Virus record (IMG/VR): IMGVR_UViG_3300027710_000009
Strand: one strand, 5' to 3'
DNA length: 64,000 nt
Origin: a virus
Taxonomy: Duplodnaviria; Heunggongvirae; Uroviricota; Caudoviricetes
In this document: positions 1 through 64,000 of the stretch, piece after piece
How positions within the stretch are numbered: position 1 is the first letter of the stretch
Layout: each line of letters opens with the position of its first letter
Program-made: the position numbers and the translations under genes
Notes under the pieces: model-generated
The model's input: the letters and a program-made list of their open reading frames with translations, nothing else
Told to the model about the DNA's origin: nothing
The model's database searches: none

Positions 1-2461
1 GTTTGATCTGCAATGCACCGCTAGTAAAGTTAAATGATCTTGTACCACTTTGGATAACCAAGTTACCACTGGCTGCACCAAACGGTGTACCATAATATGG
101 GTTAGCAGCCAAAATAGCAGGAGTACCAACTTGACCTTTGGTATCACCGTTTGGTGCTCCACTCCAGGTACCGGATATATTGATATCGGTCTCGCCGTGT
201 GGTTGACCAATGAAAGTATCGCCAAATATGTTTATGCCACCTCTAGATGTAAGTGATCCATACACTGGATCACTGGATATCTTGGTTGGTACATATGGAG
301 TTAAAATACCAGTTGTTGGAGTACCAAGTGCAGCTTCTTTGTTGATAATATAAATGGTTCCTGAGTTATCAGTACCAACGTTCATATCACCACTTACACT
401 CATGCCCACAATAGCTGCCGTATTGCCCAGTACCACGCCGCCGGTTCTAATATCACCTACATCAACGTTTTGTGCATTGTCAATAAACAACCGACCACGT
501 GAACCTATGGTACTACCAGCACCAATGATCACGTTGCCTTCAAGAATTGATCCACCTGCTACTCTAAAAGCCGCAGTGTTTGTGCGGGCCAGTACATTAC
601 CGTCTGAAGCTGATGAGCTATAGTACATCATTGTTCCAGGTACATTTAGTGTACTAGAAACCACAACACCATTGGCAGAACTTGCATCAGCTAGATACAC
701 GTTACCAGCAATACCAGCACCGCCTTTAACTACCAATGCTCCGCTTGCGGTATTGCCACTCAATGATGATGATAGAACATATAATCCAGTTTGTGTAACA
801 CCACCGGTGCCTGGTGCTTGTTGCCCACCAATGTACAAGTTACCACGGATGGCAGCTCCACCACTGACTTGGAATGTACCTGATACTAAGTTGCTGGCAA
901 CAGTTGTGGCATTAGCAAGCAAGTTTCCACCAGCAATAATATTTTTAGCTGTGGCCAAACCGCCTGACAATGCAAACGCCGCAGTAGTCGTATTAGTTGC
1001 TTCAGTTGCTGATGTTAACGCAAATGATCCACCCACAGATAGATTTTCTGCAATACCAACACCACCAGCAACAACCAATGCTCCGGTTTCACTTGATGTA
1101 GATGTGGTAGTTGCATCAATGCTAAATGCTTTGTTGGTGTGCCAACGATCGCGAATGTTTGCAGATAGTGTAGCATCATCTGCAAAATAAAGAATATTTG
1201 CAAATACACCATCTACAATAATACCAGCTGAATTGCTTTGACTTGGAGCCGACGGATCTGCGCCTTGTGCTACTACAATATTTTTGTCGTCAACAGAAAG
1301 TATTGTTGAATTGATAATTGTTTGTACACCGTCAACCTGAACGTTGCCAAGGAACACAACGTTTTGATTTTGGTCAATGGTCATTGCAGGTGCAATGTTT
1401 CCGCCATCACGTTTGGTAGATATAACAATATTACCGCCAAGGCCATAACTGGTGTTCGACCCTGACGCATACATACCAATCAAGGCCATTTGTTGGTAAT
1501 TCTTGTTGCCTGAGCCGTCAGTTCTGTTTGTGTAAGCTAGAGAATTAAAATAGCCAATGTAATCTCCACTGTTAATAACAGTTTCGTTACTGCCATCCCA
1601 GCCAGCACCTGTATCAGTGGTACGACTCTTTGCAACTGAGAAACCAGCTGTTTTCATATCTAGTGGACTGTTACCACTATCAGCAAAGTTCATAAATGAC
1701 GTTATACCGCCACGCACACTGAATGTGTCTGTACCGCTCTTGGTTACTGTGTCAATTCTAGCACTAATTGGGAATAGGTTGCCCCAGCCGAGTCTCAGTG
1801 TTGGTGTGGCATATTCTCCAATGCCCGCCATGTAAAAATTAGGATCACGGAATACTGGATTACCTTTTGTTAGTTCACGAACAAACACAGTAGTCCCAGA
1901 GTCAACAGAACTAAATTCAAAAATATAGTCTCCTGGATCTGTAAATGTAACCAGTTTGCTACTGGCAATAACACGCAAGCCAGGCAAACTGGCAGTGTCG
2001 GTAGTCAGTGTACTTGGCAATTCCAGGGTATTGGTAACACTGGAAATGTTGATGTATAATAAAATTCTTGCATACTGCAATGCTGCTGGAAAGTTTTTAA
2101 TAACTGAGTTGATCTTGATAGCACCTGTAGCATTGATTTTATGAATGTTACCTAGGGCAAGATCAAGCTGGATTTCTGTTGCAGTGGCACCGCCAACTTC
2201 GCCCCAGTCATACACAGTTTCACTCTGGTTTTTAGTTTGAATGTTTTTTACCTGCGAACCCAAAAAGTTGTTGTCTAGCGAACTGCCTGACAGCGCACTC
2301 TTCAAAATTACTTTGGATTGCATGTCTTCAACTTCTTGTTTAATGAAGATGAAGTTGTTTTTGATGTTGGTAAAGTTATCGCGAAAGCCTTGACTGTCAT
2401 TGTCTTGCCCTGCGATAGGGTAATTACCATTAATATTAAACGGGTTTACTAAGCTGGCCAT
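1..2461 (-). CDS. Tail-fibre-like structural protein, N-terminal ~820 aa; gene runs past the left window edge
   Basis: Uninterrupted minus-strand reading frame from ATG at 2459-2461 (overlapping the TAA of the upstream gene) to position 1. It is absent from the ORF track only because no stop lies inside the window. Gly/Ala/Val-rich beta-helix-type repeats such as GALVVAGGVGIAENLSVGG and GALVVKGGAGIAGNVYLAD are typical of phage fibres. Confidence 0.55.
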   Translation of the reverse strand, partial: MASLVNPFNINGNYPIAGQDNDSQGFRDNFTNIKNNFIFIKQEVEDMQSKVILKSALSGSSLDNNFLGSQVKNIQTKNQSETVYDWGEVGGATATEIQLDLALGNIHKINATGAIKINSVIKNFPAALQYARILLYINISSVTNTLELPSTLTTDTASLPGLRVIASSKLVTFTDPGDYIFEFSSVDSGTTVFVRELTKGNPVFRDPNFYMAGIGEYATPTLRLGWGNLFPISARIDTVTKSGTDTFSVRGGITSFMNFADSGNSPLDMKTAGFSVAKSRTTDTGAGWDGSNETVINSGDYIGYFNSLAYTNRTDGSGNKNYQQMALIGMYASGSNTSYGLGGNIVISTKRDGGNIAPAMTIDQNQNVVFLGNVQVDGVQTIINSTILSVDDKNIVVAQGADPSAPSQSNSAGIIVDGVFANILYFADDATLSANIRDRWHTNKAFSIDATTTSTSSETGALVVAGGVGIAENLSVGGSFALTSATEATNTTTAAFALSGGLATAKNIIAGGNLLANATTVASNLVSGTFQVSGGAAIRGNLYIGGQQAPGTGGVTQTGLYVLSSSLSGNTASGALVVKGGAGIAGNVYLADASSANGVVVSSTLNVPGTMMYYSSSASDGNVLARTNTAAFRVAGGSILEGNVIIGAGSTIGSRGRLFIDNAQNVDVGDIRTGGVVLGNTAAIVGMSVSGDMNVGTDNSGTIYIINKEAALGTPTTGILTPYVPTKISSDPVYGSLTSRGGINIFGDTFIGQPHGETDINISGTWSGAPNGDTKGQVGTPAILAANPYYGTPFGAASGNLVIQSGTRSFNFTSGALQIK

Positions 2462-5400
2462 TATCTAAATACTCCGGTTTTGGGGAACTTAAGGTATTTA
2501 TCCAGAGTTCCGGGTTCGGTAAAGTTGTCTCTGTTACTGCTAAAGCGAGTTCCTTCAGTGTCAAAACTAGTGTTTTGTGTGCTGTCGGGCAACAAAGTGC
2601 TGATCAAACTGTATTCTGGTACAGTTTTTCCTGCCTTGATTTGCGGGTCATAGAACAGTTTGCTAGTTTCGCTAGTTACATTAACTACTTGCCCAGGCAG
2701 GACTTGTCGTTGGAATTGTAAAGTTACAATATTATTTGCATTGATTATCACTTTCCAAATTCCAGCACGTTGATTGCTTAGACTGCTATCGCTTGTGCTT
2801 TCAGTATAGCCTGGAATCACAGTGTACTGATCAAAGGTGCTGGTATCAAATCCAAGCGCGGAACCTGGTTCATCACCAAATGTTTCACTGTACAGATTCC
2901 ACCCATCATTCAAGCCACCAAATCCTTCTTGTTGTACAAATATCAATGTATCTCCATCCTGTACTCTATAACCCTGTTCTTCAAGATTACCCACAGCAAC
3001 AAAATTAAACTTGTCAAATGCAATGTTACGCACTGCCCAGTTGACAGTAAAGCTAGGACTTTCACTTAAAATAACACCCGATGCACCAATTGCAACTGGT
3101 GTACTTGCTCCACGGCTGATGCCATTGAGTCTGTTGTTTGTGAATCTATCTGCCACGGTCCACTTGGTTCCTTCCAGGCTAGACACAATGGTTCCTCTAG
3201 CGCCAACCAGGTAAATTACATTATTGATAAATGCAATACTGCGTAGGCTATCGCTGGCACCAACGTTGTATCTGGTCCAGGTATTGCTGTTTTGACTACG
3301 CAGATAAACATATCCTTTGTCTCCAACCGCAATCCATTGTCCAAAGTATGCAACATCGTACAGATTAAGTTCTGTTGTGGTATTGTCCAAGGTCCACGAT
3401 AGTCCATCGTCAGTACTGGTAATAATTTGTCCACCTTCGCCAACAGCAACCCATTGCCCATCATTGTGGGCAACAGAGTTCAAAGTACGGTTTGCTAGGG
3501 TAGCAATAGGCAAACTCCATGTGTTGAGATCGGTGCTACGAATCACAGCACCTTCGTTGCCAACAGCCACATATGTGTATTGTAGATTGTTTCCAGAATA
3601 GTAGCTTCTATGACCAATGGCTTTGAGATCCCCGTACACTAATCCAAGTCGCTGATTCCAGGTTCTTGATCCAATTTCTCTGTCAATGATCAATCCTCGG
3701 TCTCCTACTGCAACAAATCGTTGACCATCAAATATAACATTGGTAAGTGCGACTCCAGTGAGACCAAATTCAATTGTTGAATCTGCACCAAGTCCTATGT
3801 TAGCAGTAATTGGACTGCTTAAAGAAATACTGGTTGAATTTTTTCCAATTATAGTTGTTCCGGCCGACACAACAGTTGGTGTCAAGAATGAAATTGCAAC
3901 ATTGGCCTGTGCTGCCACAGTAGAACTTGTAAAATTCAACGTTAAATTGGCCACTGTGGCATTTCCGGCAATCTCTGATAGTATAGCACTTGCTGGTAGC
4001 CCTGGTCCTACCACACGCATGCCTCGAAATATATCACCATTGATTGCACTGTAGGGAACAGTGATATACAAGGTGTTTCCGGCTGGATTCAAAGCGGCCC
4101 AATGTGCGTTGTTTGTGGTGTTGCTTTCTGTGCTCACAGCAAAAATTTCAGTTCCCAACGACAGTTGGTCAGTGTTACTAAAATACAGTGTGGTTGCCCC
4201 AACAGTTGCAGGCGCAGTGAGTCTGTGCGTGAATTCAATCTCGGTATTACGCAACACCAAACTGTTTGATGCTTCACTTAGTTCTGCATAGGTAAACAAC
4301 GACTGCGTGGTTGTTGCTGTGGGAATTGCGGTGAGCCTTGGATAAAATCCTGTTGTGACATTGCCCAGGCTGGTGAATGTAATTTGAGAATTACCAGCTG
4401 GGGTTGTTCCAGTGGTGGTTAGTATTTCAATTTGACCTTGCAAGTTGTCAAAAGTTACTTTTGTTCCACTTGGAATTTGATAGGTTGTGACATTGCTGAG
4501 TGTCACTGTCAATCCAATATTAGCAGTAACCACAGCGGCATTTGCAATATCAATGCCTCTAACAATAACTCCGTAGCCGGCACTTAGATTAGTAACATTG
4601 TCAACAAATAAAACACTGGTACCAGCTGATGTTATGTTGCTTGTGGTAGCATAATATCTTCCGCCACCTCTGTAGTCAATGAATTCTAGCCCTGTGCCAC
4701 TGGGCAAAGCATTTGCAAGATTAGCACTTAATCTCACAGCATTGTCAACTGAATTTATATAACAACGAGTATCTGTTTCAAATACTGATGATTGTAATAC
4801 TTCGTCATCAATACTGATCTTTGATGTGTATGGCAATACTATTGTTGTGCCACCAATTGCAAGATTTGATATCAATGCTGATGCGTAACTTAAACTAATC
4901 CTTTGTGATTCAATATTCCAGTTTGTACCGCTGGTACTAACTAGCACTCTGCTGTCTCGACCCACAGCAACATAAGATCCGGATCCATAAACAATACTCA
5001 GCAGGTCTGTACTAATACCACTATCGCGGTTGATCCATGCGCCTTTTTCGACAATACCTGCACTAGGGATCCTGTCAAATGTTGTTGTTTGACTTGGAAC
5101 AAAACTTCCACTTTCGGGATCGTAGTTGACGCTGAGAGTTCTATCCCACTGATATCTATCTGCAACAAACTTAAAGGTGTTCATAATGTCTACCACACCA
5201 TATCCGCTTTGTGTTAGTGCGGCTGTGTAACGATAGAGTAATTTATCACCTTGTCCGGGTTTGGCATATGCTAGTACTAGTCCACGAACAAATCCCAGCG
5301 GAACTCCGGTACTGGGTTGAATACTCTGCATCCATTCGGGCAAAGCACCTTGAAACTCGTAGCCAATGCCTTGTTCAATTTCATTTTGCATATTTGCAAA

Positions 5401-8400
5401 TGAGTTAGAATAAACCTGTGTGTCTCCAATGATTTGTGGATCAGTCACCAATCCAAAGTCTTCGTTTCGTGTCACGCTGTCTGCCACGTACTGAAAATCA
5501 TCTGACGTCAAAACTGGATCATCTACAGATCCAAGCACTCTTGGTTGCCCACTAGGTAATGCAACTGTGGTTCCTGGAAGATTTTTGTTGTTGTAGTCAA
5601 ACACTTCAACGTATAAAACTTCATACTTGACATCACCATTGGTGTATCTGGCCACTGCTTTTTTAATTGTGCCAAAATTAATCTTTTTATCGTAGTGATA
5701 ATTGGACATTGCATCTACAAATGCTGATGCAGTTTCTGCACGAATACCTGCTTGGACCAGCATGGTCAAGTCTAGATGTATTCCATAATACGGATCTCCA
5801 AGCCTATAGATAATATCCTCACTGCTGAGTCTTTCGTCAGTTACGATTGAACGAAATACTTGGCGCAGTGCTGCCGGCAACAGAGCCTTTAGATAAAGAT
5901 TTTCGTAGGGCTTCTTGTTTACATTTGTAACTGTAAGAGTAAATTCTTTTTCGTCGTAGACTGACCCAGTGGCGTCCTGAGCTATCACAGTAAACACATA
6001 TTTGCTGTCATAGGTATTACTTTCACTATCAAAAGTAATTTCGCTGTTTCTACGATCCATGCTAAAGTAGTCAAAGGTAGTTCGTCCACTGAGTAATCCG
6101 TTGCTCTGTAAATTAAGCCCTTGCGGAACACGCAGATACTGTCCACTTTTTACTTTGTAGGTCAGTGTACTATTTTTATTGGTTGATGCTTCGATAGCAA
6201 CACTGCTGATCTGACCATTGTCAATGGTGCCAAGATCACTGGGTGATAGCCAAGTAACAGTTTCTTTAATGTCACTCAGTACAGTAATGCTGAATTTAAC
6301 TGGTTGACTGCGACGAATACTGGTTGTTGATTGAGAAATTGGAACTTCAACATAGGCCGTTACAGTAAATTCGTAAGTGCTTTCTGCTTGTGTTACTGTG
6401 CCAATTCTTCCAAGTAGCCAACCGGTGTCGCCATCTAGGAAAATTCCTCCTGGTAAACTTAAATCAGTTTGGTCAAAGCTACGATCGTCGTATGGCACCA
6501 CGGTAAAGAATCGATTATTATCGTCGGGATTGGGACTGGCTCCTTGATCAAACCTTGCAGGGCCTCCTGCATTTACACTCCATTTGACTTCTAAGTTGGG
6601 ATTAGAAATATACGACTGAAATTGATATGCATATTGTTGTCCTTGTCGCACTGGTGGCAACGTGGTACTGGCAGTAACAATGCTTGGATATTGGTAGCCG
6701 TCTCGGTCCGCAGTGTAACGAGTAGAGTCAGCGGTAATTAATTCATTGTCAACAAGGAAATAAGTTTTGTCGTATATGCCCAGACGATATCGTTGATCAA
6801 CATAGTTAATGCCATCAAAAATACGAAGATTGAAAAGATACACACGACTGTCTGCCGCACCTTCAAAATCATAAACAAATTGATCATACCGCCCAACATC
6901 ATATGCCGCTGTACCAACATCGCCAGGTCTGGCCGGCGCTTGTGCAAATCCACTAATACGGCCAGTTTGATCAATTACCAATCCTGGCGGCAACGAACCT
7001 TGCGATACTTGCCATTGCAGTATTCCAGTAGGACTGATTTCAAGTGCGTTAATTTTTATGTCAACATAATCACCATCAAAGTAATAACCAAGATTTTCTC
7101 TACCTGATTTAGTTAGTGATGTAATTGTACAACTTGCCGCAACTGTGTTACCGCCAGTGATGCCAATGGTAGGCAATGAAGTATAGCCAGTGCCGGAACT
7201 TACCAAACCAACAGCTTTAATAGCTCCGTTGGCGTGAAGATACACTTTGCCAGCAACAGCAGGTTCTCCGCCTATGATGTCTGGATCGCTAATTGCTATA
7301 CTCACATTGGTAGAAAAGTATCCTAATCCAATGTTTGTAAACGCAAGATCAATATTGCCAATTGTTTGTCCAACACCTTCGCCTCTAATACCAGTTGTGA
7401 GAATCTGTGGAGGAACAATGTTGTTGATAGAAATAACAAAAGTTCTATCTGCAATTTGACCAATGGTATTTGTTGCACGAACAGTAAAAGAATATTCTCT
7501 TACGTCACTAACGCCTATGGTAGTGACTGAGGGGAAACCATAAATTAGTCCATCTCTGCGCAGTTGAATGCCAATTGGCAAACTACCGCTGAGTATGGTA
7601 TAGGTCAAGGTTGACGGAGCTGGTTCAATATTTGCCACACCAGGTATGTCATCTGGCGTGATGTCACCGTAGTAATTTGGGCCTACCATGTAAGGATACA
7701 CTGGTTCACTATTCACATCTTCTGTTGAAAAGTATGCGTAAGTTCCTGCAGGAAACTCAGGAGTCACACAATATCTGCCATTGCTAGGATCCAAGCTGGT
7801 TCCTTGCGGAGCGGTATACTGATAGTCTTCAACAAACACACCAATTGGCCAATATGCTGATAATCTAACTCCTGGTCGAATTTCTGTTGGCAAGACTTGG
7901 TTGAGCAATATTTCGTTGTTGTATACTGCAATAATTCTTATCTTGTCTTCAGGCCATGGACCGCGTATGCGTTGTCCAGGAAATAGTCCTGTGGTTTCAG
8001 TCACAGGAACTTTTGCAAATTCATAGCGTCCTGAGGGTATTTTTACAGCGGCAGGTCGTGGACGATTGTCACTGGCCACAGCAGTATAACCTGACTGCAT
8101 TCTAACAATAGCACTTGCAGACATTGGATTGATATATCCATATGGACCATATATAGGATAACCGTCAGCGGCCCAGCCTATTATCTTGCTGTGTCCATTG
8201 GCATGACGATATCCGTCTTTCCATTGATCTATGTTACCCCAGGCATTGCTGTTGATAAATTTTGTGTCATGATAATGATACATACCGTTTGGCTGTGGGT
8301 ATCCGCCAAATTGGTCTTCACCAAATATATCTGCAACATTGGCATTCACGTTCCATACTGTGTTGTTTAGTCCTGGGACACGTATATCCGCAGCCGGTCC

Positions 8401-8793
8401 AAATAATACCACGCCAACTGCACTGATGCCAATTGGACCCAATGGTAATGGAGTAAATGTTTCTGCTACTTTGTTGCGGCCACCGCGATAGGGATACTGT
8501 GCATCAATTGGCTGAGCAGTGATGCGATTGGGATTTTGATCATTAGGAAATGCTCCGACACTGGCAAAACCTGGTAAATTCAACGACTGTACTTGCCAAC
8601 GAGTTTTGTTGGTTTCAATTTCAACAGTTACTTGATTGGGAATACCGTTGCCAGTCAGGCTGTTTCTAGGATCAAACCCTAGATCAGAATCCGGAGCCAG
8701 TGGATCATCAGCTTCCAACAGGAAGCTGAATTCTACATTTTCTGGATATGTGCCAAGATCTCCTTGCGGAGTGACCCATGTTATTTTTGCCAT
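2461..8793 (-). CDS. Giant virion structural protein (2110 aa) with BNR/Asp-box beta-propeller repeats; possible glycosidase tail spike
   Basis: Single 6.3-kb ORF. Repeated S-x-D-x-G-x-(T/S)-W motifs (STSGTNWNIE, STDLNTWSL, STDDGLSWTL, SQNSNTWTR, SLEGTKWTV) are characteristic of BNR/sialidase propellers. Its start is preceded by CATAAATAC. Translationally coupled to the downstream fibre gene. Confidence 0.6.
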   Translation of the reverse strand: MAKITWVTPQGDLGTYPENVEFSFLLEADDPLAPDSDLGFDPRNSLTGNGIPNQVTVEIETNKTRWQVQSLNLPGFASVGAFPNDQNPNRITAQPIDAQYPYRGGRNKVAETFTPLPLGPIGISAVGVVLFGPAADIRVPGLNNTVWNVNANVADIFGEDQFGGYPQPNGMYHYHDTKFINSNAWGNIDQWKDGYRHANGHSKIIGWAADGYPIYGPYGYINPMSASAIVRMQSGYTAVASDNRPRPAAVKIPSGRYEFAKVPVTETTGLFPGQRIRGPWPEDKIRIIAVYNNEILLNQVLPTEIRPGVRLSAYWPIGVFVEDYQYTAPQGTSLDPSNGRYCVTPEFPAGTYAYFSTEDVNSEPVYPYMVGPNYYGDITPDDIPGVANIEPAPSTLTYTILSGSLPIGIQLRRDGLIYGFPSVTTIGVSDVREYSFTVRATNTIGQIADRTFVISINNIVPPQILTTGIRGEGVGQTIGNIDLAFTNIGLGYFSTNVSIAISDPDIIGGEPAVAGKVYLHANGAIKAVGLVSSGTGYTSLPTIGITGGNTVAASCTITSLTKSGRENLGYYFDGDYVDIKINALEISPTGILQWQVSQGSLPPGLVIDQTGRISGFAQAPARPGDVGTAAYDVGRYDQFVYDFEGAADSRVYLFNLRIFDGINYVDQRYRLGIYDKTYFLVDNELITADSTRYTADRDGYQYPSIVTASTTLPPVRQGQQYAYQFQSYISNPNLEVKWSVNAGGPARFDQGASPNPDDNNRFFTVVPYDDRSFDQTDLSLPGGIFLDGDTGWLLGRIGTVTQAESTYEFTVTAYVEVPISQSTTSIRRSQPVKFSITVLSDIKETVTWLSPSDLGTIDNGQISSVAIEASTNKNSTLTYKVKSGQYLRVPQGLNLQSNGLLSGRTTFDYFSMDRRNSEITFDSESNTYDSKYVFTVIAQDATGSVYDEKEFTLTVTNVNKKPYENLYLKALLPAALRQVFRSIVTDERLSSEDIIYRLGDPYYGIHLDLTMLVQAGIRAETASAFVDAMSNYHYDKKINFGTIKKAVARYTNGDVKYEVLYVEVFDYNNKNLPGTTVALPSGQPRVLGSVDDPVLTSDDFQYVADSVTRNEDFGLVTDPQIIGDTQVYSNSFANMQNEIEQGIGYEFQGALPEWMQSIQPSTGVPLGFVRGLVLAYAKPGQGDKLLYRYTAALTQSGYGVVDIMNTFKFVADRYQWDRTLSVNYDPESGSFVPSQTTTFDRIPSAGIVEKGAWINRDSGISTDLLSIVYGSGSYVAVGRDSRVLVSTSGTNWNIESQRISLSYASALISNLAIGGTTIVLPYTSKISIDDEVLQSSVFETDTRCYINSVDNAVRLSANLANALPSGTGLEFIDYRGGGRYYATTSNITSAGTSVLFVDNVTNLSAGYGVIVRGIDIANAAVVTANIGLTVTLSNVTTYQIPSGTKVTFDNLQGQIEILTTTGTTPAGNSQITFTSLGNVTTGFYPRLTAIPTATTTQSLFTYAELSEASNSLVLRNTEIEFTHRLTAPATVGATTLYFSNTDQLSLGTEIFAVSTESNTTNNAHWAALNPAGNTLYITVPYSAINGDIFRGMRVVGPGLPASAILSEIAGNATVANLTLNFTSSTVAAQANVAISFLTPTVVSAGTTIIGKNSTSISLSSPITANIGLGADSTIEFGLTGVALTNVIFDGQRFVAVGDRGLIIDREIGSRTWNQRLGLVYGDLKAIGHRSYYSGNNLQYTYVAVGNEGAVIRSTDLNTWSLPIATLANRTLNSVAHNDGQWVAVGEGGQIITSTDDGLSWTLDNTTTELNLYDVAYFGQWIAVGDKGYVYLRSQNSNTWTRYNVGASDSLRSIAFINNVIYLVGARGTIVSSLEGTKWTVADRFTNNRLNGISRGASTPVAIGASGVILSESPSFTVNWAVRNIAFDKFNFVAVGNLEEQGYRVQDGDTLIFVQQEGFGGLNDGWNLYSETFGDEPGSALGFDTSTFDQYTVIPGYTESTSDSSLSNQRAGIWKVIINANNIVTLQFQRQVLPGQVVNVTSETSKLFYDPQIKAGKTVPEYSLISTLLPDSTQNTSFDTEGTRFSSNRDNFTEPGTLDKYLKFPKTGVFR

Positions 8794-8807
8794 GTGTGTT
8801 CCATTTT

Positions 8808-8820
8808 ATGTATTTATGGA
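8808..8820 (-). promoter_or_regulatory. Putative T4-type late promoter (CATAAATAC) upstream of the 2110-aa structural gene
   Basis: Minus-strand motif TTCCATAAATACAT lies 18 nt upstream of the ATG at 8793. Confidence 0.4.
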
Positions 8821-8833
8821 ACTGAAAAACGTA

Positions 8834-11800
8834 TTAGGCCTGCGCTTCGTTCCATCGTAGCGTCAAACTCACATTTCCCATGATTCTAGGTGGTTGCGTA
8901 CCAGTTGGATAAAGTGCTAGAGTGATGTACAAGCTGTCAGATCCATTTGGAAACGTACCACGTCCGCCCACAGCACTCTGCGTCAATTCCTTGATTCCTG
9001 TCAAATCCAATTGATTCAATTGTCCTGGACTTGCAATAAATTCAAAGATTTTTTCGCCCGGTGCTGCAGATGTGCCAGAACTGAAACTAGGAACTTCTGC
9101 AATTTGTGTAAAACTAGGCTGGTTACCAGTGGCTGTTTTGTTTAACACAGTCCAGGTTTCGTTGTTTGAATAATTGCTGGGATTCAAAATTCCCTGTACA
9201 AGAATAGCAGAGTTAGCTTCAATTACACAATTAGCTTGAACTGCACTACGCACACCATCAGTCACTGAGGCATTGCCCACTGTGACGTCAATGTTTTGTA
9301 GCAACAATTGAGCACGGTTAAGCAATTCACGCACACCCAAGTCTCCAACCAATCCGTTGGACGCACTAGGGGCAAGCCTAATACCAAATGCTGAGCTTTG
9401 TGTAGAAGTAATTGGTGTTGACGCTCTAGTATACGAGAACGCATAACCACGATCTAGATCAAAACCGCCGTCCATGATATATGAACTACCCCAGTGACTC
9501 ATGTTTGGACTGGCTGTTAAACTTACTAGTTCTATACCCGATCCTGAAGCATGGGATTGCGGAACTGGTCGACCGTGGATGGTTCTATAAGAGCCTCCAA
9601 TAAACACGTTGGCCGCCGCACAACGAGTCAAGCTGTTGAGAATTGGAAATGGTAAATCGTTGCGATTGATGCTGGCATATCTAATTAACTCATAGTTCAT
9701 GTAGATAAAACCAGTGTCTGGCAAGAAACTAGCATCACTTACTGCACAACTACTGGAAGCAGGATCAAGTCCACCAATGGTTTTCAACTGTACCACACCA
9801 TTGGATGCTTCATTGTTAACTTCATAGCGAACTGGTAAGTTGGCTGAACGCATAGAAGCAGTTACGTTCACGTTGTTTTGTTTCATGCGGTGCAGGATAA
9901 TAAAATTACCATCGCTGCCACGTACCATAAAATCCATAAAACCAGCACCGTACCAGGTAAACTGAATACCAATCATCTGCATGTGGTTAGGATCCATCTT
10001 ATAACCTGACGGTCCTGTGCCGTCTGCAGGATCGTAGTTAAAGTCTGCTTGCTTCACACGTACTTCTTGCACTTTGAACATGTAGTTACCACTGGTTGTT
10101 GTTGCACCACGATAGTCTGGAGTAACAGAAATACTAGTTGCAGAAGTAATAAAGTTTACCTTGTGAACCATGCCTTTGATGACCACACGATCACCAATTT
10201 TCAATTGATTGGTCCACAATGATCCAATACCAGTTAGTGCATTTGAATCTGGTGTAAATGTCACAGTACCTGCCAATTGAAGCGTACTAGTACGCTTGAC
10301 AACGTTGAAGTTTTGTCCGTCATATTCAAAGAACATACCATTGGCGTCATCATGTGGGCCTGTACGAATACATGCACCATTCCACTGATACATATACAGT
10401 TTAGGCACGCCTGCGATATCGGCAGCTGATCCAGTGATCAACTGAGAGGCAAGCACATTAAGTTGTACATCGCTTTCTACACTTAGAACAGTGTATTGTG
10501 CATTAAATCCAGACGAAGTTGCAGAATCCACGCAACCAGTAACTCGCACAACTGCACCAATTTGGCAACCGTGTGGAATAGCTGTGGTGATACGCAGGAT
10601 TGCAGAACCTGCACCTTGTGCAGGTGGGTTGGTAATTACAATACTGGTAATGTCATAGTTTGGCGCAAACAGTACACCAGTGGTGTACAACAAGCCCTTA
10701 CCAGACTGATACCGAAAGTATTTTTTGCTTTGACGAGTTGTACTTGCACCATGTATGGCACTTGCTGTGCCCATGAGCACACCACCATCTCCAGGACGAT
10801 GTGTAAAGAATCCGTCGTTGCGTGTGTAGACTGTTAACAAGTTGCTGCCGTTTGGGGCCACTGTGCTAGGAATGTTTACCAGTCCGCGAGCAGTAAATTC
10901 CACAGTGCTTGGAGTAGGAATTGAGTTGGCATAATATGACCCAATCAAATTTGTAAATTGATTTGAGTTGAATGCTGGATCACCACCAATCAGCAATGGC
11001 ATGCCTGGCACAAAACCATGCGAGGAGCCAAAGGTAATTGTTACTGAACTTGGAGTTCCGTTGTTGCTAGTAAACTGAGAGACTGACAGATTGGCACCAG
11101 AGAAAAAACCACCTTTTCTTATGATTATACGAGGACTTATGATACTGGTTCCTGCGCCTGCCAGTGGAGTGACTTGTCCTTTGGCATAGTAAGTAAACGA
11201 AGTAACACCAGTATTACTAGCAAGAATAGTTGTTCCTTGTGCTCGAGTAAATCCAGTAGTATTGACGTCAATGCCTTGTACAGTAATTGGATCGTTAATG
11301 TTCATGCCATGACCGCTGCTGGTGGTAACAGTGATCAAACTTGGAATAGCGTTGTCTGATGTGATGTCACTGATGTTTAATTCTGAACCAGGAATTTCGT
11401 ACACACTAGGATACTGCTGAACAAGCTCAAAGCCTTGCCATTTGGTGGCTTGTAGTCCGTATTCAAAGTCAGCGTCAATCTGTGATTGGGGGTTGGCCAC
11501 ACGCTGACGTTCAATTGCGTCAGTGCCAAAGTCATTCCATGCACGAACCATTTGATATGCTTCTTCAACGAAGATACTCAGTTCATCATTGGCGCTGTGT
11601 CCTGTGGTGCTTATTCCGTCAAATCTAATTGTGGTTTCACCTTGGCCTGGTGTATTTTGTATAACCGCAGTGCCTACTACACCGCTGCCAATTGGAACAT
11701 CGTCGTAGGTTACAACAGATGAATCTGCCGTTGTAGTTTTAATACCACCGGGTTTGTATGTTACAGTAACCGCTGTGTTCTGTGTGTCGGCAAAGTTGTA

Positions 11801-11932
11801 AAGAATAACTCCTCGAGTCACGTTGGTTATCAGCAGTAGCTTGTATTGGTCTTGTTTTCCTTCGACCACTACATAACCAACACCGGCTGCTCCGGGGGTG
11901 AAACTATACTTCCTAAGTTGCTTTTTTGCCAT
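8834..11932 (-). CDS. Large virion structural protein (1032 aa), function unknown
   Basis: Long ORF between the fibre genes and in the same orientation. No recognisable catalytic motif. Confidence 0.5.
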   Translation of the reverse strand: MAKKQLRKYSFTPGAAGVGYVVVEGKQDQYKLLLITNVTRGVILYNFADTQNTAVTVTYKPGGIKTTTADSSVVTYDDVPIGSGVVGTAVIQNTPGQGETTIRFDGISTTGHSANDELSIFVEEAYQMVRAWNDFGTDAIERQRVANPQSQIDADFEYGLQATKWQGFELVQQYPSVYEIPGSELNISDITSDNAIPSLITVTTSSGHGMNINDPITVQGIDVNTTGFTRAQGTTILASNTGVTSFTYYAKGQVTPLAGAGTSIISPRIIIRKGGFFSGANLSVSQFTSNNGTPSSVTITFGSSHGFVPGMPLLIGGDPAFNSNQFTNLIGSYYANSIPTPSTVEFTARGLVNIPSTVAPNGSNLLTVYTRNDGFFTHRPGDGGVLMGTASAIHGASTTRQSKKYFRYQSGKGLLYTTGVLFAPNYDITSIVITNPPAQGAGSAILRITTAIPHGCQIGAVVRVTGCVDSATSSGFNAQYTVLSVESDVQLNVLASQLITGSAADIAGVPKLYMYQWNGACIRTGPHDDANGMFFEYDGQNFNVVKRTSTLQLAGTVTFTPDSNALTGIGSLWTNQLKIGDRVVIKGMVHKVNFITSATSISVTPDYRGATTTSGNYMFKVQEVRVKQADFNYDPADGTGPSGYKMDPNHMQMIGIQFTWYGAGFMDFMVRGSDGNFIILHRMKQNNVNVTASMRSANLPVRYEVNNEASNGVVQLKTIGGLDPASSSCAVSDASFLPDTGFIYMNYELIRYASINRNDLPFPILNSLTRCAAANVFIGGSYRTIHGRPVPQSHASGSGIELVSLTASPNMSHWGSSYIMDGGFDLDRGYAFSYTRASTPITSTQSSAFGIRLAPSASNGLVGDLGVRELLNRAQLLLQNIDVTVGNASVTDGVRSAVQANCVIEANSAILVQGILNPSNYSNNETWTVLNKTATGNQPSFTQIAEVPSFSSGTSAAPGEKIFEFIASPGQLNQLDLTGIKELTQSAVGGRGTFPNGSDSLYITLALYPTGTQPPRIMGNVSLTLRWNEAQA

Positions 11933-11947
11933 TTAATCTACTCCAAT

Positions 11948-12871
11948 TTATGATCCCAGCCCAATGGCGAAGCCCACCACGGTAGCTGTTACGTATTCTC
12001 TTGTTGTTACACTTTTAACTGTTGGGATAGTATTTACTGTTAGGCTGCTATAGCTACCAATATTTGCACTAATGTTACCAGCAGTGATATTACCAGCAAG
12101 CGATGCAGTTCCTTGCACCACAAGATTAGCTCCGACACTTACATTGCCGGTAATGACTGCTTGTCTAGCTGTGACCTGTCCCCAGGTTAAAGTTATATTT
12201 GCCGCAGAAATATTACCAGTCACTGCTAGACTTGTGAGAGTTCCTAGCGAAGTAATATTTGGTTGTGCGGCAGTTTGTGATGTCCCAGTTACTTCAGAAA
12301 ATGTTCCAAAGGATGCTGTGACACTTCTTTTGTTTGTGTTTGATGCAAGTGCAGAAATGTTACCAATTGTGACGTTACCAGTCACGTCATAGGTTCCATC
12401 AGTTTCTAATGCACCAGTACTTACCGAACCTATTAGGTCAGTCACACCCTGAACAGTTAGTGTAGCGGCACTTAAACTTAATTCAATTGTGGCTTGTCTA
12501 GCAAACAGTGAACTCAGGTACGATGATCCACCTACACCCAAACCTCCAGAAATTACCACTGCACCTGATGTGTTACTGGTGCTGGGTGTGGATGCTTGAA
12601 ACTGAGTTGGATCACTAACTGTACCACCCGAGAACAATGTGCCTACTGTGGCTATTTGTACCCCATTAAGAAAGTATGTACCAGTCCAATAACTTGGAAC
12701 GCTGGCTCTTAAAGCAATATTGCCTGTGGCAGTGAGATTACCTGTGGTTAAATTTTGTCGTGCATCGTCAAGGAAAACAAAATTGTCGTTTACCTTGGAA
12801 AAAGCATCACGGATACTATCACCAGTTCCGTCGTTTGGTGTAGACCCTACATTAATTTCACTTATTGCCAT
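11948..12871 (-). CDS. Tail-fibre-like protein (307 aa) with conserved fibre N-terminal motif
   Basis: N-terminus PNDGTGDSIRDAFSKVNDNFVFL matches GDGDDLRTAFDKVNQNFANIY at the N-terminus of the 2277-aa protein. Thr/Ser/Gly/Asn-rich fibrous composition. CAATAAATATG lies upstream. Confidence 0.55.
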   Translation of the reverse strand: MAISEINVGSTPNDGTGDSIRDAFSKVNDNFVFLDDARQNLTTGNLTATGNIALRASVPSYWTGTYFLNGVQIATVGTLFSGGTVSDPTQFQASTPSTSNTSGAVVISGGLGVGGSSYLSSLFARQATIELSLSAATLTVQGVTDLIGSVSTGALETDGTYDVTGNVTIGNISALASNTNKRSVTASFGTFSEVTGTSQTAAQPNITSLGTLTSLAVTGNISAANITLTWGQVTARQAVITGNVSVGANLVVQGTASLAGNITAGNISANIGSYSSLTVNTIPTVKSVTTREYVTATVVGFAIGLGS

Positions 12872-12886
12872 TTCTGTGTCCTATCT

Positions 12887-12899
12887 GCATATTTATTGC
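12887..12899 (-). promoter_or_regulatory. Putative late promoter (CAATAAATATG) upstream of the 307-aa fibre gene
   Basis: Same ATAAATA core about 19 nt upstream of the ATG at 12871. Confidence 0.4.
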
Positions 12900-12911
12900 T
12901 CAATCCTGACC

Positions 12912-13328
12912 TCAAGAGTTAATGGCAATGCGAGTTGCGGTCACTGTAACATCTTGCCCAACATTATTGGTAAAACGGAAATTTATTACATCGCCGGCAA
13001 TAACAGCATCAAATGTTGCCAGCAGGCTGGTTGGCTGGTTGGTTAAACGAGCAAACTCTGTGGTGTAAACATAGGTACCGTCGTGTGTCAGCAGAATTTC
13101 ACTGGCATAAACCACAGTGCTATAAGTTGCTTGAACAACATACTTGGCTGTACGGCTTTGTGATATAGCAAAATTGTCCAGCACAGTGGTTGTAGCCGTT
13201 GGCGCCACCACATTTATTGACCGGGTGTTTACATAAGGATCTGGATCCATGTAAGCCAGCCCACCGAGGTCGCCGTTGGTGGGTACTTGATTTGGTAGTG
13301 GTCCAATGATTAAATTTTGATCAGGCAT
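12912..13328 (-). CDS. Hypothetical virion protein (138 aa)
   Basis: ORF located between two fibre genes in the late module. Confidence 0.4.
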   Translation of the reverse strand: MPDQNLIIGPLPNQVPTNGDLGGLAYMDPDPYVNTRSINVVAPTATTTVLDNFAISQSRTAKYVVQATYSTVVYASEILLTHDGTYVYTTEFARLTNQPTSLLATFDAVIAGDVINFRFTNNVGQDVTVTATRIAINS

Positions 13329-13340
13329 GCGTTGATTCCA

Positions 13341-16300
13341 TTATTGTGTTAGTGTAGATAATTGCGATCCAGTGACCAGTGCTGGCCATACCTGTATTTT
13401 TGCAATAGTACCGTTGATAAAGTTAGTTCCTGGGCCACTGCCAATATTCATTGTATTGATAGATGAGCTTACGTTGCCGGCCACAGCAGTTGTTGTGCCA
13501 GTTCCATTGGCCGCAGTGGCCAATGTGCCAGACTGGAAATATGAAGCCAGTCGGTTGTTGTTGACCACAGTGGTCAAGTTGCCTAACGTAATATTGGCAT
13601 TGGATTCCACTGTGCCAGCTTTGACAATAATTAAATTAGCTGTGCGTTCAGCAGTGGCTGATTTAGTTTCTGCCAGGATTGCAATGCGATTGCTTGCAGT
13701 ACCATCATTGAAACTGACAATAGTGCTACGTCTATTGTTGTCTACCAATGTGCTAGGATTGTAGTCTAGCGTGGCATCAACCAACACACTGTTTTCAACT
13801 TGGTTGTAACGGCGTAAAAATTCAATGCTAGAAACTGTTAGGCTTTCTGAACTGCGTGTGTTGGCAATGGTTGTGGTTGGAATATAACTGGTCGCAAATC
13901 CGCCTTCTTCCACTTGGAATCCATAAATGTACACGCCATTGGTGCCATTGCCAGTATAGTAAACTGATCCACCTGTTGCTGATGCAATTGCCACGTTGCC
14001 GCTGGTATTGGTTTTGTTTATGGTACTTTGGATACGGTACCAGCCATTGGCCAATGTTTGCATGCTACTGCGATAGTCAGGTCCTTGGAAATCAATTGTT
14101 CCATTGGTCAAGTCAAATATTGCTGGGTTTGACTCAGCAAAGAAAACCAATGACACTTGATCTCGTTCTCCGCGTTTGACAAACGCACTGGCTGTGTATG
14201 TGGTACCAGCTGATATTGTTGGAACATAAGGCGCCTGTTGATAAACAGCATGAAGACCGGTACTACTATCTTCTACCAATTTGAAAGCATTATAGTTTCC
14301 ATCCGGACTTGAGGTAGCATGTGCTACTGTTGTGATTGATGCCTGCAAAGTGGTGTATACATTGGCATTGCCAAAGCTGTTGCTTTCTCTATACAAGTTT
14401 GTGCGGCTCTCTTCAATAAGAATACCACGTGAACGCAATGTGCTAGGATCATAGGTAAATCTAGGTGTCTGACTAGGAGCAGTGACCAGGAATCCTCTTG
14501 CATCATAATATGTGGCTGTCCCAGTTCTAGAAAAATTCAATATTGTATCTAGTTTGCGACTGTTTGCAAAATCAAAACTGATTGCTGGACGTGATGGTGG
14601 GCGAACGTTTCCTGCGCCAATCGCCAGCGTGGTAAATGCACCTGAGCTGGGTGTTGCATTGCCAATTGGTGTGTTGTTGATAGATGCTGCCAAGAACGCT
14701 GTGAAGTTCACGTTACCAATAATGGTCGCTTCACCAGCAACATACAGGTTACCACCAATTGATGCGCCGCCTCGTACCTGCAAGGCACCACTTAGCTGTT
14801 GGATATTGGCTGCTGTTATCTGTGCAACGTTGCTGTTGATGTAAACAATTTCTTTACCAGCATTGTAACCTACGTTACCAAAACCAACAATGATATTGCC
14901 AGTAGCACTTATACCACCGCGCACTCGTAATGCCCCGGTGCTCAAACTAGTTGCATTTGCTGCCGCTGAAAGATTACCCACAGTAACAACATCAGCCACA
15001 GTAACAACGTTGGCTGTGACGCTGCCGGATGTACTGTTTGTTGCAGTCAACGTGTTGGTAGTAAATGAGTTGATTACGTTTGCATTGTTGAGCACACGCA
15101 GATCGTTGTTGACCGTGACGTTGCCAGAGCCTATATTACCAACTGTAGCAATAAAGAAAGATCCATCAACCAACAGGTTGTTGCGAACTCTAGTGATACC
15201 CAATCCGCTAATAGCACCAACATTGATCAATGTTGCTTCGCCACCAATATCAAGATTAGTAACAGAACTTGGGAATAGTGAAACGTTTGCTACGTTGGAA
15301 TAAATTCCTGTTCCGCCACCGCCACCAATGTCATTTAGATAGATAGAATTACCAATAAATGCACTGTCTAGTACTTCAAGACTTTTGGCTGAACGTAAAT
15401 TACCTTGTGAAGTAATGAGTCCATCAACGCTTACGTTTCCAACTACACCAAGGCCACCAGCAACTTGCAATGCTCCAGTTGCTGCCTCAATTGATTCCGC
15501 TGTTGATCTAACAAACAATGTGTCAACTGACAGTGTGTTTGTGATTGACGCAGAACTTGCCTGGAAGTTGGCGCTGAATGCATTTACATTGGAACCCAAC
15601 ACAATCAACTGATTAGTCACATTCAAACTGCTCAGTGCATTTACATTGTTGACCAGCGCAGTGTTTCCAGACACTGTCAAGTTGGCAATTTGTGCTGTGC
15701 CAGTTACCTGTGTGTTGGCTGATACAGAGTTACCAGTTGTGTTTGTGGACACAGCATTGACATTGCCTACACCAATATTACTAGTTACGCTCAAATTTGG
15801 CAAAGTGCCAATGCTGGTTATAAACGGTTGTGCATTTGTTAGCAGTGTTCCGTCTATGTGTGTAAAGGTGCCTTTGAATGCGCTGATATTGGCTGATGTT
15901 ACATTTCCACCAATGTTTGCTTCAAGCGTAATATTTGCTGTGGTAACATTCAAGTCACGCAACACTGCACCGGCAGCAGTGATGTTTGCAGTGTTGACCA
16001 CATTAATAACTGACAACGATGTCAATGCACCAAGTTCAGTGATATTTGGTTGGAAGTTGTTGACTATGTAACCACGCAGTAGAGTACTAACATTACCAAC
16101 TGCAGGGGCTAGTACAGTGCCAGCAACATCTAGATTCCCTAACAGTCCAACTTCAGTAATAAAAGGTTGCGAATTGGTTTGTAGTGTGCCTTGTACTTGT
16201 GTAAACGTGCCTTTGCTTGCGCTGATGTTACCAGCAGTTACGTTACCAGCAATGTTTGCCTCTGAGCCAATATTGGCGTAAGTTGCATTGATGTCTTTGA

Positions 16301-19300
16301 ATGTTGCACCATTGGCAGTTACATTTGCAAGTGCAGTTGTGCCAGTTACTGCCAATCCAGACAGTGTACCAATAGTAGTGATGTTGGTTTGGCTGGCATC
16401 AAGCACGGCACCGCGTATGTTGGTAAATGTACCAGTTGCGCCACTAACGTTGCCAGTTGTGACATTGCCTGTCACGCCAAGTGAAATTAATGTGCCAACT
16501 GACGTGATATTTGTTTGACTAGCAGTTTGTAGTGTACCATACACATCGGTAAACACACCATTTGTTGCAGTGACATTGGCATTGGCAGATACATTTTCAC
16601 CACGTACTAAAGTTGTAGCAGTGACATTTGCAAAATGACCAGTTGTGGCATTGACATTGCCTGCATCAACATTGCCAGTCACATCCAAGGTAGTCAAAGT
16701 GCCTACACTGGTAATGAAAGGTTGTGCGTTGTTTAGAACAGTACCAGTAAAGCTAACCAAATTGGCAATACCAGTCACTGTTAGATTAGAAGTTGTTAGA
16801 TTTGCTGTAGCGGTAATATTCTCTACAGCAAATGCAGATCCTGCACCACCGCCTTGGATTACCAATCCGCCAACGGTTGCTGTGCCAGTTACATTCAAAT
16901 TGCCAAGATTACCAACAGTGGTGATGTTGGGTTGTGATGCAGTGAGAACAGTTCCAACAATATTGGTAAATGATCCAGTAGTGCCACTTACATTGCCTGT
17001 GCCAACATTGCCTGTTACAGACAATGTGCCTAGTGTACCAACTTGAGTAATGTTTGGTTGTAGTGCTGTACGCAACGAACCTGACAGGCCAGTAAATTCA
17101 CCAACTGTGGCTATTACGTTCCCAGACGCAAACACATGTTCTGGTCGTAATATTTGGATGTTACCGTTGGTTGCGTTTATGTCTTGTATTGTAGCGCCAG
17201 CTACTGTAATGTTGGCTGCTGTCACTGCACCGGTTGTTGTAACAGAAGTCAGTGTACCAACGCTTGTGATATTTGGCTGTGCGGCTGTTTCTAGTGTTCC
17301 GCCAACAATGCTGAACGATCCTTTAGAGCCACTTACATTGCCTGTACTCACATTGCCTGCAATGGCAAATGCGTTTGGTGTGGTCCATACACCATCATAA
17401 ATGGTTAGATTACCGTATGCTCCGCCTTGACCAATAAGTATACCAGAACCACGTGCGGCGGTTGAGTTGACAGCACCATTGGCCAGTGTTAGGTCTTTGT
17501 CGCTGGTGGTTACATTGCCTGCGCTGACCGTGGTGGTGTTGCCGTTTACAAACAAGTTTCCGGTAACATAAAAATCTTGTGCTACAAATTGACTACCAGT
17601 AATACTAACTGGGCCATCAACTGACAATGCTGACAAGGTACCAATAGCGGTAATGAATGGTTGTGCATTGGTTTTAACTGTTCCGTTAAGATCAGTAAAA
17701 TAACCAATGTTGGCAAATACCTCCTCAGTCTTGATGCCCACCGTGGCGTTAACAATATTGCCGTCAATGTTGCCATCTGCATATATTCTGCCCAGGACCC
17801 AAACATTGCCTGAAAGAATATTGCCGGATATTGTGGCAGTAGGACCAGTCAAGTTACCAACCAGTGTAGGGGCTGATATTTGTGTGTTGGCAACAACATT
17901 GGATGCCACAAGATTGCCACTGGTGGTAATTGATGTCAGTGTGCCAACGCTGGTTATATTGGGTTGCTGAGCAGTGAATAGTGTGCCACTAATGTTGCTA
18001 GAAACTAATGTGTTTGCTAGAGTAAAATCACTAACCACAGTGCCAATTACTATGGCACTGTTGACAGAATTGATTATGTTTCCAATAACACCTAGGTTGC
18101 CAACTACTATTAGGCTTGTGAGATTACCAACTGTGGTAATGTTAGGTTGTTCGGCTGTTAATACAGTACCCGAAAGTCCAGCAGCTTGTACCGTACCAGA
18201 AGCAGTTACATTCCCGCTGGTGGTATTGCCAGTAACAGCCAAGTTGACCAATGTACCAACTCGAGTGATGTTGGTTTGTACCGGAGTAATCAAAGTGCCA
18301 GCCACAGTATTAGCTGTCAATCGGTTTGTGGCAATGTTGGCATTAAGGGTGTTGATGTTGCCAGAATCAATATTGCCTGTCACAGCAAGCGAACCAAGAG
18401 TACCAACTGTGGTAATATTTGGTTGTGCAGTTGTGAGCAAGTTTCCAACAATGTTGGTAAATGTACCTGTAGTACCACTTACATTTCCAGTTGTGACATT
18501 ACCTGTCACGGTCAACGATCCAAGCGTACCAACGCCGGTGATACCTGCTTGTACACCATTGGTCAATGTGCCATCAACAACAGATGCAGTTACTCTGCCA
18601 GCAGTGATATTGCCGGAGACCACCAGGTTGCCAAGAGTACCAACTGTGGTAATGTTTGGCTGTGCGGCAGTTTGCACAGTGCCAGACACCACGCTAAAGT
18701 TGCCATGGTAACCTTGGATGTTGCCAACCAAAACGTTGCCTGATAAATTGGGTACTGCGATTGCGGCAATGGCTGCATTGGCCGCGGCAATGTTGGCCTG
18801 CAAAGAACTGATAGCACTGCCTTGTGCTGACGCATTGCTTGTGAGAATATTTAGACTGGTAGTCTGGGCCCCAGCATTGGCTGTGAGCGTGTTAATTTGT
18901 GTTGCTTGTGTTGCGGCATTGGCAGTCCATGCTACAGTAACAGCCGCAATGGCTGCATTGGCCGCATCAATGTTGGCACGTAGTTCAGATATCTGTATGT
19001 TGGCAACTGTTATGTTTGCGGCGGCAATAGCTGAATTGGCCGCGGCAATGTTGGCACGTAGAGAATTGATTGCCAATGCTTGCACACCAGCGTTGCCACT
19101 GGTGCTAGTAGTCAAACTGCTGATTGCTGAATCAGTATAAGCCTTGAGCGCAGAATTTGCTGTTACAATGGCCGCATTGGCTGCTGTGACGTTGGCACGT
19201 ATGCCTGCAATACTATTGTGTTGAGCACCTGCGTTGGCATCTGTTTGTGCTCTCAAAGAAACTATGGCCGCATTGGCTGCTGTGACGTTGGCACGTAGAT

Positions 19301-20174
19301 TGTCAATTTCAACGTTGGCCGCTGACATTTGTGCAGTGGTCACAACACCACTGGTGATTATGGCATTGGCTGCGTTAATGTTTGCTCTAAGAGCATTGAT
19401 CTGGACAGCTTGAGAAACAGCATTGCTCCAGACACTACTGACGTTGGATAGTAGTACGCTGACATTGCTGGTCACTGCTCCAATTGCCAGAGCTTGAGTG
19501 GTAGCATTTGATGTTAAAGTAGTGATGCTACTTTGCACAGATACAATGCTGGAATTTGCCGCTTCAATATTGGCACGTAGGTTGCCAATTTCAACATTGG
19601 CTGCGGCCACACGTGCATTAGCACCCAACACAGCATTGCTGATTGGTGTTAGGTTAACAACAGTGTTCATACTACTGTTGTCAGAGAATCTCAGGGTGTT
19701 GACTGTGAGGGTTTGTCCAACCACAAGGTTTTCGGTGACCGAAGCGGGACCGTCTACAACCAATGCGCCATTCACAGTGGCTGTGTTGGTTACTGTGATG
19801 TTACCAGCAGTGATTTCGGCATTGCTAATGGTAGCATTGGCAATGGTGCCGCCGGTTACAGTTATATTGGGCAATGGGCCCAGACTGCTTATTGCGGCGT
19901 CAGTGTAGGCTCGATCAGCGGCAGAATTTGCTGCCATACTTGAACGCAGTTGGCTTACGTCAACATTGCTTGCTACACCAGTTACGTCAAACCATGCTAG
20001 CTGTACATTACCTTGTTTTCCAGCAACGGAATACACCAACGTGTTGGCTTGAACTGCTACATTTCCGCTGTAGATGTTAGCGAAGTTTTGGTTGACTTTG
20101 TCAAACGCCGTGCGAAGATCATCGCCATCCCCCGCACCAGCGCCACTACCAATATCTATTATCTGCTGAGACAT
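13341..20174 (-). CDS. Giant repetitive fibrous protein (2277 aa), probable long tail fibre or whisker
   Basis: 6.8-kb ORF with a conserved fibre N-terminal motif. There are about 14 copies of a module AQPNIT(S/T)VGTLxxLxVTGNVxxGNVSG, plus an N-proximal array of LRANIxAANAAI coiled-coil repeats. Extreme Ala/Asn/Thr/Val/Gly composition. CATAAATATC lies 20 nt upstream. Confidence 0.6.
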   Translation of the reverse strand: MSQQIIDIGSGAGAGDGDDLRTAFDKVNQNFANIYSGNVAVQANTLVYSVAGKQGNVQLAWFDVTGVASNVDVSQLRSSMAANSAADRAYTDAAISSLGPLPNITVTGGTIANATISNAEITAGNITVTNTATVNGALVVDGPASVTENLVVGQTLTVNTLRFSDNSSMNTVVNLTPISNAVLGANARVAAANVEIGNLRANIEAANSSIVSVQSSITTLTSNATTQALAIGAVTSNVSVLLSNVSSVWSNAVSQAVQINALRANINAANAIITSGVVTTAQMSAANVEIDNLRANVTAANAAIVSLRAQTDANAGAQHNSIAGIRANVTAANAAIVTANSALKAYTDSAISSLTTSTSGNAGVQALAINSLRANIAAANSAIAAANITVANIQISELRANIDAANAAIAAVTVAWTANAATQATQINTLTANAGAQTTSLNILTSNASAQGSAISSLQANIAAANAAIAAIAVPNLSGNVLVGNIQGYHGNFSVVSGTVQTAAQPNITTVGTLGNLVVSGNITAGRVTASVVDGTLTNGVQAGITGVGTLGSLTVTGNVTTGNVSGTTGTFTNIVGNLLTTAQPNITTVGTLGSLAVTGNIDSGNINTLNANIATNRLTANTVAGTLITPVQTNITRVGTLVNLAVTGNTTSGNVTASGTVQAAGLSGTVLTAEQPNITTVGNLTSLIVVGNLGVIGNIINSVNSAIVIGTVVSDFTLANTLVSSNISGTLFTAQQPNITSVGTLTSITTSGNLVASNVVANTQISAPTLVGNLTGPTATISGNILSGNVWVLGRIYADGNIDGNIVNATVGIKTEEVFANIGYFTDLNGTVKTNAQPFITAIGTLSALSVDGPVSITGSQFVAQDFYVTGNLFVNGNTTTVSAGNVTTSDKDLTLANGAVNSTAARGSGILIGQGGAYGNLTIYDGVWTTPNAFAIAGNVSTGNVSGSKGSFSIVGGTLETAAQPNITSVGTLTSVTTTGAVTAANITVAGATIQDINATNGNIQILRPEHVFASGNVIATVGEFTGLSGSLRTALQPNITQVGTLGTLSVTGNVGTGNVSGTTGSFTNIVGTVLTASQPNITTVGNLGNLNVTGTATVGGLVIQGGGAGSAFAVENITATANLTTSNLTVTGIANLVSFTGTVLNNAQPFITSVGTLTTLDVTGNVDAGNVNATTGHFANVTATTLVRGENVSANANVTATNGVFTDVYGTLQTASQTNITSVGTLISLGVTGNVTTGNVSGATGTFTNIRGAVLDASQTNITTIGTLSGLAVTGTTALANVTANGATFKDINATYANIGSEANIAGNVTAGNISASKGTFTQVQGTLQTNSQPFITEVGLLGNLDVAGTVLAPAVGNVSTLLRGYIVNNFQPNITELGALTSLSVINVVNTANITAAGAVLRDLNVTTANITLEANIGGNVTSANISAFKGTFTHIDGTLLTNAQPFITSIGTLPNLSVTSNIGVGNVNAVSTNTTGNSVSANTQVTGTAQIANLTVSGNTALVNNVNALSSLNVTNQLIVLGSNVNAFSANFQASSASITNTLSVDTLFVRSTAESIEAATGALQVAGGLGVVGNVSVDGLITSQGNLRSAKSLEVLDSAFIGNSIYLNDIGGGGGTGIYSNVANVSLFPSSVTNLDIGGEATLINVGAISGLGITRVRNNLLVDGSFFIATVGNIGSGNVTVNNDLRVLNNANVINSFTTNTLTATNSTSGSVTANVVTVADVVTVGNLSAAANATSLSTGALRVRGGISATGNIIVGFGNVGYNAGKEIVYINSNVAQITAANIQQLSGALQVRGGASIGGNLYVAGEATIIGNVNFTAFLAASINNTPIGNATPSSGAFTTLAIGAGNVRPPSRPAISFDFANSRKLDTILNFSRTGTATYYDARGFLVTAPSQTPRFTYDPSTLRSRGILIEESRTNLYRESNSFGNANVYTTLQASITTVAHATSSPDGNYNAFKLVEDSSTGLHAVYQQAPYVPTISAGTTYTASAFVKRGERDQVSLVFFAESNPAIFDLTNGTIDFQGPDYRSSMQTLANGWYRIQSTINKTNTSGNVAIASATGGSVYYTGNGTNGVYIYGFQVEEGGFATSYIPTTTIANTRSSESLTVSSIEFLRRYNQVENSVLVDATLDYNPSTLVDNNRRSTIVSFNDGTASNRIAILAETKSATAERTANLIIVKAGTVESNANITLGNLTTVVNNNRLASYFQSGTLATAANGTGTTTAVAGNVSSSINTMNIGSGPGTNFINGTIAKIQVWPALVTGSQLSTLTQ
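15600..18700 (-). repeat. Protein-level tandem module repeats inside the 2277-aa fibre gene
   Basis: Recurring (A/S)QPNIT-VGTL ... TGNV-TGNVSG-TG-FTNI modules in the translation. All plus-strand ORFs across this region are mirror-frame artefacts. Confidence 0.6.
18760..19640 (-). repeat. Nucleotide-level tandem repeats (~60-90 nt units) encoding LRANIxAANAAI coiled-coil repeats
   Basis: Repeated strings aatggc(t/c)gcattggc(c/t)gc...aatgttggcacgtag are visible at 18770, 18950, 19030, 19160 and 19270. Confidence 0.6.
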
Positions 20175-20189
20175 TATTCACCCTCATAT

Positions 20190-20203
20190 TTGATATTTAT
20201 GAA
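20190..20203 (-). promoter_or_regulatory. Putative late promoter (CATAAATATC) upstream of the 2277-aa fibre gene
   Basis: ATAAATA core 20 nt upstream of the ATG at 20174. The RBS GAGGG follows. Confidence 0.4.
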
Positions 20204-20229
20204 GGTGTTGGGATAAAGGAATTTGGCTT

Positions 20230-20559
20230 TTAGACGCTGAAACTGCTACCGCAACCACATGAAGTTTGCGCATTAGGGTTGATTATCTTGAATTCTGCCC
20301 CCATGAGATCTTCCTTATAATCCACTGTAGCCCCTTGTAAGTACTGACTGCTCATACTATCTACCAACAACGGAACACCGTCGAAATCCATAGTAAAGTC
20401 ATCTTCGTTGGTTTCTTCGTCTAGGGTAAAGCCATACTGCATACCCGAACACCCTCCGCCCTGCACAAATATGCGCAGTTTAATCTTGGGATTGTTTTCC
20501 TCGGCCAGGATGTCCCGAATTTTTTCCACTGCACTAGGATTGAGTTCTAGTATATTCAT
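20230..20559 (-). CDS. iscA: Fe-S cluster insertion/carrier protein IscA/ErpA (HesB family)
   Basis: Motifs [15 protein letters not shown] and the C-terminal CGCGSSF are diagnostic. Start refined to the ATG at 20559 (MNILELNPS), which has a GGAGG RBS 8 nt upstream. The longer track ORF is an N-terminal over-extension. Confidence 0.85.
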
Positions 20560-21119
20560 TTGATGCCTCCATATATTCTTCGATTCACAGTTTCCCAGTT
20601 TATAATACGCCATATATTTTTTAAGTATTTGGCCTTGTCTGCTTGATAATCCAGTGCCCAGGCATGTTCCCACCAATCTATTAGCAGTGCAATGTCTTTT
20701 TTGATCTGATGATTTTTGATTGTTTTGATTTCGCCAGATCTGCTGAGATACACCCAGCCTGACCCTTGTATGCTCATGGCTTGTTTTTCCAGTTGTTTTT
20801 GGAAATCAAGATATGTACCAAATTTACGATTGATCAGTTCTGCACTGGCGCCTTCAGGTTTGTTGCCAGACACAGGTGATTGTAGTTGTGTAAAATATAT
20901 GTTGTGTAGAAACGCACCTGCTTCGTTGAAGTCTGCATCGCCTTCGCCGGCATTGTATCGATCAACATAACCTCGATACAACGTGCCGTAGTGATAGTCC
21001 AGGGTATCTTTGGATTTCACAGGATCAAGATCTGTGCGTTTGTAAGGCAATGTTGCCTGCACAAGATCTTTCTTTTCCTTGCTTTCCACAAGTGAAATTA
21101 GTTGTCGTATGGTACTCAT
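20556..21119 (-). CDS. sod: Fe/Mn-family superoxide dismutase
   Basis: Motifs LPY..DLDP, the [13 protein letters not shown] metal-ligand His, and [12 protein letters not shown] (SOD signature D-x-W-E-H-AYY). The ligand residues H26/H81/D/H are conserved. Start is probably MSTIRQL; an alternative ATG lies at 21164. Confidence 0.75.
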
Positions 21120-21123
21120 ACGA

Positions 21124-21345
21124 CTATTTAGTACGATATATGATCCTACCGCGGGACAAATCATACGGGCTCATTTCTAGTTCAACTGTGTCGCCCATGA
21201 GCACTTTGATATTATTTTGGCGTAATTTGCCGCCAAGATACGCAATTATTTTATGTTGGCTATTTTCGAGTGCCACTCGGAATGTAGCATTGGGCAGTAC
21301 TTCTTCTACCACACCAGTTACATTAACAAATCCTTCTTTAGCCAC
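21124..21345 (-). CDS. infA: Translation initiation factor IF-1
   Basis: MAKEGFVNVTGVVEEVLPNATFRVALENSQHKIIAYLGGKLRQNNIKVLMGDTVELEMSPYDLSRGRIIYR aligns along its full length with bacterial IF-1 (S1-like OB fold). Confidence 0.85.
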   Translation of the reverse strand: MAKEGFVNVTGVVEEVLPNATFRVALENSQHKIIAYLGGKLRQNNIKVLMGDTVELEMSPYDLSRGRIIYRTK

Positions 21346-21373
21346 AGGGGCACCTTCTCCTATATGTTAGCCG

Positions 21374-21766
21374 TTATCCACGGCGCATTTTACTTATGTC
21401 AATCGCTTCTTGATCTGAAAAGACCGGCACTGCGTTTGACTTGTGCATTGTAGCAATGCCTTTTACCATAGTGCCAGTATAGACCTTGGCAGGTGCTAGA
21501 GTAGCATTACCACCAGTATCTCTACTAGGAATGTGTCGTGTGCTACGCTCGGCGGGCACAGTTAGTTTGTAGTCTAATTTTTGTTTCTTGGGTGCAGGCG
21601 CTACTTTGGCAGGACCCCACTTGGCCATAAGAGCAGACCAACTGTCATCCAGCTCACGTGCCTTGGCTGCATGAGCCGCTGATGCAAACTTTTTCTTACC
21701 GCGCTTTTTGCCAGTAAGACTCAAACTAGGATGTGCAAGGTGCATTGTCATTTTGGGTTTCTCCAC
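21374..21766 (-). CDS. Hypothetical basic protein
   Basis: ORF with a Lys/Ala-rich N-terminal half. Confidence 0.35.
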   Translation of the reverse strand: MEKPKMTMHLAHPSLSLTGKKRGKKKFASAAHAAKARELDDSWSALMAKWGPAKVAPAPKKQKLDYKLTVPAERSTRHIPSRDTGGNATLAPAKVYTGTMVKGIATMHKSNAVPVFSDQEAIDISKMRRG

Positions 21767-22153
21767 TCATCTTTAGCTATTTTAGCTTCTTGTACAATTT
21801 TTGTCAACAGATGCCAAACAGGGTGTGCAAAATAACCCACAATGGCGCCGTAGATGAACCATTCAACAGCATGCCAAAACTCAATCATAGATGCACTTCC
21901 CATGCGCCAGTTACGTGATTCCAATGGCGTGTGTCGTAGATTTGGAAAGATATGCTGTGACCAAACACAGCTAGTTCTAGGGTAAGCCCAGCATGGCTTT
22001 GTCGCCGAGTATAACTGAATTCAAATCCAATCAGTGTGCGTGTTTGCAACAGCTCTGCTTCCCAGGCCAGGTGGTCGGTGATCAGGCCTGACCGATTCCA
22101 TAGATTGGCAAAGGGTCGGCCCCAGGGGTTACTTAAACCAACATTGATGTAGA

Positions 22154-22654
22154 TCATTTTTTAGAATTTACTTTGGCTTGACGTTGACGACGGAATATTT
22201 CCACATCCTTGCTAGCACTTTGTAGCACAGCAGAATAGTTGTAGGCCGCCTGAGGTGTCATAATGATGGAGGCTTCATATTTGACATAGCCTCTTGTAAG
22301 CAGTTCCCAAATGATTTGCCAACGGTTTCGGCTCCACCAGTTGGTTTTTTGTGTGGTGTATGTTGTGACCGTGACTCCTGTTTCATCTGCTTCAATGCAG
22401 ACGTCGTGGGCGCAATCAGTTGAACAGCAGTCACACGGAACTGTATAGAATCGAGCATCACCAAAGTCCTTGTGCAGTAAGATCCCTTCAGCGGGAGTTT
22501 GAATTTCCAATTTGGACCTCCAGTTGATCTTGTATTTTAGAAAACACTTTGTCCTCAAGTATAAAGAATTTTTCAGGATAACGAGACATGATAGATTCTT
22601 TAACTTCTTGCACTGTGGCACCTTGTCCGAGAAAGTCGTTGTTTTCGCCATCAT
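22154..22654 (-). CDS. Hypothetical Cys-rich protein; start uncertain
   Basis: The ORF overlaps the preceding gene by ~165 nt, so the true start probably lies downstream at about 22480. Contains CDCCSTDCAHDVC. Confidence 0.3.
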   Translation of the reverse strand: MMAKTTTFSDKVPQCKKLKNLSCLVILKNSLYLRTKCFLKYKINWRSKLEIQTPAEGILLHKDFGDARFYTVPCDCCSTDCAHDVCIEADETGVTVTTYTTQKTNWWSRNRWQIIWELLTRGYVKYEASIIMTPQAAYNYSAVLQSASKDVEIFRRQRQAKVNSKK

Positions 22655-22841
22655 AGGCCAAGATCAAATTGCCTTGTGTTGCGATCTTTTCCAGTTGCAC
22701 AATGCGAATGCGTTTGTCTGCTTCTGTTTTGACCAATTCAATTTTATTTTTGAATTCTGCACGTTCAACAATAAATCTCAGTGCAAGTAACAATGCCCAT
22801 GCTACTCCCAAAATTGTAAAAATTTCCATTATCGTATCCAT
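22488..22841 (-). CDS. Hypothetical membrane-anchored protein (N-terminal transmembrane helix)
   Basis: ORF beginning MDTIMEIFTILGVAWALLLALRF. A sigma70 promoter lies just upstream at about 22859-22887. Confidence 0.4.
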   Translation of the reverse strand: MDTIMEIFTILGVAWALLLALRFIVERAEFKNKIELVKTEADKRIRIVQLEKIATQGNLILAYDGENNDFLGQGATVQEVKESIMSRYPEKFFILEDKVFSKIQDQLEVQIGNSNSR

Positions 22842-22858
22842 AGTTTACAAGTATAATT

Positions 22859-22887
22859 AGTATAACACAAAAAAGAAATATGGTCAA
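22859..22887 (-). promoter_or_regulatory. Sigma70 early promoter (TTGACC-N17-TATACT)
   Basis: Minus strand: TTGACCATATTTCTTTTTTGTGTTATACT. Confidence 0.5.
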
Positions 22888-22896
22888 CCGGCATTT

Positions 22897-23742
22897 TTAA
22901 GTCCAAAGTCCGTTGCGTATGCGGATCAAACGGATCATCATTTGCTCATCTTCTTTTTCATAGAATTTTTCAATTTGGTTAGCACGTTTGATTGCACGAT
23001 TTTGAGCATTTCGCAGAGCCTTGCTCTTGGGTTGACTTAGGCTCCATTTGCCACCATTTTCTTTGCGAATCTGTTCGCTTACTGCACTCCACCCACTGGC
23101 ATCATGTGCGTCTGGTCGATTGCAATAAGTTTCGGTCCACCAGCGATACAAGGTCAAGATTTCTATAGCTTTTTCGGCTTGTGGTGTAGGCTTGCCAAAA
23201 TTTGGATCGGTGGGTGACACTCCGTACTGCTGATCCATGACCAGTTTGCTTTGCCATTCTAGGTTGTCTAGTCCTGCCTGAGGACAGCGCCACACACGCA
23301 CACGCCACCAGCCTGCCGCCCACCAAGGCATGTTGTATTTGGCTCTGAGTTCTTTGCCTTCCCATACCAGGTGCCACCATGCCAATTCTACTTCAACAAA
23401 ATCCACAAGCTCATTGAAAAGACAAGGAAGGAAACGATTGCCAACATCACACCACTCGCCCCTTTTGATGTTTCGAGGGTGTGCAGTAAGAGCATGAGTG
23501 CGAGTGATCCAACGATTGTTAATATAGTACTTGATATCATAGAGTTTCCTTACAGGCCAAGTCACAAAGTCTTGTAGCCAGTCCAGTGCTTCTTCAGCAA
23601 TCCAGTAGCGAACAGGATGTGCTCGTTGTGCTTCGTCATTCCACTCATCCCAACCTTCGCTGGTCAGTGCATGTGGTTTTACCACACCGCGGATCCACTC
23701 TGCGAATTTGGTGTTGCTCCAGTATTGAGAATGTTGTGCCAT
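22897..23742 (-). CDS. Hypothetical Trp-rich protein (281 aa)
   Basis: Long ORF with no recognisable motif. Confidence 0.45.
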   Translation of the reverse strand: MAQHSQYWSNTKFAEWIRGVVKPHALTSEGWDEWNDEAQRAHPVRYWIAEEALDWLQDFVTWPVRKLYDIKYYINNRWITRTHALTAHPRNIKRGEWCDVGNRFLPCLFNELVDFVEVELAWWHLVWEGKELRAKYNMPWWAAGWWRVRVWRCPQAGLDNLEWQSKLVMDQQYGVSPTDPNFGKPTPQAEKAIEILTLYRWWTETYCNRPDAHDASGWSAVSEQIRKENGGKWSLSQPKSKALRNAQNRAIKRANQIEKFYEKEDEQMMIRLIRIRNGLWT

Positions 23743-24221
23743 TATTTGTTGTTTCCTGTGTCTGTTAAAGTGATAGTGCTGAGATCCATGCTACCAAGAC
23801 TCACAATATCATTTGATGTCAGCGGAGCAATGTTAACATAGTTATGTCCACCGAGCATTGTGCTGCCGCTGCCACTGCCAATAACACTGAGAGGTCCTGC
23901 CATGATTCCACTGAGATTTAATGTCATATCAGTGGTATTGTCAGAACTGGTAAACAAATCACTCTGCCCGTTGTTTTGCAGTATCTGTATGTCACGTTTC
24001 ATTTCTGTCATTTCACGTTCCATCCAGTCCAGTCTTGTTACCATGTCAGAGAATGGCCCGGGTTCTTCTTTTTTCTGTTGTGCCAGCGAACTTAAAAATG
24101 CCAGTCTGTGAAAGGCGCTTTTTACTGCATCGCTGTCGCTGGTAATGATATCATCAAATATGCCAGCAAGTTCACGAATTTGTTCTTCGGTAATCTTCAT
24201 ACAAATTTCAGTAGGAACCAA
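23742..24221 (-). CDS. Hypothetical protein (159 aa)
   Basis: ORF. Confidence 0.4.
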   Translation of the reverse strand: MVPTEICMKITEEQIRELAGIFDDIITSDSDAVKSAFHRLAFLSSLAQQKKEEPGPFSDMVTRLDWMEREMTEMKRDIQILQNNGQSDLFTSSDNTTDMTLNLSGIMAGPLSVIGSGSGSTMLGGHNYVNIAPLTSNDIVSLGSMDLSTITLTDTGNNK

Positions 24222-24436
24222 GTCCTGGCCTGCTCCGTGTAAAAGTCAATGTGTATCTCTGTTTCACCCCAGTGCCCGCCATCCATTTTTGGAACCCATG
24301 GACGGTGTTCACGAGGCATGAATCCCAGTTCGTCACGCATGCGACCTCGTAGCATGATCATGCTTTGCCCAAATTCTGCGCGAAGTTGTTCACGGATTCG
24401 GTTCCATTCTGCATGTGTGAGTTCATGGTGTTTCAT
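24197..24436 (-). CDS. LKW-tail family small protein (member 1; ends FLLKFV)
   Basis: C-terminal module I-x-F-x-x-E-x-x-x-x-F-L-L-K-F, shared with eight downstream paralogues. Confidence 0.5.
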   Translation of the reverse strand: MKHHELTHAEWNRIREQLRAEFGQSMIMLRGRMRDELGFMPREHRPWVPKMDGGHWGETEIHIDFYTEQARTWFLLKFV

Positions 24437-24437
24437 G

Positions 24438-24749
24438 CTAGATCCATTTGAGTGTCATTAGTATAGCATGTTCTTTGTTTTTGAACAAGAACAACATGTT
24501 GTCTTCGGTGGGATGTGTTACATAATTTTCGCCCGGAAGTCCAAAGTTTTCCACAGCCCAGGCACATGCTTCATTCCAAAAGTAACTTGTGTCTTTGCCT
24601 TTTTCCCATTTTAATTCTACTGGAGTCCAGTCTGCGCATTCTTCCAAGGTTGCCTCCCAAAGCAAGTTGTTGATAATCTCACGATCTATTTGCTCAGCCA
24701 TCTCTTTGGCAAGATTCTGCATGAGTTCCTGTTCTAAATCTAGCTCCAT
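24438..24749 (-). CDS. LKW-tail family small protein (member 2; ends MTLKWI)
   Basis: C-terminus LFLFKNKEHAILMTLKWI. Confidence 0.55.
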   Translation of the reverse strand: MELDLEQELMQNLAKEMAEQIDREIINNLLWEATLEECADWTPVELKWEKGKDTSYFWNEACAWAVENFGLPGENYVTHPTEDNMLFLFKNKEHAILMTLKWI

Positions 24750-24958
24750 TTTAGTGTAAACAGCGTGGCTTCTTCGTCTTCACCAAACAACAACCCTGCC
24801 GCTTCTTTTTCGCCCACCGATGTGGGATTGCTTTTGATCCACACCTGATACGCACCGTAGTCACGTTTGATCCACTCCCAGAACTCCACATCGATCTTGT
24901 GGTCACGGTGATACTCTTGTAGTTTGTCGTAGAATGGTTCAACAGCAATAGTGATCAT
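24740..24958 (-). CDS. LKW-tail family small protein (member 3; ends FTLKWS)
   Basis: C-terminus LLFGEDEEATLFTLKWS. Confidence 0.55.
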   Translation of the reverse strand: MITIAVEPFYDKLQEYHRDHKIDVEFWEWIKRDYGAYQVWIKSNPTSVGEKEAAGLLFGEDEEATLFTLKWS

Positions 24959-25164
24959 AGTTCTTTTATGGTCAGCATGGTTGCCCAGGCTTCTGCATCG
25001 CCATTGAACATGAATTGCAGTTCGCGATTGTTTTGATCCACACGCCAGGTGTAGTCTCGACCCATGACAATGCCTTGTTCTTTGAGCCAGCGAGAAATAG
25101 TCACGCCACGGTGAGATTCTTGTTCTGCGCTGCCTTCCCGGAACGGAAGTGTAACTATCTGCAT
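24955..25164 (-). CDS. LKW-tail family small protein (member 4; degenerate, ends LTIKEL)
   Basis: C-terminus LQFMFNGDAEAWATMLTIKEL. Confidence 0.5.
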   Translation of the reverse strand: MQIVTLPFREGSAEQESHRGVTISRWLKEQGIVMGRDYTWRVDQNNRELQFMFNGDAEAWATMLTIKEL

Positions 25165-25165
25165 G

Positions 25166-25372
25166 CTACCCCCATTTTAGCAAAAATGCTGTCATATCTT
25201 TTTCGTGGCGAAACTTGAATGTATCGTAACTGGTTCGCCGGCCACATCTATGTTCATAACACCATTCCCCAATTTTATCCAGTACATTTTGTGTGTACCC
25301 GGGACTACTGTAGTTGGCCAATCCCTCAACCACACGTAGTGTCATTTTTTCTCGAACAAACTTTATAGCCAT
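25166..25372 (-). CDS. LKW-tail family small protein (member 5; ends FLLKWG)
   Basis: C-terminus FKFRHEKDMTAFLLKWG. Confidence 0.55.
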   Translation of the reverse strand: MAIKFVREKMTLRVVEGLANYSSPGYTQNVLDKIGEWCYEHRCGRRTSYDTFKFRHEKDMTAFLLKWG

Positions 25373-25605
25373 TTCAGTATAAAAACCTCTGCGTCTCTTG
25401 CATCTTCAAAGTAAAACAAAAAACCTGCGGTAGGATTCCACTCTGGTCCACGCAACTGATATCTACCAAATCCTGCATACTCATTCACCCAATTGGTCAA
25501 GTCATGACAGTTAGGGCGTTGTTTCAGCATGCGTTCCCAAGGCATAAACACCTGTGTCCAGTGTGCAGGAAACGGCAAGCTGTCATCCTTGATCATGACG
25601 ATCAT
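25363..25605 (-). CDS. LKW-tail family small protein (member 6; ends FILKWL)
   Basis: C-terminus FLFYFEDARDAEVFILKWL. Confidence 0.55.
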   Translation of the reverse strand: MIVMIKDDSLPFPAHWTQVFMPWERMLKQRPNCHDLTNWVNEYAGFGRYQLRGPEWNPTAGFLFYFEDARDAEVFILKWL

Positions 25606-26041
25606 GCATGGTTACTCCATTCAAGTGATCCAGCTCATGCTGATAGCACACAGCGGCAAGTTCTTCTAGTTCTTCTTCATGCCAGTCACCGTGTATGTCT
25701 TGATATCTGGCCCAGATCTTTCTTGGACGATGTGTAAGTACATATTCATCGGGAAAACTTAAACAACCTTCCTGGCATTCAAACAGTTGATCTGTTGTGG
25801 CATCAGAAAATTCAGGATTGAAACAGGTCCTGGTCAATCCGTTAACACTCATCACAAACACTCTGCGGCTGATGCCTACCTGTGGTGCAGCCAAGCCAAT
25901 TGCATCACTGTCAGTCATAAACTGGTGCATCATGGTGGCCAAGCGCATGAGTGGCCGTGCATCCTCAAAGGTGACAGGCTTGGCAACATTTTTTAACACA
26001 CGATGTGTGAGTTTGAGTTTGTTAGGTATAATCATAGCCAT
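25583..26041 (-). CDS. def: Peptide deformylase
   Basis: All three PDF motifs are present: GLAAPQVG, EGCLSFP and HELDHLNG. Confidence 0.9.
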   Translation of the reverse strand: MAMIIPNKLKLTHRVLKNVAKPVTFEDARPLMRLATMMHQFMTDSDAIGLAAPQVGISRRVFVMSVNGLTRTCFNPEFSDATTDQLFECQEGCLSFPDEYVLTHRPRKIWARYQDIHGDWHEEELEELAAVCYQHELDHLNGVTMHDRHDQG

Positions 26042-26286
26042 TTCAGTGTAAATATCAGTTTATCTCGTTCTTCGACAAAATGAAATATATATTTGTCGTG
26101 ATTGTCTCGACCTGCCCAAAACATACACCACGCACCGTCGGTGTTTTTACCTATAGCTTCCCAACGCTTGCCAAACTGTTGCTGGCACCATGCACCGGCG
26201 TCTCTGTGTTTCTTAGCGTCGATTAGTACACTATGTTCTAATTGACGGAATGCCCTGCGATGTCTGCGTGTTTGTGCTGAGTTCAT
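26032..26286 (-). CDS. LKW-tail family small protein (member 7; ends FTLKWL)
   Basis: C-terminus YIFHFVEERDKLIFTLKWL. The likely ATG start is at 26286 (MNSAQ); the track start at 26295 is a GTG. Confidence 0.5.
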   Translation of the reverse strand: MNSAQTRRHRRAFRQLEHSVLIDAKKHRDAGAWCQQQFGKRWEAIGKNTDGAWCMFWAGRDNHDKYIFHFVEERDKLIFTLKWL

Positions 26287-26465
26287 TACGACCACTTGAG
26301 AGAAAATAACATGGCATCTTTTTTGTGCGTGAATTTGAAATGATACTGTGTGTTATGGAATAGACTTTCCAAACTAAGTTGCCAGTGTTTGTATCCAATA
26401 TTTTTCACTGCCCATGCGCCGGCTTGGGTGGCTTTATCTGCGTCTGTTAAGATTATGGTTGTCAT
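26286..26465 (-). CDS. LKW-tail family small protein (member 8, 59 aa; not in the ORF track)
   Basis: Own translation: MTTIILTDADKATQAGAWAVKNIGYKHWQLSLESLFHNTQYHFKFTHKKDAMLFSLKWS. TAATG coupling with member 7. Coordinates approximate. Confidence 0.45.
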   Translation of the reverse strand: MTTIILTDADKATQAGAWAVKNIGYKHWQLSLESLFHNTQYHFKFTHKKDAMLFSLKWS

Positions 26466-26471
26466 AGTACA

Positions 26472-26501
26472 ATTATAGCATACTATTACTTATTTTGTCA
26501 A
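26472..26501 (-). promoter_or_regulatory. Sigma70 early promoter (TTGACA-N18-TATAAT)
   Basis: Minus strand: TTGACAAAATAAGTAATAGTATGCTATAAT. Confidence 0.5.
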
Positions 26502-26710
26502 TCTACCCATTTAAGCATGAACCAATTGGCATGCGCCAATCGCGGGAATATAAACACAGTGGTATCCAAACTGGTGTCCACTTCTCCCCACCCTGGCCCC
26601 CACATTTCAAAGCACCAGGCAATCAATTCTGCCCGTTCTTCTCTAGTGACTCTACCAGCGTTTAGGTACCATGAGCCACTGCTATTTGTCAGGGTTATTT
26701 TGCTCAACAC
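26498..26710 (-). CDS. LKW-tail family small protein (member 9; ends FMLKWVD)
   Basis: C-terminus VFIFPRLAHANWFMLKWVD. A perfect sigma70 promoter lies at 26472-26501, inside or upstream. Confidence 0.5.
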   Translation of the reverse strand: MLSKITLTNSSGSWYLNAGRVTREERAELIAWCFEMWGPGWGEVDTSLDTTVFIFPRLAHANWFMLKWVD

Positions 26711-27074
26711 ACAGTGCCTCTAGAGTTTTGTAGTGTTCGTATGCTTGTTTTAAGGCTTCGTATTTGTCTAGTAGTTTGGAATCAGGAACCAAGATGGCCA
26801 GTCTGGTACTAATGGTTTGTAAGGTTTCTGCTAGGTCCTGGCCATTTATCATTACCTTGCCTTCGAATTCTGCATCGCCTTTTACTTGAATTGATGGTGT
26901 GGTAGTGCCGGTGTTAATGCTGGCCCAGGTGCCGTTCGTACTGCCAGTTGCTAGTGTGTACCCACCAGACCCACCAGTTCCGGTCACTTGATATAGTCCA
27001 GCGCCTGAGTAGGTTGTGTTAAGGGTTACATTGCTTAGGGTTGGTGCAGAATTTGAATAGATTTGATATGCCAT
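26682..27074 (-). CDS. Hypothetical Thr/Gly-rich protein
   Basis: ORF with the start refined to MAYQIY (ATG at 27074). Confidence 0.4.
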   Translation of the reverse strand: MAYQIYSNSAPTLSNVTLNTTYSGAGLYQVTGTGGSGGYTLATGSTNGTWASINTGTTTPSIQVKGDAEFEGKVMINGQDLAETLQTISTRLAILVPDSKLLDKYEALKQAYEHYKTLEALCVEQNNPDK

Positions 27075-27117
27075 AGTGCAACACTTTAGCATAAATACAA
27101 TATAGGAGTCAATTACT

Positions 27118-27438
27118 ATGGCTAAAATTTTACAGTATAAATGCACCAAATTGGACAGCAAACCTTTTTTGTTTTTAGACCATCCAGTGTCAGAAGAATG
27201 GGCGGCAGCTCAGCGGGCCAATCAAGAACTACTTGTTGAAGTACAAAAAATATGTGACACTGTGGAAATTTCTGATACTGAAATTGTAATGACCAAACAA
27301 TGTGAAAATGATGTTGCTATGTCAAAATTTATACTTGCTGTATCCATGCTAGAAGTAGAACATAAGTTTGCAATGGATCAATTTGAATTATACCATCCTC
27401 ACAATACAACTTTTAGTTATAGCCAACAAGAAGTTTAG
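27118..27438 (+). CDS. Hypothetical protein; one of only two plus-strand genes
   Basis: TAGGAG RBS 9 nt upstream of the ATG. Acidic, protein-like composition. Confidence 0.5.
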   Translation: MAKILQYKCTKLDSKPFLFLDHPVSEEWAAAQRANQELLVEVQKICDTVEISDTEIVMTKQCENDVAMSKFILAVSMLEVEHKFAMDQFELYHPHNTTFSYSQQEV

Positions 27439-27623
27439 GCGGTGTGTGGCCAAGTCATGGCTGGACAATTGACACTAGAAAAATTTCTAGAACAACGCAG
27501 ACGAAAGACGATCAACAGAGACCCTGTTATTTGCCGAGAAACAAAGGACAAATTCCCTATGACTTGGCTCGACTGCACCAGGGTACGATTTGGTCAACCC
27601 TTGCGGGTCATCCATTAAGTTTT

Positions 27624-27662
27624 TGCAGATTGCACAATCTTCTTTTGGAAGAGGCACAGTCC
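27624..27662. terminator. Bidirectional hairpin (AGATTG-ca-CAATCT, T-rich flanks) between convergent genes
   Basis: Plus strand: agtttttgcAGATTGcaCAATCTtcttttgg. Confidence 0.35.
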
Positions 27663-27800
27663 ACAGTCGCCACTCTCATCCTCCACACGCCCGTCAAGGA
27701 CACTAGGCAATCCTAGCACCCTATAGATTCAGCTGCCTCTACTTTCATTGGCCTGGATTGCTCCAAGAATTTTACTTGCTTCTTCAGCCTTCACTACTCT

Positions 27801-28376
27801 TTACAGAATACCTTCTTTTACAAGAACGGCTTCTACTTCATCTGTGAGTTCAATTTCTGTACGAACATTGAGCTCCAGAACTTCGTCGTTTAACTTTTGC
27901 TTTTGCTTTTTCAGCTCACGCATGATGCCGCTGATGCTGTCAATCTGTGCTTGTTGTAGCACACCTGTGCTCACGGTATTCTCATAGCCGTACATGCGAT
28001 GTTCTTCACGACGATTGCGAATCTTTTCCAACTGACCAGTGATGATTGCCAGATCCTTCATTTTAGAAGTTTCGTTGGTCAGTTGATCCAGTTGTTGCAG
28101 TCGTTTGTCAACATAGGCAATGTGGCTCAAACGATTGCCAATGCCACTTTGAAAGTTGGCCACGCCCACAGTTGCACGAATGCTGTACAGGGCCATCAAT
28201 AGATCACTGCGACGAGCGTCGGCGGCCATGACCGCATCATTGGCGGCCTGCAGAGTCTGCACTGTATCAACAAACTCGCTGAGTTCAACCACAGGCTTGA
28301 CCTGTACACTTTTCAACAGGTCGTTGATGTTTTGCTGAATAGCGTTTGCTTTACGAAGGGTAATTTTGATTGCCAT
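27801..28376 (-). CDS. Hypothetical coiled-coil protein (191 aa)
   Basis: ORF with heptad-like composition. Confidence 0.45.
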   Translation of the reverse strand: MAIKITLRKANAIQQNINDLLKSVQVKPVVELSEFVDTVQTLQAANDAVMAADARRSDLLMALYSIRATVGVANFQSGIGNRLSHIAYVDKRLQQLDQLTNETSKMKDLAIITGQLEKIRNRREEHRMYGYENTVSTGVLQQAQIDSISGIMRELKKQKQKLNDEVLELNVRTEIELTDEVEAVLVKEGIL

Positions 28377-28391
28377 AATGTTCTCCTAAAT

Positions 28392-29213
28392 TTATATATC
28401 AAATCCCACAGTGGGGTCAAATGTATTTGCTTGCTGTTCGTATCCTCTGTAGCCACGTGGGTTACAGATCACACGACATTGTCCGATCATGTAGTCGCTG
28501 GGGTCATGCATGTGTCCATGTGTCCAGAACAGGATGTTTTCATGATCCAGTATGAACTCGCTCAGGTCCGATGCATAGCCACCATTCATGTCAGTATCAT
28601 GCTTGTAGTGCTCATGCACACTCAGGTAGCTGGGTGCATGATGTGTACAAACCACCACCTTCTTGTCACGATTCAGTTCCAGCATGGTCTTGAAATACTC
28701 CTTGGTACGCATGTGAGTTTCCATGGTATCCTGCGGAGTCAGCTTGCGGTAGATGGCGCCTGCTTTGTTGGTGATAGCACGATAGTCATTCATACCATGC
28801 TTGAGCACCTGTATGCACATGGGATTGCCGCGATTGCAGTCAGTCCACAGTGTGGCACCCAAGAACAACACACCATCAATTTCAATTGATTCATTTTCCA
28901 GCACTGACACATTGTCAGGCACAGTGGCCTTGAGCTCATGCACAGTTTTGTCATAGCGACCGTGATAGTGTTCATGGTTGCCCATGACATAGATAACTTC
29001 GCGGTACTTGGCACATTCTTCAATGAAGAAACGTTGAGCACGATCTTGGCGCTTGGGATCTCCTACTTCAGTCATGATGTTCATTGGGTCATACTTGTTC
29101 TTGAGCAAGGTGCGGCTTTCGCACACATCACCTGACAAGATCAGCACATCTCCGCCTGGCAACTCTAGGTCGCCAAACTCAAGATGAAGATCAGAAATTA
29201 CATTTATTCGCAT
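28392..29213 (-). CDS. Calcineurin-like metallophosphoesterase (Ser/Thr phosphatase family)
   Basis: Motifs DLHLE, GDV and GNHEH. A consensus sigma70 promoter ends only ~7 nt upstream of the ATG, which may make the transcript leaderless. Confidence 0.7.
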   Translation of the reverse strand: MRINVISDLHLEFGDLELPGGDVLILSGDVCESRTLLKNKYDPMNIMTEVGDPKRQDRAQRFFIEECAKYREVIYVMGNHEHYHGRYDKTVHELKATVPDNVSVLENESIEIDGVLFLGATLWTDCNRGNPMCIQVLKHGMNDYRAITNKAGAIYRKLTPQDTMETHMRTKEYFKTMLELNRDKKVVVCTHHAPSYLSVHEHYKHDTDMNGGYASDLSEFILDHENILFWTHGHMHDPSDYMIGQCRVICNPRGYRGYEQQANTFDPTVGFDI

Positions 29214-29219
29214 GTGACT

Positions 29220-29248
29220 ATTATAGTTGATAATGGTATTCTGGTCAA
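29220..29248 (-). promoter_or_regulatory. Sigma70 promoter (TTGACC-N17-TATAAT) ending about 7 nt before the phosphoesterase ATG
   Basis: Minus strand: TTGACCAGAATACCATTATCAACTATAATAGTCACATG. Confidence 0.45.
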
Positions 29249-29272
29249 GAAAAAAGGTGCCCTAAAGCACCT
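29249..29272 (-). terminator. Intrinsic terminator (AGGTGC-cctaaa-GCACCT plus T-run on the minus strand)
   Basis: Follows the stop of the gene at 29292-29588. Confidence 0.5.
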
Positions 29273-29291
29273 TTGATTAGTCCAAAATTAA

Positions 29292-29588
29292 TTAGACTGT
29301 GATGCCCAAAGACTGTGCTTTGTATGCAAGTGCAACCATCTTGCGGCTGGCTTCGCCATGACGATACTCAGTTACCTGAACGCCATTACCGGCTTTGCGG
29401 CTTTTTGCGTAAACTGCATAACCACGGTTACGAATAACGCTGATGGTAGCAGTTGGGTTCTTGATGCCAAAACGCTTGCTGATTTCGGCTTCGCTCATTG
29501 TTTCGCCTTTTAGTACCAGGGCTTGGAATAGTTTACCTTGCTTGGTAGTTAGGTCAAAATTGCGAATTGCTTTAGTTTGATGTGTCAT
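29292..29588 (-). CDS. Hypothetical helix-turn-helix-like small protein
   Basis: Start refined to MTHQTKAIRNF, with an AAAGGAAAC RBS. The segment SEAEISKRFGIKNPTATISVIRNRGYAVYA looks like an HTH. Confidence 0.4.
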   Translation of the reverse strand: MTHQTKAIRNFDLTTKQGKLFQALVLKGETMSEAEISKRFGIKNPTATISVIRNRGYAVYAKSRKAGNGVQVTEYRHGEASRKMVALAYKAQSLGITV

Positions 29589-29697
29589 TTTTAAGTTTCC
29601 TTTATAAAGTAGCTGTAACAACAGCATTTGTCTAGTATAGCTGAAACCTATGAAACAAGCAAGACTTTTGACAATCTTGCTTGCAGTTTGTTAACCG

Positions 29698-29979
29698 TTA
29701 TGCTTGGTCAACAAACTTCTTCAGTTCCTCGGCCTTGCTGATGATATCCGTAGTTGACGGAAAATCAGGCATGGTTGGGTACGGAAGGGTGCCTCGGTTG
29801 GCATCATTCAGTTTGGAATGATATTCATCGTTGAGTGCTACTCGTTTTTGGTGAATAGGTGTTTCAAGGATTTCCTTGGCCAAGGTCAAGAGTTCGAGAC
29901 GGATCTCGTAAGGTGTTTTGCTCATATTTTTCTCCTTTGTGTGTGATGTGTGTCTAACACGAGCTGTGACTGTTGTCAC
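29698..29979 (-). CDS. Hypothetical protein
   Basis: ORF. The likely start is the internal MSKTPYEIRLELL at about 29925. Confidence 0.35.
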   Translation of the reverse strand: MTTVTARVRHTSHTKEKNMSKTPYEIRLELLTLAKEILETPIHQKRVALNDEYHSKLNDANRGTLPYPTMPDFPSTTDIISKAEELKKFVDQA

Positions 29980-30018
29980 AATAATACTTATAAGAAAGCC
30001 CCTTGCGGGGCTAAATTT

Positions 30019-30228
30019 TTATTTCTTTTTCTTGTCTTCTTTTTTCACTGGATCAGTTGGACTGCCCTCAGTTACTTTTTCTGCTTTTTTGTGGACCTTG
30101 ATGTTTTTACAAACTTCTTTTTTGGTTTTCTCGTCTGTTTTACAAACCTTCTTCACAGTAGCTTCTGCATACACAGTTGATGTGCTCAGGGCAAACATCA
30201 TGGCGATTGCTGTTAATAGATACTTCAT
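30019..30228 (-). CDS. Small secreted Lys-rich protein (signal peptide)
   Basis: MKYLLTAIAMMFALSTSTVYA signal peptide, then a Lys/Glu-rich region containing two Cys. Confidence 0.5.
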   Translation of the reverse strand: MKYLLTAIAMMFALSTSTVYAEATVKKVCKTDEKTKKEVCKNIKVHKKAEKVTEGSPTDPVKKEDKKKK

Positions 30229-30464
30229 AGCGGGCTCCTTAAAGTGCTTAGGTATTTATGCACAATATCAGGATCTAGCCGCAACCGTTGCGCTATCTGA
30301 TCTGCGGTTAATTTACGTTCCAAACATTGACGGATTTCGCTATGCTGATCTCGTTGTCTGTTCAGAAAAAATGGAGCCACATCAGCCCCATTTTTCTTGG
30401 TACTTTGCAAGTGCAAGTTGTCTCGCAAGCCACAGCCTAAATTTAACGTGTTCACTGAGATCAC
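30225..30464 (-). CDS. Hypothetical protein with HTH-like C-terminus
   Basis: LTADQIAQRLRLDPDIVHKYL resembles sigma-factor region 4 or a LuxR-type HTH. Overlaps the next ORF, so the start is uncertain. Confidence 0.3.
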   Translation of the reverse strand: MISVNTLNLGCGLRDNLHLQSTKKNGADVAPFFLNRQRDQHSEIRQCLERKLTADQIAQRLRLDPDIVHKYLSTLRSPL

Positions 30465-30630
30465 TGTTGTCTAGTTTTGTTTTGTTGTGTACAAGTTCAG
30501 GACGACGATATGCTACGTAGAAAGTTATTTCATCGTAACCATCGTCATCACTGTGCTCTATATCACTTGCCAGCGGCTGGTGCTGGTGTAGCTGGTGTAG
30601 CAGCCTTTTTGTCGCCCGACTTTGTATCAC
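30382..30630 (-). CDS. Hypothetical protein
   Basis: ORF that overlaps 30225-30464 by 83 nt. One of the two starts is probably wrong. Confidence 0.25.
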   Translation of the reverse strand: MIQSRATKRLLHQLHQHQPLASDIEHSDDDGYDEITFYVAYRRPELVHNKTKLDNSDLSEHVKFRLWLARQLALAKYQEKWG

Positions 30631-30784
30631 TTTTGACAGGCTTCTTTTCGTCCTTCTTGAGTGCGGCAGGAACAGGTGCGTCAGCTTTGGTCACTGCTGG
30701 TGTTGCTACAGGAGCCTTGGGTGCATCTGCGGCAAATGCGCTTACTGCAAACAACGATGCGATTACTACGGCTAGTGATTTCAT
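30563..30784 (-). CDS. Small secreted Ala/Pro/Lys-rich protein
   Basis: Start refined to MKSLAVVIASLFAVSAFA (signal peptide), with an AAAGGAAAC RBS. Confidence 0.5.
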   Translation of the reverse strand: MKSLAVVIASLFAVSAFAADAPKAPVATPAVTKADAPVPAALKKDEKKPVKSDTKSGDKKAATPATPAPAAGK

Positions 30785-30837
30785 TTTAGTTTCCTTTTGG
30801 GTTAGATGCAGTTGTGTCTGCATATACTAATAACGCA

Positions 30838-31050
30838 CTAGGGCTTGATTGCGTTGACATCATCTGGACGAAATGCATCCGTTTTCTTGCTTAGTTCAAA
30901 ACTACCATCACCGCGATCAGACCAAATCAATGTATCGCCTTCTTTCCAGCCTGCTTGTTCCAACATTTCGGGCGGAAACTCAAGTACACAGTCTCCGGTT
31001 TCTGGATCCTCTTGCACTTCTAGAGTCCAGGATGTTTGCTTGGTAGTCAT
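30838..31050 (-). CDS. Hypothetical small acidic protein
   Basis: Start refined to MTTKQTSW, with an AAAGGAACA RBS. Confidence 0.35.
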   Translation of the reverse strand: MTTKQTSWTLEVQEDPETGDCVLEFPPEMLEQAGWKEGDTLIWSDRGDGSFELSKKTDAFRPDDVNAIKP

Positions 31051-31184
31051 TTTGCTTGTTCCTTTGGTTCTATTTTCTTTTCGATTGGCGGCGTATCGGG
31101 TGGCCAAACCTGATCCTTTACATAGCTGGCACCAAACCATCCCCAAGCAGAAAAAAATCCCCACATCATAATTTCAAGTACCAT

Positions 31185-31421
31185 CTACCCTCCCCAATTG
31201 TGGTATGCTTCTGCACCGCAATCCATTCTCCATGGACATTGGCTGAGCCTTATTGTACTACAATCATCCTCACCAAAGCAATGAGGCCGGCGAGTTTCAT
31301 CTCGCATCAAACGAATAATGGTATGCAGTTCCGCACGTTCTCGAGAATCGCCCTGCCCTGTGTTAGAGAGCAGAGCTTCTTCGTTAAGCAGATCCTGGAG
31401 TTTCGTCATCGGACTCATCAA
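31185..31421 (-). CDS. Hypothetical protein
   Basis: ORF. Confidence 0.3.
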   Translation of the reverse strand: MMSPMTKLQDLLNEEALLSNTGQGDSRERAELHTIIRLMRDETRRPHCFGEDDCSTIRLSQCPWRMDCGAEAYHNWGG

Positions 31422-31584
31422 GCTCTACCACCGCAGGCTTATCTGCCGCCGGCGGCCTGCCGGCTTTGCGCGGCGCACCCCATGGGTTAAAAGTTGACCC
31501 TTCTGGAATGCCACTTACTCCTACCGCAACTTGCTGGATTACTCCACCATTGGCCAGGAATGCTTTGATTGCTTCATCTGTCAT
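31384..31584 (-). CDS. Hypothetical protein
   Basis: ORF. Confidence 0.3.
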   Translation of the reverse strand: MTDEAIKAFLANGGVIQQVAVGVSGIPEGSTFNPWGAPRKAGRPPAADKPAVVELDESDDETPGSA

Positions 31585-31598
31585 TTATTTCCTGTTGG

Positions 31599-32390
31599 TT
31601 ATTTAGGCATCATCAATGCGTTGAAGTTTGAGGGCACCACAATGGTCTGCACTTGACCGTTCTTGATACCTTCTGAGATGTTCAACATGGCCTGTGCTTG
31701 CATGAATGCAATACTTGCACCTGAGTTGTTGGCCAGTGCTGCCATACGACGCGATTCGGCTTCAGCAGTTTTGACTTCAACTTCCTTCTGCTTCAATTCG
31801 TTCTTTGAACGAACCAATGCGTTAGCACTTTCAACCACAGAGTCAGCTGGCACAACATTACGAATCAACACTTGGCTGATCATAATAGTACCGTCTAACT
31901 TTTCTTCAGCCAAGTTGCGAACAATCTCGTCTTGGATGAACTTTTCCATTTCACCGCGATTGTCGGCCATGTCCAAGGCCTCATACTTACGAGCGGCTTT
32001 GTAGATAGCGTTACGAGCATTTTGTACAATGTAGTTGTACATCACATAGGTATCACCTTTGAACTCAGCGTGGAATGCTTTGTTCTTGGTTGCGTACAAT
32101 TCACTGACCTGCTGTGGATTGATGTTGTAAACAACCACTGCATCAAAGTCTTTCATGGTTGAGTTGTCTTTGGCCACAGGAGTCATGTTCTCTAATGTGA
32201 CATTCACGTCCTTGATAGGAAATGTGAGCACATCACCGATCAACACTTGATTGAATGAGCCAGGCATGAGTTCGCCTGGCTGAACCTGGCGGTCAAAACC
32301 AACTCGCACACCAACTTCACCCGTTTCAATACGAGTACAACCTGTTGCCAACACAGCCGCGGCAAGAACGGAAAGAGTCAAAATACGCAT
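31599..32390 (-). CDS. SPFH/band-7 (prohibitin/HflKC-like) lipoprotein
   Basis: Lipoprotein signal MRILTLSVLAAAVLATGC. The C-terminal coiled coil LVRSKNELKQKEVEVKTAEAESRRMAA is typical of the SPFH domain. Confidence 0.7.
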   Translation of the reverse strand: MRILTLSVLAAAVLATGCTRIETGEVGVRVGFDRQVQPGELMPGSFNQVLIGDVLTFPIKDVNVTLENMTPVAKDNSTMKDFDAVVVYNINPQQVSELYATKNKAFHAEFKGDTYVMYNYIVQNARNAIYKAARKYEALDMADNRGEMEKFIQDEIVRNLAEEKLDGTIMISQVLIRNVVPADSVVESANALVRSKNELKQKEVEVKTAEAESRRMAALANNSGASIAFMQAQAMLNISEGIKNGQVQTIVVPSNFNALMMPK

Positions 32391-32399
32391 TATGTTTCC

Positions 32400-32576
32400 T
32401 TAAAATAAAATTACAATCACAGTCATTGCTAGAACAGCCAGCAATGCAACACCCACACTGTACGTCACGGACTTGGTCAAAGTCCAGTGTTCCATGCCAT
32501 TCATGTTTCTCCAGGCAGTGATGCCCAGGTGAATCAAAACAGCAAGAATAGCAAATACCAACCATAGTCTAATCAT
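32400..32576 (-). CDS. Small 2-transmembrane membrane protein (58 aa), possible NfeD/YqiJ-like SPFH partner; not in the ORF track
   Basis: Own translation: MIRLWLVFAILAVLIHLGITAWRNMNGMEHWTLTKSVTYSVGVALLAVLAMTVIVILF. A GGAG RBS is present. TGATG coupling with the upstream gene. Lies immediately upstream of the SPFH gene. Coordinates approximate. Confidence 0.4.
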   Translation of the reverse strand: MIRLWLVFAILAVLIHLGITAWRNMNGMEHWTLTKSVTYSVGVALLAVLAMTVIVILF

Positions 32577-32839
32577 CAATAACTCCTTGTAATTGCATGG
32601 TAGGTCAAGAACGCCTTAAACGCATTATATACTATTTCTGCTTCCTTGTCATCCTGTTCAACCAGTTTCCCACGAACATAAAAGCCCGTCTTGGTAATCT
32701 TGAGCATTTCACTGCTTTCGATATCAGTACCAGCATGAAACACAATGTTGCCAGCTTCGGGTTCATTGCCACGCAAGGCCAACACCGTGCCAGGAAAACT
32801 GGGATCTCGGCTGGCGCTTAACGCTCGTTTTTTAATCAT
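32576..32839 (-). CDS. Hypothetical protein
   Basis: ORF. Confidence 0.35.
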   Translation of the reverse strand: MIKKRALSASRDPSFPGTVLALRGNEPEAGNIVFHAGTDIESSEMLKITKTGFYVRGKLVEQDDKEAEIVYNAFKAFLTYHAITRSY

Positions 32840-33048
32840 GATGGTAACCTGTATTTCTTCAAGTAGTTCTTTGCAAAGTCCACATCCTCTGCATCATACA
32901 CAGGTGCTTCGGGCTCATCAAGATCAATCTTCAATCCAAACTTGACAGTGTAAAGATCCACAAGACTGTCAATTAGTGTGCCCAATACCTGTTCATCCAG
33001 CTTGTCTACTCCAACCAAATTGATCTTAAGATTTTTGTTCATAGTCAT
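32836..33048 (-). CDS. Hypothetical acidic protein
   Basis: ORF. Confidence 0.35.
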   Translation of the reverse strand: MTMNKNLKINLVGVDKLDEQVLGTLIDSLVDLYTVKFGLKIDLDEPEAPVYDAEDVDFAKNYLKKYRLPS

Positions 33049-33201
33049 GTATCCTGGCTTTGATCTTGATCATTTCTTGTTCTGCGTTGGTAAGAATCAC
33101 ATCTGCAAATTTCATACAGAATAGACCAAACCAAAGCTCGTCAAGCACCTCTTCAGGTGCACCGGCTTGTTGTGCTAATTTTTTCAATTCTTTGTTCATA
33201 C
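33049..33201 (-). CDS. Small protein, paralogue of 33196-33378 (about 55 aa; not in the ORF track)
   Basis: Own translation begins MNKELKKLAQQAG, versus MNERLKKLATEAM for the adjacent gene. Coordinates approximate. Confidence 0.3.
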
Positions 33202-33378
33202 CGGATACTCAATTCCAAAGTGCGTGTCCTGCAGACATCGGGCCGCATCATCGTAGCCGTTGTTGATCAAGGTACGGATACAGTCCTGGATGATCAGTTT
33301 GTCAAACTGCTCCAGTCGCGGTTCACTGACCATATGGATCATTGCTTCAGTTGCTAGTTTTTTCAATCGTTCATTCAT
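33196..33378 (-). CDS. Small protein (60 aa), MN-x-x-LKKLA family
   Basis: ORF. A tandem paralogue lies downstream. Confidence 0.4.
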   Translation of the reverse strand: MNERLKKLATEAMIHMVSEPRLEQFDKLIIQDCIRTLINNGYDDAARCLQDTHFGIEYPV

Positions 33379-33742
33379 TGTTTACTTCCTCTACTGGATG
33401 GTCAGGGATGTTTTCTGTGTCGCCATCTTTGGCCGGTACAAATCCCATGGCCAACATCTTTTGCTCTTCGGAATAGGTACAACGAGGGCGGAACACAAAC
33501 AGTCGGCAAGTGAGATTGTCTTGGCTGTAGTAGATCCTATACCGCACTTGCTCTATACCCAAAGTATCAGCCAGTTCCTGCAATGTGAATGCTTCGGGCC
33601 AGTCCTCGGTTACACTGGTTCGGGTCTTTTCAAAGTAGAAATCCTGCATACGCTGTACGTCAGAACCTCGACCCCAAAATGCGTTTTGCTCACACCACGC
33701 AATCTTGCGGTCCAGCATCTCTGTTGTAATTTCATTGGTCAT
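33371..33742 (-). CDS. Hypothetical protein
   Basis: ORF. Confidence 0.4.
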   Translation of the reverse strand: MTNEITTEMLDRKIAWCEQNAFWGRGSDVQRMQDFYFEKTRTSVTEDWPEAFTLQELADTLGIEQVRYRIYYSQDNLTCRLFVFRPRCTYSEEQKMLAMGFVPAKDGDTENIPDHPVEEVNNE

Positions 33743-33939
33743 TTAGTAAACCTCGGTATGCCAGCAGGTGAACCAACGTACTGAAAACTTGATAGCATGG
33801 GCAACAATTTCTCCAGATCCTCTGCAGGGTGGCGTAAAATCTCAGGCATAGCCGCACCATCAACCAGCATGAAGTACAGTTTCTCGGTGCCTTCTTCTAT
33901 CTGGCGATCAAAGATATGTTGTAGATCTTCTAAGGTCAT
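33739..33939 (-). CDS. Hypothetical protein
   Basis: ORF with ATGA start/stop coupling. Confidence 0.35.
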   Translation of the reverse strand: MTLEDLQHIFDRQIEEGTEKLYFMLVDGAAMPEILRHPAEDLEKLLPMLSSFQYVGSPAGIPRFTK

Positions 33940-34286
33940 TGCGTCCTCACAATCCGTGTTACATTAGCAACACGGAAACTACGCCATTCCATTTTGTCCA
34001 AGCACCATACACTCAGCGTCTCAGGCTTGTACACACGAGTCTCGTGAAACTCTCGGAGTGGCTGTGGTGGTAGCAAGGTGCTATCCAAAGTACAGGGCAT
34101 GGTTCGTGTTTCACCGTTTACTTTGGTAAAGGTAACTTCACACACGCCGTGATGTAACATGCTACGAATCTCTCGATTGCGGCTGTCCACATCCAGGTCA
34201 TCTGGTGCTTGGTTATATACAATTTCCATACTGCTCATAATGTTGCTTTCATTGGACTGTTCAACAAATGCAAGCGATCTGCACAC
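33936..34286 (-). CDS. Hypothetical protein
   Basis: ORF. Confidence 0.4.
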   Translation of the reverse strand: MCRSLAFVEQSNESNIMSSMEIVYNQAPDDLDVDSRNREIRSMLHHGVCEVTFTKVNGETRTMPCTLDSTLLPPQPLREFHETRVYKPETLSVWCLDKMEWRSFRVANVTRIVRTQ

Positions 34287-34383
34287 TTGCGCAGATCCCC
34301 GCTCAATGCACCTTTGCCAAGTTGTTGTTCAACAAGTCGTGCAATGTCATGCAGATTGATTACTGCTTGTGCCAGTTGTTCGT

Positions 34384-34665
34384 TCATGCTTTGACCTCAA
34401 AAATGTTTGACCAAGTTTTCAATTTCTCACGTTTGGCTTCTGCGGCCTTTTCAATTCCTGACCAGCTCACAATATCCAGTTCCTGTAGGATATCAATCAT
34501 GGCATACAAATCACCCAGTTCTTCTTCCAGGTGCTCTCTGTTGGTCTTGGGCTTGCCGGGCTTGTGATTGTCAATGCCAAACCTGCGGATCTTGCTCACT
34601 GCTTGGATTACTTCTGCACATTCTTCTTGCAGAATATCCATTACTTCATTTGTTGTTTTGTCCAT
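34384..34665 (-). CDS. MazG-like nucleotide pyrophosphohydrolase (small phage type)
   Basis: The acidic E-x-x-E-L-G-D-L motif (EEELGDLYAMIDILQE) is typical of MazG/HisE-like all-alpha NTP pyrophosphatases. Confidence 0.55.
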   Translation of the reverse strand: MDKTTNEVMDILQEECAEVIQAVSKIRRFGIDNHKPGKPKTNREHLEEELGDLYAMIDILQELDIVSWSGIEKAAEAKREKLKTWSNIFEVKA

Positions 34666-34858
34666 TATGCCATCCTGTCTACATTTTGTCCTGAACGATT
34701 CATTTGTTGATTCATTTCAATTCTTTTTTGCTCGTCGATTTCTCGATTGTGTTTGACTCTACGCTCGTCTTGAACACCTTCTGAATGCCGCTGGTCTGAC
34801 TTTTTAATTTCTGTCTGTCTATAAATTTCGTTATTTTGTGCAACAACTCTAGATACTG

Positions 34859-36166
34859 TCATAACTTTTCACCCACTGCAAAACCACGGAAGCCTTTGAA
34901 TCGCGGAAAGCGCAGGCTCCACGCACCGTCGCTGTCTTGATTCTGTGTTGCGGCATCTGCACGAACTTCAACTATGCTACCCAACACTTGAGCTTGGCTA
35001 CCCCAGATTGTTTCACGCAAGGCATCAGTAAGACCCGAGCCCACATTGGTACGGATAGTCTTACCGTCATCCACACCTTCCACAATCAAGGCACCCAGTT
35101 TGCCTGCGTTCTTGCCTGTGCCTTCTTCAAAGCCAACCACGGTCAAGCTCACTTCAATAAAAGGCTTTTGCTTGAGCCAGGCCACTGTGCGTTTGGTTTC
35201 GTAACGTGCTTCTGGATCTTTGATCATGATACCTTCGAAGCCGCCTGCCACTGCTTGCGTATTGATCATTTTGAAGCGAGCCAAACCTTTTGCAGTATCC
35301 AAGTCCACTAGCTCTTGTCCTACCACAGTGACATCTGGCATGTGTGCTTCAATGCTGTCGTACCAGGCTCGTAGTGTAGTGCTACGATCAATTTGACGTT
35401 GCTCACCTACGCCTGCTTGGAACTCACGCAGGGTCAACATGTCAAACAAGTTCAACATGGCGTCATTGGCTTTGACATCACTCTTGCGATGCACTTGCTT
35501 CATCAAGTCTTGAAAACTTGCACTCATAATCTCACCGTCCAAGACCATGGGTTCTGCAAACAGTGAGGCATGTTTGGCCAGTTGTTGTTTCACATGCGGA
35601 AAGTTGACCAGTTCTTTGCCATTGCGGCTGTACTGATCTACTTGTCCATTTGGGTACACAATAGTAATCACACGCACACCGTCCAGCTTGACTTCAATCA
35701 GCTTTTCACCTGTGACCTTGCTTTCATGATTGGCACCGTCATGTGCCAGTTGGCAAGAGAACACAGGCACATGATAACGTTCGTGGGCATGTTTGTTGAT
35801 TGTGCTGTCGCTGGTACCACAGCGCATGTCCTTGATTAGGATGCGTCGATACCACATGTTCCATTCTGCTTCTGTGGCGTCCTGGCGCATGACATTGATT
35901 TCAGTTTGTGCGGCATTGCCAGTGAGTCGGCGCTCACTCAATTCCTGTGCCACACGCCAGAAACGTTCTGCTTTTAATCCCTTGCCGTCGCCTGTCTTGG
36001 GCTCTACCTTTTTAACACCAAAGGTGATCATGGCATCATATGCGGCACGGAAGCCACGGAACAGTTCATCGTTGCCGTTTTCGCTTTCACGACGAACCAC
36101 TGCTTCTTTGATCAAGCGGCTGTTGTCGCCTTCCAGCTCTGCAATTACTTCCCATGGTTTAAGCAT
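34859..36166 (-). CDS. ATP-dependent DNA ligase
   Basis: KLDGVR adenylation motif I, EGIMIK motif IV, and a C-terminal OB fold carrying FPRF. Start refined to MLKPWEVIAELEG at 36166. Confidence 0.85.
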   Translation of the reverse strand: MLKPWEVIAELEGDNSRLIKEAVVRRESENGNDELFRGFRAAYDAMITFGVKKVEPKTGDGKGLKAERFWRVAQELSERRLTGNAAQTEINVMRQDATEAEWNMWYRRILIKDMRCGTSDSTINKHAHERYHVPVFSCQLAHDGANHESKVTGEKLIEVKLDGVRVITIVYPNGQVDQYSRNGKELVNFPHVKQQLAKHASLFAEPMVLDGEIMSASFQDLMKQVHRKSDVKANDAMLNLFDMLTLREFQAGVGEQRQIDRSTTLRAWYDSIEAHMPDVTVVGQELVDLDTAKGLARFKMINTQAVAGGFEGIMIKDPEARYETKRTVAWLKQKPFIEVSLTVVGFEEGTGKNAGKLGALIVEGVDDGKTIRTNVGSGLTDALRETIWGSQAQVLGSIVEVRADAATQNQDSDGAWSLRFPRFKGFRGFAVGEKL

Positions 36167-36527
36167 TTTGAACCTCTTCGATGTGGCGGCAAGCACCGCG
36201 GAATTTGAAACCAGCACAAGTGCAATTATACACTGAACCATCTTTTTCTACAACATATTTGGCGCCTTTGCTACCCTCAATGGTCCAGGTTGGGTTGGCA
36301 CTGACCTCAACTTTTGTATCAGTCCAGTTGTAGATGTCATTGCGCACTTCCACAAACTTGCGTCCGCGGGTGTCAATTTGAATTGGTGCTCGGAATGTCT
36401 GAGTGTCTTTGGGATTACCAAAACGAGCATAGGCATGCATCTTGTTTCGGGCATCATCCATCCAGTACACATGATTGCAGTTGAACTGGGTATCTGCCCA
36501 TTCTGTAATTTCTAAAAATGCTTTCAT
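36159..36527 (-). CDS. SWIM zinc-finger protein
   Basis: The C-terminal CTCAGFKFRGACRH matches the SWIM signature C-x-C-x(n)-C-x-H. Confidence 0.55.
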   Translation of the reverse strand: MKAFLEITEWADTQFNCNHVYWMDDARNKMHAYARFGNPKDTQTFRAPIQIDTRGRKFVEVRNDIYNWTDTKVEVSANPTWTIEGSKGAKYVVEKDGSVYNCTCAGFKFRGACRHIEEVQNA

Positions 36528-36554
36528 GCGCCGTTTCCTTAGTGTCTAGCATAC

Positions 36555-36583
36555 AGTATAACAAAATGAGCCATTTAGGTCAA
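36555..36583 (-). promoter_or_regulatory. Sigma70 early promoter, cassette copy (TTGACC-N17-TATACT)
   Basis: Minus strand: TTGACCTAAATGGCTCATTTTGTTATACT. A terminator lies immediately upstream. Confidence 0.55.
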
Positions 36584-36594
36584 CCGTTTTTGGC

Positions 36595-36629
36595 CACAAA
36601 AAAACCCTTGATCAACAAGGGTTTTTTCT
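36595..36629. terminator. Bidirectional intrinsic terminator (AAAAAACCCTTG-atcaa-CAAGGGTTTTTT)
   Basis: Perfect 7-bp GC-rich stem flanked by an A-run and a T-run. Confidence 0.6.
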
Positions 36630-36647
36630 AGTACTTTTGTTAACAAA

Positions 36648-36722
36648 TTAACGATTTGCAATGTACATGGTAATTTCGAAGCCGAAACGCATGTCTTGTG
36701 CAGTTGGTGTAGACCATTTCAT
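36648..36722 (-). CDS. PqqA-like 24-aa peptide (RiPP-precursor-like); not in the ORF track
   Basis: Own translation: MKWSTPTAQDMRFGFEITMYIANR. Strong AAGGAG RBS 7 nt upstream. Lies between a sigma70 promoter (36555-36583) and a hairpin terminator (36595-36629). Resembles PqqA (MKW..P....E...G.E.T.Y, with E-x-x-x-Y). Confidence 0.4.
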   Translation of the reverse strand: MKWSTPTAQDMRFGFEITMYIANR

Positions 36723-36840
36723 AATTTTCTCCTTGAATGACATACTGTTGATGTCTTAGTATGTATGAAGATTATACGACAAAAAATGGTCAAATCATAT
36801 CCAGGAAATCATTAATCTTGGCTAGTGAAATTCACGAGGC

Positions 36841-37038
36841 CTACTGTTCAGATCTGCCACTGGTGCAACTGTCATTCCAAAGACCCTGTGCTTGCTTTTT
36901 GTATTCGTACAGCTCAAGTTCATTCTTGTATTCATCTTCGGTGAGACCATGCCAGCCACAACACTTGCCGGTTGGACTACGACCACAACCACATCGGCCA
37001 ATGTCTTCTGGATTGTCTTTTACTCTCACTTGCATCAC
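36841..37038 (-). CDS. Small Cys-rich protein
   Basis: Contains CGCGRSPTGKCCGWHG. Confidence 0.35.
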   Translation of the reverse strand: MMQVRVKDNPEDIGRCGCGRSPTGKCCGWHGLTEDEYKNELELYEYKKQAQGLWNDSCTSGRSEQ

Positions 37039-37454
37039 TTGCCTTTTGTTTGCTCAGCAATTATTTTGTATCCTGTACCAGTAGGATGTACACCGTCAGC
37101 ACTCATGTGATTTTTAGGTCGAGCAATGATTGTATCCCCGTACTCTTTAGCAATCCGAACGATTGCATCGTGTGGAATAGGTTTACGATCCTGTCCTGGA
37201 TCAATCCAGTACACACGATCTCCTTTGATCGCTTCGCGCATTTTACGTAGTTCTGCTTCTGTCTTGACACCTTTATGATCATTAGCACCTAGACTGATGA
37301 TAATTGTTTTGGAGGGTTGGTTGGATGCTTTGGAAAGATAGTCCTTGTTCCATTGCCAACTATTCCATCCGCCTTTGCTGTAACTAACACACTCAGGTCT
37401 AGCCTGTGATGTGCCCACTGCTATTGAATCTCCGAGTATCAAACATTCTAACAT
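37035..37454 (-). CDS. SGNH/GDSL-family hydrolase
   Basis: GDSIA block I, GAND block III, and DGVHPT block V. Confidence 0.6.
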   Translation of the reverse strand: MLECLILGDSIAVGTSQARPECVSYSKGGWNSWQWNKDYLSKASNQPSKTIIISLGANDHKGVKTEAELRKMREAIKGDRVYWIDPGQDRKPIPHDAIVRIAKEYGDTIIARPKNHMSADGVHPTGTGYKIIAEQTKGK

Positions 37455-37465
37455 TTTGTCTCCAA

Positions 37466-37975
37466 TTAACTGTTAAGAACTTTAGCAACTGAATTCATAA
37501 CTGATGCAATGCGCCCAATGTCACGAAGTTGTTCCACTGTGTAGCCTTCTGAGTTCTTCAATGTGTCATAGTGTGCCTTAACACAGAAGTGACACTTGCC
37601 CACAATACTTGCGGCCAACGAGAATGCTTCAAAGTTTGCTTTGGTAGTTCCACCATGACTTGCAATAGCATTCATGCGTAACTGTGCTGGCAAACCTTTG
37701 AGTGCGGCATCATCTGCCATTTCAACATAGGGATACCATACGTTGTTCTGTGCCATGATGCTGGCGGCTGTCATTGCTGACTCTGCATGTACAGGAGCAT
37801 CTGCTAAAATTACTGACAGAATTTTGCCATTGCCTGTTGCGGCCAGTGCGGCTACGGCACATCCCATGGCCACATCTGCGTCTAGTGTGCTACGCAGTAA
37901 CACCGCATCTAGATTTAATTTTGTATCTTTGGCGTAGTCTGGTAACGCACCTTTTACTGATTCAATAAAATTCAT
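37466..37975 (-). CDS. AhpD-like / carboxymuconolactone decarboxylase-family protein
   Basis: CHFCVKAH matches the AhpD C-x-x-C-x-x-x-H active-site motif. ATG start at 37975 (MNFIESV); the longer track ORF starts at a TTG. Confidence 0.6.
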   Translation of the reverse strand: MNFIESVKGALPDYAKDTKLNLDAVLLRSTLDADVAMGCAVAALAATGNGKILSVILADAPVHAESAMTAASIMAQNNVWYPYVEMADDAALKGLPAQLRMNAIASHGGTTKANFEAFSLAASIVGKCHFCVKAHYDTLKNSEGYTVEQLRDIGRIASVMNSVAKVLNS

Positions 37976-37976
37976 T

Positions 37977-38189
37977 TTAATATTTTCCAGAAACAAAGTA
38001 TTTTTGCAACACTTCTAGTTTATCTTCATATTCCGCAATGTGCGCAATTTCAGTTTCCACAGCCGCCATCCAGTCAGTGTGATCATGAATGGCCATAGGG
38101 TTGTTCAACATGATCTCCACATTCATTTTGTGCTTGGTCAGTTGTGCTGAAAAGTTTGCTTCCAATGCACTAAGTAATTGTTGTTTCAT
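37977..38189 (-). CDS. Hypothetical protein
   Basis: ORF. Confidence 0.35.
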   Translation of the reverse strand: MKQQLLSALEANFSAQLTKHKMNVEIMLNNPMAIHDHTDWMAAVETEIAHIAEYEDKLEVLQKYFVSGKY

Positions 38190-38369
38190 CTATGCTCCTT
38201 GATAGAAGTTCAGTTCATCTTCTTCAGCAAGTTCTGGGGTGTTCCAAACATTACGATTGTTCCACTCGCGAATACGATCCAATCGTTCCTGTTCTGTCAT
38301 TTCATAACATCTAGGATTACGATCGGGCTGTCGCAATGTTTCAACACCTCGTTGAAATATTTCTAACAT
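38190..38369 (-). CDS. Small hypothetical protein (59 aa; not in the ORF track)
   Basis: Own translation begins MLEIFQRGVETLRQPDRNPRCYEMTEQERLDRIREW. TAATG coupling with ahpC. Coordinates approximate. Confidence 0.3.
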   Translation of the reverse strand: MLEIFQRGVETLRQPDRNPRCYEMTEQERLDRIREWNNRNVWNTPELAEEDELNFYQGA

Positions 38370-38908
38370 TAAAGTGTTTCACCGCCAACTGTACGGTTAC
38401 ATGCACACAGCTCGCCAGTTTGTAACGCATCAAGAACACGAAGTGTTTCTTCTGGGCTACGGCCTACGTTCAAGTTGTTGACTGTAACGTGTTGGATAAC
38501 GTTGTCTGGATCAACGATGAATGTTGCGCGAAGTGCGGCACCTGCTGGAGCATAGAAAACTCCTAATTGATCGATAAGACTCAACTCGCCACGTTGTGTG
38601 TCAGCGAACTGGTTGTGTGTGATTTTCTTCAAATCAGCATGAGCTGTTTGCCAGCTGACTTTACAGAACTCATTGTCTGTTGAACCTGTAAGCAGGACTG
38701 CATCACGGTCGGCAAAGTCACCTGTTAGTTTGTCGTAGGCTACAATTTCTGTAGGGCAAACGAATGTGAAGTCTTTTGGATAGTAAACAATTACCTTCCA
38801 CTTGCCGGGAAAGCTCTCATCTGTAATTTCGAAGAACGCATCTTCTGGCTGTCCAGGCTTGACACCCGTGACTGCGAATTTTTCTAACTTGTGTCCAACT
38901 GTTTTCAT
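38369..38908 (-). CDS. ahpC: Peroxiredoxin (AhpC/TSA family)
   Basis: Peroxidatic-Cys motif FTFVCPTEI, with a thioredoxin-fold alignment along the whole length. Confidence 0.85.
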   Translation of the reverse strand: MKTVGHKLEKFAVTGVKPGQPEDAFFEITDESFPGKWKVIVYYPKDFTFVCPTEIVAYDKLTGDFADRDAVLLTGSTDNEFCKVSWQTAHADLKKITHNQFADTQRGELSLIDQLGVFYAPAGAALRATFIVDPDNVIQHVTVNNLNVGRSPEETLRVLDALQTGELCACNRTVGGETL

Positions 38909-38986
38909 TTTGATTTCCTCTATAACAATGAATTAATGTGTATATTATACACGAACAAAAAAGCTCGTCAAGACTTTTTGGCACAA

Positions 38987-39544
38987 TTAAAATCGTACTG
39001 TGAAGCCTGTCATGACTCCGTCGTAATTAGCATCACCACGAACAGATTCATAGGCAAAGTTGATATCCAAGGTCTTGGACATGTGCAACACATAAACGGC
39101 ACGCCATCCACGTGTGTTGTCATTGTATTGGTCAGCATCAACTGCATTGCGATATCTCCAGCCTAATCTAGCAGTGCCAGGTCCAACGGCCATTCGCACA
39201 CCTGGTTCGGCACTGTAGTAGGCAAACTGATTGCCACCCACAGTTTTGATTCCTAGAGCAGTACGCACATAGGGTGTGATTACAGTGCCAGTGGGCAATA
39301 ACAAACTCGCACCACCTTCCAGTCGATTGATTGCAACTTTGGTAGCATCTGGAATCACAGTTTCAGCAATGGCATCAACAATAACGTTGTCCATGCGATG
39401 ACCCACAACAAACTGATATCCTGTGTCTGTTGCGCCAGTTGGACTTTTTCCAAACATGCTGTTGATGCCAGCAAAGGTCTGGGCTTGTGCAACTCCGGTG
39501 GTGATTGCTAGTAGTAGCAAAACATTTTTTAATTGATTAAACAT
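38987..39544 (-). CDS. Outer-membrane beta-barrel protein (OmpW/OmpA-like), paralogue 1
   Basis: Signal peptide MFNQLKNVLLLLAITTGVAQA, alternating amphipathic beta-strands, and a C-terminal aromatic ...GFTVRF. AGGAAAAC RBS. Confidence 0.6.
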   Translation of the reverse strand: MFNQLKNVLLLLAITTGVAQAQTFAGINSMFGKSPTGATDTGYQFVVGHRMDNVIVDAIAETVIPDATKVAINRLEGGASLLLPTGTVITPYVRTALGIKTVGGNQFAYYSAEPGVRMAVGPGTARLGWRYRNAVDADQYNDNTRGWRAVYVLHMSKTLDINFAYESVRGDANYDGVMTGFTVRF

Positions 39545-39600
39545 AAGTTTTCCTATAAGAACAGGGGCCAAGGCCCCTGTTGTGGTTGAATAGTTCTAGA

Positions 39601-40158
39601 TTAGAACTTGAAACCAACAGCGACGTTGGTAGCATTGTATGTGCTGTCACCGCGAACTTGATCGTAGCCTAGGCCAACAAAGTAGTTCTTGGTCAGTGCA
39701 TACTCAGCACCCAAACGGTATGTACGAGTGGTGTCTGCGTTTGCACTGTCTAGTGCGGCACGATAGCGATAGCCTGCTTTGACACTCAGTGCCGGAGTCA
39801 CCGCATACTTGATGCCTGGCTCCACTGAGTAGTAGGTATAGTTGGCCGAAGTCTTGAACTTCTCACCCACTGCACCACGACCATACACGCTGAACCCAGT
39901 GCCGCCAATTGGTTGCGTGGCTGTTAGGCCACCTTCCAGGCGTGTGTCGCTGAGATCGTTGTCAGTGTTGGTCTTTTGACGTAGACTGAAATCGGCCTTC
40001 AACAGTTGATTGATATCTGTGCCCATGGTTACCTTGGTGGCACGAGCATCTGCTGTACCATCAACGCCGTCACGACCACTGTATTCAACAGAGCCAAAAC
40101 CGCCTGCAAAGGCAGTGCTTGCGGCCAATAGTGCGGCCAATGCGATAAACTTCTTCAT
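39601..40158 (-). CDS. Outer-membrane beta-barrel protein, paralogue 2
   Basis: Signal peptide MKKFIALAALLAASTAFA and a C-terminal ...VGFKF. Same RBS type as paralogue 1. A GC-rich hairpin separates it from paralogue 1. Confidence 0.6.
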   Translation of the reverse strand: MKKFIALAALLAASTAFAGGFGSVEYSGRDGVDGTADARATKVTMGTDINQLLKADFSLRQKTNTDNDLSDTRLEGGLTATQPIGGTGFSVYGRGAVGEKFKTSANYTYYSVEPGIKYAVTPALSVKAGYRYRAALDSANADTTRTYRLGAEYALTKNYFVGLGYDQVRGDSTYNATNVAVGFKF

Positions 40159-40257
40159 TTGAAAATTTCCTTTTTGAAAATGTGCGCTGTTACGCAACAC
40201 ATGGATTATATATGCTGGTTACTACTGATGTCAAATAAAAAGGCACCAAAGCGACTG

Positions 40258-40977
40258 TCATGACCAGTATTTGCTGTTGTCCAAACTGTCCCAGTACTTC
40301 TTGTTGTTGCGGTTAACAAAGTTCTGGACCAAGTACTTGGCCATACCAAAATAGCCCATCTTCTTAAACCTACGGCTGTCTTGTCCAAAATAGTGATTGA
40401 GTATGCTAAACTTTTTTGGGCTGTAGCATCTAGATAGGAAGTAGTCTTCAGAAGTTGACATCTGCTCAGGAAAGCCGCCGTACTCTTCAAACCGGTCTCT
40501 GCGTGTGAGCATGAATGCGCCCACAGCAAATGGACTGAAATGTTTTAGAACGCGATTGATACCGTTGAACACAGCAAAGCCAATGCTGGCACGTTTGTCG
40601 TTGTCATAGCATTTGATGTTCAGCCCTAGTAGATCTAGGTTCTTAGATTCCAATTTGGCTACTGCATCACGAATCGTGTTGACATTGAAGAAGCGAACAT
40701 CAGCATCAATGAACAAGATGTAGGGTGTGGTAACCAAGGCAGCTCCGCGGTTCTTGGCCTGGCTGACTGGACCACCATCAATGATTTCAACATTCAATTT
40801 ACCCTTTAACTTTTGAATCACTTCTCGAGTGTTATCTGTAGAACAGTCTGCAATAATAATTCTAGTACTACCAATCAGTTGATTGCGTAGATGTAATAAC
40901 AAGTATCCAATGTAATTCTCCTCGTTCTTGCAAGGGATCACGATTGTAATTTTTTCACTTAGGATTGTTTCTTGCAT
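40258..40977 (-). CDS. Family-2 glycosyltransferase (GT-A fold)
   Basis: ITIVIPCKNEE in the N-terminal Rossmann region, followed by the FIDADV (DxD) motif. Confidence 0.7.
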   Translation of the reverse strand: MQETILSEKITIVIPCKNEENYIGYLLLHLRNQLIGSTRIIIADCSTDNTREVIQKLKGKLNVEIIDGGPVSQAKNRGAALVTTPYILFIDADVRFFNVNTIRDAVAKLESKNLDLLGLNIKCYDNDKRASIGFAVFNGINRVLKHFSPFAVGAFMLTRRDRFEEYGGFPEQMSTSEDYFLSRCYSPKKFSILNHYFGQDSRRFKKMGYFGMAKYLVQNFVNRNNKKYWDSLDNSKYWS

Positions 40978-40998
40978 TCTGCTACCACCTTGAAATTC

Positions 40999-41883
40999 TT
41001 AAACTTTAGTTGCCACGTGATTGTGTTCAACACCTGCTGGCAGGTCTGTTGATCCGGAAACACCAGCTCTATTTTTCCGGGTTGATCTTGCGGGTCGTTG
41101 ATGTGTACCGCTATTAATATCATCAGCCACATTGTCATGCTCCTTGGTCCAGGTCACAATTTCCCAGCGACCGTCATGATGTTCTACCAGTGCTGTGCAT
41201 GACTCAACCCAGTCGCCGTCATTCATGTATGTGACACCATTGATTTCTTTTATCTCTGCGTGATGTATGTGTCCGCAGATCACACCATCAAAGCCACGCT
41301 TCTTACAGTAGTTGGCCAAGTTCTCTTCAAACTTGAACACAAAGTCTACTGCTTTTTTGACCTTGTGCTTAAGAAACTTGCTAAGGCTAAAGTACCCAAA
41401 ACCCATACGGCGACGAATCCAATTAAATTTATTGTTGAGGTTAAGAACAATGTCATATGCTTTGTCTCCTAAAAATGCTATCCACGGGGCCAGTCTAGTA
41501 ATGCCGTCAAACAAGTCTCCGTGTACCACAAGATAGTGTTTGCCGTCCACACCTATGTGTTCTGTTTGATTGCACACTTCAATAAGGCCAAAGCCAATGC
41601 CCAGGGGTATGAGTGGTCTTAAAAACTCATCGTGATTGCCTGCCACATACACCACACGGGTACCGCGCTTGGCGTGACCCATGACTCTGCGTACCACATT
41701 GGTATGGCTTTGTTTCCATCGCCATTTGTTTTGTTGTATTCGCCATGCGTCAATGATATCCCCTACCATGTAGAGTGTGTCGCATGTGTTGTGTTTGAGA
41801 AAGTTGTTGAGTTGCTCTGCCTTGCAATCTCTGGTGCCAAGGTGTACGTCAGAAATAAAAATGCTACGATAAGTTTTCTGCAT
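40999..41883 (-). CDS. lpxH: UDP-2,3-diacylglucosamine hydrolase LpxH-like metallophosphoesterase
   Basis: Motifs SDVHLG, VGDIID, GNHDE and ICGHIHH match the LpxH order D-x-H...D...N-H...H...H-x-H. Confidence 0.65.
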   Translation of the reverse strand: MQKTYRSIFISDVHLGTRDCKAEQLNNFLKHNTCDTLYMVGDIIDAWRIQQNKWRWKQSHTNVVRRVMGHAKRGTRVVYVAGNHDEFLRPLIPLGIGFGLIEVCNQTEHIGVDGKHYLVVHGDLFDGITRLAPWIAFLGDKAYDIVLNLNNKFNWIRRRMGFGYFSLSKFLKHKVKKAVDFVFKFEENLANYCKKRGFDGVICGHIHHAEIKEINGVTYMNDGDWVESCTALVEHHDGRWEIVTWTKEHDNVADDINSGTHQRPARSTRKNRAGVSGSTDLPAGVEHNHVATKV

Positions 41884-41935
41884 AGCAGTATTTATCGTAG
41901 CATTGTGTTACAAAGATTACAGTTGTGTTACGAAC

Positions 41936-42094
41936 TTAAATCCTTACCAAAGTCCATTTATGTGTAAAAGGTTTGCCTTCGGCCTTGTGTTTCGCAATCT
42001 TGCGGAATTCTTCTTGACGAAGCTCCGCAATCTTTTTGGCATCGTGGTCGACGCAAGCCCTGTACAGTTCAACTAAAAGTTTTTTCTGTTTCAT
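41936..42094 (-). CDS. Small hypothetical protein (52 aa; not in the ORF track)
   Basis: GGAGG RBS. Own translation begins [29 protein letters not shown]. Coordinates approximate. Confidence 0.3.
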
Positions 42095-42117
42095 GGTTGA
42101 GTCCTCCTGGCAAGTAT

Positions 42118-42762
42118 TTATCTTTTCATTAGATCGTTTGTAAAGTCTAACAGTAGTTGATGATGATAGCCGTTATGATAGTGTGGTTTGAGATAGTTGT
42201 GCATGTCATACCACCACTGTTCGCTTTCAGGATGGCATCCCATTATTCCAATACGATCCTGATATATGGCCATCGGGTCACCGTTTGCGTAACGGGCAAC
42301 AGTGTCAAATTTGCTTTCATCGCCTGCCAGAGCACAGCCGTCATAGAAGTACATTTTCATATCTTCACCTTGCCAGTTTACAGGGCAGGCCTTGGCATGT
42401 GGGCGGCGTGTGTCTGTGTTGGGTTGTGTGATGTACTGCACAGCATCCACTCCGTCTAGGATATCAAAGTAATGGGACCCTGCCCAGTAGGCTCCCATGC
42501 AAATGCCCAGGTATCGGCCGCCATTGTTTACAAAGTTTTTGATTCGATGTTCGTGGTGCTTCATTAGAAAATGATAGCTTTCACTATCCCCGTCGCCTCC
42601 GGGAAAAGCCACAATGTCCACGCCATCAAAGAAATCTTTTTCCATGTTCTGCTTGGTGAAGATTTTGAATTTATAATACTCGGAAAGGGCCTCCATCATT
42701 GCATTTCCGCATTGCACAGACGCCCTGGGCTGGTACAAAAACATTGCGATGGTGGGTTTCAT
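42118..42762 (-). CDS. Class-I glutamine-amidotransferase-like (DJ-1/PfpI/BPL_N-like) protein
   Basis: [11 protein letters not shown] ... [15 protein letters not shown] resembles the nucleophile-elbow region of GATase1-like folds. Start refined to MKPTIAMF. Confidence 0.45.
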
Positions 42763-42770
42763 AACAGTAT

Positions 42771-43019
42771 TTACTCGTCCTTGGATTGTCGTTTTTTGAT
42801 CTTCATTCCTACAAAGGTTCCACAGAATGCTCCTATCATGGCAGGAATAAGCAGCCAATGATTTGTGGTATAACTGATAACTGCAACACTACCAAGTAGG
42901 TAACAGGCCACGCTCCAGAAACTGGCGCCCATCACATTATCTTTTGCAACACATCTTAGATAGTAGGTGTACACAACGTCAAGAAAAAATATAGAAAAAA
43001 ATGTTATTATGTAATTCAC
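42771..43019 (-). CDS. Hypothetical polytopic membrane protein
   Basis: Hydrophobic ORF with a GTG start. Confidence 0.35.
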   Translation of the reverse strand: MNYIITFFSIFFLDVVYTYYLRCVAKDNVMGASFWSVACYLLGSVAVISYTTNHWLLIPAMIGAFCGTFVGMKIKKRQSKDE

Positions 43020-43026
43020 AGAAGTA

Positions 43027-43052
43027 TTAGAAAAGAATGGGCCCGGAGGCCC
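43027..43052 (-). terminator. Intrinsic terminator of the tmRNA gene
   Basis: Minus-strand GGGCCUCCGGGCCC hairpin followed by AUUCUUUUCU. Confidence 0.6.
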
Positions 43053-43461
43053 ATGGTTGTTTATTTGACAGGGTAAGTCCTACCCCGCTGGTTTCGCTGT
43101 TTAGGCGAAAGCTGCCTCAGTGCGAGCAGACTTGGAACCGCCGAAACGGAAACCTTTGCCTACTGTTACTTTAACACCAGATTGTGTATTTGCTTTTGCA
43201 TTTACTTTTTTTGCGTCTACGGCCGAGTTCCCCCAACCCTACGGTTTCTGCCTTACCGTGCTGTCCACTTGCTTACTCTTTGCCCTGTCGAAACCATGAC
43301 TGGCCCATCATAAAAGGACTAGTGCAAACACTACCAGTACAACAACTACCCCTATCGCCAAACTACCCAGGTTGTCATTCATACCAATCTCCTTATGGTG
43401 GACCAGGCGGGAGTCGAACCCGCGTCCAGAACACTTTTCTATCCGCTTCATACAGCAATAA
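43027..43461 (-). ncRNA. ssrA: Circularly permuted (two-piece) tmRNA gene, organised as acceptor piece, then spacer, then coding piece
   Basis: The 3' end, ...UCUGGACGCGGGUUCGACUCCCGCCUGGUCCACCA at 43396, is nearly identical to the tmRNA 3' end GGACGCGGGUUCAACUCCCGCCAGCUCCACCA. An 89-nt spacer follows. Then GGGCCAGUCAUGGUUUCGACAGGG at 43306 matches the tmRNA 5' end GGGGCUGAUUCUGGAUUCGACGGG. The two form a 7-bp acceptor stem with a G3:U70 pair. Downstream, UAGAC-GCA introduces an open tag frame with no start codon, ending ...TEAAFA-UAA. The gene has its own promoter and terminator. Confidence 0.7.
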
Positions 43462-43466
43462 CTTAC

Positions 43467-43495
43467 AGTATATATTTATTCAGGGGAGTTGTCAA
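43467..43495 (-). promoter_or_regulatory. Sigma70 promoter of the tmRNA gene (TTGACA-N17-TATACT)
   Basis: Minus strand: TTGACAACTCCCCTGAATAAATATATACT. The predicted transcription start is about 65 nt upstream of the CCA end. Confidence 0.55.
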
Positions 43496-43690
43496 TGAGA
43501 TATTGTCTCAACCATTCCTGTGCTTGATCTTCTGTGTCAAAATAAGGACCAACCAACTTACCCCTAGAGTCTCTCCAAAAGTAAGTATCTGAATTTGTCC
43601 ATCTATCTCTGATGCATTCAAGTACCATATACAAAATTTTATCAGTGGCAGTAGTCGAACCTGCGCCTTATAACCTTTTCCTTTATATAG

Positions 43691-43894
43691 TCAATACTTA
43701 TCAGAGTTTACAGCATAACCTTGGGCAAATGCAACCACTGGATCTACCTTGCGCAACATCACAGCACCAGATGCAGTTTTGCACACTTGCAAAAAATCAC
43801 CTTCTTTGAATCGAATCTTCTCCAGCGGAAGTTCTTCGTCTAGAATAATGTACTGCCCATATTCAATGTCTATTGTGTAGTCGATGTGTTTCAT
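43691..43894 (-). CDS. Hypothetical small protein
   Basis: The internal ATG MKHIDYTIDIEYGQYII of a longer track ORF, which overlaps 43977-44312. Confidence 0.3.
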   Translation of the reverse strand: MKHIDYTIDIEYGQYIILDEELPLEKIRFKEGDFLQVCKTASGAVMLRKVDPVVAFAQGYAVNSDKY

Positions 43895-43976
43895 GCATGT
43901 ATTTACATACCTGCCAATTTTGGCCAAAAGAAAGCCCACTGCATAGAGTGGGCCTTCAGTGCGACAGCGTGATCGC

Positions 43977-44312
43977 TTAGGCAGTAACAGTTGCCTTAGT
44001 AGACGCTTTAGTAACTGGCTTGGTAGAAGCCTTGACTGTAACACCAGCAACCTTGACAGTTGCGGAACCGTTGTACTTCTCGTCAGCGGCATCAATAGCC
44101 TGCTTGAACTCTGCACGGTTGTACAGTTCGGTTGTCTTGAGGTGGGTAACCAACTCAGGCTTGCTCATGGCCTTAGGCAGCTCAATGAGCTCAATCTCAG
44201 TGTGGCCAGTTTTAGCCAGTACCTTGACACGAGTCATGTCGTTTGCAAAGCGAACTTTGAACGAGCCTTTGAGTTTAGAAACACCAGCGATTTTGAAAGA
44301 TTTGTCAGACAT
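43977..44312 (-). CDS. Hypothetical basic protein (possibly DNA-binding; Lys/Thr-rich tail)
   Basis: ORF with a C-terminal VKASTKPVTKASTKATVTA low-complexity basic tail. Confidence 0.4.
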   Translation of the reverse strand: MSDKSFKIAGVSKLKGSFKVRFANDMTRVKVLAKTGHTEIELIELPKAMSKPELVTHLKTTELYNRAEFKQAIDAADEKYNGSATVKVAGVTVKASTKPVTKASTKATVTA

Positions 44313-44427
44313 TCGGAATACTCCTGTTTAGTTTAGAGATATGATACACCGTGTACCATACCCATATTGTACTGCACTTTTGAAATGGTGTCAACCACTT
44401 CTTGGAGGCAGTTTGTCCAAATTCTTT

Positions 44428-44550
44428 TCATTTGAGTTGTCGCGCTTCTTGCTTGATAACTTGGACGCCTTGGTCTGCCCAACGTGCCACACCAGAGAAA
44501 CCCACTGTGGCTACAACAATGCCCAGAACGAATGCAATGATGTGACTCAT
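44428..44550 (-). CDS. Small membrane peptide (40 aa; not in the ORF track)
   Basis: Own translation: MSHIIAFVLGIVVATVGFSGVARWADQGVQVIKQEARQLK. Coordinates approximate. Confidence 0.3.
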   Translation of the reverse strand: MSHIIAFVLGIVVATVGFSGVARWADQGVQVIKQEARQLK

Positions 44551-44552
44551 GA

Positions 44553-45026
44553 TTAGGCCTCCACTGCTTCGGTTGCAAGTGCTTCGCTCAGGAGCACCAG
44601 ACGCTTGTAGAACGGGCTGTTCTCGTGCATGCTACCACAGTACCACTGACCGTTTTCCATCACATAGTAATACTCTGCGTCACAGCCTTCAGCACGTTCA
44701 AGGAACTGTTCAAAAGTGTGATCCACTTTGTACTCGACGCCAGTCTCGCCACGATCGCGTCCGTAAAAGGTACACATGTCTTCGGTGGCCAACTCAAACG
44801 CATCCTGCTCTTCGGCAGGCAATTCAAACTTGCTGAATGCATGCTTCTCGCCGATGTTGGCTCGCAGGCTTGACAAATCGCCAAGTGCTACCAGCTGATT
44901 GGCCTTTGAGCTGTCATAGTTTGCTTGCAACAGGCGTCCGTTGAATGACAGATAGCCATCCCAATGACAGTAGACTGATTTGCAAACTGTACCGTGCATG
45001 ACTGCAATGCGACTGCGTGTACCCAT
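44553..45026 (-). CDS. Hypothetical protein (157 aa)
   Basis: ORF. Confidence 0.4.
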   Translation of the reverse strand: MGTRSRIAVMHGTVCKSVYCHWDGYLSFNGRLLQANYDSSKANQLVALGDLSSLRANIGEKHAFSKFELPAEEQDAFELATEDMCTFYGRDRGETGVEYKVDHTFEQFLERAEGCDAEYYYVMENGQWYCGSMHENSPFYKRLVLLSEALATEAVEA

Positions 45027-45055
45027 TTTGAACTCCTTTTAATTACAATACAACA

Positions 45056-45084
45056 AGTATAAACGAAATGGTCTTTTTGGTCAA
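45056..45084 (-). promoter_or_regulatory. Sigma70 early promoter, cassette copy
   Basis: Minus strand: TTGACCAAAAAGACCATTTCGTTTATACT. Confidence 0.5.
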
Positions 45085-45089
45085 CCGTT

Positions 45090-45350
45090 TTATGCGCTGA
45101 ACTCGTAGAATTTAACGCCAGGGTCAATGCTGATCAACTGCTTGGCGGCCTTGGTCAGCTGGCGGTATTTTGCTTGCACCTGTGAGCGTGGCAGTTCGCC
45201 ATCGCATGTCAAGTTCTCGGGGCTGAGGTCTGCGTCAATGCTGTCAGCCACTTCCTGACGACCCTTGGCAGTTTGCAGTTCAAACTGGCGACCCTTGAAA
45301 ATAGCGTTCCACTTGTTTTTCTGTTCCACGTAGGCTTTGAGTTCTTTCAT
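45090..45350 (-). CDS. Hypothetical protein (86 aa)
   Basis: ORF flanked by two copies of the promoter cassette. Confidence 0.35.
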   Translation of the reverse strand: MKELKAYVEQKNKWNAIFKGRQFELQTAKGRQEVADSIDADLSPENLTCDGELPRSQVQAKYRQLTKAAKQLISIDPGVKFYEFSA

Positions 45351-45380
45351 TGCTTGCTCCTTTTGTTTAACTTAGCCTAT

Positions 45381-45409
45381 AGTATAGCAAAATGGACCAT
45401 TTGGGTCAA
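45381..45409 (-). promoter_or_regulatory. Sigma70 early promoter, cassette copy
   Basis: Minus strand: TTGACCCAAATGGTCCATTTTGCTATACT. Confidence 0.55.
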
Positions 45410-45423
45410 CCGTTTTTTGCCAG

Positions 45424-45464
45424 AAAAAACCCCTGCAAAACTGTTGATTTTACAGGGGTTTTTT
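45424..45464. terminator. Bidirectional intrinsic terminator (CCCCTG-17 nt-CAGGGG with an A-run and a T-run)
   Basis: Minus strand: AAAAAACCCCUGUAAAAUCAACAGUUUUGCAGGGGUUUUUU. A promoter follows directly. Confidence 0.55.
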
Positions 45465-45496
45465 GTTGCTTTTTCGCAACAGTTGCTAAACTGCTA

Positions 45497-46573
45497 TTAA
45501 AAGGCGTAGTAGTTGAAGGGTTTTTCCTTGTCACGTACCAGCACCAGCTGATCGCCTTTGTGGTTAACAAACACAAACCGGCCTTCGGTTGGATCAACCT
45601 TCTTCAAGTCACGTTGCTTGAACTGCATGTCGTACCAGTCAGCCTCGTCGTTGTCTGGCTCAGGGTCGTAACCGTAGTGCCAGGTCTTCTCGGTCATTGG
45701 GTTGCCCTTCCACTGCACACTGCCTTCCAGCTGACGTTCAGTCAGCGGTTCAGTTGCACCCACAGGCACCACTGCAACCTTGTACAAGCTACCGTCGTCA
45801 AACTCAGGCTTGGCGTTCAGCATCTGCATGGCTTCCTGTGCAGACTCGTTGTAGCGATTCATTTCTTCAACCAAGGCCTTGAGCATGTCAAAGTTGAACT
45901 CAGCAAACAATGAACCCACTGTGCAAACACCATCGATGTTCTTCAGGCTGGCATCCTTGAGATTGTCGTAGCAGTACTCACGAATGAACTCTTGGTCCAA
46001 GCCCTTGAAGTCCAGCATGTAGAAGATACGACCCGGACGATTACGCATGTGTTGGTTCACACGCCATTTGTCGTTGCAGGTGATCAGGAACAGCTTCTTT
46101 GAAGGGAACACACCGTCCAACAGTGTAAGCATTTCTTCCTGCTCATCGCTGTCGTAGACCTTTTCAAACTCGTCGAACAACACCATGCAAGGTTGGCTGA
46201 TGTCTTGTAGCAGGCTGTTGAAAGCCTCACCACGCCAAGGTTGATTGATTAGTAAGGTAGGAATACCTGCTTCTGCACACTTGACAGCCAAGCTCTTGGC
46301 CAGCATGGTCTTGCCTGAACCCTTCTCACCTGTGAGCATGACGCCTGTGCTCACAGCACGATCCTCAAAGGTGTTGAAGATGCGGTCACGATGGCGTAGT
46401 GCATCACCGTAGACCTTGCCCTTGATTTCAAAGCTGTCCACAGTCTCCAAGAAGAAGTTGCCAAACTGATCCTGCTTAACAATGTAGTTGCCAGCAGGTA
46501 GGCTGTCTTTGATGTCCAAGCTGTCCTTGTCAGCAACCTTGTAGGTGTTGCCGCTTTTGATAAAATAGCTCAT
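45497..46573 (-). CDS. AAA+ ATPase
   Basis: Walker A GEKGSGKT, Walker B CMVLFDEFEK, and sensor region ITCND. Start refined to MSYFIK (46573). Confidence 0.7.
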   Translation of the reverse strand: MSYFIKSGNTYKVADKDSLDIKDSLPAGNYIVKQDQFGNFFLETVDSFEIKGKVYGDALRHRDRIFNTFEDRAVSTGVMLTGEKGSGKTMLAKSLAVKCAEAGIPTLLINQPWRGEAFNSLLQDISQPCMVLFDEFEKVYDSDEQEEMLTLLDGVFPSKKLFLITCNDKWRVNQHMRNRPGRIFYMLDFKGLDQEFIREYCYDNLKDASLKNIDGVCTVGSLFAEFNFDMLKALVEEMNRYNESAQEAMQMLNAKPEFDDGSLYKVAVVPVGATEPLTERQLEGSVQWKGNPMTEKTWHYGYDPEPDNDEADWYDMQFKQRDLKKVDPTEGRFVFVNHKGDQLVLVRDKEKPFNYYAF

Positions 46574-46582
46574 TTTGTACTT

Positions 46583-46607
46583 CCAAAAAGTGGGGGACTT
46601 GGCCCCC
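46583..46607 (-). terminator. Hairpin plus U-run between rIIB and the ATPase gene (terminator or attenuator)
   Basis: Minus strand: GGGGGCCAAGUCCCCC-ACUUUUUGG. Confidence 0.4.
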
Positions 46608-46615
46608 GGGTTCAA

Positions 46616-47461
46616 TTACTTGTTGTCAGTCTGTGCGGCCAATGCGGCCTTAACTGCGGCTTCTACTGCAACACGGATCAAGTCAGCAGTTGCGGTATCA
46701 GTTGCGGCTTCCACTTGCACAGGTGCAATAAAAGCTTCGTCTGGGTGTACACCCAATTCACCAATCACTTCGTAGCGGCAAGCACGACCCTTGGCGTTGT
46801 TGTAGTCAGTTGGGATGCTTACAACATCACGTGGGTTGATCTTAAGGATCACTGTGCGGCTATCGTGACCACCAAAGTGTGGCAAGTACTCTTTGGAGCA
46901 GAAGTGCAAGCCTGCGGAACAGGTACGATTTTGGTCGTCGTCCACTTCGTTGCGTTCCATTTCCACGATCTTGCCAGGACTGTTATCCATAGTACCCGAA
47001 TGGCAGTCCAAGAAGTCCTTGCGAACTTTCTTGTAAGCCAAGAAGTAACCGTCTGGAGTCAAAGGCAAGTTGCCCTTTTCCAAGAAGCCGTACAGTTCTG
47101 TCACAGCTCGCTTGGATGGGTTTTGCATCAAGTTCTCCATGAACAAGATCAGTGGCTCCACTGGAAAACCATCTTGATACATTTCAATCAAGCGGCTTGT
47201 GAGCACACCAGCCATTTCACGTTCTTTGTAGAACACTTTGCTACCTTGGATGGCCACATGGCCTGCACCGTATGCCAGGATCTCCTTGGCAGGGTCAACC
47301 ACCTGCTTCACAGTATCCCAGTCATTGTCCTTGATAGCTTGTTTCAGCTTCTCATATCCAATGTGGGTGGATGTTACGGTATGGGGTTGGTTGTCAATGA
47401 TAACAACAATGTTCTTGCCCTGAATCAGATATGGAAATGCCATTTTAAGCCTCTTTGTCAA
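46616..47461 (-). CDS. rIIB: rIIB-like protein
   Basis: 281 aa, immediately downstream of the rIIA-like gene (16-nt overlap). The blocks FMENLMQNPSKRAV, DGYFLAYKKVRKDF, DCHSGTMDNSPGKIVEM, TCSAGLHFCSKEYL and INPRDVVSIPTDYNNAKGRACRYEV recall T4 rIIB. Confidence 0.7.
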   Translation of the reverse strand: MTKRLKMAFPYLIQGKNIVVIIDNQPHTVTSTHIGYEKLKQAIKDNDWDTVKQVVDPAKEILAYGAGHVAIQGSKVFYKEREMAGVLTSRLIEMYQDGFPVEPLILFMENLMQNPSKRAVTELYGFLEKGNLPLTPDGYFLAYKKVRKDFLDCHSGTMDNSPGKIVEMERNEVDDDQNRTCSAGLHFCSKEYLPHFGGHDSRTVILKINPRDVVSIPTDYNNAKGRACRYEVIGELGVHPDEAFIAPVQVEAATDTATADLIRVAVEAAVKAALAAQTDNK

Positions 47462-49625
47462 TCAAGTTAATGTACTGTGCCACTGCCACCGCATTGATGT
47501 CATAGTCACGCAAACTGCTCAGGAGTGGATAGCGATTACGGATGGCAGTCAATTCATCTGTAAGGCTCTGGACAACCGTGTCTACGTCAACTGGTGTTGC
47601 ATAGTCACGGCACAATTTTTCTAAACTGTACTTGTCAACTTTTGCATCGTCAGCGCCTTTGAACTGAGTCAAAAACTTTGAGTATGCACTGTTGGGCGAT
47701 ACCAGTTTGGTAATATCGTTATTGTAGCGGAAATACTTGTTTGCGTCAATCTGTTTCAGCGCACATTGTCGCACAATTTTTGGATCCAATTTTGCCAAAA
47801 CTTCACGGATATGATCCTGCACATTGATCCAGTTCTTTTGGGTTTCAATGAACTTGATGTCCGATTTACGAACACCCAAGATAGCAATACCATGCAAACC
47901 TGGGATGCCTGATTCAGTAACCATGTCACTGAAGTGACGCATGTTTTGTGTGATAGGCGCACCATTTGATATCACAGTAAAGCCACTGAGTGGCAGGTAG
48001 TAGTAGGTTTCGCTGGCATCAAATTGATCAGCTTTGCCTGCATCCTTCCACACCAGCTCACGTTCTTTGTGATAACCACCGTAGCCACGTTGAGCCAAGC
48101 GCAGGATACTTACATTAGAACCCATACCAGCGCCGCCAGTCTTGCGGTCTTTGAGCATGAGCTCACTGGCTACCATGCATTGGGCCGCAGGAGGATTGCG
48201 CAGGTCTGCAAAGAAGCCAATGGTGTCCATGGTCTTGCCTTTCACAGCAGGACTCAAAACGTACACATTACTGGTATGGCTCTTGCTTGGCAATGCCACA
48301 CCCTTGGCTTCGGCATTGCGCCAGTGATACTTGGCACGGCTTAACGCACCAATTTTGGTATCGTTGGTAACAATGATAGTGCTAGGGTCAATGCTGAATT
48401 CCCACTCTTGCTCGTAACTGCTATGACTCTTGTCGTACACACGCATGGGCTTGAGTTCAGAACAGGTAGCACCACCACGACTCTTTTGGAAAGCCAACAC
48501 TTCAATGTTGTACTTGGCGGCCAAGTCTTTGACATCAAATTTGAACGGCACACCACGCATGTAATGAGTGTTGGTAGTGTCAATCAAATCAAAGTTGGTA
48601 TCCTGTGCATACTTTATGGCCGCACTCTTGAACAAGGTTTCGTTGGCCTTCTTCATCAAGAAGTAGGTCTTGTCCCAGTCGTTGGTGATAAGATCTGCTT
48701 CCAGTGCCACGTGAACAGCCAGCTGGGCATTGAGTGCTTCTAGCTTGTTGCGGATAGCGTTGATGGTCTGTGGAATGTAGCTCAAGCCTTCGCGGCTGGC
48801 TTGGAAGTCCAGTTCGCCAATGTCAAAGTGCATTTCCAAGCCACAGTTCAAGATCTTGTAGAGATCGCCTAGTGCAGATTCTGCATTAGGCACATCAATT
48901 GGATAGGCAATATTGCCCATCACAGCACGGCTGGAACGACTGTCAGTGTAATGCACACCTGGAATGATGTTCTTTTCTTTGTACTCAACGTCACGGAACT
49001 TGAAGTCGCCCTCACCGCCTGATACCACAGGGCGCAGGGCAAAGTAGGTGTACACATGACGAGCTTCGTCTTCAAACTTGTAGAAGTCGCTACGGCTGTC
49101 TACTGCAAACTTGACTTCAACACCTGCAGGTTGGTCAGTAGGCTCTGAGTGCATGAGCACGATGCTGGGCACACCTTCACCATTGATGAACGCACTGTAC
49201 ACACCGCGGGTGCCATCTTTGATAGCAGTCACAGTGAAATTGTCTGTGTAGGAGAAGGGGCTCTTGGAACCCAAGCCCAGGGCACCAATGAACGCATTGG
49301 ATTCAGTCTTGGTTGACTCAAAGTAAGTGGTGTAGATGCTTTGCACTTGTTCGTGAGTAAGGCCAGTGCCGTAGTCACGAATTGAAAAAGTAGGGTCAAT
49401 CACATTGGGCAAGTGTACGTCAAAAGGCACATGACTACGGCCAGCGGCTGTATGTGAGTCTACTGCATTGCAAGAGAGTTCACGCACAATAGCACGGATC
49501 TTGTTTGCGTACAAGCCAGAGGAAAGAATGTTGAAGGCCTTGGCAGAATTGCGAATACGGAACTCGCCAATTTCGCCTACGTTTGACAGAACAGCTTCGT
49601 GGGCTGGTGCATTGTTGATGATCAA
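47445..49625 (-). CDS. rIIA: rIIA-like protein with N-terminal GHKL (HATPase_c) ATPase domain
   Basis: 726 aa, the same size as T4 rIIA. N-box RELSCNAVDS, G1 IRDYGTGLT, G2 GALGLGSKS. Adjacent to rIIB. Confidence 0.7.
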   Translation of the reverse strand: MIINNAPAHEAVLSNVGEIGEFRIRNSAKAFNILSSGLYANKIRAIVRELSCNAVDSHTAAGRSHVPFDVHLPNVIDPTFSIRDYGTGLTHEQVQSIYTTYFESTKTESNAFIGALGLGSKSPFSYTDNFTVTAIKDGTRGVYSAFINGEGVPSIVLMHSEPTDQPAGVEVKFAVDSRSDFYKFEDEARHVYTYFALRPVVSGGEGDFKFRDVEYKEKNIIPGVHYTDSRSSRAVMGNIAYPIDVPNAESALGDLYKILNCGLEMHFDIGELDFQASREGLSYIPQTINAIRNKLEALNAQLAVHVALEADLITNDWDKTYFLMKKANETLFKSAAIKYAQDTNFDLIDTTNTHYMRGVPFKFDVKDLAAKYNIEVLAFQKSRGGATCSELKPMRVYDKSHSSYEQEWEFSIDPSTIIVTNDTKIGALSRAKYHWRNAEAKGVALPSKSHTSNVYVLSPAVKGKTMDTIGFFADLRNPPAAQCMVASELMLKDRKTGGAGMGSNVSILRLAQRGYGGYHKERELVWKDAGKADQFDASETYYYLPLSGFTVISNGAPITQNMRHFSDMVTESGIPGLHGIAILGVRKSDIKFIETQKNWINVQDHIREVLAKLDPKIVRQCALKQIDANKYFRYNNDITKLVSPNSAYSKFLTQFKGADDAKVDKYSLEKLCRDYATPVDVDTVVQSLTDELTAIRNRYPLLSSLRDYDINAVAVAQYINLIDKEA

Positions 49626-49655
49626 TTCAAACTCCTTTTTACTTAATATGCCACT

Positions 49656-49684
49656 AGTATAGCAAAATGGGCCATTTGGGTCAA
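49656..49684 (-). promoter_or_regulatory. Sigma70 early promoter, cassette copy (upstream of rIIA)
   Basis: Minus strand: TTGACCCAAATGGCCCATTTTGCTATACT. Nearly identical to the copy at 45381. Confidence 0.55.
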
Positions 49685-49706
49685 CCGTTTATTTGTTGTA
49701 AAAATG

Positions 49707-49952
49707 CTACAAATATCCACGGTCAAAGTTGGCATGCACAGCATACCACTGGAAAAATATGGGTTCATATTCTGCCCAATTGCACACTGCCCATTCTTCT
49801 TCACGCTCGGCCTGCCAGGGTTTGAGAGCGTTGCTCAGCAGGGCCACCACGAGCTTCTTGTTGTGCCGTGTGGCCTGGCCCTTGGCAGAACTTTCCTTGT
49901 CGTACATGCCAATCAGTTGACCTGACCCTTTTTTATAAACTACAAATCGCAT
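49707..49952 (-). CDS. Hypothetical protein
   Basis: ORF. Confidence 0.3.
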   Translation of the reverse strand: MRFVVYKKGSGQLIGMYDKESSAKGQATRHNKKLVVALLSNALKPWQAEREEEWAVCNWAEYEPIFFQWYAVHANFDRGYL

Positions 49953-50348
49953 CTACCAACTCGAATTATAAAACACCCGCATGCCTTGTGTGAGCTCGGA
50001 GCGAGCTGTTCGAATAAACTCCAGATCTTGAGCTTGGTAGTAGTCATCCGAATCATTGCCAAAGAAAAAGCCTGAAGTACCGGGCAGTTCTTTGTGCTTG
50101 ACCACATATTCCAGCCTATCCAAATCTTCAAAGGTCAATTCCAGCTCATCACCGTTGAAGTCACTGTTGTGACCACGTTCGTTCCAGAGCTTGTGCATCC
50201 AACCATGCAGGTTAGGATGCTTGCGCCAGTAGGCAATCTCACGAGGCTTTTCTACAGGACCCGAATCTGAGTCGTAGTCATAGCTTTCGTAGTAGTCTCT
50301 CATTTGGCCTTCTTTCTTGGCCACGTATGCGTACATGTCTAATCCCAT
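49953..50348 (-). CDS. Hypothetical acidic protein
   Basis: ORF. Confidence 0.4.
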   Translation of the reverse strand: MGLDMYAYVAKKEGQMRDYYESYDYDSDSGPVEKPREIAYWRKHPNLHGWMHKLWNERGHNSDFNGDELELTFEDLDRLEYVVKHKELPGTSGFFFGNDSDDYYQAQDLEFIRTARSELTQGMRVFYNSSW

Positions 50349-50350
50349 GT

Positions 50351-50635
50351 TTAATCTCCTGAATCAATTTGATAACGATCACCACAATGCACACACTGGT
50401 AGTTGGTCAAGCATCGACCAGCGTTGCTACTTTCATAAACGTGAACACAGGGTTGACCACTGTGATCCACATTCACCACGCCACTAGGGCGTCCCCACAT
50501 GTACTGTCCGCCACAGTTCTGACAGGGCAGAGTATCTGTATCTGCATCATAGCCAGCCATCACGTTCTTGTAACGGTTGTTGGTAGCAGACACACGCCCG
50601 CTACCACTGCACACAGGACAGGGTCCTTTTTCCAT
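50351..50635 (-). CDS. Cys-rich zinc-ribbon protein (~95 aa)
   Basis: Internal start MEKGPCPVCSGSG with an AAGGAA RBS, and three CxxC pairs. The longer track ORF overlaps the next gene and is rejected. Confidence 0.45.
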   Translation of the reverse strand: MEKGPCPVCSGSGRVSATNNRYKNVMAGYDADTDTLPCQNCGGQYMWGRPSGVVNVDHSGQPCVHVYESSNAGRCLTNYQCVHCGDRYQIDSGD

Positions 50636-50646
50636 TTTCAATTCCT

Positions 50647-51096
50647 TTACAACAAAAACACAGTCATAATTCCACAGTACAAGGCTAGACCACCTATGCT
50701 GGAGAATGCCACTTTCCAATCCTGCTGACTGGGCCACACTTGACTCAAAATAGAAGCCATGACCCAGGTCCAGAACACACCTGCCACAGAAAACTCCTTG
50801 GGCACTGAGCCTGCAATGAACAGCACAACAAACACACCCAGCAACGGAGCTAGTCCTGTGGGCAAGGCATTGTACCATTGAATGTTTGCAAAATTCACAT
50901 AGCCCATGGTCTGGCCTGATGTTTCTCTGGCTTCGGGCCACACACTGATCTTGGTTGGTCGTGCAAACAACACCAAGCCTGTTATGTAGTGCAACAGCTC
51001 GTGGACCACTGTACCGGGCCAACTCAGGATCCAGAACACATCACTTTCTTTACTACGGCGTATCACAAACGCAAGTATCAGAACAGCTAACAGCAT
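50647..51096 (-). CDS. Polytopic membrane protein with an HExxH motif in a transmembrane segment
   Basis: VVHELLHYITG sits within a hydrophobic segment. Three to four predicted transmembrane helices. Confidence 0.45.
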   Translation of the reverse strand: MLLAVLILAFVIRRSKESDVFWILSWPGTVVHELLHYITGLVLFARPTKISVWPEARETSGQTMGYVNFANIQWYNALPTGLAPLLGVFVVLFIAGSVPKEFSVAGVFWTWVMASILSQVWPSQQDWKVAFSSIGGLALYCGIMTVFLL

Positions 51097-51097
51097 G

Positions 51098-51376
51098 TCA
51101 ACTCCTTACAATCAATCCCACAATATAAATCAACAAGAGCCCTGCGTTAATTGTAACCAGGCTCCACTCACGAATACGCACACTCCATACCAGGTACAGT
51201 AATGCACCAAGATTCAACAACCAGATGTTGAGTGGATCAATCTGCAGGCTTGTGCAAAGCGCACCTGCCAGGGTCACTGCACAGGCTATCCATTTTAATA
51301 TTGTGTCAGTCAAGCGCCACACCTTTGTCAACTTTCTTACCTGTCCAATGAGCCATTGTAACACAGACTCCTTCAT
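51098..51376 (-). CDS. Hypothetical membrane protein
   Basis: Hydrophobic ORF. Confidence 0.35.
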   Translation of the reverse strand: MKESVLQWLIGQVRKLTKVWRLTDTILKWIACAVTLAGALCTSLQIDPLNIWLLNLGALLYLVWSVRIREWSLVTINAGLLLIYIVGLIVRS

Positions 51377-51665
51377 GTTTTATACCAAACGGTGAATTCA
51401 GTACCGGCAACTGGGTCCGAACTGCTTCGCAATCCTTGCGAGTTTTGAATTCTATCTCTCGCTTGGCAATAAAGTCGCCTGACGGAGCCGACATTGCAAT
51501 AACCAGTACCCATGCATTCATATTAGATTCCAGTATGGAAAGGGTTACGACGACGGAGGTGTGCAAGTGCAGATTCTTTGCTGTCAAAGCGACCCGAGAT
51601 GGGTGTCTGGTGTGCGCCACGCACAATGTACCAACCACCCAATAGACCGTTGTAAACCACTTTCA

Positions 51666-51947
51666 TTATGCAGACTCCAACATGTTGGCAGGCACTTTCC
51701 ACAAGCCTTGCTGAGTAGCCACTGTGACATACTTGATAGCAACCTTGCTCACAGTACCAGTCATTGTGATGCCACGTTTGGTGCTGTGAAACTTCACTGC
51801 ATCACCTTTGGTGAACTCGCGAATCTTTGTTGCACGAAGCTGGGCACGAGCATAGTTCACAGCATCACTGATGCTGGTCAGCTGTTCGTTTGTAAAATTG
51901 CTGAACATGATAGAAGTGTTAACTTCTTGAATTGTTGCGTAGGACAT
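51666..51947 (-). CDS. Hypothetical protein
   Basis: ORF directly downstream of a promoter cassette. Confidence 0.4.
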   Translation of the reverse strand: MSYATIQEVNTSIMFSNFTNEQLTSISDAVNYARAQLRATKIREFTKGDAVKFHSTKRGITMTGTVSKVAIKYVTVATQQGLWKVPANMLESA

Positions 51948-51976
51948 TTTGGCTCCTTTTGTTTAACTTAGCCTCT

Positions 51977-52005
51977 AGTATAGCAAAACGGGTAGAAATG
52001 GTCAA
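51977..52005 (-). promoter_or_regulatory. Sigma70 early promoter, cassette copy
   Basis: Minus strand: TTGACCATTTCTACCCGTTTTGCTATACT. Confidence 0.55.
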
Positions 52006-52030
52006 CCGTTTTTTGTTGCAAAAAAGCCAC

Positions 52031-52058
52031 AAAAAAACCCCTGTAAAAACAAGGGTTT
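52031..52058 (-). terminator. Intrinsic terminator (AAACCC...GGGTTT hairpin with a T-run on the minus strand)
   Basis: Minus strand: AAACCCUUGUUUUUACAGGGGUUUUUUUGUGGCUUUUUU. Confidence 0.45.
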
Positions 52059-52081
52059 AGCGGTAATACTTGTATATTACA

Positions 52082-53236
52082 TTAGTGGAACATTAAGAAA
52101 CTGTTGATCACGTCCAGTCTGTTGGCAGCACGGTCTCCGTGTCCAGCTGGAAAAATCACCACGTTCCATTTGGGTTTGGGTCCTTCTGGAATGGTCAACA
52201 TCTGATCATAGGTAATGATGGTGTTGGGATCCACGTTGTGCATGGAACCAAGTTTTTGTTTGAATTCATCCCAGGCTTCGGGGCTGGCAATTTGTGTGCG
52301 ACCTTTTTCGTCTTTCACATACTTGCCTTTGGCATCAGTCACAAACAAAGTACGGAACATGTCTTTGGGCACAGTGATTGCATCCTTGACCACGTTGCCG
52401 GCTTGTTTGTGTACAGCCACTTTCTTGACTTCGCGACTTTGAGATCCTGAGCTGAAGTTCACAATAAAGTTGGCAGGTTTGCTGCCTGTGGCCACATCAC
52501 CCATCTTGGTGTAGGCATAGAACTTCACATCAGGATTACCATTGGCCACACCATATGCAAGATCTAAGTATTCTTTGGAGAAGAAGTCACCGGCATCATG
52601 CCAGCGTACTACCAGTCTAATACCATGCTTGTCTGTTTTACCTTTGAGTGCTTTGACTTCACGATCTACCATGGCCATGTATCCTTTGGGATCATTGACC
52701 AAGAAGTTCAGTGCTTGTGCCGCGCTCATTGAGCTGGCAGGGAACATCACATAACCACCTTTTCTAGCGTAACAAAACAACTGGCATTCGCCTGCACCTG
52801 GACAGGTCTTGATTTCCACAAAGTCGCCGTTCTCTTCATCCACCACTATGCCTGAAAGTGCTGGTAGCGTAAGGTCATAAATGATTTCGCCTTCAGTAGC
52901 ACTCTTTTCCATTTTAGCATTGGTGCCAAGAATTTTACTAGGGCGTTTCATAATCTGTTGGGCTAGATCATCTAGATCCCATTTGTCGTCTGGATTGTCG
53001 CTTTGTGTGATAGCTTTGATGTTGCTACCATGAACAATTGGTGAAAACCTGTCACGCTTGGTCTTGGTGCCAGTTTTGATACGGTCAGCGTAGCCTTGTA
53101 ATTCGTCACGTGGCATAACACGACTGGGTGCATTGAGTTTGAGTGCTTCTTCAACGTCCTGGTCCTCAATGTCTAGGGGTTGGACTTGAAATCCTCCAAG
53201 TGTACGTGCTTCTGTTACAAGTTCTGTGTATCTCAT
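52082..53236 (-). CDS. Hypothetical protein (384 aa), N-terminus MRYTELVT
   Basis: ORF. The N-terminus is paralogous to the gene upstream of it. Confidence 0.45.
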   Translation of the reverse strand: MRYTELVTEARTLGGFQVQPLDIEDQDVEEALKLNAPSRVMPRDELQGYADRIKTGTKTKRDRFSPIVHGSNIKAITQSDNPDDKWDLDDLAQQIMKRPSKILGTNAKMEKSATEGEIIYDLTLPALSGIVVDEENGDFVEIKTCPGAGECQLFCYARKGGYVMFPASSMSAAQALNFLVNDPKGYMAMVDREVKALKGKTDKHGIRLVVRWHDAGDFFSKEYLDLAYGVANGNPDVKFYAYTKMGDVATGSKPANFIVNFSSGSQSREVKKVAVHKQAGNVVKDAITVPKDMFRTLFVTDAKGKYVKDEKGRTQIASPEAWDEFKQKLGSMHNVDPNTIITYDQMLTIPEGPKPKWNVVIFPAGHGDRAANRLDVINSFLMFH

Positions 53237-54174
53237 TTTCTTTTTGCCTTTGCTCTGCCGCTTTTCATATTGGCCATCCAGTGTGCTAGTTGCCCTTTAC
53301 GGCCGCCCTGCTTGGCTACTTTTCTTAATGTACTTATGCTTGCTTTGGTTGGTACACCATGACGTTTTGAGTCGCCTTTGTCCTGTGGGTTTTTGCCATC
53401 GTGGAAGTTTTCTGCTATACCTTGTGCTCTAGTCAGTTGATATATAACCACATCGCCTTCGTCACTGTGTTGAGACTGATAACCCCAGGCACCAGCATAT
53501 CGTTGTACCAGTCTAGTGTATAACTTGGCACGGCTTTCAGGATTGAATCGTTCAACGTCGTCTGCGTCCATGTCCACTGATTTGCTTGCCGAGAAACTTA
53601 GTTGTTGTGGTTTGTATTTTTTAATGTATTTTTGTATAGCATCTAGCACGGTGGCGAAAATGCGCTGTGCATCGCCCTCACCGGTAACTTCCTGGCTGTT
53701 GTTTCTGTGGAACTCAACATGAATGACTTCTTCGCCTTCTCCGTCATATTCTTGATTGAACATGATGTTGAGATATGTGCCGTCGGGTAATTTTGCGTTT
53801 ACATCAATGTCGCCATAGTCTGACTTTTCCCACTTGCCTTTGTAAGGGTTGTCAAAGGCTTCGTTTAGACCAAAGCCTTCACGCACAGCATTCATTAGTT
53901 CACTCACACTGGCTTCTGTGTTGGGCAAGCTGTCTTGTTCGCCAATGTATGGATCACCTTCTTCTACTGTTCCGAGGGCATAGGTAAACATATCATTACC
54001 CCTATTATCGATAATAACCATGTACCATTCGTCGTCTATCTGTCCTTTGGTGCTGAACATAAAGGCTCCGTCGTCTCGACGTTGGCCTTTCCAGCCCATA
54101 GCTTTCATTGCGCCGTTGACTTTGCCAACAACTTCGGGCCATGGTAATGTAGTGACTAGCTCACGATATCTCAT
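53233..54174 (-). CDS. Hypothetical protein (313 aa), N-terminus MRYRELVT
   Basis: ORF with a Lys/Arg-rich C-terminal tail. Confidence 0.45.
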   Translation of the reverse strand: MRYRELVTTLPWPEVVGKVNGAMKAMGWKGQRRDDGAFMFSTKGQIDDEWYMVIIDNRGNDMFTYALGTVEEGDPYIGEQDSLPNTEASVSELMNAVREGFGLNEAFDNPYKGKWEKSDYGDIDVNAKLPDGTYLNIMFNQEYDGEGEEVIHVEFHRNNSQEVTGEGDAQRIFATVLDAIQKYIKKYKPQQLSFSASKSVDMDADDVERFNPESRAKLYTRLVQRYAGAWGYQSQHSDEGDVVIYQLTRAQGIAENFHDGKNPQDKGDSKRHGVPTKASISTLRKVAKQGGRKGQLAHWMANMKSGRAKAKRK

Positions 54175-54524
54175 TGTATGATCTCCGGATGAGATCTTAC
54201 ATAGATCTTTACAATCATGCCAGCCGCCATGTCTGCTTGGCTTTCTACATCTGCTAGGTCAGCCTTGGTGCCGTCCTGACCTTGTTTGTGATGCGCTAGT
54301 TCATGCGCAATAGTACGCATGATATCAATCAAGTTACGGTTGCCAGTGTAGATCCAAAGTTTGTTGGTACCAGGATTGTAGTAGCCAGTACGAACTTGAT
54401 CAGCGCCTTCTTTTTGTTGGGCATATTCAATCTCAGGCATGCTGCCTGTGATATGTAATTTTTCAAATACAAACTTGATAAAGTCCTGTATCTGGTCATT
54501 GTGAGCAAATTCAATTGACTTCAT
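54171..54524 (-). CDS. Small HExxH zinc-metallopeptidase-like protein
   Basis: IAHELAHHKQ. Translationally coupled to the upstream genes. Confidence 0.5.
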   Translation of the reverse strand: MKSIEFAHNDQIQDFIKFVFEKLHITGSMPEIEYAQQKEGADQVRTGYYNPGTNKLWIYTGNRNLIDIMRTIAHELAHHKQGQDGTKADLADVESQADMAAGMIVKIYVRSHPEIIQ

Positions 54525-55431
54525 TTTGTATTGCTTTCTTAATTAGGGTGTCCAACTGACTTACAATTTCTTCAGTTATGTGATGACTCAGAATCTTTTG
54601 ATACAGCACCGCATTGTTGGTCAACAGTCGGTCAATCACCCGACTGAGATTAGTGTCTATCATCCACTGAGTTACTACTTGTTTGATTGTTCGTGCGCGA
54701 AGTTCAAAATCATCTACTGTTGTTATATCAAGTTGTTTTATAATTTGATCAACTAAATCGTCCCCGTGATGATTAAGTTTGTCCCCTAGCACATATGGCA
54801 GTAGTTTTACATTATCATCACTTATTGACGGAATGTCTAGAATGATTGTAATGGTCCAATAGCTGAGCCTACTAAACCATGCATTCCACATCACGTCCTT
54901 GAAACATCTTTTTAGGTCTACCTTGAGAGTTTGAATTATTTGTGCATGTACTTGTTCTGTCTGCTCAACACCCATGTGTACTGCTAGTGCTGGCAAATTT
55001 TTAGTAATGTTTTGTATTTCATTCAAGGCAAATATAAAATCAAACTCTGGATATAATTTTTTGAATTCATAAACAGATTGTTTACACATCAAATTTGCAT
55101 TGTTGAAATACCCATGTCCGCAAATGTTACCTCCAGACGTCAGTTCATAAACTGTGCCTGTTTTTTTGTGCTTGACCCAGGCTGCAGGATGCATGAGTTG
55201 TAATGCAAATTCGGGCACACGCGGCAACCATGGATCGTCACTAACAACACCCGGAACATAACACCGGTGTGCAGGTATATCATCAAATACCATATGATTG
55301 TGATCAAGTTGGTGGCTGTTGGACTCTGTAGTGCAATGCACTGATATCAAGTCTTGATCCAACACACAATGCGAATCAAGATTCTTAACAGAAGTAGGAC
55401 GATGGGTGCTGTTGATTAGTTTGGTTATCAT
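54511..55431 (-). CDS. Hypothetical protein (306 aa), coupled to the nucleotidyltransferase gene
   Basis: ATGA start/stop overlap with the nucleotidyltransferase gene. His/Cys-rich N-terminal region. Confidence 0.45.
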   Translation of the reverse strand: MITKLINSTHRPTSVKNLDSHCVLDQDLISVHCTTESNSHQLDHNHMVFDDIPAHRCYVPGVVSDDPWLPRVPEFALQLMHPAAWVKHKKTGTVYELTSGGNICGHGYFNNANLMCKQSVYEFKKLYPEFDFIFALNEIQNITKNLPALAVHMGVEQTEQVHAQIIQTLKVDLKRCFKDVMWNAWFSRLSYWTITIILDIPSISDDNVKLLPYVLGDKLNHHGDDLVDQIIKQLDITTVDDFELRARTIKQVVTQWMIDTNLSRVIDRLLTNNAVLYQKILSHHITEEIVSQLDTLIKKAIQNEVN

Positions 55432-56132
55432 TGACTTTCCAAACTAAACTCAGCTGTTTTCAACTGTGTGATTTTGTCTCTAAGATCTTGCAAATCGCCT
55501 TCGGCTCTGAGCAATTTGAATGTGATGTTTTCTGGAGAGAATTCTCCTCCGCGGGCCAGTCCTGCCTTGCGCATGTCTCTGATCTGATCCCACACATGTC
55601 GCACTTGTTTTGCATCATCACTGCGTATGGCTCGCACAATACGAGCCTTGTAACTGCGATACTTGTGTTCCACGCTGGCGTCATCAATGTTGGCTTTGAC
55701 TTGCTTGGGCTGGCTTAACCAACGATCATATTTGATACTGTAAATGCCCATGCTGTGATGTGGCTGTTCAGCATCTTGAACATACAACTCTACATCAAAC
55801 CCTTTTATGCGAAAATCAAATTGTTCGTTATATTGGTATTTTTTTGCATCAAACAGCTCACGCAACTCTGGATCATGTGCTTCTGGAATCATGGCCACAA
55901 GATGCAGATCAATATCAGAATTTGGTGTGTAAGTAAAAGCGGCGTTGCTACCGCTGATGGTAACATCTAGAATGTCGTACAACTGCACTCCAATAAACTC
56001 TTGAAAGTCTTTGGCAATGTTCAGTAGTTTTTGCCTGACGTCTGGCAACAGCTTGTTATCCGCCCAAAGAGCAGGATTAAGCTGGTCATGAAACACCACA
56101 GCAGGTGTTAAGTCAAATTCTTGTAGTCTCAT
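55428..56132 (-). CDS. Pol-beta-superfamily (MNT-type) nucleotidyltransferase
   Basis: ISGSNAAFTYTPNSDIDLHLV matches the G-S-x(9-13)-D-x-D nucleotidyltransferase signature. Confidence 0.55.
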   Translation of the reverse strand: MRLQEFDLTPAVVFHDQLNPALWADNKLLPDVRQKLLNIAKDFQEFIGVQLYDILDVTISGSNAAFTYTPNSDIDLHLVAMIPEAHDPELRELFDAKKYQYNEQFDFRIKGFDVELYVQDAEQPHHSMGIYSIKYDRWLSQPKQVKANIDDASVEHKYRSYKARIVRAIRSDDAKQVRHVWDQIRDMRKAGLARGGEFSPENITFKLLRAEGDLQDLRDKITQLKTAEFSLESQ

Positions 56133-56185
56133 CTAGCACCCCGAATGTTATATTTATTTGGGGTGCCAGTATTGGAACATTTAGG

Positions 56186-56776
56186 TTATCGCTTGTCTAG
56201 TACCCGATCTGCAAGCCCGTATGCCACGGCCTCTTGTGCGCTCATGAAGTTGTCACGTTCCATGTCTGCCAAAATTTCATCGTAAGTACGCCCCGCAGTG
56301 TTGTGATCCACGTAGATTTGCGTTAGATTGCGCTTCATTTTGAGGATTTCACGCACCTGGATTTCCATGTCTGTAGCTTGGCCACCAGCACCACCCGAAG
56401 GCTGATGAATCATGTGACGTGCATTGGGCAGTATAAGACGCTTGCCAGCGGCTCCTGCTTGAGCTAGCAAACTGCCCATGGAGCAGGCCTGCCCCATCAC
56501 AATAGTAGATATGTTAGGTCGAATAAACTGCATAGTGTCATAGATAGCCATGCCAGCAGTAACCACCCCACCAGGGCTGTTGATATAGAACAGAATATCT
56601 GCATCTGGATCTTCGCTTTCGAGAAACAATAGTTGAGCCACAATCAAACTAGCAGAATGCTCGTTGACATCTGTGTCTAGCATGACAATACGGTCTTTGA
56701 GCAGGCGACTGTAGAGATCATAACTGCGCTCGCCTGCTGATGTGCGTTCAAGCACCATGGGTACCAAATTTGGCAT
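56186..56776 (-). CDS. clpP: ATP-dependent Clp protease proteolytic subunit ClpP
   Basis: Full-length ClpP with the catalytic triad context GQACSMGS...HQP...D. A perfect sigma70 promoter lies upstream. Confidence 0.9.
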
Positions 56777-56813
56777 TGAAAACTCCTGGTTGAATTATAT
56801 TGGATTATAGACG

Positions 56814-56842
56814 ATTATAGACAACTATAGACCAGCTGTCAA
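56814..56842 (-). promoter_or_regulatory. Consensus sigma70 promoter upstream of clpP (TTGACA-N17-TATAAT)
   Basis: Minus strand: TTGACAGCTGGTCTATAGTTGTCTATAAT. Confidence 0.55.
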
Positions 56843-57345
56843 CACCTCTGAAAATTTTGATGGCGAAACCAACGTTTTTGACCATGGGCAGTTTTCAAGT
56901 GAAGCCCCCAATAGGCAAAACGATCTCGCCAAGCAAAGAAGCTGGGACCATGTGCGCCTGAATTTTCGCAGATATTAAAACCCGTGTTATCAAACCGTTC
57001 TATGTCCCATTGATACTGGTGCACCATTTCGTGTGCCAGTGTGTTGCAGAACCACTGTGGGCAGAACCATTTGTCATAGAGTTCAATTTTACACCAGGTA
57101 CCGTTTTTGCCCCAACTGCTTCTGCGTTGACGATCATCTAACCAATGACACCTGCCCCAGCATTTTTGCAGTGTGGCCAACACAATTTCGGGTTGAGTAA
57201 GTTGATTGTCAAACACATGCCTATTGATGCATTTGTAAAGTGCTTCGGTTTCTTCAGGCAAGGGCCTGAAAGGAAGGCGTTTTTGTACACTCACACAAGG
57301 TAAGGGTGCTGTCATATACTGGGATATCAGGTTTGGTCGTGCCAT
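56839..57345 (-). CDS. SprT-like zinc metalloprotease
   Basis: LAHEMVHQYQW. The ATG at 57345 has a GGAGGG RBS; the longer track ORF starts at a TTG. Confidence 0.5.
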   Translation of the reverse strand: MARPNLISQYMTAPLPCVSVQKRLPFRPLPEETEALYKCINRHVFDNQLTQPEIVLATLQKCWGRCHWLDDRQRRSSWGKNGTWCKIELYDKWFCPQWFCNTLAHEMVHQYQWDIERFDNTGFNICENSGAHGPSFFAWRDRFAYWGLHLKTAHGQKRWFRHQNFQRC

Positions 57346-57421
57346 GAAAAAGCCCTCCGCTACGGTATTTACGTACCGCACGAAGGGCTTAAACAATAGC
57401 TTGATTAGTTAACTGGGCAGT

Positions 57422-58000
57422 TTATTGTGGAGTCACAGTAACTGGTTTGTCCATTTCCTGGAAAGCTTCACGTGCTCGCCCTGCTGTGGTTTTGCGCACA
57501 GCTTCGTCCACTTTTTCACGACGTAGTACGTTGGCTTCGCCCATGGGCAATGCTACTAGTACATAACTACGGAAGCGACTGCCTTCGGAAATACGCTTGA
57601 TTTCCTTGACTTCCACGCCAGTGATATCCACTTTACGGCACATGGAACGAATAGCCATTTCACTGTTTTCTGCAGACGTTTCGCCCACATCCTGACGGAA
57701 CACACGGCTCTGCTTGTCCACTTCGCCGCCTGCTGCCATACACACCTTGCCAAATGCAATTACCTTGGCTTTTTCATCTGCCATGGCAAAGTCTGGGCTG
57801 GTTGCAGTACCGCTGGAATAAACTGCGGCAGTGCTTGTGGGCAATTCAGTCATCCATTTAGGAGCCTTGTCAATTGCTCGTTCTGCGTATTTCTCACGCT
57901 TTTCTTGTTCAGCTTCTGCTCGCTTTTGATACGGGTCAGACGTTGAACTACAGCCGGCCAGCACGGCAAGAACAGCACTAGCAATTAGAATACGTTTCAT
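57422..58000 (-). CDS. Lipoprotein (about 190 aa)
   Basis: Lipobox LAVLAGCSS after MKRILIASAV. Start refined to 58000, with TAATG coupling to the entericidin-like gene. Confidence 0.5.
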   Translation of the reverse strand: MKRILIASAVLAVLAGCSSTSDPYQKRAEAEQEKREKYAERAIDKAPKWMTELPTSTAAVYSSGTATSPDFAMADEKAKVIAFGKVCMAAGGEVDKQSRVFRQDVGETSAENSEMAIRSMCRKVDITGVEVKEIKRISEGSRFRSYVLVALPMGEANVLRREKVDEAVRKTTAGRAREAFQEMDKPVTVTPQ

Positions 58001-58122
58001 TATTTGCCACCTAATTTTTCTTTGGACCATTCGGCACCAGATGTAATATCCTTACCAACTCCTGCTACCGTTGAGCAGGCAGTAAGGGCCAGGGTTACTA
58101 ACAACACAAACACAGTTTTCAT
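58000..58122 (-). CDS. Entericidin-like small lipoprotein (40 aa; not in the ORF track)
   Basis: Own translation: MKTVFVLLVTLALTACSTVAGVGKDITSGAEWSKEKLGGK. Matches the EcnA/B pattern (signal, lipobox C, then G-x-G-x-D). Coordinates approximate. Confidence 0.45.
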   Translation of the reverse strand: MKTVFVLLVTLALTACSTVAGVGKDITSGAEWSKEKLGGK

Positions 58123-58155
58123 ACAACACCTTTCGGTACGAGTTACGATAGTTCA

Positions 58156-58185
58156 ATTATACACGAAATGGAAGTTAATTGTCAA
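58156..58185 (-). promoter_or_regulatory. Sigma70 early promoter (TTGACA-N18-TATAAT)
   Basis: Minus strand: TTGACAATTAACTTCCATTTCGTGTATAAT. Lies upstream of the lipoprotein cluster. Confidence 0.5.
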
Positions 58186-58769
58186 CCTCGAAAATGTTCC
58201 CATTTCTCAATCACTTTCCATTGTCCAGAATGTGGACCTCTTTGCAGTTTACAAATAATGCCACGATTCTGTAACAGACCTATTCCATATGTGACTGTTT
58301 CCAAAAATCTACGGCATTCGTATCCTTTGTATGGAAAACTGCCTGGATGGTCTGGATCAGGGGCAACTTCACTTTCTCTGACCAAATCACCTGCCTTGAC
58401 CGTTTTCAATTTTGGAATGTCTTGGTCTGTGCAAATTAGTTCTTGATAGGCCGAAGTACTGGATCCACTGATCTGTTGCATTAATCTTGCTCGGCCTGCA
58501 TCCTGTGCCATGGCACAAACTTGATGGTCTGGAATCAAATCACCTTGTGCTCGTCCTTGTGCAGTGTACCAGGTGTTGTCTATCATCAGTCGCCAGGTCA
58601 CGGTGCATTGTGTCACACGTTCATTCAGTTGTATCACTTCACGCACAGGCTCACTTTGGCGTTGCACTCGTGCCTTGAGATCGTTTATGGTACTACTGCG
58701 ATAATAGCATTCGGCACCCACGGCACCAGACGCCAGTACAAACAACAGTGGAATTAGTCTATACACCAT
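58182..58769 (-). CDS. Secreted protein with signal peptide
   Basis: N-terminus MVYRLIPLLFVLASGAVGA. Confidence 0.45.
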   Translation of the reverse strand: MVYRLIPLLFVLASGAVGAECYYRSSTINDLKARVQRQSEPVREVIQLNERVTQCTVTWRLMIDNTWYTAQGRAQGDLIPDHQVCAMAQDAGRARLMQQISGSSTSAYQELICTDQDIPKLKTVKAGDLVRESEVAPDPDHPGSFPYKGYECRRFLETVTYGIGLLQNRGIICKLQRGPHSGQWKVIEKWEHFRG

Positions 58770-59089
58770 TCGTAGTTCCTCATTTTACGGCGCACAATAG
58801 CATTGTGCCACCCTGAGTCAACTTCGACTCGTTGTGAATAAGTGCCTTCACTCACCGCAAATATTTTACCAAGCCAGTTGCTCATGACCAAACGGTTGTC
58901 GTTGAGTGTTGCACTACCAACCATTTGTTTTTCTAAAAATTCTTTTTGCGATTCTTTCTGCTTGCAATCAGTTCGATAATGCATGAGATCTTGAGTGGGC
59001 ATGATCACAGTATGTTGGCCCGGCTGTGAAGCACAACCAACCAACAGCATCAGCGCACAGGTCGCAAGCAGGTGCTTCTTATAGTCCAT
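58754..59089 (-). CDS. Lipoprotein
   Basis: Lipobox LLVGCAS. Confidence 0.45.
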   Translation of the reverse strand: MDYKKHLLATCALMLLVGCASQPGQHTVIMPTQDLMHYRTDCKQKESQKEFLEKQMVGSATLNDNRLVMSNWLGKIFAVSEGTYSQRVEVDSGWHNAIVRRKMRNYEWCID

Positions 59090-59310
59090 ATCAGTTCCTT
59101 GGCTTGTGCTACATAACGGCGTTCATATTCGCTACGATTTGCATCATAGCCCCCTTGAGCCAACTGAGCTTCCAACCAACGTATCTGAAGTCCAGGATTT
59201 GAACAATCCGGTTTCAGCATGCTGATGTCGTCTCTGTTGACTCCTGCTTGTGGAACCGATGCACAGGCTGTCGCAAGCAAACAAACTGGCAGTATCAGTT
59301 TCGATACCAC
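59050..59310 (-). CDS. Lipoprotein
   Basis: Lipobox LLATACAS. Confidence 0.4.
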   Translation of the reverse strand: MVSKLILPVCLLATACASVPQAGVNRDDISMLKPDCSNPGLQIRWLEAQLAQGGYDANRSEYERRYVAQAKELIWTIRSTCLRPVR

Positions 59311-59567
59311 AGCATCACACCGCGCAAGGCAGACTCTGCCTGCTCACGTTTGACACCAGTTTCCTGGACCACAAAACGAACTGCCCGATCAAACGGCAGT
59401 TGGCGTTGAAAGATAGCCGTGTTTGCGGCCTGCTCAATATATGACATTTGGACTCCGTTAGTCAAGTTGAGTTTTAACGTGCTTGGGCTGACGTCGATAA
59501 GCCTTCTTGTTTTCCACCACTTTGGGTTTGAACGGAGAACCTGCGCAAAACAACACCACGTGGGCAC
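59295..59567 (-). CDS. Hypothetical protein
   Basis: ORF. Confidence 0.3.
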   Translation of the reverse strand: MPTWCCFAQVLRSNPKWWKTRRLIDVSPSTLKLNLTNGVQMSYIEQAANTAIFQRQLPFDRAVRFVVQETGVKREQAESALRGVMLWYRN

Positions 59568-59628
59568 GAGTGCGCTGTCGCGGCATTTCGAACTTGATAG
59601 TGTTGTCTTTGTTTTTCATAGTCTAGTA

Positions 59629-59657
59629 ATTATGCAGGAAATGGATTTTGTTGTCAA
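59629..59657 (-). promoter_or_regulatory. Sigma70 early promoter (TTGACA-N17-CATAAT)
   Basis: Minus strand: TTGACAACAAAATCCATTTCCTGCATAAT. Confidence 0.45.
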
Positions 59658-59661
59658 CCGT

Positions 59662-59835
59662 TATCTAAACTTGGCGCTGAACAATCCGCCTAGCAGTACT
59701 GCGGCCGCCCAGGTGTTCAGAGTGTAAGGAATAGCCAACAACGGGAACAATGTGTTCATGCTCCAGATCATCAGGATTGGACCTGCAATGACAAGTGCAA
59801 TAATAGCAATCACAACTAACGATAATTTGAACATG
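59662..59835 (-). CDS. Small 2-transmembrane membrane protein (57 aa; not in the ORF track)
   Basis: Own translation: MFKLSLVVIAIIALVIAGPILMIWSMNTLFPLLAIPYTLNTWAAAVLLGGLFSAKFR. Coordinates approximate. Confidence 0.3.
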
Positions 59836-59860
59836 ATGTCTCCAATGTTAAAGTTTTTGT

Positions 59861-59889
59861 AGTGTAGCAGGCCCTGTGTTTATTGTCAA
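59861..59889 (-). promoter_or_regulatory. Sigma70 early promoter (TTGACA-N17-TACACT)
   Basis: Minus strand: TTGACAATAAACACAGGGCCTGCTACACT. Lies directly after the terminator at 59893-59924. Confidence 0.45.
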
Positions 59890-59892
59890 CCA

Positions 59893-59924
59893 TAAAAAAA
59901 GCCCTAGTATACTAGGGCTTTTGG
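59893..59924. terminator. Bidirectional intrinsic terminator (GCCCTAGTA-TACTAGGGC palindrome with an A-run and a T-run)
   Basis: Perfect 9-bp palindrome. Confidence 0.55.
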
Positions 59925-60217
59925 GTGTTGCTTTTTTACAACATCAATAGATATCACGGTATTGCTTGTGATTCCACTGATGCATCAAGTGCTCTAGGTC
60001 TGCCGCACTGGTTGGGTAACGGCTTGCAAGCCAACGTTCAAAATCAGTTGGTTGACGGAACATCTCTTGCACTCGATCCCACATTTCTTTCATGGTCATC
60101 ATTTGTACAACTCCTGGGCACCTTTGATGTTGCCAATACGAGCCAAGTGAGCCGCGGCTCTAGCGGTGCCCCATGATTCGCACAAAGACCATAAAGTGTC
60201 CAAAAATTGTTTCATGA

Positions 60218-60514
60218 TCACTTGGCCTTTGATGTGGTTGCTGGCTTGAATGCTTCTTTCCAAAAATTGGTGTAGTATTCAGTAGCCTGTGTGATGTAGT
60301 CTGCCTTGGCAGCTTCTTGAGCGGTTTTTACCACTTCTTTGCCAACTGTGGTGAATGCGTCGGTGCCAACCTTGACTGCGGTTTTTGCAGTTTGGGCTTG
60401 TGCTTCAACGATATCAGTTAGGCTTTTTGCAACTGCTTCATTCTGGATGAATTTGATTGCTTGCTTCTGTGCGGTTGTGAATGTATCGATTACTGTTTCT
60501 GCTGTGTTGAACAT
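60218..60514 (-). CDS. Phasin-like amphipathic-helix protein (about 99 aa)
   Basis: Start refined to MFNTAETVIDTF, with an AAGGAG RBS. Ala/Lys/Thr-rich heptad pattern similar to PHA-granule phasins. Confidence 0.35.
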   Translation of the reverse strand: MFNTAETVIDTFTTAQKQAIKFIQNEAVAKSLTDIVEAQAQTAKTAVKVGTDAFTTVGKEVVKTAQEAAKADYITQATEYYTNFWKEAFKPATTSKAK

Positions 60515-60715
60515 GTGTTTCTCCTTAATAGACGATTGTTCGATAATGTACTGCATGACCCTACCATAGGCATCATGTTTTACATTATACATTTATTTAT
60601 GTTGCAGAGCAACATTCTCTAATGGTTTCTACTAAGATTAGTAACCATTCACTAAATTTTTGCATCCAAATATGCCCACTAAATATTACGTATCCATACT
60701 TCGAAGGAGATCATC

Positions 60716-61027
60716 ATGGAAATTATCATTGGTATTATTATCATTGCTGGATTGGCGTTTGTTCTGTATAGAGCAAACCAACCAAAAACCACAGTTACAG
60801 AAACTGCGGCACCAGCACCATACAAGGTTGAAGCACCTGCTCAGGAGTCCACACCAGTGGCTGAGCCCGCAAAGGAGGTGACTACAGACGCTTCTCCTCC
60901 CGCTAAAACCCGGAAGGCTCCTGTTAAAAAAGCAGTTGCGGCCAAGAAGCCAAAAGTAGCCGCAAAAAAGTCAGCGCCAGCAAAAAAGCCAGCGCCAGCT
61001 AGATCGCCTGCAAAACCAAAAAAGTAA
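60716..61027 (+). CDS. Membrane-anchored histone-H1-like Lys/Ala/Pro-rich protein
   Basis: GAAGGAG RBS. N-terminal transmembrane helix MEIIIGIIIIAGLAFVLY, followed by repeats AKKPKVAAKKSAPAKKPAPARSPAKPKK, as in bacterial H1-like and AlgP proteins. Confidence 0.55.
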   Translation: MEIIIGIIIIAGLAFVLYRANQPKTTVTETAAPAPYKVEAPAQESTPVAEPAKEVTTDASPPAKTRKAPVKKAVAAKKPKVAAKKSAPAKKPAPARSPAKPKK

Positions 61028-61029
61028 TC

Positions 61030-62073
61030 TTAGATTACTTTTAGTTCTTTAGCCAGTGTGTATATTTGCTCACTGGCTAAATTTTTGCCCTTTGCTTCAC
61101 ACATGATGTCACCCCAGGCCAGATGCGACACGGCCCACTCATTCACAGCCATGTTCCAATAGAAGTCGCTGTGTGCTCTGAGCTTTTGCTTTTTATAGCC
61201 TCCATCAAGGAGTCCAGCAAGATCGGGAGCAGTTCGGGTGCAATGATCCACAAGAATATCTTCGCGACTAACACTGTAATGCAGAGCAGGACGAGTACCA
61301 CGCCAGCTGTCAATAACCCTGCGAACACGATCATCCGTTGCCAGGATGTAGTCGCCATTCGAGTTGATCCAATGATGGTGAAGGTCAAGAACAAGAGCCA
61401 CATGTTCACCAACAGCAAGAGTACAGTCCAATCCATTTGTCATCTCATCATTCTCGATGGTAATAAGATTCCTAGCTTCGGGAGAGAGACGCCCTAGCGT
61501 TTGCAGGAACTTTGCTGGTCCACCTTTACCAGACAAATGCACGTTGATCTTGAAACCATGATCATGCCATGATGCACCGTAGCCCATCCACCGTGCCATA
61601 TCAACGTGATATTCAAATTCTAAAATACTGCGCTCTACAATTTCATCTGACTCACTTGCCAGCACACAAAACTGTCCGGGGTGGAAGCTAAGTCGCACAT
61701 CTAGTCTACGAGCAGTTTCACCAATGGGTGCAAAGATTTTAGCACAATGCGCTTGTACATCAGGCTGTTGCCACCAGTTGATCCATGACGGCTCAGTGTA
61801 GCCTTGTAGCATTTCACTGCCCAGACGTACCATTCTGCGTTCGGGCGGTAGTGTGGCTACACGTTCAATCATTTTAACAGCGGCCAAAGCATTGTGATTC
61901 ATGATGTCCCACTGACGCTGTTCAGCTTCAAGCGGATGCTCACGCAACCAGCGCATGGTAGTTGATCGTCCATTGAGTTCACGGTCTACTGCGTTGACTT
62001 TCATGCCGCCGCATTCGGACGGGTCGTTGAGCCATTTACATGCAAAGCCAATACGTTTTTGTGTCATTTCCAA
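61030..62073 (-). CDS. uvdE: UV DNA damage endonuclease (UvdE/UvsE)
   Basis: TIM-barrel UVDE blocks: RLSFHPGQF, ITIENDE, and LVLDLHHHWIN (metal-binding His/Glu/Asp). Confidence 0.75.
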   Translation of the reverse strand: MEMTQKRIGFACKWLNDPSECGGMKVNAVDRELNGRSTTMRWLREHPLEAEQRQWDIMNHNALAAVKMIERVATLPPERRMVRLGSEMLQGYTEPSWINWWQQPDVQAHCAKIFAPIGETARRLDVRLSFHPGQFCVLASESDEIVERSILEFEYHVDMARWMGYGASWHDHGFKINVHLSGKGGPAKFLQTLGRLSPEARNLITIENDEMTNGLDCTLAVGEHVALVLDLHHHWINSNGDYILATDDRVRRVIDSWRGTRPALHYSVSREDILVDHCTRTAPDLAGLLDGGYKKQKLRAHSDFYWNMAVNEWAVSHLAWGDIMCEAKGKNLASEQIYTLAKELKVI

Positions 62074-62198
62074 GGTCCCGGGTCATCGTTGTTGGTAAAA
62101 AAATCCAGTGCTTTGCACAATACCCAAACAAACACTACTCCCATTGCTAACAGAGCAAAGTAGCTGAATACTGTAAGAAAATACTCGAACATACCCGT

Positions 62199-62228
62199 AG
62201 TATACGCGAAATGCTAGATTGTTGTCAA
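62199..62228 (-). promoter_or_regulatory. Sigma70 early promoter (TTGACA-N18-TATACT), upstream of uvdE
   Basis: Minus strand: TTGACAACAATCTAGCATTTCGCGTATACT. Confidence 0.5.
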
Positions 62229-63496
62229 CCTAGTGTGCCAAAGCGGCTCCAAGCGCCGCCGCCCAAACTTACCCATCCTGCAGGTCCGCCCGGATTTGGG
62301 TTGCTGTTGAAACGCACAGATCCTTTGGGTGCAGTATCATTTGGAGTACCGTCGCTGGTGCCCAGTTCTACTTGGCCAATGTATAGCTTTTGAACACTGA
62401 CACTGCCGTCTTTGTTTAGAACAACGTTGTCCTTGCGGTTGGCACTTAGGACTAATGTTTGCTCACGTGGTGTACCAAACCATGCTACATCACGTTCACG
62501 CTTGCTAAAGCCCACTTCAACTTCCTGATCCCAAATGCTGAGTGCATGTCCAGGTTCTAGTGTGTTTATACCTACTCGTTTTTCGCCAACATATAGAGTT
62601 TGGCTGATATAGGCTTCGCCTGTGGTCTGCAGATCTTTGACCATGCCCAGTCGATTGATATTGGTATCAGTGATACCATAGCTGAGTTTGTTACCGTCAA
62701 TGATGTCTGCGCCGTTGAGGGTGAGTTTGTTTAGATCCAGGCCTTGATCGCGAATACGTTCAAACACAGTGTTGCTGTAGCCTTCAAATATATCTGGACC
62801 CAGGCTGGTGCGAGTGGCTTCAACTGCGTTGTTGACCAAGGTCTTGAAGAACTCGTTGTCCATTGGAACCTTGCCTTTGATGTGCAAGTCGCCTTCAATA
62901 ACTACTTGTCCTTTGACTTCTAGTCCCAGCGCCACAATTTTATTTTCAACTACCACACCTTGATCCAGCAGGGTCATTTGAACTTCTGTACTGCGATCAT
63001 CAATACCAGAACTGCTAAAGTTCTTTATGATGCCGCCTTTGATGTTGTTGCCAGATATTTCTAAATTACGAGGATTAACAGCTTCGCCTGGAATGCTGTT
63101 GCGAGGAAAATTAAACGTGGCTAGTTTTTTTGAAATTTCTACTAGAATGATTTCTCGAACCACAGCATTTATATCAATGTCGTTGTGCAGTCTAGTTCTA
63201 ACATGATCTGTTGCAAGACGTCGGGCTTCGGTGTCAAAGTTGTTGACCACTGTGTCTGCCACTTCATTGAGACGTGCTTGCACACGCTCATGATCAACAT
63301 TCATGTTGGCAATCACACCATCAAGTTTGATGCTGGCTAGATAATTGATCTTCTTCTCGTAATCAAAGTCTTCAAGACGTTTTGTCAACGCTTGAATAAT
63401 AAGGTTGTCAATCCTTGAATTGACTCCAGATTCTATGTCTCGTACGAGATTACTGACTATACTATCTACTTGTTTTGTTACGTCCATCTTTAGCAA
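62225..63496 (-). CDS. Hypothetical protein (423 aa)
   Basis: ORF with a GAGG RBS. Confidence 0.45.
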   Translation of the reverse strand: MLKMDVTKQVDSIVSNLVRDIESGVNSRIDNLIIQALTKRLEDFDYEKKINYLASIKLDGVIANMNVDHERVQARLNEVADTVVNNFDTEARRLATDHVRTRLHNDIDINAVVREIILVEISKKLATFNFPRNSIPGEAVNPRNLEISGNNIKGGIIKNFSSSGIDDRSTEVQMTLLDQGVVVENKIVALGLEVKGQVVIEGDLHIKGKVPMDNEFFKTLVNNAVEATRTSLGPDIFEGYSNTVFERIRDQGLDLNKLTLNGADIIDGNKLSYGITDTNINRLGMVKDLQTTGEAYISQTLYVGEKRVGINTLEPGHALSIWDQEVEVGFSKRERDVAWFGTPREQTLVLSANRKDNVVLNKDGSVSVQKLYIGQVELGTSDGTPNDTAPKGSVRFNSNPNPGGPAGWVSLGGGAWSRFGTLG

Positions 63497-64000
63497 ACCT
63501 CATTGAAATCACATGTTCATAATTTTTCTTGATCAAGCTCTTGTACATGATATTCTTGTGTATTAAGAAATCCTGTGCTCCAGCATCAATACTAAATTTG
63601 GCACATTGTTTGAAAAACATTTGTCTACAGTTAAAGTTCAATCGCGACTGCATGTTGTTGCCTGCGATAGCATACACGCTACGTGCCCAGGCATTGCGGT
63701 CTTGTGGATCATAATCATGGTATTCTAGATAGATGCAATCGGCTTCATGGCCTTTGACCACACTGGGAATACTAAACTCACGATCTTTGAAACTTTGATT
63801 CTTGTAGTCTCTAAGTGTAGTTATCACTAGTGAATTGGCCAAACTACAAATCTTGACAATATTGGCCTGTTGCTCTTCGTCAGTTTCTGCAAAGGTCAGG
63901 AACTCATCAAAAGCTACCACTAGATCAAAACGATCTTCGCCGGGTAACAAGTGGTCCCATACCAGTGATTTAACACCGGGCGATCTTTTGCGAACCTGCT
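63462..64000 (-). CDS. Hypothetical protein, partial (continues beyond the right window edge)
   Basis: The frame stays open upstream of the listed TTG to position 64000. Confidence 0.4.
   Translation of the reverse strand, partial: QVRKRSPGVKSLVWDHLLPGEDRFDLVVAFDEFLTFAETDEEQQANIVKICSLANSLVITTLRDYKNQSFKDREFSIPSVVKGHEADCIYLEYHDYDPQDRNAWARSVYAIAGNNMQSRLNFNCRQMFFKQCAKFSIDAGAQDFLIHKNIMYKSLIKKNYEHVISMRFAKDGRNKTSR

Follow-up and report, generated by a model that had tools for sequence, protein, structure and literature searches.

A candidate phage cassette for phospholipid-to-glycolipid renovation: a PlcP-type phosphoesterase paired with a small GT2 glycosyltransferase

The viral DNA analysed here (IMGVR_UViG_3300027710_000009; the whole stretch of 64,000 nucleotides is called the window) encodes a metallophosphoesterase (MPE) that by sequence belongs to the PlcP family of phospholipases C, followed directly by a small family 2 glycosyltransferase (GT2). 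In some related phages the GT2 is exchanged for a GT4 glycosyltransferase, and the linkage of plcP to a glycosyltransferase gene is kept. We propose, with moderate confidence, that the pair constitutes a phage plcP-glycosyltransferase cassette for phospholipid-to-glycolipid renovation and phosphorus recycling. A literature search found no publication on phage PlcP.

An earlier note on this DNA had described one envelope module consisting of an LpxH-like lipid-A enzyme, a GT2 glycosyltransferase and two outer-membrane beta-barrel proteins (OMP1 and OMP2), and all four genes are indeed there. The phage origin it assumed is borne out by the virion, tail and RIIA proteins encoded in the window. 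The four genes are neighbours as described; all are on the minus strand, and transcription runs opposite to the order given before, from MPE through GT2 and OMP1 to OMP2, with plcP first. The features of the region are:

40999..41883, minus strand: MPE (plcP-like), 294 aa; Pfam Metallophos, E 1e-11
40258..40977, minus strand: GT2, 239 aa; Pfam Glycos_transf_2 (PF00535), E 3e-18
39601..40158, minus strand: OMP1, 185 aa, PF13505; ORF 40200..39601, likely ATG at 40158
38987..39544, minus strand: OMP2, 185 aa, OMP1 paralogue; ORF 39571..38987, likely ATG at 39544
39561..39580, minus strand: GC-rich hairpin between OMP1 and OMP2, terminator-like, with a weak U-tract
40205..40234, minus strand: consensus sigma-70 promoter before OMP1, TTGACA-18-TATAAT, 12/12, from a promoter scan
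41889..41896, minus strand: late-promoter motif GATAAATA, matching the T4-type NATAAATA, 5 nt before the plcP ATG
41903..41932, minus strand: tandem direct repeat CGTAAC / TGTAAT / TGTAAC (GTAAY-N6-GTAAY), candidate operator
41936..42094, minus strand: 52-aa ORF directly upstream of plcP, conserved in relatives

The family assignment of the phosphoesterase is of particular importance. PlcP is the phospholipase C that starts phospholipid-to-glycolipid renovation under phosphate stress, and in PMC4796936 a protein is counted as PlcP when its BLASTP match to a characterised PlcP has E < 1e-40. The MPE is similar over its full length to two references at far lower values, being 55.1% identical to Pseudomonas aeruginosa PA3219 (E 1.7e-96) and 45.5% identical to the Sinorhizobium meliloti PlcP orthologue, the protein adjoining sinR/sinI (E 5e-85). 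PA3219 was recognised by the genes around it, namely cyaB, azoR3 and one of GT family 1. These neighbour genes, together with the 46.6% identity between PA3219 and S. meliloti PlcP, which reproduces the figure printed in PMC8528852, led us to accept the identities of the references. The phage protein thus stands nearer to PA3219 than the two references stand to each other.

By contrast, the reading of the MPE as the lipid-A pathway enzyme LpxH fails on sequence comparison. The 'full LpxH motif set' cited for it (DVHLG, GNHDE, GHIHH) consists of generic calcineurin-like phosphoesterase motifs. The metal motifs of that superfamily are complete in the MPE (D12-x-H14, G41-D42, G82-N-H-D-E, H121-G-D, G204-H-I-H-H) and invariant in the alignment, and they come in the same order in LpxH. 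The LpxH signature GNRD, found in E. coli LpxH and in the solved LpxH chains, is absent, with GNHDE in its place. Identity to E. coli LpxH is 22.5% and covers the N-terminal 120 aa only. As an LpxH equivalog the MPE is rejected, scoring 47.8 and 38.6 bits against the NCBIfam models NF003743 and TIGR01854, whose cut-offs are 134 and 190 bits. An insertion of ~70 aa between HGD and GHxH stands where LpxH has its lid, but its sequence is unrelated to the LpxH lid and aligns with PlcP sequences, among which it is conserved. LpxH models are nevertheless the top NCBIfam matches and LpxH the best solved-structure match by sequence (E 4e-4); the MPE is now automatically annotated as LpxH, and JGI and GenBank give its homologues the same name. 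A characterised PlcP carries the same wrong label in RefSeq ('UDP-2,3-diacylglucosamine diphosphatase').

The GT2 gene begins 21 nt behind plcP, with AAGGTGG ahead of its ATG, and is probably co-transcribed with it. Its product scores 67 bits against PF00535 (cut-off 23.3) and also passes the GT21 Pfam model Glyco_transf_21 (26.2 bits, cut-off 21.7). The AlphaFold model (pLDDT 94.8) has a GT-A fold and matches TarS, TarP and PcManGT; the closest solved structures are teichoic-acid (ribitol-phosphate polymer) and polyprenol-phosphate glycosyltransferases. Residues D91-A-D93 and E177-D178 are kept across 58 members of the family, and a GtrB-like PHROG matches at E 3e-6. No transmembrane segment is present, and no convincing amphipathic helix was found at the C-terminus. 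The GT-A fold and the lack of Agt homology rule out that this protein is Agt (GT4, GT-B): BLAST matched it neither to PA3218 nor to the GT4 genes that adjoin bacterial plcP, and there is no GT4 anywhere in the 64-kb window.

The company that plcP keeps bears on the role of the GT2. The bacterial homologues of the MPE (n=80, 46-58% identical) fit the plcP-agt operons described in PMC4796936, the next gene being a GT4 in 8/8 of those inspected; PMC4796936 also records bacterial plcP ahead of glycosyltransferases other than Agt whose products are glycosyl-diacylglycerols. Among 80 viral loci, 78 of them informative for the downstream gene, a glycosyltransferase directly follows plcP in 77, of which 43 have a GT2 and 34 a GT4. 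The phage GT4 is 40.7% identical (E 1e-81) to P. aeruginosa Agt1 (PA3218), a diacylglycerol glycosyltransferase. The two types are mutually exclusive in a single slot behind plcP: one locus (L128) is collinear with the window, yet has a GT4 at the position of the GT2, and the plcP genes ahead of either type span the same identity range (74-92%). From the side of the glycosyltransferase, 64 further viral loci carry a member of the GT2 subfamily (38-81% identical to that of the window); in 63 of them a PlcP-like gene is its immediate neighbour, with either of the two coming first, and the MPE-GT2 pairing is repeated in two further phage lineages (L168 and L170). Relatives of the GT2 at or below 32% identity showed no linkage to an MPE; a distant bacterial one (30% identical) adjoins a PAP2 lipid phosphatase. 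The near-constant pairing and the slot shared with Agt-type GT4 enzymes argue that the core of the locus is a phage plcP-glycosyltransferase cassette with GT2 in the place of Agt, and we propose that this small soluble GT2 is a diacylglycerol glycosyltransferase replacing Agt. Homologues of plcP are abundant in metagenomes, with at least 8000 scored candidates, all passing E 1e-5, and the best 120 of the 8000 are at least 80% identical. In the Pelagibacter phage Mosig an MPE homologue (47% identical) is placed divergently beside a phage pstS gene.

The PlcP assignment and the GT2 in the Agt slot make membrane glycerophospholipid, rather than LPS or lipid A, the most likely target; the suggestion that these products edit the host cell envelope stands, with a different lipid as the probable substrate. 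The comparisons show the PlcP family membership, the gene linkage and the exchange of GT4 for GT2; from them we infer the substrates, the sugar lipid that is made, when the genes are expressed and that the aim is to scavenge phosphorus. The phage PlcP would cleave glycerophospholipids of the host membrane to diacylglycerol and a phosphorylated head group, whose phosphorus could be recycled into nucleotides. In a cyanobacterial host, if that is what the phage infects, phosphatidylglycerol would be the only phospholipid on offer. GT2 would cap the diacylglycerol with a sugar, allowing the membrane to be rebuilt from phosphorus-free glycolipid; a small inverting GT2 in place of the retaining GT4 Agt would give a beta-linked glycolipid as against the alpha-linked product of Agt. 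Phospholipid phosphorus amounts to 0.5-2.6 million atoms per cell (PMC4796936), the same order as the ~0.7 million P atoms that each copy of a ~360 kb genome needs, so the gain in phosphorus would be material. Phosphorus economy is judged the most likely purpose, instead of the receptor masking put forward before, although weakening of the membrane or a change of the surface against other phages are among the alternative uses that a phage PlcP could have. A broader reading, which we hold tentatively and rate a little short of even, is that large T4-like phages of aquatic bacteria renovate phospholipid to glycolipid late in infection for phosphorus, using as beta-glycosyl-diacylglycerol synthases a hitherto unrecognised family of small soluble GT2 enzymes that, in several phage lineages, hardly ever occurs without PlcP beside it.

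The region upstream of plcP suggests how the cassette may be expressed, namely from a T4-type late-promoter motif and under a tandem repeat specific to the gene. Of ten NATAAATA sites on the minus strand, eight fall within 40 nt upstream of ORFs, including those of structural genes of 2277, 2110 and 307 aa, and TAAATA is kept ahead of plcP in relatives; the motif at plcP, only 5 nt from the ATG, is a candidate late promoter. The GTAAY-N6-GTAAY repeat fills the gap between the 52-aa ORF and plcP. Related loci supply 71 distinct upstream regions, and 33 of these have the repeat, at 34-57 nt ahead of the ATG; the background is 0.004 per 100 nt. A search for TGTAAY-N5-TGTAAY with one mismatch gave one other match in the window, which is chance level, and two more sites fit the less strict GTAAY-N6-GTAAY. 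Upstream of 16 of the 80 bacterial homologues there is a Pho-box-like GTCAY-N6-GTCAY (by our own estimate ~0.1 would be expected), which differs from the phage repeat by one base per half-site and has the same 11-bp phase. No enterobacterial-type Pho box (CTGTCAT-N4-CTGTCAT) was found near plcP beyond chance. The 52-aa ORF is called as a gene in an identical JGI contig, many relatives have the sequence coding for its C-terminus ahead of plcP, and a 53-aa gene occupies the matching position in L165-L167.

The two remaining genes encode predicted outer-membrane barrels, as the earlier note had recognised. OMP1 and OMP2 are 35% identical over 114 aa (E ~1e-14), have signal-peptide-like N-termini (MKKFIALAALLAASTAFA and MFNQLKNVLLLLAITTGVAQA, respectively) and both end in Phe. 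OMP1 scores 34 bits against Pfam OMP_b-brl (PF13505; cut-off 28.7), and its AlphaFold model (pLDDT 90.8, pTM 0.81) shows a signal helix and 10 beta-strands. The best 50 Foldseek matches listed from the PDB are all transmembrane beta-barrels, natural or designed, among them OmpG, OpcA, NspA, KdgM/NanC, FapF and the designed TMB10, and none is an enzyme-type barrel or a specific channel family. The predicted structure thus establishes the barrel fold for OMP1; OMP2, which has no Pfam match of its own, qualifies as a barrel through its paralogy to OMP1. Such proteins speak for an outer membrane in the host, in keeping with the Gram-negative host proposed earlier. The hairpin between the two genes (ACAGGGGCC-TT-GGCCCCTGT, dG ~ -16 kcal/mol, z -2.4) was confirmed, but it lacks a clean U-tract. 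Like the small barrels of temperate phages (lambda Lom, Ail/OmpX-like proteins and lambdoid porins), the pair has signal peptides, a C-terminal Phe and a host-type promoter of its own; it differs from them in that the OMP1 model has 10 strands and not 8, and in being a tandem paralogue pair in a large lytic T4-like phage. Among 50,697 deposited phage records there is no homologue. AhpC, like OMP1, has an early-type sigma-70 promoter. From its sequence context OMP1 looks like an independently transcribed, moron-like unit, and OMP1 and OMP2, with AhpC/AhpD further on, make up a variable region of accessory genes that are separate from the cassette. The weaknesses that the earlier note anticipated for itself, a missing lipid-binding cap and soluble OMP candidates, did not appear, as an insertion at the position of the LpxH lid is kept and the OMPs are predicted membrane barrels; its interpretation overall is partly supported.

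Several other explanations deserve consideration. The four genes could form a single envelope module in which the barrels move a product or substrate of PlcP and GT2, for example by forming a channel for phosphate or head groups, or as OMPs that handle lipids. All four lie next to one another in the window, OMP homologues occur at varying positions near plcP in a few other relatives (L094, L107, L128, L139, L165-L167), and the alternation along the strands, by our own reading of the pattern, turns many invariant Arg, Lys, Glu and Asp residues towards the lumen. We nonetheless consider this very unlikely. The independent distribution of the OMPs already argues against it, as just 4 of 80 relatives have a homologue in the vicinity of plcP and the other phage lineages carrying the MPE-GT2 pair have none; a separate early-type promoter precedes OMP1 and the hairpin comes after it, and the Foldseek matches point to no enzyme or specific channel. 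Still less credible, and already largely refuted by sequence, is an LpxH-type UDP-2,3-diacylglucosamine diphosphatase that edits lipid A or LPS together with GT2 and the barrels, for superinfection exclusion or receptor masking. The structural and NCBIfam matches, the database label, the insertion at the lid position and the frequent use of phage glycosyltransferases in O-antigen conversion (compare the GtrB-like match) would suit such an enzyme, but the sub-threshold scores, GNHDE in place of GNRD, the partial alignment set against full-length identity to PA3219, the mislabelled PlcP, the Agt held by sister phages in the glycosyltransferase slot and the lack of conserved OMP partners all contradict it.

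A PlcP-type phosphoesterase could also be accompanied by a GT2 that acts elsewhere (on polyprenol phosphate, LPS or capsule, protein or phage DNA), the pairing then reflecting some other coupled chemistry or co-regulation. The solved structures nearest to the GT2 model, the lack of Agt similarity and the PAP2 neighbour of the 30% relative, which could act on polyprenol or lipid A phosphate rather than phosphatidate, are consistent with this. We think it unlikely, given that GT2 and Agt-like GT4 alternate in the exact same slot behind plcP genes of the same identity range, that the adjacency survives inversion of the gene order and holds down to 38% identity, and that several glycolipid synthases of unrelated kinds are already on record as partners of bacterial plcP. 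Finally, the same chemistry may have another purpose, such as a change of surface or membrane directed against superinfection, grazers or antimicrobials, or one that aids lysis or assembly. Lipid-remodelled bacteria are reported to respond differently to predators, phages and antibiotics (PMC9457565, PMC9938194, PMC8528852), and the phage gene, with its late-type motif and no canonical Pho box, is not obviously under phosphate control. This too we hold to be unlikely, as the Mosig homologue lies beside pstS, the phage repeat is one base per half-site away from the Pho-box-like repeats of bacterial orthologues, and the phospholipid phosphorus of a cell is of the same order as that of one phage genome.

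The preferred reading, renovation by a phage plcP-glycosyltransferase cassette, can be set beside known systems. The bacterial PlcP-Agt pathway is represented by S. meliloti SMc00171, Phaeobacter MED193_17359, SAR11 HTCC7211 PB7211_983/960, P. aeruginosa PA3219/PA3218 and Burkholderia cenocepacia BCAL2364-2366. The phage cassette shares its operon logic, plcP followed by a glycosyltransferase, and sister phages carry a true Agt homologue (41% to PA3218). Unlike its bacterial counterparts, the window cassette resides in a lytic T4-like phage, has an unrelated small GT2 for the GT4 Agt, combines a late-promoter motif with a different tandem repeat in place of a canonical Pho box, and encodes a 45-aa basic C-terminal tail on PlcP. 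The phosphate-stress genes of T4-like cyanophages and pelagiphages (pstS, phoA, phoH) are likewise host-derived genes that ease the phosphorus limit on phage DNA synthesis; plcP, by contrast, would mine an internal lipid store instead of importing phosphate, and would need a second enzyme so that the membrane stays intact. The GT2/GT21 diacylglycerol glycosyltransferases, cyanobacterial MgdA (a GlcDAG synthase) and the rhizobial processive Pgt, are, like the window GT2, described as inverting enzymes of GT-A fold. The phage enzyme, at 239 aa, is far smaller than these, and no part of it spans the membrane. In some bacteria, too, plcP is followed by a gene of the Pgt type (PMC4796936).

Membrane phospholipid is among the few large phosphorus stores in a starved cell. 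If our reading is correct, a phage that turns membrane phosphorus into nucleotides and patches the membrane with sugar lipid would represent a new kind of auxiliary metabolism, and viral production would be tied to lipid chemistry and phosphorus cycling in lakes and oceans. Because plcP is systematically mislabelled as a lipid-A enzyme, existing catalogues of auxiliary metabolic genes probably misassign it; surveys enter viral "lpxH" under LPS synthesis, and the 'viral lpxH' entries listed there in virome surveys would then be plcP. As a candidate new glycolipid synthase, the GT2 partner has the advantage of being small and easy to express.

Four open reading frames lie between 38987 and 41883, as the earlier note had described, all on the minus strand and with Pfam support for the genes of the metallophosphoesterase (MPE), the family-2 glycosyltransferase (GT2) and the first of two outer-membrane beta-barrel proteins (OMP1):

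41883..40999, minus strand: MPE, 294 aa; open reading frame, Pfam Metallophos
40977..40258, minus strand: GT2, family-2 glycosyltransferase, 239 aa; open reading frame, Pfam Glycos_transf_2
40158..39601, minus strand: OMP1, 185 aa; likely ATG start, Pfam OMP_b-brl above cut-off
39544..38987, minus strand: OMP2, 185 aa; likely ATG start

The baseplate, tail and virion proteins and RIIA encoded in the window identify it as phage. Its closest cultured relatives are T4-like cyanophages (about 44% identity), and no deposited phage matched the region at the nucleotide level. An ATP-dependent DNA ligase (34859-36241, minus strand) and the RIIA homologue (47445-49625, minus strand), typical T4-like accessory genes, confirm the phage type. 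A 137-kb JGI contig contains a stretch identical to that of the window, and related contigs reach 330-380 kb.

MPE had been read as an LpxH-like lipid-A enzyme with a full set of LpxH motifs. Neither claim was borne out. MPE scored 47.8 and 38.6 bits against two curated LpxH equivalog models whose cut-offs are 134 and 190, and its BLASTP identity to E. coli LpxH (22.5%) was limited to the first 120 residues. The quoted GNHDE is a generic calcineurin-type motif, whereas GNRD stands in its place in LpxH of E. coli and in the LpxH chains of known structure. LpxH was ruled out on these three grounds. A PHROGs search returned only generic labels for MPE and GT2, and no match for either OMP. Among bacteria, with one genome scanned per species, MPE had 80 homologues that share 46-58% identity with it and belong to Alpha-, Beta- and Gammaproteobacteria. 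In all eight inspected, the next gene encodes a GT4 glycosyltransferase, and Pho-box-like GTCAY-N6-GTCAY repeats lie upstream of 16 of the 80, against a chance estimate of about 0.1. This arrangement is the plcP-agt of the lipid-renovation pathway, in which, as described in PMC4796936 and PMC8528852, the phospholipase C PlcP converts phospholipids to diacylglycerol and the GT4 enzyme Agt, under phosphate stress, produces glucosyl- and glucuronosyl-diacylglycerol.

Reference PlcPs were taken from two PLSDB "plasmid" records that are mis-filed and carry chromosomal regions. NZ_CP042268.1 holds the P. aeruginosa PA3217-PA3223 region, where the gene lying between azoR3 and cyaB is succeeded by one of GT family 1, and this pair matches PA3219/PA3218 (plcP/agt1). 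CP090106.1, a 3.7-Mb replicon of S. meliloti, bears the label pSymB and contains sinI/sinR; the gene beside them corresponds to SMc00171. Identity between the two references is 46.6%, the figure that PMC8528852 gives for the P. aeruginosa and S. meliloti PlcPs, and this agreement confirms what both are. Phage MPE shares 55.1% identity with PA3219 (E 1.7e-96) and 45.5% with the S. meliloti PlcP (E 5e-85), and is thus nearer to PA3219 than the references are to each other. Sequence comparison therefore assigns MPE to the PlcP family. RefSeq labels PA3219, the characterised PlcP, "UDP-2,3-diacylglucosamine diphosphatase", and this mislabel accounts for LpxH as the name given to every phage copy. 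The phage PlcP ends in a basic, low-complexity tail of about 45 aa (residues about 250-294; 40999-41135, minus strand), kept among close relatives and missing in the homologues of phages Mosig and S-SRM01; bacterial PlcP tails are shorter and unrelated to it.

The gene that follows MPE is almost always a glycosyltransferase. MPE is present at 74-92% identity in 80 IMG/VR contigs, and a glycosyltransferase lies directly 3' of it in 77 of the 78 with enough downstream sequence. When genes with overlapping starts are included, the partner is the small GT2 of the window type in 43 of these 78 contigs and a GT4 of about 335 aa in 34. Agt1 PA3218 shares 40.7% identity with the phage GT4 (E 1e-81), and the GT4 at the Pseudomonas locus L024 shares 42%. 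MPE genes preceding GT2 and GT4 fall in the same identity range, and one related contig, L128, keeps the gene order of the window (BPL_N-like gene, OMP2-like gene, MPE, then OMP1 at 89%, AhpC, AhpD and SGNH) with the sole exception of a GT4 at the GT2 slot.

The linkage was also seen from the side of GT2, whose family comprises proteins of 235-245 aa in 65 clusters (E < 1e-30). A scan seeded with a distant family member found 64 viral loci whose GT2 shares 38-81% identity with that of the window, and in 63 a PlcP-like gene directly adjoins it, on the upstream or the downstream side depending on the lineage. Two further lineages carry the pairing, one with an MPE 43% identical that overlaps a GT2 50% identical (L168), the other in the order GT2, 106-aa gene, MPE (L170). 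GT2 relatives at 32% identity or less have no adjoining MPE, which confines the linkage to a subfamily; a viral scan seeded with the GT2 relative P0271 gave no match. In plasmids and chromids, GT2 tblastn matches were at 29-30% only, one of them beside a PAP2 phosphatase. On a Parasedimentitalea plasmid (L247, 3209-4643) the GT2 relative (30%) stands after a gene for a PAP2-family lipid phosphatase and ahead of a two-component system, a hint only of another phosphatase-glycosyltransferase pairing. The plcP-glycosyltransferase linkage is tight and repeated, and GT4 and GT2 alternate within it. The most economical reading is that GT2 is a non-orthologous replacement of Agt that does the same job; bacteria offer a precedent in plcP genes with other glycolipid glycosyltransferases behind them (PMC4796936), and GT2 also passes the Pfam GT21 model.

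The two barrels are what the earlier note had taken them to be, a paralogous pair (35% identity over 114 aa, E about 1e-14) with signal-peptide-like N-termini and a C-terminal Phe. The AlphaFold model of OMP1, built with 41 homologues, consists of a signal helix and, after it, ten beta-strands in a predicted barrel fold (pLDDT 90.8), and the PDB neighbours listed for it are all transmembrane barrels (OmpG, OpcA, NspA, KdgM/NanC, FapF and a designed 10-strand barrel). The hairpin said to separate the two genes is real (39561-39580, about -16 kcal/mol). The proposal that all four genes form a single conserved module was rejected on synteny: only 4 of 80 relatives have an OMP homologue within 6 kb of MPE, and the homologues occupy other positions in three contigs (L165-L167) and are absent from the other lineages with an MPE-GT2 pair. 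OMP1 has a perfect sigma-70 promoter of its own (TTGACA-18-TATAAT) and the hairpin after it, which together with the sparse co-occurrence makes the barrels separate accessory genes outside the enzyme cassette. OMP1 found no homologue by tblastn in deposited phage genomes. A homologue 44% identical (L243, 5001-5564) lies on a 329-kb contig among genes of cellular appearance (AdoHcyase, radical SAM and a sugar epimerase), and this contig may represent the donor or host lineage.

MPE and GT2 are separated by 21 nt containing a Shine-Dalgarno-like AAGGTGG and are therefore probably co-transcribed. Five nt upstream of the ATG of MPE stands GATAAATA. On the minus strand, NATAAATA occurs at ten sites, eight of them within 40 nt upstream of open reading frames, including three large structural genes:

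60601, 56158, 30260, 20201, 12897, 8818, 2502, minus strand: NATAAATA motifs, 1-33 nt 5' of open reading frames including giant structural genes
41903-41932, minus strand: GTAAY-N6-GTAAY tandem repeat before plcP, filling the intergenic gap upstream of GATAAATA

We take this distribution to be the late-promoter pattern of T4-like phages, and the sites across the window are consistent with T4-type late promoters. An alternative in which TAAATA serves as the -10 of a sigma-70 promoter below a PhoB-type box was set aside, since structural genes are also preceded by NATAAATA. Among 71 distinct upstream regions from relatives, 33 contain the conserved GTAAY repeat (background 0.004 per 100 nt). The repeat shares its 11-bp phase with the Pho-box-like GTCAY repeats before bacterial plcP and differs from them in one base. 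A one-mismatch search of the window for TGTAAY-N5-TGTAAY gave one other match, at chance level, and the looser GTAAY-N6-GTAAY pattern two further sites. For the enterobacterial Pho box (CTGTCAT-N4-CTGTCAT, up to 3 mismatches), six matches were counted where nine would be expected, and plcP had none. The plcP homologue of Pelagibacter phage Mosig stands back-to-back with the phage pstS.

Several neighbours recur. A BPL_N/class-I amidotransferase-like gene (42118-42858), an 82-aa hydrophobic protein (42771-43019) and a conserved 52-aa open reading frame (41936-42094), all on the minus strand, often precede plcP (32 of 80 relatives, and also L165-L167). An AhpC-like peroxiredoxin (38369-38908, minus strand) and an AhpD-like alkylhydroperoxidase (37466-37996, minus strand) form a phage-borne peroxide-detoxifying pair found near plcP in 13 of 80 related contigs, and a 139-aa SGNH/GDSL-type hydrolase slightly under the Pfam cut-off (37035-37454, minus strand), a possible esterase or lipase, recurs close to this pair in relatives. 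In the related phage contig L165, heme oxygenase and ferredoxin-dependent bilin reductase (1189-2410), together with HSP20 and ClpS, lie a few kb away from a block made up of OMP, BPL_N, plcP and agt. A permuted, two-piece tmRNA (43171-43457, minus strand) was found with Rfam RF04321 (97.3 bits) and ARAGORN, with a terminator-like hairpin at 43037-43054. It and AhpC have near-perfect sigma-70 promoters (43467-43495 for the tmRNA; TTGACG-16-TATAAT, 11/12, at 38944-38971 for AhpC). Permuted tmRNAs are known from Alphaproteobacteria, cyanobacteria and some Betaproteobacteria, and this one may be a clue to the host.

We propose that phage PlcP, expressed late in infection, would free diacylglycerol and phospho-head groups from host phospholipids, that GT2 would glycosylate the diacylglycerol, and that the released phosphorus would feed phage DNA synthesis. 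As an inverting enzyme, GT2 would give a beta-linked product, unlike the retaining Agt. The arithmetic is plausible: cells of two marine isolates contain 0.5-2.6 million atoms of phospholipid phosphorus each (PMC4796936), and one genome of about 360 kb needs about 0.7 million. Less likely alternatives are that the cassette serves a purpose other than phosphorus economy and that GT2 acts on an acceptor other than diacylglycerol. The GT2 model has a GT-A fold (pLDDT 94.8), and a fold search placed TarS, TarP and polyprenol-phosphate mannosyltransferase nearest among solved structures, with no match singling out an acceptor; the hydrophobic moment of the GT2 C-terminus, where an amphipathic membrane helix was sought, was unremarkable. 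With MPE placed among the PlcPs and the barrels outside the cassette, editing of lipid A in the host outer membrane and a single functional module of four genes are both poorly supported.

The lipid-renovation pathway and the logic of phage auxiliary metabolic genes are already known. Two virome studies entered viral lpxH under LPS biosynthesis, and a pelagimyophage survey handled phage glycosyltransferases as O-antigen modifiers. In a search of largely open-access literature, we found no publication joining PlcP to phage-encoded or auxiliary genes; a prior description is possible. What appears to be new is the presence of this pathway in phages, its abundance there, and the small GT2 as its partner.

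Follow-up and report, generated by a model that had tools for sequence, protein, structure and literature searches.

The analysed window, a 64-kb stretch of viral DNA, very probably carries a genuine and functional phage two-piece tmRNA gene, to judge from its sequence. This kind of gene is already described in phages and is not new. Two of its features appear to be undescribed: the family of long tags to which its tag belongs, and a 24-aa peptide gene placed inside the excised spacer. The proposed explanation as a whole, a phage ssrA gene with a re-routed degron tag and a spacer peptide gene, is held with a probability of about 0.7.

Identification and organization of the gene

ARAGORN calls a permuted tmRNA at 43010-43488 on the minus strand, in the class (tmRNA*) of the known phage two-piece tmRNAs, with the tag AKANTQSGVKVTVGKGFRFGGSKSARTEAAFA followed by a stop. 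The Rfam model RF04321 (tmRNA_permuted) matches over its full length (1-213) with 97.3 bits against a gathering score of 47 (E 1e-17). The call and this score bear out the central claim of a preliminary description of this DNA, that the locus is a permuted two-piece tmRNA. RF01850 (beta_tmRNA) is the top clade-specific model (69.4 bits, E 1.3e-20) and lies below its gathering score of 84; agreement with the permuted-type models is found for the general family and falls short for the clades. The gene resembles betaproteobacterial RF01850 in helix order and in the resume context UAAAUGC, and the RF01850 consensus acceptor, GGGGGUG/CACCUCC, is used by the relatives L147, L150 and L154. It departs from betaproteobacterial tmRNA in its tag, which has 32 codons against about 10, and in its exact tRNA-like 3' end, which was found in no genuine bacterial genome among 185,579 species representatives.

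The order on the minus strand, from CCA (43396) through an intervening segment (IVS) to G1 (43306) and the tag (43199-43101), is the permuted arrangement (Table 1). The elements described earlier, namely a tRNA-Ala-like 3' end with encoded CCA, a 5' end 89 nt beyond that CCA, and a 7-bp acceptor stem with a G3:U70 pair, are all located: T arm, CUGGUCC and ACCA at 43423-43396, an intervening segment at 43395-43307, GGGCCAG from 43306, and a stem formed by CUGGUCC/GGGCCAG.

The transcription signals ascribed to the gene are likewise present. Its sigma70-type promoter (TTGACA-17-TATACT) matches at 11 of 12 positions, and TTGACA-17-TATA(C/A/T)(A/C)T is similarly positioned in relatives L024, L150, L158, L136 and L151; other relatives have no promoter at that position, and their tmRNA directly follows an ORF. 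The GC hairpin with a U-run 3' of the coding piece (terminator at 43054-43037) recurs at the same position in 18/18 aligned relatives with many double changes, the helix alignment being imperfect. RF01850 placed its terminal hairpin within the tag, a placement that was discarded, and weak Rfam matches at the locus to FuFi-1, twister-P3 and L20 leader were treated as noise.

Table 1. Coordinates of the tmRNA locus, its upstream neighbourhood and context genes in the window
Feature	Position	Strand	Details and basis
IF-1 gene	21124-21345		context gene
Peptide deformylase gene	25583-26041		context gene
ClpP gene	56186-56776		context gene
Relic (pseudo) acceptor piece	43636..43700	-	AGUAUUGACUAUAUAAAG...GGCGCAGGUUCGACUACUGCCACUGAU; alignment to L147 acceptor piece
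Small ORF	43476..43628	-	50-52 aa, MVLECIRDRWTNSDTYFWR...EWLRQYLIDNSPE; between relic and live promoter
Sigma70-type promoter	43467..43495	-	-35 TTGACA 43495-43490, 17-nt spacer, -10 TATACT 43472-43467
Acceptor piece	43396..43460	-	sequence, RF04321, RF01850, covariation; 5' end inferred from promoter
P2b 5' strand	43457-43452	-	UGCUGU; acceptor piece
P2a 5' strand	43433-43427	-	UGUUCUG; acceptor piece
T arm	43423-43407	-	GCGGG-UUCGACU-CCCGC; acceptor piece
Acceptor 3' strand	43406-43400	-	CUGGUCC; acceptor piece
Discriminator A and encoded CCA	43399-43396	-	ACCA; acceptor piece
Intervening segment (IVS)	43307..43395	-	89 nt; begins UAAGGAG, ends UUAUGAU; predicted absent from mature RNA
Nested ORF	43308..43382	-	MNDNLGSLAIGVVVVLVVFALVLL, 24 codons + stop; conserved in viral permuted-tmRNA IVSs; NG86 dN/dS
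Coding piece	43028..43306	-	sequence, Rfam models, covariation
Acceptor 5' strand	43306-43300	-	GGGCCAG, then UCAUGGUUUCGACAGGG; D-loop analogue next in order
P2a 3' strand	43287-43281	-	coding piece
P2b 3' strand	43264-43259	-	coding piece
Two hairpins, PK1 region	43258-43221	-	coding piece, before tag frame
Tag frame	43101..43199	-	GCA 43199-43197 after GUAAAU; 32 codons; UAA 43103-43101
Helix 5	43110-43105 / 43097-43092	-	UUUCGC / GCGAAA; tag stop codon in its loop
Post-tag hairpin	43086-43070	-	coding piece, between helix 5 and terminator
Intrinsic terminator	43028..43054	-	AUGGGCC-UCCG-GGCCCAU 43054-43037, then UUCUUUUCU U-run

Covariation between the two pieces

Folded jointly, the acceptor and coding pieces give one consistent structure, and P2a, P2b, the T arm and the acceptor stem all covary. 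Tested across 18 relatives, 93.2% of the 943 cells pair, whereas slid partners reach 38-47%. Changes on both sides are seen at 29 of the 54 pairs, and none of 500 shuffles reaches the observed values. The acceptor stem is 100% paired with four of its seven pairs doubly changed; it covaries through seven or more variants while G1-C72, G2-C71 and G3:U70 stay constant (G3:U70 in 18/18 relatives). Pairing also reaches 100% in the T arm, 96.8% in P2a (7 pairs, 6 doubly changed) and 92.5% in P2b (6 pairs, 5 doubly changed). In the coding piece, the hairpins of the PK1 region are 100% (hp1) and 98.9% (hp2) paired, the post-tag hairpin 96.3%, and helix 5 88.9% with one double change from U-A to G-C.

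Inspection of the alignment by eye for a pseudoknot in the PK1 region or after the tag, and for a helix that closes the 5' leader on the 3' tail, gave no clear support in the window, and none of these is claimed; L147 (AGGUAU/AUACCU) is an example of a relative that favours such additional pairings. Some relatives have non-canonical T loops.

Relatives, genomic context and distribution

The rarity of phage permuted tmRNAs that the preliminary description implied does not hold. Such genes have been published for phages of Caulobacter, Synechococcus, Pelagibacter, OM43 and Stenotrophomonas (PMC9004378 and its Table S1; PMC7162821), and they are abundant in IMG/VR. A phage two-piece tmRNA alone is no longer news, and the window is a further entry, from an uncultured phage of freshwater type, in a list that is already long. 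In carrying a permuted ssrA among the early genes of a large lytic-type phage, it is like OM43 phage Melnitz, Pelagibacter phages HTVC008M and Mosig, Caulobacter phiCbK-like phages, Synechococcus myophages and Menderavirus. With Stenotrophomonas Menderavirus Marzo (group Mendera, Moby and Marzo) it shares the P2b motif UUGUAUGAAG, UGAU before G1 and the layout, whereas the Marzo spacer is a plain 57-nt hairpin. The tags of the known phage two-piece tmRNAs also differ from that of the window in being short and host-like, as is the Marzo tag, (V)AANDDSYTVRIAA. Melnitz has a glutamine riboswitch, and none was found at the window locus with Rfam. Mycobacteriophages of the Bxz1 group and DS6A also carry ssrA (PMC4131195); these actinobacteriophages, unlike the window, have one-piece tmRNAs (Bxz1 group) or a tRNA-like domain (TLD) only (DS6A).

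Similarity at the DNA level is confined to the tRNA-like domain. Megablast of 24 kb around the locus against 50,697 phage genomes gave no matches, the locus matched INPHARED phages nowhere outside the tRNA-like domain, and sensitive blastn matched only this domain of Stenotrophomonas, Xanthomonas and Bacillus G phage tmRNAs. The neighbours of the tmRNA on the common strand are rIIA/rIIB and genes for virion structural proteins, and the tmRNA has a fixed position in a conserved rIIA-rIIB-...-tmRNA neighbourhood. On its downstream side is the gene of an 82-aa membrane protein (43019-42771). The peptide deformylase, IF-1 and ClpP genes attributed to the phage were all located in the window. Its designation as T4-like is supported as far as rIIA/rIIB, DNA ligase and tail-fibre-like genes go, and not beyond.

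Searches of the 64-kb window for SmpB, ClpX and SspB by tblastn gave no matches; with smpB not found, the phage brings the RNA and, within 64 kb, not its protein partner. In relatives L138, L139 and L157 smpB adjoins the tmRNA, and its position immediately upstream in one family member argues for use in trans-translation.

The exact 32-mer at the tmRNA 3' end occurs in more than 120 IMG/VR viral contigs and in 2 contigs among 185,579 bacterial species genomes. At least one of the two is a mis-binned phage contig, and one of them (L163) carries homologues of the window phage's genes. Host identification through the 32-mer was abandoned, these two MAG contigs being the only matches. The same counts bear on the idea that the locus is an attP core or a piece of host ssrA carried off when excision was imprecise. 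Such a fragment would hold just the 3' part of ssrA and would usually adjoin an integrase. Integration into tmRNA genes is common, and a number of the IMG/VR matches lie at contig ends, but the phage-heavy distribution of the 32-mer, the fixed position in a conserved neighbourhood, and the presence and covariation of both halves, P2, tag and terminator leave this idea a negligible probability. The view of the locus as an autonomous gene, with promoter and terminator of its own, is upheld by the whole covarying structure.

The long tag

The resume codon had been placed in the context UAGAC-GCA. This site sits upstream of a 1-nt A-run indel between the window and L124 that disrupts its frame, and residues upstream of GUAAAU show no conservation; the real resume codon lies five codons further downstream. 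Of the long frame ending AAFA-UAA that was described, the end and the unusual length stand and the start does not, leaving a tag of 32 encoded residues. The context (G/C)UAAAU followed by GCA is kept in all 20 distinct relatives, and their 20 distinct homologous tags (31-34 aa) have every indel in frame. Synonymous differences are in excess (pS 0.40 > pN 0.26; pS > pN in 175 of 190 pairs), and both UCN and AGC serve as Ser codons among the homologues. Conservation spans the entire peptide, beyond the final residues, and the tag is net basic with the conserved inner core VKV(T/K)x2-3(K/R)GFRFGG. Four tag codons in this family, UUC CGU UUC GGC (UUCCGUUUCGGCGG), are constant even at synonymous sites, so that part of the "peptide" conservation could be RNA constraint.

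Tags of this family (about 22 sequences) are all on viral or metagenomic contigs, and the long tag was recorded on 23 metagenome and about 12 IMG/VR contigs. The long-tag pattern had no match in 185,579 bacterial species genomes as an exact nucleotide pattern, a search that diverged bacterial homologues would escape. Comparison with PDB and Pfam gave no matches, and literature searches on FRFGG with tmRNA returned nothing relevant. Most related phages have ANDExFALAA tags; tags in the group are mostly host-like and 10-13 aa long, and one sub-group has the conserved 31-34-aa tag instead. During this survey the ARAGORN tag for L048 was recognized as a miscall (true tag ANAANDEVFALAA), extra "standard tmRNA" calls in L001 and L171 were set aside as overlapping tRNAs, and L142 was dismissed as a chance pattern match.

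In the canonical ssrA degron, the C-terminal LAA is the ClpX site and the N-terminal AANDE the SspB site. The long tag matches neither signature: it begins AKAN, and its homologues end AFA or EFA (AAFA in the window). Since it is conserved as a peptide and lacks a C-terminal LAA, the reading thought most likely, although held at somewhat less than even confidence, is a degron re-routed away from host SspB/ClpXP towards another protease or one that the phage controls (a Lon-like enzyme, FtsH, or phage ClpP plus a partner). Degron routing is the least certain step of the proposal. A parallel exists in Mesoplasma, where a long tag ending NYAFA is a Lon degron and the protease has switched from ClpXP to Lon (PMC9382460). 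Like the Mesoplasma and Mycoplasma ssrA tags, the window tag is long and ends AFA rather than LAA; unlike in mollicutes, the similarity stops at the last three residues, and the carrier is a phage with its own ClpP and presumably a Gram-negative host.

The same properties could describe a working tmRNA with a non-degradative tag, either a functional module that relocalises, aggregates or marks chains or a "runway" for normal termination. The tag, whose length is threefold the mode of 10 aa (PMC11915505), is net basic, its core is unlike any known degron, it ends in AFA/EFA instead of LAA, and its conservation is not limited to the last residues. However, the hydrophobic, Ala-rich AAFA is still degron-like, as the Lon-degron tag NYAFA of Mesoplasma illustrates (PMC9382460), the phage carries ClpP, and no sign of non-proteolytic activity appears here; this alternative is considered unlikely.

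Far less probable is a decoy that titrates SmpB, AlaRS or EF-Tu and poisons host trans-translation, as has been proposed for the TLD-only RNA of DS6A. Phage TLD-only molecules do inhibit tmRNA (PMC4131195), smpB was not found in the window, and the non-canonical T loops of some relatives would fit. Against it, the window has a complete coding piece with the conserved resume context and a stop codon within helix 5, like working tmRNAs, and its frame has stayed open, with indels in whole codons and an excess of synonymous changes, features that a pure decoy would not need.

A peptide gene inside the spacer

The nested ORF fills the spacer almost exactly. Its Shine-Dalgarno sequence (SD; AAGGAG, 43394-43389) begins 2 nt past the CCA, and a single nucleotide separates its UGA stop from G1 of the coding piece. 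It is also present in the IVS of viral L008, L059/L081, L077, L163, L012/L107, L021 and L013, and its dN/dS of 0.02-0.08 (NG86; window, L008 and L059) indicates strong purifying selection. The product is predicted to be a 24-aa hydrophobic, single-helix membrane peptide. Neither tblastn against phage genomes nor PDB and Pfam searches matched the 24-aa peptide. Further variants stand in the protein database only as 47-aa gene-caller ORFs; the 47-aa ORF, which runs across the tRNA-like domain, is spurious, and the nested gene is missed by standard annotation.

The IVS varies freely in length (25-226 nt) and content among relatives, as expected of an excised spacer. It is predicted to form an imperfect hairpin that stacks on the acceptor stem (z -1.5, not significant); the nested-ORF SD would be paired in this hairpin of the precursor, which counts against the proposed explanation. 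Of the spacers of at least 60 nt, 22 of 77 are ORF-filled, against 6.3 +/- 2.3 in shuffles, and 16 of the 22 have an SD-like start compared with 4 of the 55 others. The spacer ORFs of relatives are unrelated to one another: some encode membrane peptides, others soluble proteins of 25-65 aa, and many relatives lack a spacer ORF. The nested ORF was at one point taken for a chance ORF, being absent from L024 and L124; the wider spacer survey and the purifying selection overturned this.

Other cargo of ssrA genes is known: group I introns that carry homing-endonuclease ORFs, and a permuted IVS that contains a tRNA-Ala gene or a repeat element (PMC11915505). As in those cases, a dispensable excised segment houses another genetic element. 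The type in the window differs in consisting of small, SD-led protein genes bounded by the CCA and the RNase P site, one of which is under strong purifying selection. Literature searches on ORFs within tmRNA intervening sequences found nothing relevant.

The tight fit between ORF and processing sites raises the question of coupling, in which spacer translation controls precursor folding or processing, or the peptide mRNA feeds trans-translation. An SD right after the CCA and a stop 1 nt before the RNase P site recur in 16 or more unrelated spacer ORFs, and in L147 the spacer ORF reaches the RNase P site without meeting a stop, which would make the processed RNA a non-stop message. Yet the spacer ORFs are mutually unrelated and many relatives lack one, which fits interchangeable cargo; moreover, UGAU before G1 and UAAG after the CCA also occur in spacers that lack an ORF, so that the ORFs may just be exploiting signals already in place. 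Coupling is therefore regarded as improbable, and slightly more so than the non-degradative tag.

Proposed mechanism and significance

In the proposed explanation, the betaproteobacterial-type permuted phage ssrA would form a compact early unit of transcription that yields three products. Host RNA polymerase would initiate at the sigma70-type promoter, and the upstream 3' acceptor strand would pair with the downstream 5' strand, a pairing shown by covariation. The two-piece tmRNA of Caulobacter provides the processing precedent for cleavage into two RNAs. By analogy, host RNase P would cleave before G1 (43306) and 3' trimming would halt at the CCA (43396), freeing the 89-nt spacer and leaving two RNAs joined by the acceptor stem and P2a/P2b. 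AlaRS may then charge the RNA through the invariant G3:U70, and with SmpB, presumably the host's because none was found in the window, it would enter ribosomes stalled on broken mRNAs during infection. Translation would resume at GCA (43199), appending Ala and 32 encoded residues with AAFA at the end. The spacer would serve as a small mRNA, its 24-aa membrane peptide being made either on the precursor or on the released spacer while that still persists; the peptide is seen as cargo in a strongly transcribed, dispensable slot rather than as a component of trans-translation.

A bolder version, doubtful at present, would make the locus a phage-confined "translation-takeover" cassette with three products. 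Its tmRNA would add a 33-residue orthogonal tag that bypasses host SspB/ClpXP and is read by a phage-controlled protease (the phage ClpP plus a partner, or Lon/FtsH of the host), and the membrane micropeptide, a by-product of the precursor, would act jointly with it. If true, small phage genes would both arise and be expressed in the permuted-tmRNA spacer, a slot not recognised before, with boundaries set by tRNA-processing sites.

Short and long tags within one phage group amount to a natural tag experiment on how phages use trans-translation, and the long tag may yield a new orthogonal degron. The spacers place selected protein genes inside an RNA gene, between the CCA end and the RNase P site.

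A relic acceptor piece upstream

Just upstream of the live gene is an older acceptor piece that has decayed. ARAGORN and Rfam make no call there. Its alignment to the L147 acceptor piece scores 65.5, against 31 +/- 4.3 in 1000 shuffles (maximum 49.5), with 53 of 62 aligned bases identical. It has two deletions of about 6 nt and a broken T stem, and lacks the acceptor 3' strand and CCA. Spacer cassettes, tag modules and the decayed acceptor piece point to permuted RNA genes being rebuilt through duplication and loss. The small ORF between the relic and the live promoter has 77% amino acid identity to the ORF that L147 carries inside its tmRNA IVS.

Phage tmRNAs and the permuted gene of the window

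Phage-encoded tmRNAs, permuted ones included, are already established. The OM43 phage Melnitz carries a two-piece tmRNA, and 53 two-piece calls are reported from phage genomes, with phiCbK-like, Synechococcus, Pelagibacter and Stenotrophomonas phages in Table S1 of that study (Buchholz et al. 2022, PMC9004378). Huge phages carry tmRNA and SmpB (Al-Shayeb et al. 2020, PMC7162821), and 79 phage sequences are listed in a 2025 tmRNA database (PMC11915505). Menderavirus phages have a tmRNA gene annotated in their GenBank records, and the gene of Menderavirus phage Marzo belongs to the lineage of the window's gene. The window's gene thus adds to a known type. Two features make it a variant that looks new: a long tag, found in this analysis only on viral or metagenomic contigs, and a small gene that lies inside the spacer.

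ARAGORN called a single gene across the 64-kb window, a permuted tmRNA. The preliminary description had proposed a complete permuted gene, 3' end ahead of 5' end, with its own promoter and terminator and with IF-1, peptide deformylase and ClpP genes as context. This observation is confirmed by the sequence, by ARAGORN and by the Rfam permuted-tmRNA model RF04321, which matched end to end at 97.3 bits (gathering threshold 47); both signals were located and all three context genes are present in the window. The betaproteobacterial model RF01850, the sole other meaningful match in a permissive scan, stayed below its gathering threshold (69.4 bits, E 1e-20, against 84). The interpretation is supported once the resume codon is corrected.

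Features of the tmRNA locus and of related loci. All window tmRNA coordinates are on the minus strand; L-handles denote fetched relative loci on viral or metagenomic contigs.
Feature	Position	Strand	Basis or remark
Permuted tmRNA	window 43010-43488	-	ARAGORN; tag AKANTQSGVKVTVGKGFRFGGSKSARTEAAFA
Promoter TTGACA-17-TATACT	window 43495-43467	-	consensus scan, 11/12
tmRNA 3' end, GGACGCGGGUUCGACUCCCGCCUGGUCCACCA	window, ends 43396	-	sequence
Nested ORF, 24 codons (MNDNLGSLAIGVVVVLVVFALVLL), hydrophobic peptide	window 43308-43382	-	inside 89-nt spacer
tmRNA 5' end, GGGCCAGUCAUGGUUUCGACAGGG	window, starts 43306	-	sequence; 89-nt gap after 3' end
UUCCGUUUCGGCGG, codons F-R-F-G-G	window 43150-43137	-	within tag
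Terminator, GC hairpin and U-run	window 43054-43037	-	consensus scan
82-aa predicted multi-pass membrane protein	window 42771-43019	-	starts right behind terminator
50-aa ORF	window 43476-43628		homologue in L147 spacer
Decayed acceptor piece	window 43700-43636	-	~180 nt upstream of live acceptor piece
Auxiliary genes: CMD/AhpD-like, AhpC/TSA peroxiredoxin, two OMP beta-barrels with signal peptides, family-2 glycosyltransferase	window 37466-40977	-	downstream of tmRNA
SprT-like metalloprotease	window 56839-57396	-	directly upstream of phage ClpP gene
smpB	L139 1700-2101	+	directly upstream of long-tag tmRNA
smpB	L138 2167-1766		directly upstream of long-tag tmRNA
smpB	L157 4948-4547		directly upstream of long-tag tmRNA
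Full-length ClpX homologue	L048 199-1374	-	~6 kb from canonical-tag phage tmRNA
Spacer ORF	L147 2126-2350	+	also in L161
tRNA, anticodon CUA	L009 6031-6106; L010 8105-8180; L014 1274-1348; L032 8869-8943; L051 5671-5746; L066 3847-3922; L074 10464-10539; L122 4585-4661		ARAGORN: tRNA-Pyl

The neighbourhood is phage-like (rIIA, rIIB, a phage ATPase, virion structural and tail-fibre-like proteins), and megablast of 24 kb around the locus against 50,697 phage genomes gave no match. The auxiliary gene run is host-like; its AhpC has counterparts of up to 89% identity in many related phage contigs. The SprT-like gene is also found in L165-L168. The ClpP protein recurs unchanged on 12 contigs from JGI, ENA and Logan assemblies, of which the longest belongs to the 0.2-1 Mb class.

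Two-piece fold

Relatives were gathered by pattern searches of IMG/VR and JGI metagenomes, and 18 distinct sequences from the closest family were aligned with the intervening segments taken out (alignment A2). The structure tested comprises P2b, P2a, the T arm, the acceptor stem, two PK1-region hairpins, helix 5, a post-tag hairpin and the terminator. Of 943 cells, 93.2% are paired; sliding the 3' partners by 1-3 columns lowers this to 38-47%. Both sides change in 29 of the 54 pairs, and 0 of 500 shuffles match any observed pairing measure. The test is somewhat biased in its own favour, since the structure was taken from one aligned sequence, the window's. Double changes in P2a (6/7 pairs) and P2b (5/6 pairs) are free of that bias and bear out the P2 pairing that had been envisaged; for PK1, a pseudoknot was not demonstrated. 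The acceptor stem occurs in seven or more forms, including GGGCCAG/CUGGUCC, GGGCCUG/CAGGUCC, GGGGGUG/CACCUCC and GGGGCAC/GUGCUCC, across which G1-C72, G2-C71 and G3:U70 are invariant. G3:U70 is the AlaRS identity pair. At the level of sequence comparison, the fold and this invariant pair are established.

In four long-tag tmRNAs (L141, L144, L145, L151), T loops GGCGGUA, GGCAGUG or GGCAGAG replace the near-universal UUCGAnU, and the D-loop analogue is altered to match (AUAGUAUCGA, ACAGGAUCGA).

Tag frame and resume codon

The resume site first proposed, UAGAC-GCA, is untenable. A one-A difference in an A-run between the window and its relative L124 breaks the frame before GUAAAU-GCA, so the upstream peptides are unrelated (GWGNSAVDAKK in the window, GLGKLGRRRKK in L124), whereas the translation is identical everywhere 3' of GUAAAU. 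The context (G/C)UAAAU-GCA is kept in 20/20 distinct relatives, whose tags of 31-34 codons follow the pattern A(K/N/T)(A/T)(S/N)T..G.VKV(T/K)..(K/R)GFRFGG(S/A/T)......(A/E)FA. Several features argue that this frame is real, open and under selection, as read from sequence: tag lengths differ by whole codons only, serines use both UCN and AGC codons, pS exceeds pN in 175 of 190 tag pairs (mean pS 0.40, pN 0.26; ascertained core left out), and the stop codon lies in a hairpin loop (UUUCGC/GCGAAA), as in helix 5 of other tmRNAs. In full, the window tag is the charged alanine followed by 32 encoded residues.

Within the tag, UUCCGUUUCGGCGG is invariant at synonymous sites in all relatives, including matches to a pattern that omits it, and the neighbouring Gly codons do vary; the RNA may therefore bear part of the constraint. 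UUCCGUUUCGGCGG is also similar to the helix-5 strand GCUUUCGCC, and an alternative pairing with GCGAAAC is possible.

The ORF inside the intervening segment

The strong Shine-Dalgarno sequence of the nested ORF, AAGGAG, lies 2 nt past the CCA, with the AUG 6 nt further, and its UGA stop ends 1 nt ahead of G1. The ORF is absent from the spacers of the closest long-tag relatives and was therefore at first judged a chance ORF, a view overturned by its conservation in a wider survey of 100 distinct permuted tmRNA genes from the fetched loci. The same peptide occupies the same place beside different tags in L008, L059/L081, L077, L163, L012/L107, L021 and L013. Between the window, L008 and L059, the majority of codons differ, nearly all synonymously (pS 0.66-0.88, pN 0.04-0.12, dN/dS 0.02-0.08); by codon comparison, the ORF is under selection.

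Longer spacers are filled likewise by unrelated ORFs of 25, 32, 35, 49, 55, 56, 61 and 65 codons. Of the 77 spacers that reach 60 nt, 22 hold an ORF covering at least 70% of the spacer and ending at its last bases, against 6.3 ± 2.3 (maximum 13 in 300) in interior shuffles; an SD-like start is present in 16/22 of the filled spacers versus 4/55 of the others. ORF-less spacers start with (G/A/U)AAG, end with CUUCUGAU and form a plain hairpin. The ORFs thus seem to reuse pre-existing signals.

In protein databases the peptide appears solely at the end of a 47-aa ORF, a spurious one that gene callers place over the tRNA-like domain. In the literature searched, nothing was found on protein-coding genes within the intervening sequences of tmRNA genes; the paper on the tmRNA database names only a tRNA-Ala gene and a repeat element as their contents (PMC11915505). 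The nested peptide is probably a membrane micropeptide. Because spacer cargo varies from phage to phage, cargo in a well-expressed, dispensable slot is favoured over a direct role in trans-translation.

The L147 spacer ORF lacks an in-frame stop upstream of the RNase P cut and continues into the coding piece; processing would turn its mRNA into a non-stop message.

Module exchange and a relic acceptor piece

The window spacer is 73-78% identical in nucleotides to those of the canonical-tag genes L008 and L012, whereas its PK1 region, tag and tail are 82-95% identical to L124, L150 and L158, whose spacers are unrelated; modules therefore reassort. Between a 141-aa ORF and the 50-aa ORF lies a decayed acceptor piece, with 53/62 aligned bases identical to the L147 acceptor piece (score 65.5 versus 31 ± 4 in shuffles). 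Two deletions of ~6 nt are evident, and the T stem and acceptor strand are lost. In L147, the homologue of the 50-aa ORF lies within the spacer. In the simplest history, the 50-aa ORF would have been nested within an ancestor's tmRNA gene, a new cassette of promoter, acceptor piece and spacer would have been added on its downstream side, and the older acceptor piece would then have decayed. Such a history recalls the model in which permuted genes arise by duplication and loss (PMC3978253).

Distribution among phages

The exact 32-nt tmRNA 3' end occurs in more than 120 IMG/VR contigs, and ARAGORN found permuted tmRNAs in ~70 of 80 fetched ones; with few exceptions their tags are host-like (ANDERFALAA or ANAANDEVFALAA, for example). 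Across 185,579 bacterial and archaeal species (one genome each), the 32-mer matched only two MAG contigs. One, L163 (CAZCDW010000126.1, labelled uncultured Bifidobacterium), has the viral 3' end, the nested peptide (23 aa) and counterparts of two phage genes of the window; given these homologues and the shared peptide, it is most likely a mis-binned phage contig. The long-tag pattern (TTCCGTTTCGGCGGT, 21-39 nt, TTCGCYTAA) gave 0 matches in the same species genomes, and 23 metagenome contigs plus IMG/VR sequences matched.

The window and the long-tag loci share a neighbourhood of rIIA, rIIB, ATPase, three small ORFs, tmRNA, the 82-aa membrane protein, a BPL_N-like protein and a metallophosphoesterase. 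Closest to the window is L150 (85-96% protein identity). Many canonical-tag loci have AhpC, OMP-like, glycosyltransferase and phosphoesterase genes in common. The picture is of a single wide group of related phages, one sub-group of which swapped a host-like tag for the long one. The canonical tags presumably resemble betaproteobacterial tags; this likeness and RF01850 as best model are the only host pointers.

Homologues of the 82-aa protein were found at 13 fetched loci, all beside long-tag tmRNAs and none beside canonical-tag ones. The gene is absent from the long-tag loci L147 and L161, so its link to the tag may be phylogenetic.

Tagging, SmpB and proteases

By analogy with established tmRNA biology, RNase P would cut before G1, 3' trimming would stop at the CCA, alanylation would follow, and SmpB-dependent entry into stalled ribosomes would lead to tagging. 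LAA is read by ClpX and AANDE by SspB; the long tag contains neither, which weakly suggests that proteins carrying it are sent to a different protease. The sole precedent comes from Mesoplasma, whose long tag with a NYAFA end is read by Lon (PMC9382460). The ClpP that the phage itself encodes is suggestive, yet nothing ties it to the tag route.

SmpB was not found within the window. In one long-tag relative (L138/L139/L157) smpB adjoins the tmRNA, and its product is 40% identical to E. coli SmpB. The tRNA-like domain of this tmRNA is unusually divergent, with a GGAGUUCGAAUCUCC T arm and a CCGGAAUCGCC D-loop region. No ClpX was found in the window; the L048 homologue is 47% identical to E. coli ClpX.

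A tRNA with anticodon CUA, a possible amber suppressor, lies no more than a few kb from the tmRNA in several contigs of related phages.

Follow-up and report, generated by a model that had tools for sequence, protein, structure and literature searches.

Putative early promoter cassettes of an uncultured T4-like phage: segment exchange between copies and the position of gene rearrangements

Introduction

The early region of the phage genome analysed here (IMG/VR virus record IMGVR_UViG_3300027710_000009, of which a stretch of 64,000 nucleotides, referred to as the window, was studied) carries at positions 45056-45464 and at a number of further places short promoter-like elements, whose mutual similarity raises the question of whether these are strong promoters only or whether they also take part in the reshuffling of genes flanked by them. 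The first-pass annotation of this DNA favoured the latter and compared the elements with PeSLs, i.e., conserved composites of a strong sigma-70-like promoter and a stem-loop, which T4-type genomes carry in their hyperplastic regions; an A/T-rich stretch precedes them, and their 3' end holds a Shine-Dalgarno sequence and start codon (PMC2839356, PMC4122927). PeSLs are associated with orphan-gene indels and recombine into mini-circles, the crossovers being located either between the -10 box and the Shine-Dalgarno sequence (or start codon) or close to the stem-loop (PMC2839356, PMC4122927). They were first reported for the phages RB49/phi1 (Arbiol et al. 2010, PMC2839356) and later for T4/PST and KVP40/nt-1 (Comeau et al. 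2014, PMC4122927); for the cyanophage S-PM2, they were regarded as an unlikely explanation of gene gain (PMC4503421). For the window, the explanation considered here to be the probable one is that its early promoters are organised as composite cassettes, the copies of which would exchange segments with each other and sometimes serve as crossover points.

Phage and related contigs

Nearly all genes of the window lie on the minus strand, a virion protein of 1032 aa shows 30-44% identity with proteins from T4-like cyanomyoviruses, and genes for rIIA, rIIB, ATPase and ligase were identified by PHROG comparison. Judged from its genes, the phage is a member of an uncultured, abundant T4-like clade, the habitat of which is probably freshwater, as the kinds of collections involved suggest. 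To our knowledge, the PeSLs documented so far all stem from pairs of cultured phages that infect enterobacteria (Escherichia, Yersinia) and vibrios. A near-identity DNA search with 6 kb against 50,697 phage records gave no match, hence relatives were sought via proteins, and more than 200 related contigs, all of them metagenomic, were retrieved from viral and metagenome collections. The closest relative (L246, ~97% identical; 97.7% over 10.4 kb) came from an exact-protein look-up; a ligase-anchored scan missed the closest genomes.

The terminator-promoter unit at 45056-45464

The interval 45056-45464 was found to hold one complete small unit on the minus strand, comprising a terminator, a promoter, a leader, an 86-aa orphan gene and a second promoter. 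The predicted intrinsic terminator (45424..45464) is a hairpin of the form A6-CCCCTG...CAGGGG-T6, which locates 3' of the ATPase gene and constitutes the upstream half of the composite element T+P45381; its RNA folds with -25.9 kcal/mol (z -6.5), and none of 200 shuffled sequences was equally stable. The adjoining promoter P45381 (45381..45419) possesses an A-tract/CGG, a -35 box TTGACC (45404-45409) and a -10 box TATACT (45381-45386), whereby the 17-nt spacer CAAATGGTCCATTTTGC carries the palindrome CAAATGG-T-CCATTT(T)G and then TGC before the -10 box. Via the short 5' leader ataggctaagttaaacaaaaggagcaagca (45351..45380, 30 nt) with its Shine-Dalgarno sequence AAAGGAG, the promoter leads to g45350 (45090..45350), the 86-aa orphan gene, which was called in L161, gave no match in the PHROG search and is the sole gene between P45381 and P45056, the starts of these promoters being 325 nt apart. 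P45056 (45056..45084, TTGACC-AAAAAGACCATTTCGTT-TATACT) is predicted to drive g45026 (44553..45026, 157 aa), for which gene calling and PHROG comparison left the function unassigned (phrog_1987). For the cassette genes altogether, PHROG searches returned almost no matches; they are orphan genes. Across the clade, homologues of g45350 are nearly always equipped with a promoter of their own, and with respect to rIIA and the ATPase gene they are found in at least three positions.

On the other side of the terminator, the genes for the AAA ATPase (45497-46573, PHROG match 4.8e-94), rIIB (46616-47443, 5.8e-82) and rIIA (47445-49625, 8.7e-127), all on the minus strand, form a block (45497..49625) which is bounded by T+P45381 and by the promoter P49656 before rIIA (49656..49684, minus strand, TTGACC-CAAATGGCCCATTTTGC-TATACT). 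The annotation had the elements bracketing rIIA, the ATPase and several orphan genes, and such a bracketing was indeed found, both for the rIIA-rIIB-ATPase block and for single orphan genes.

Two further composite elements of this kind were identified, again on the minus strand. In T+P51977, a hairpin at 52031..52058 (-16.7 kcal/mol, z -4.4; coordinates read off the printed sequence, as the pattern search had no match there) precedes the promoter P51977 (51977..52030), which consists of the UP-like linker gtggcttttttgcaacaaaaaacgg and TTGACC-N17-TATACT. In T+P36555, a hairpin at 36598..36627 (-17.3 kcal/mol, z -4.9) precedes the promoter P36555 (36555..36597, TTGACC-TAAATGGCTCATTTTGT-TATACT), which is followed by g36527 and the DNA ligase gene. 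The idea that three copies sit directly behind hairpin terminators thus held, as the hairpins 45424-45464, 52031-52058 and 36598-36627 all fold stably, and two diverged terminator-promoter pairs could be added on the same strand: one at 59861..59922 (hairpin 59894-59922; promoter TTGACA-N17-TACACT, 59861-59889) and one at 29220..29274 (hairpin 29250-29274; promoter TTGACC-N17-TATAAT, 29220-29248). Taken together, five predicted terminators made of a hairpin and a U-run lie beside promoters (-11.7 to -25.9 kcal/mol, z -2.9 to -6.5), namely upstream of those at 45381, 51977, 36555, 59861 and 29220. Some 15 other promoters come without a hairpin, so that only a subset of the sites would represent full PeSLs.

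Promoter sites in the window and in the clade

A scan for TTGAC-N17/18-TAnAnT recovered all ten repeat sites named in the first-pass annotation, and each of them reads as a sigma-70-type promoter on the minus strand, TTGAC(C/A)-N17/18-TATA(C/A)T. Next to the sites described above and the diverged pair at 59861, these include, likewise on the minus strand, the diverged copies at 22859..22887 (CGG-TTGACC-N17-TATACT, repeat family D12), 58156..58185 (TTGACA-N18-TATAAT, with CCATTTCG within the spacer), 59629..59657 (ACGG-TTGACA-N17-CATAAT, repeat family D16) and 62199..62228 (TTGACA-N18-TATACT). The same scan revealed about ten extra sites, among them 21779, 26472, 29220, 38944, 40205, 43467, 44366, 47721 and 56814, of which P38944 (38944..38971, minus strand, TTGACG-N16-TATAAT) and P40205 (40205..40234, minus strand, TTGACA-N18-TATAAT) become relevant below.

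Of the window sites, twenty belong to the minus and one to the plus strand. Within 36-55 kb, the coding strand carries all of the 13 best consensus matches. For 161 related sequences (2.34 Mb), TTGAC-N18-TAnAnT was counted 688 times along the coding strand versus 27 times along the opposite one. Almost every window site is situated upstream of a gene start or the tmRNA 5' end, in most cases within ~10-40 nt, whereas 62199 and the intragenic site 47721 are more distant. Within 1-20 kb, where the structural genes of the window reside, no such promoter was found on the coding strand. The T4 late promoter TATAAATA was searched for in the window and gave no match, hence a contrast between early and late regions was not obtained.

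The best copies have in common a T6...A6-CGG linker upstream of the -35 box, a TGn before the -10 box and an AAAGGAG Shine-Dalgarno sequence 5-8 nt before ATG or TTG. The linker, a T-tract followed by an A-tract, resembles an UP element. As part of the explanation regarded above as probable, the repeated elements are hence predicted to be early promoters of a T4-like phage that are read by the sigma-70-type RNA polymerase of the host, and transcription would be expected to start, and at the hairpins to stop, at these elements.

Similarity between copies

According to the first-pass annotation, the copies were near-identical, and their identity far exceeded what promoter function requires. Searching with the exact consensus returned 45380-45416 with no mismatch and 49655-49691 with one, while none of 100 shuffles gave a match; looser matching added 36554 and 51976. 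An independent repeat search (families D9, D12 and D16) identified a 73-nt family of four copies with 73-81% identity, and smaller families tie in 22858, 45037 and 59610. When the copies were aligned, P45381 and P49656 agreed in 28 of 29 positions from the -35 to the -10 box and the copy at 36555 in 25-26 of 29, the remaining pairs agreeing in 18-21 of 29. Over 71 nt, the five best copies are pairwise 51-79% identical with exact runs of 12-23 nt, and those termed diverged have, by alignment, little in common beyond the sigma-70 hexamers. The alignment hence confirms a multi-copy family, albeit of weaker similarity than claimed: near-identity applies to 45381 and 49656, partly to 36555, and does not extend to the other copies.

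Whether such a similarity calls for more than promoter function depends on how strongly promoters of this clade are constrained. One alternative reading is that the elements are strong promoters only, their similarity reflecting functional constraint, with breakpoints placed by selection for recombinants whose transcription units are intact, and no special role in recombination. In T4, the early promoters were described as 'uber UP/-35/TGn/-10' with additional consensus regions, i.e., their consensus extends well past the hexamers (PMC2988021), which renders part of the excess conservation of the copies functionally explicable. In agreement with this, the conserved parts fall on the UP-like, -35, TGn/-10 and Shine-Dalgarno positions. 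Against it stands the clade-wide consensus, which outside the hexamers amounts to at most 0.44 bit per position; spacer and leader are thus weakly constrained in the clade, function does not demand the near-identity seen within the lineage, and 73-81% identity over 73 nt argues for shared ancestry or exchange instead of generic promoter constraint. The claim of identity beyond the needs of a promoter is therefore tenable for spacer and leader, whereas the conservation of UP-like tract, TGn and Shine-Dalgarno sequence is in part functional. Considering also the evidence on exchange and on breakpoints given below, the reading as promoters only is considered unlikely.

A second possibility was seen in the spacer itself, which might be conserved because it serves as an operator. 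The palindrome is present in three window copies, and 17.5% of the TTGACC-class promoters of the clade have a spacer with an inverted repeat of 5 bp or more, as compared to 3.8% after shuffling, an enrichment that is, however, inflated by the many related sequences. The palindrome is missing from 51977 and 45056, and orthologous promoters either lack it or carry other arms and spacing, such as GTTTTGGCCCATTTTGC in L003 and arms made of an A-run and a T-run in L006. No candidate regulator was identified. As the palindrome is not conserved at orthologous promoters, an operator function was given low weight and is regarded as very improbable.

Exchange of parts between copies

That copies resemble each other in patches is apparent from P45381, a chimera which combines the core of P49656 (28/29) with a leader that agrees with the P51977 leader over 23 exact nucleotides, although the genes downstream of these three promoters are unrelated. 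When the relatives are included, the cores can be sorted into two types (CAAATGG.. and AAAATAGCCCG..) and so can the leaders (aggctaagttaaac.. and gtggcatattaagt.., here leader A and B), and all four combinations exist: the CAAATGG core occurs with leader A at 45381 of the window and with leader B at 49656 of the window and at 1159 of L247, whereas the AAAATAGCCCG core occurs with leader A at 5431 of L247 and at 35 of L002 and with leader B at 6328 of L167. Such a four-gamete pattern does not come about unless recombination takes place between -10 box and leader.

Orthologous positions lead to the same view. In the slot that separates the ATPase gene from g45350, one terminator-promoter variant is common to the window and L246, whereas in L247, L250, L251 and L167 the variant is that of the window's 51977 element, the flanking genes being orthologous; in L235 this 51977-type variant resides in the same slot after the ATPase gene even though g45350 has moved away. 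Likewise, the rIIA promoter possesses the -10 box TACAAT in L001/L163, L002, L003, L006 and L167 and CATAAT in L235, whereas in the window, L246 and L247 it carries the TATACT core common to other window copies while the rIIA-type leader was kept; outside of this lineage, rIIA promoters have other spacers. From the four core-by-leader combinations and the variant switch at an orthologous position it follows that element copies at different loci, as compared here by sequence, have exchanged parts. This speaks against the elements being promoters only.

Genome-wide concerted evolution of the spacers was considered as well and rejected. Spacer identity is 0.63 within genomes versus 0.59 between genomes, a weak result upon permutation (p = 0.07), and identical spacer variants were also found in different genomes at different loci. 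The copies would thus draw on a shuffled shared pool and not evolve in strict concert.

Element positions and gene rearrangements in relatives

If elements served as crossover points, differences in gene content between related phages should end within them, and for several differences this is the case. In L167/L168, the ATPase of which is 93% identical, two TTGACC boxes that are 331 bp apart take the place of the single P45056 of the window, and the additional 331-bp cassette lies exactly between the two -35 boxes; besides a promoter and a leader, it comprises an orphan gene of 84 aa that was found nowhere else. On both sides of this cassette, collinearity with the window extends as far as the hexamer itself, and the crossover site has today only the 6-nt TTGACC in common. 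An indel placed exactly between two -35 boxes argues against the elements being nothing but promoters. In L235 (91%), the unit of terminator, promoter, g45350 and promoter locates before rIIA instead of after the ATPase gene, and the rIIA-rIIB-ATPase block of L163/L164/L001/L002 (93-94%) has T+P36555 on one side and the ligase gene on the other, meaning that the order of two multi-gene blocks was swapped at elements. The homology of the window with L167 and L163 ends at 36557, i.e., at the edge of the P36555 -10 box.

L247 and L246 provided further examples. In L247, P40205 and P38944 are islands of homology that flank a differing OMP-like cassette, whereby the P40205 island locates between a replaced glycosyltransferase gene and the diverged OMP-like gene. 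In L246, the right-hand edge of a replaced block falls on the P38944 -10 box, and a gene of 1.4 kb for an AMP-binding enzyme lies directly upstream of the T+P51977 terminator. At least two differences of L246 have edges without a promoter. One is the indel of an 86-aa ORF inside a tight operon; the other is the replacement of the glycosyltransferase, the left edge of which falls just inside a coding region.

Since the relatives are all metagenomic contigs, and since repeats can mislead assemblers, the rearrangements might be thought of as assembly chimeras that arose at the repeated element. Yet exact identity among the copies is at most 23 nt, which is below typical assembly k-mers, and different samples, assembled independently, yielded the same arrangements (L163/L164/L001, L167/L168 and L003/L005/L179/L182, the arrangement of L163 being that of L164, likewise L167 that of L168 and L003 that of L005). 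Furthermore, the window region was itself reproduced: positions 35090-55350 are 100% identical to a 115-kb ENA metagenome contig and 99.975% identical to a JGI contig, and a Logan contig matches the region at 100%. The samples that contain this phage are ENA ERZ27245771, JGI 3300009419 and 3300050184, and Logan SRR5818248. Short exact identity and recurrent arrangements together render chimeras unlikely, and such an origin is considered extremely improbable.

Hence, some rearrangements in relatives end inside elements. A general preference for elements is another matter. Among five closer relatives, 24 of the 32 promoter junctions (75%) and 33 of the 53 other junctions (62%) were found broken, which corresponds to an odds ratio of 1.8 (Fisher p = 0.25) in a test that is noisy, as tblastn misses short proteins. 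Clade-wide, adjacency was conserved at 0.14 of the promoter junctions versus 0.12 of the others (p = 0.79), the region being scrambled everywhere at this evolutionary distance. Gene turnover in the clade is thus equally frequent at junctions without elements, which limits the claim, and the elements mark some, not all, of the gene-content differences between related phages. Both this lack of significant enrichment and the several indels at promoterless junctions are what a promoter without a role in recombination would lead to expect. For the cassette-bounded gene turnover that had been anticipated in relatives, the outcome is accordingly divided, as individual breakpoints do lie inside elements whereas an enrichment did not reach significance (p = 0.25).

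The first-pass annotation had also proposed that the elements generated paralogue arrays. The early region contains only two tandem paralogue pairs (g40158/g39544 and g26465/g26295), neither of which is separated by an element; hence nothing ties the elements to such arrays, and this proposal was dropped.

Proposed mechanism and comparison with known systems

Based on these findings, the following model is suggested. The best copies would each represent a regulatory composite that measures some 75-115 nt and in which an optional intrinsic terminator, a T-tract/A-tract UP-like linker, CGG-TTGACC as -35 region and a 17-nt spacer ending in CCATTTTG are followed by TGn and TATACT (-10), a leader of ~25 nt and a strong AAAGGAG before the start codon. 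Where present, the hairpin would terminate the upstream unit, so that each cassette may insulate and drive one early unit, be it as small as the 86-aa orphan gene or as large as the rIIA-rIIB-ATPase block. Being direct repeats with exact stretches of 12-23 nt that are spread across a recombination-proficient genome, the copies would be prone to exchange segments, possibly by ectopic recombination or gene conversion, whereby some may become nearly identical and others mosaic. Occasionally, an element could then serve as crossover point for the insertion, deletion or relocation of the unit that it brackets. A point that counts against this proposal is the shortness of the exact matches (12-23 nt), which are short for efficient homologous recombination, and so is the 6-nt TTGACC that the L167 crossover shares today. 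Moreover, selection for intact transcription units would likewise leave surviving breakpoints at promoters and terminators. That the elements would drive shuffling, and not only tolerate rearrangements, is an inference, and, as far as the compared sequences go, a special role of the elements in gene shuffling is plausible.

The likeness of these cassettes to PeSLs is extensive. Every feature of the PeSL layout that can be read from a sequence was found in the terminator-promoter copies of the window, which bears out the earlier comparison (PMC2839356, PMC4122927). Both have a stem-loop, an A/T-rich tract, -35 and -10 boxes separated by N17, a Shine-Dalgarno sequence and a start codon, both occur in many copies in an early hyperplastic region where they flank orphan genes, and both provide cases in which an indel, a replacement or a displacement between relatives has its end within or next to an element, with crossovers mapping to the interval between -10 box and Shine-Dalgarno sequence or to the -35 box. 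In contrast to the known PeSLs, those of the window belong to an uncultured lineage with a consensus of its own (CGG-TTGACC ... CCATTTTGC-TATACT), the upstream hairpin is present on only ~5 of ~20 promoters, the stems, CCC(C/T)TG..CA(A/G)GGG with A/T runs, have the form of classical terminators, and an enrichment at breakpoints did not reach significance among the relatives compared. PeSL-type cassettes as such are known already; what is new is their predicted occurrence, together with the exchange between copies, in an uncultured and probably freshwater T4-like clade. This suggests that a linker made of promoter and terminator may be a general feature by which early regions of T4-like phages are built and reshuffled, and the g45350 unit, with its element starts 325 nt apart, provides a concrete small object on which this could be tested.

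Other mobile units share single aspects with the window cassettes. The morons of lambdoid phages are likewise autonomous single-gene transcription units that are inserted between other genes, but their flanks are without conserved sequence, whereas those of the window units are a repeated family that exchanges segments; unlike morons, the window units also have the same orientation as their neighbours. Integron cassettes (attC/attI) are similarly small, mostly single-gene and delimited by imperfect repeated sites, and a circular intermediate was proposed for PeSLs, too. The repeats of the window differ in being promoters, one per cassette, with exchange presumed to be driven by homology, and no integrase or other site-specific recombinase was found in the analysed phage. 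As a very improbable variant, the core of the lineage (CGG-TTGACC, the palindromic spacer and CCATTTTGC-TATACT) might be the site for a phage DNA-binding protein that directs cassette exchange or early shut-off. If this were true, a core recognised by a protein would mean an integron-like, site-directed gene-cassette system in T4-like phages and not a passive substrate of recombination.

Finally, a comparison with the early promoters of T4 reveals near-consensus sigma-70 hexamers, TGn, UP-like tracts, extra conserved positions and a location before rIIA in both cases (Hinton 2010, PMC2988021). The -35 boxes differ, being TTGACC/TTGACA in the window as opposed to the GTTTAC type in T4. The internal promoter before rIIB in the window recalls PrIIB1/PrIIB2, which are middle promoters in T4.

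Consensus-like promoter within rIIA and motifs associated with early promoters

Within the 3' part of rIIA a consensus-like promoter (TTGACG-N17-TACAAT; 47721-47749, minus strand) was identified, with rIIB located approximately 280 nt downstream. Amongst the related metagenomic contigs this promoter was found to be almost invariant in L001, L002, L163, L235, L246 and L247, and to be substituted, yet still recognisable, in L003, L004 and L167. Its position recalls that of the T4 promoters PrIIB1 and PrIIB2, which likewise reside within rIIA.

Many of the terminator-promoter copies are accompanied by a small conserved motif, GT(T/G)GC-T6-(G/A)CAAC, i.e., a 5-bp inverted repeat flanking a T-run, which is found on the minus strand at 52006-52030, 45465-45482 and 49685-49710 and also in L003, L167 and L235. 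This motif usually has the terminator on one side and the A-tract/-35 box on the other; it may represent a distal UP-element half or a second small hairpin. Inverted repeats were also identified within the promoters themselves: among 818 unique sites gathered clade-wide and uncorrected for kinship, 7.1% carry, in the 17-nt spacer, an inverted repeat whose arms measure 5 bp or more, as compared to 3.8% for shuffled sequences, whereby the class of sites with a TTGACC -35 box reaches 17.5% against a shuffled control of 3.8% (likewise clade-wide and uncorrected for kinship).

Leaders and downstream start codons

Behind the promoter at 44366-44394 a leader (44313-44365, minus strand) was found in which an inverted repeat, ggtatggtacacggtgtatcata, is conserved and precedes ctaaactaaacaggag. 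This repeat is nearly unchanged in L003, L167, L246 and L247 and looser in L006 and L235; despite its conservation, the spacers of the preceding promoter vary between the relatives. The repeat is a candidate RNA hairpin which may regulate the gene downstream, g44312. At two further minus-strand promoters (29213-29248, ahead of g29213, and 26465-26501, ahead of g26465) only 6 nt separate the -10 box TATAAT from the ATG, a distance which suggests that the mRNAs of both genes would be leaderless or almost leaderless.

Late promoters

The canonical T4 late-promoter motif TATAAATA has no match in the window (1-64000), where approximately 1.5 matches are expected by chance, and this despite the presence of large structural genes. 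Late promoters unlike the T4 type must be used in this lineage.

tmRNA region

A phage-encoded two-piece (permuted) tmRNA was identified at 43010-43488 on the minus strand (ARAGORN; Rfam RF04321, 97.3 bits), the tag of which is predicted to end with ...ARTEAAFA. At its 5' end a promoter (TTGACA-N17-TATACT; 43467-43495, minus strand) is located, which is conserved in L006, L167, L246 and L247. Early promoters ahead of two-piece tmRNAs have already been reported from Melnitz and similar aquatic T4-like phages (PMC9004378). Directly downstream of the tmRNA lies a BPL_N-domain gene (42118-42762, minus strand; 14434-15061 in L167 and 7765-8339 in L247), whose orientation is inverted in L167/L168 and L247 as compared to the window; very few other genes of this region lie on the opposite strand.

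Probable surface-related loci

The locus encoding a GT2-type glycosyltransferase (239 aa; 40258-40977, minus strand) and an adjacent OMP-beta-barrel-like paralogue pair (185 and 185 aa; 38987-40158, minus strand) was compared with L246 (13100-16520) and L247 (9538-11256). Both contigs possess a GT4-type enzyme (332 aa) in place of the GT2-type glycosyltransferase, and the divergence of the OMP-beta-barrel-like pair amounts to 80% in L246, with just a single gene of the pair remaining in L247. From this comparison the locus looks to be fast-evolving and tied to the host surface.

Numerous diverged internal repeats make up the 2277-aa ORF at 13341-20174 (minus strand), which is without Pfam match; they belong to 81-, 53-, 69- and 160-nt families, in which as many as 11 copies occur. 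The probable product of this ORF is a structural protein of fibre-like or surface type. Repeat units are shared with the adjoining 307-aa ORF (11948-12871).
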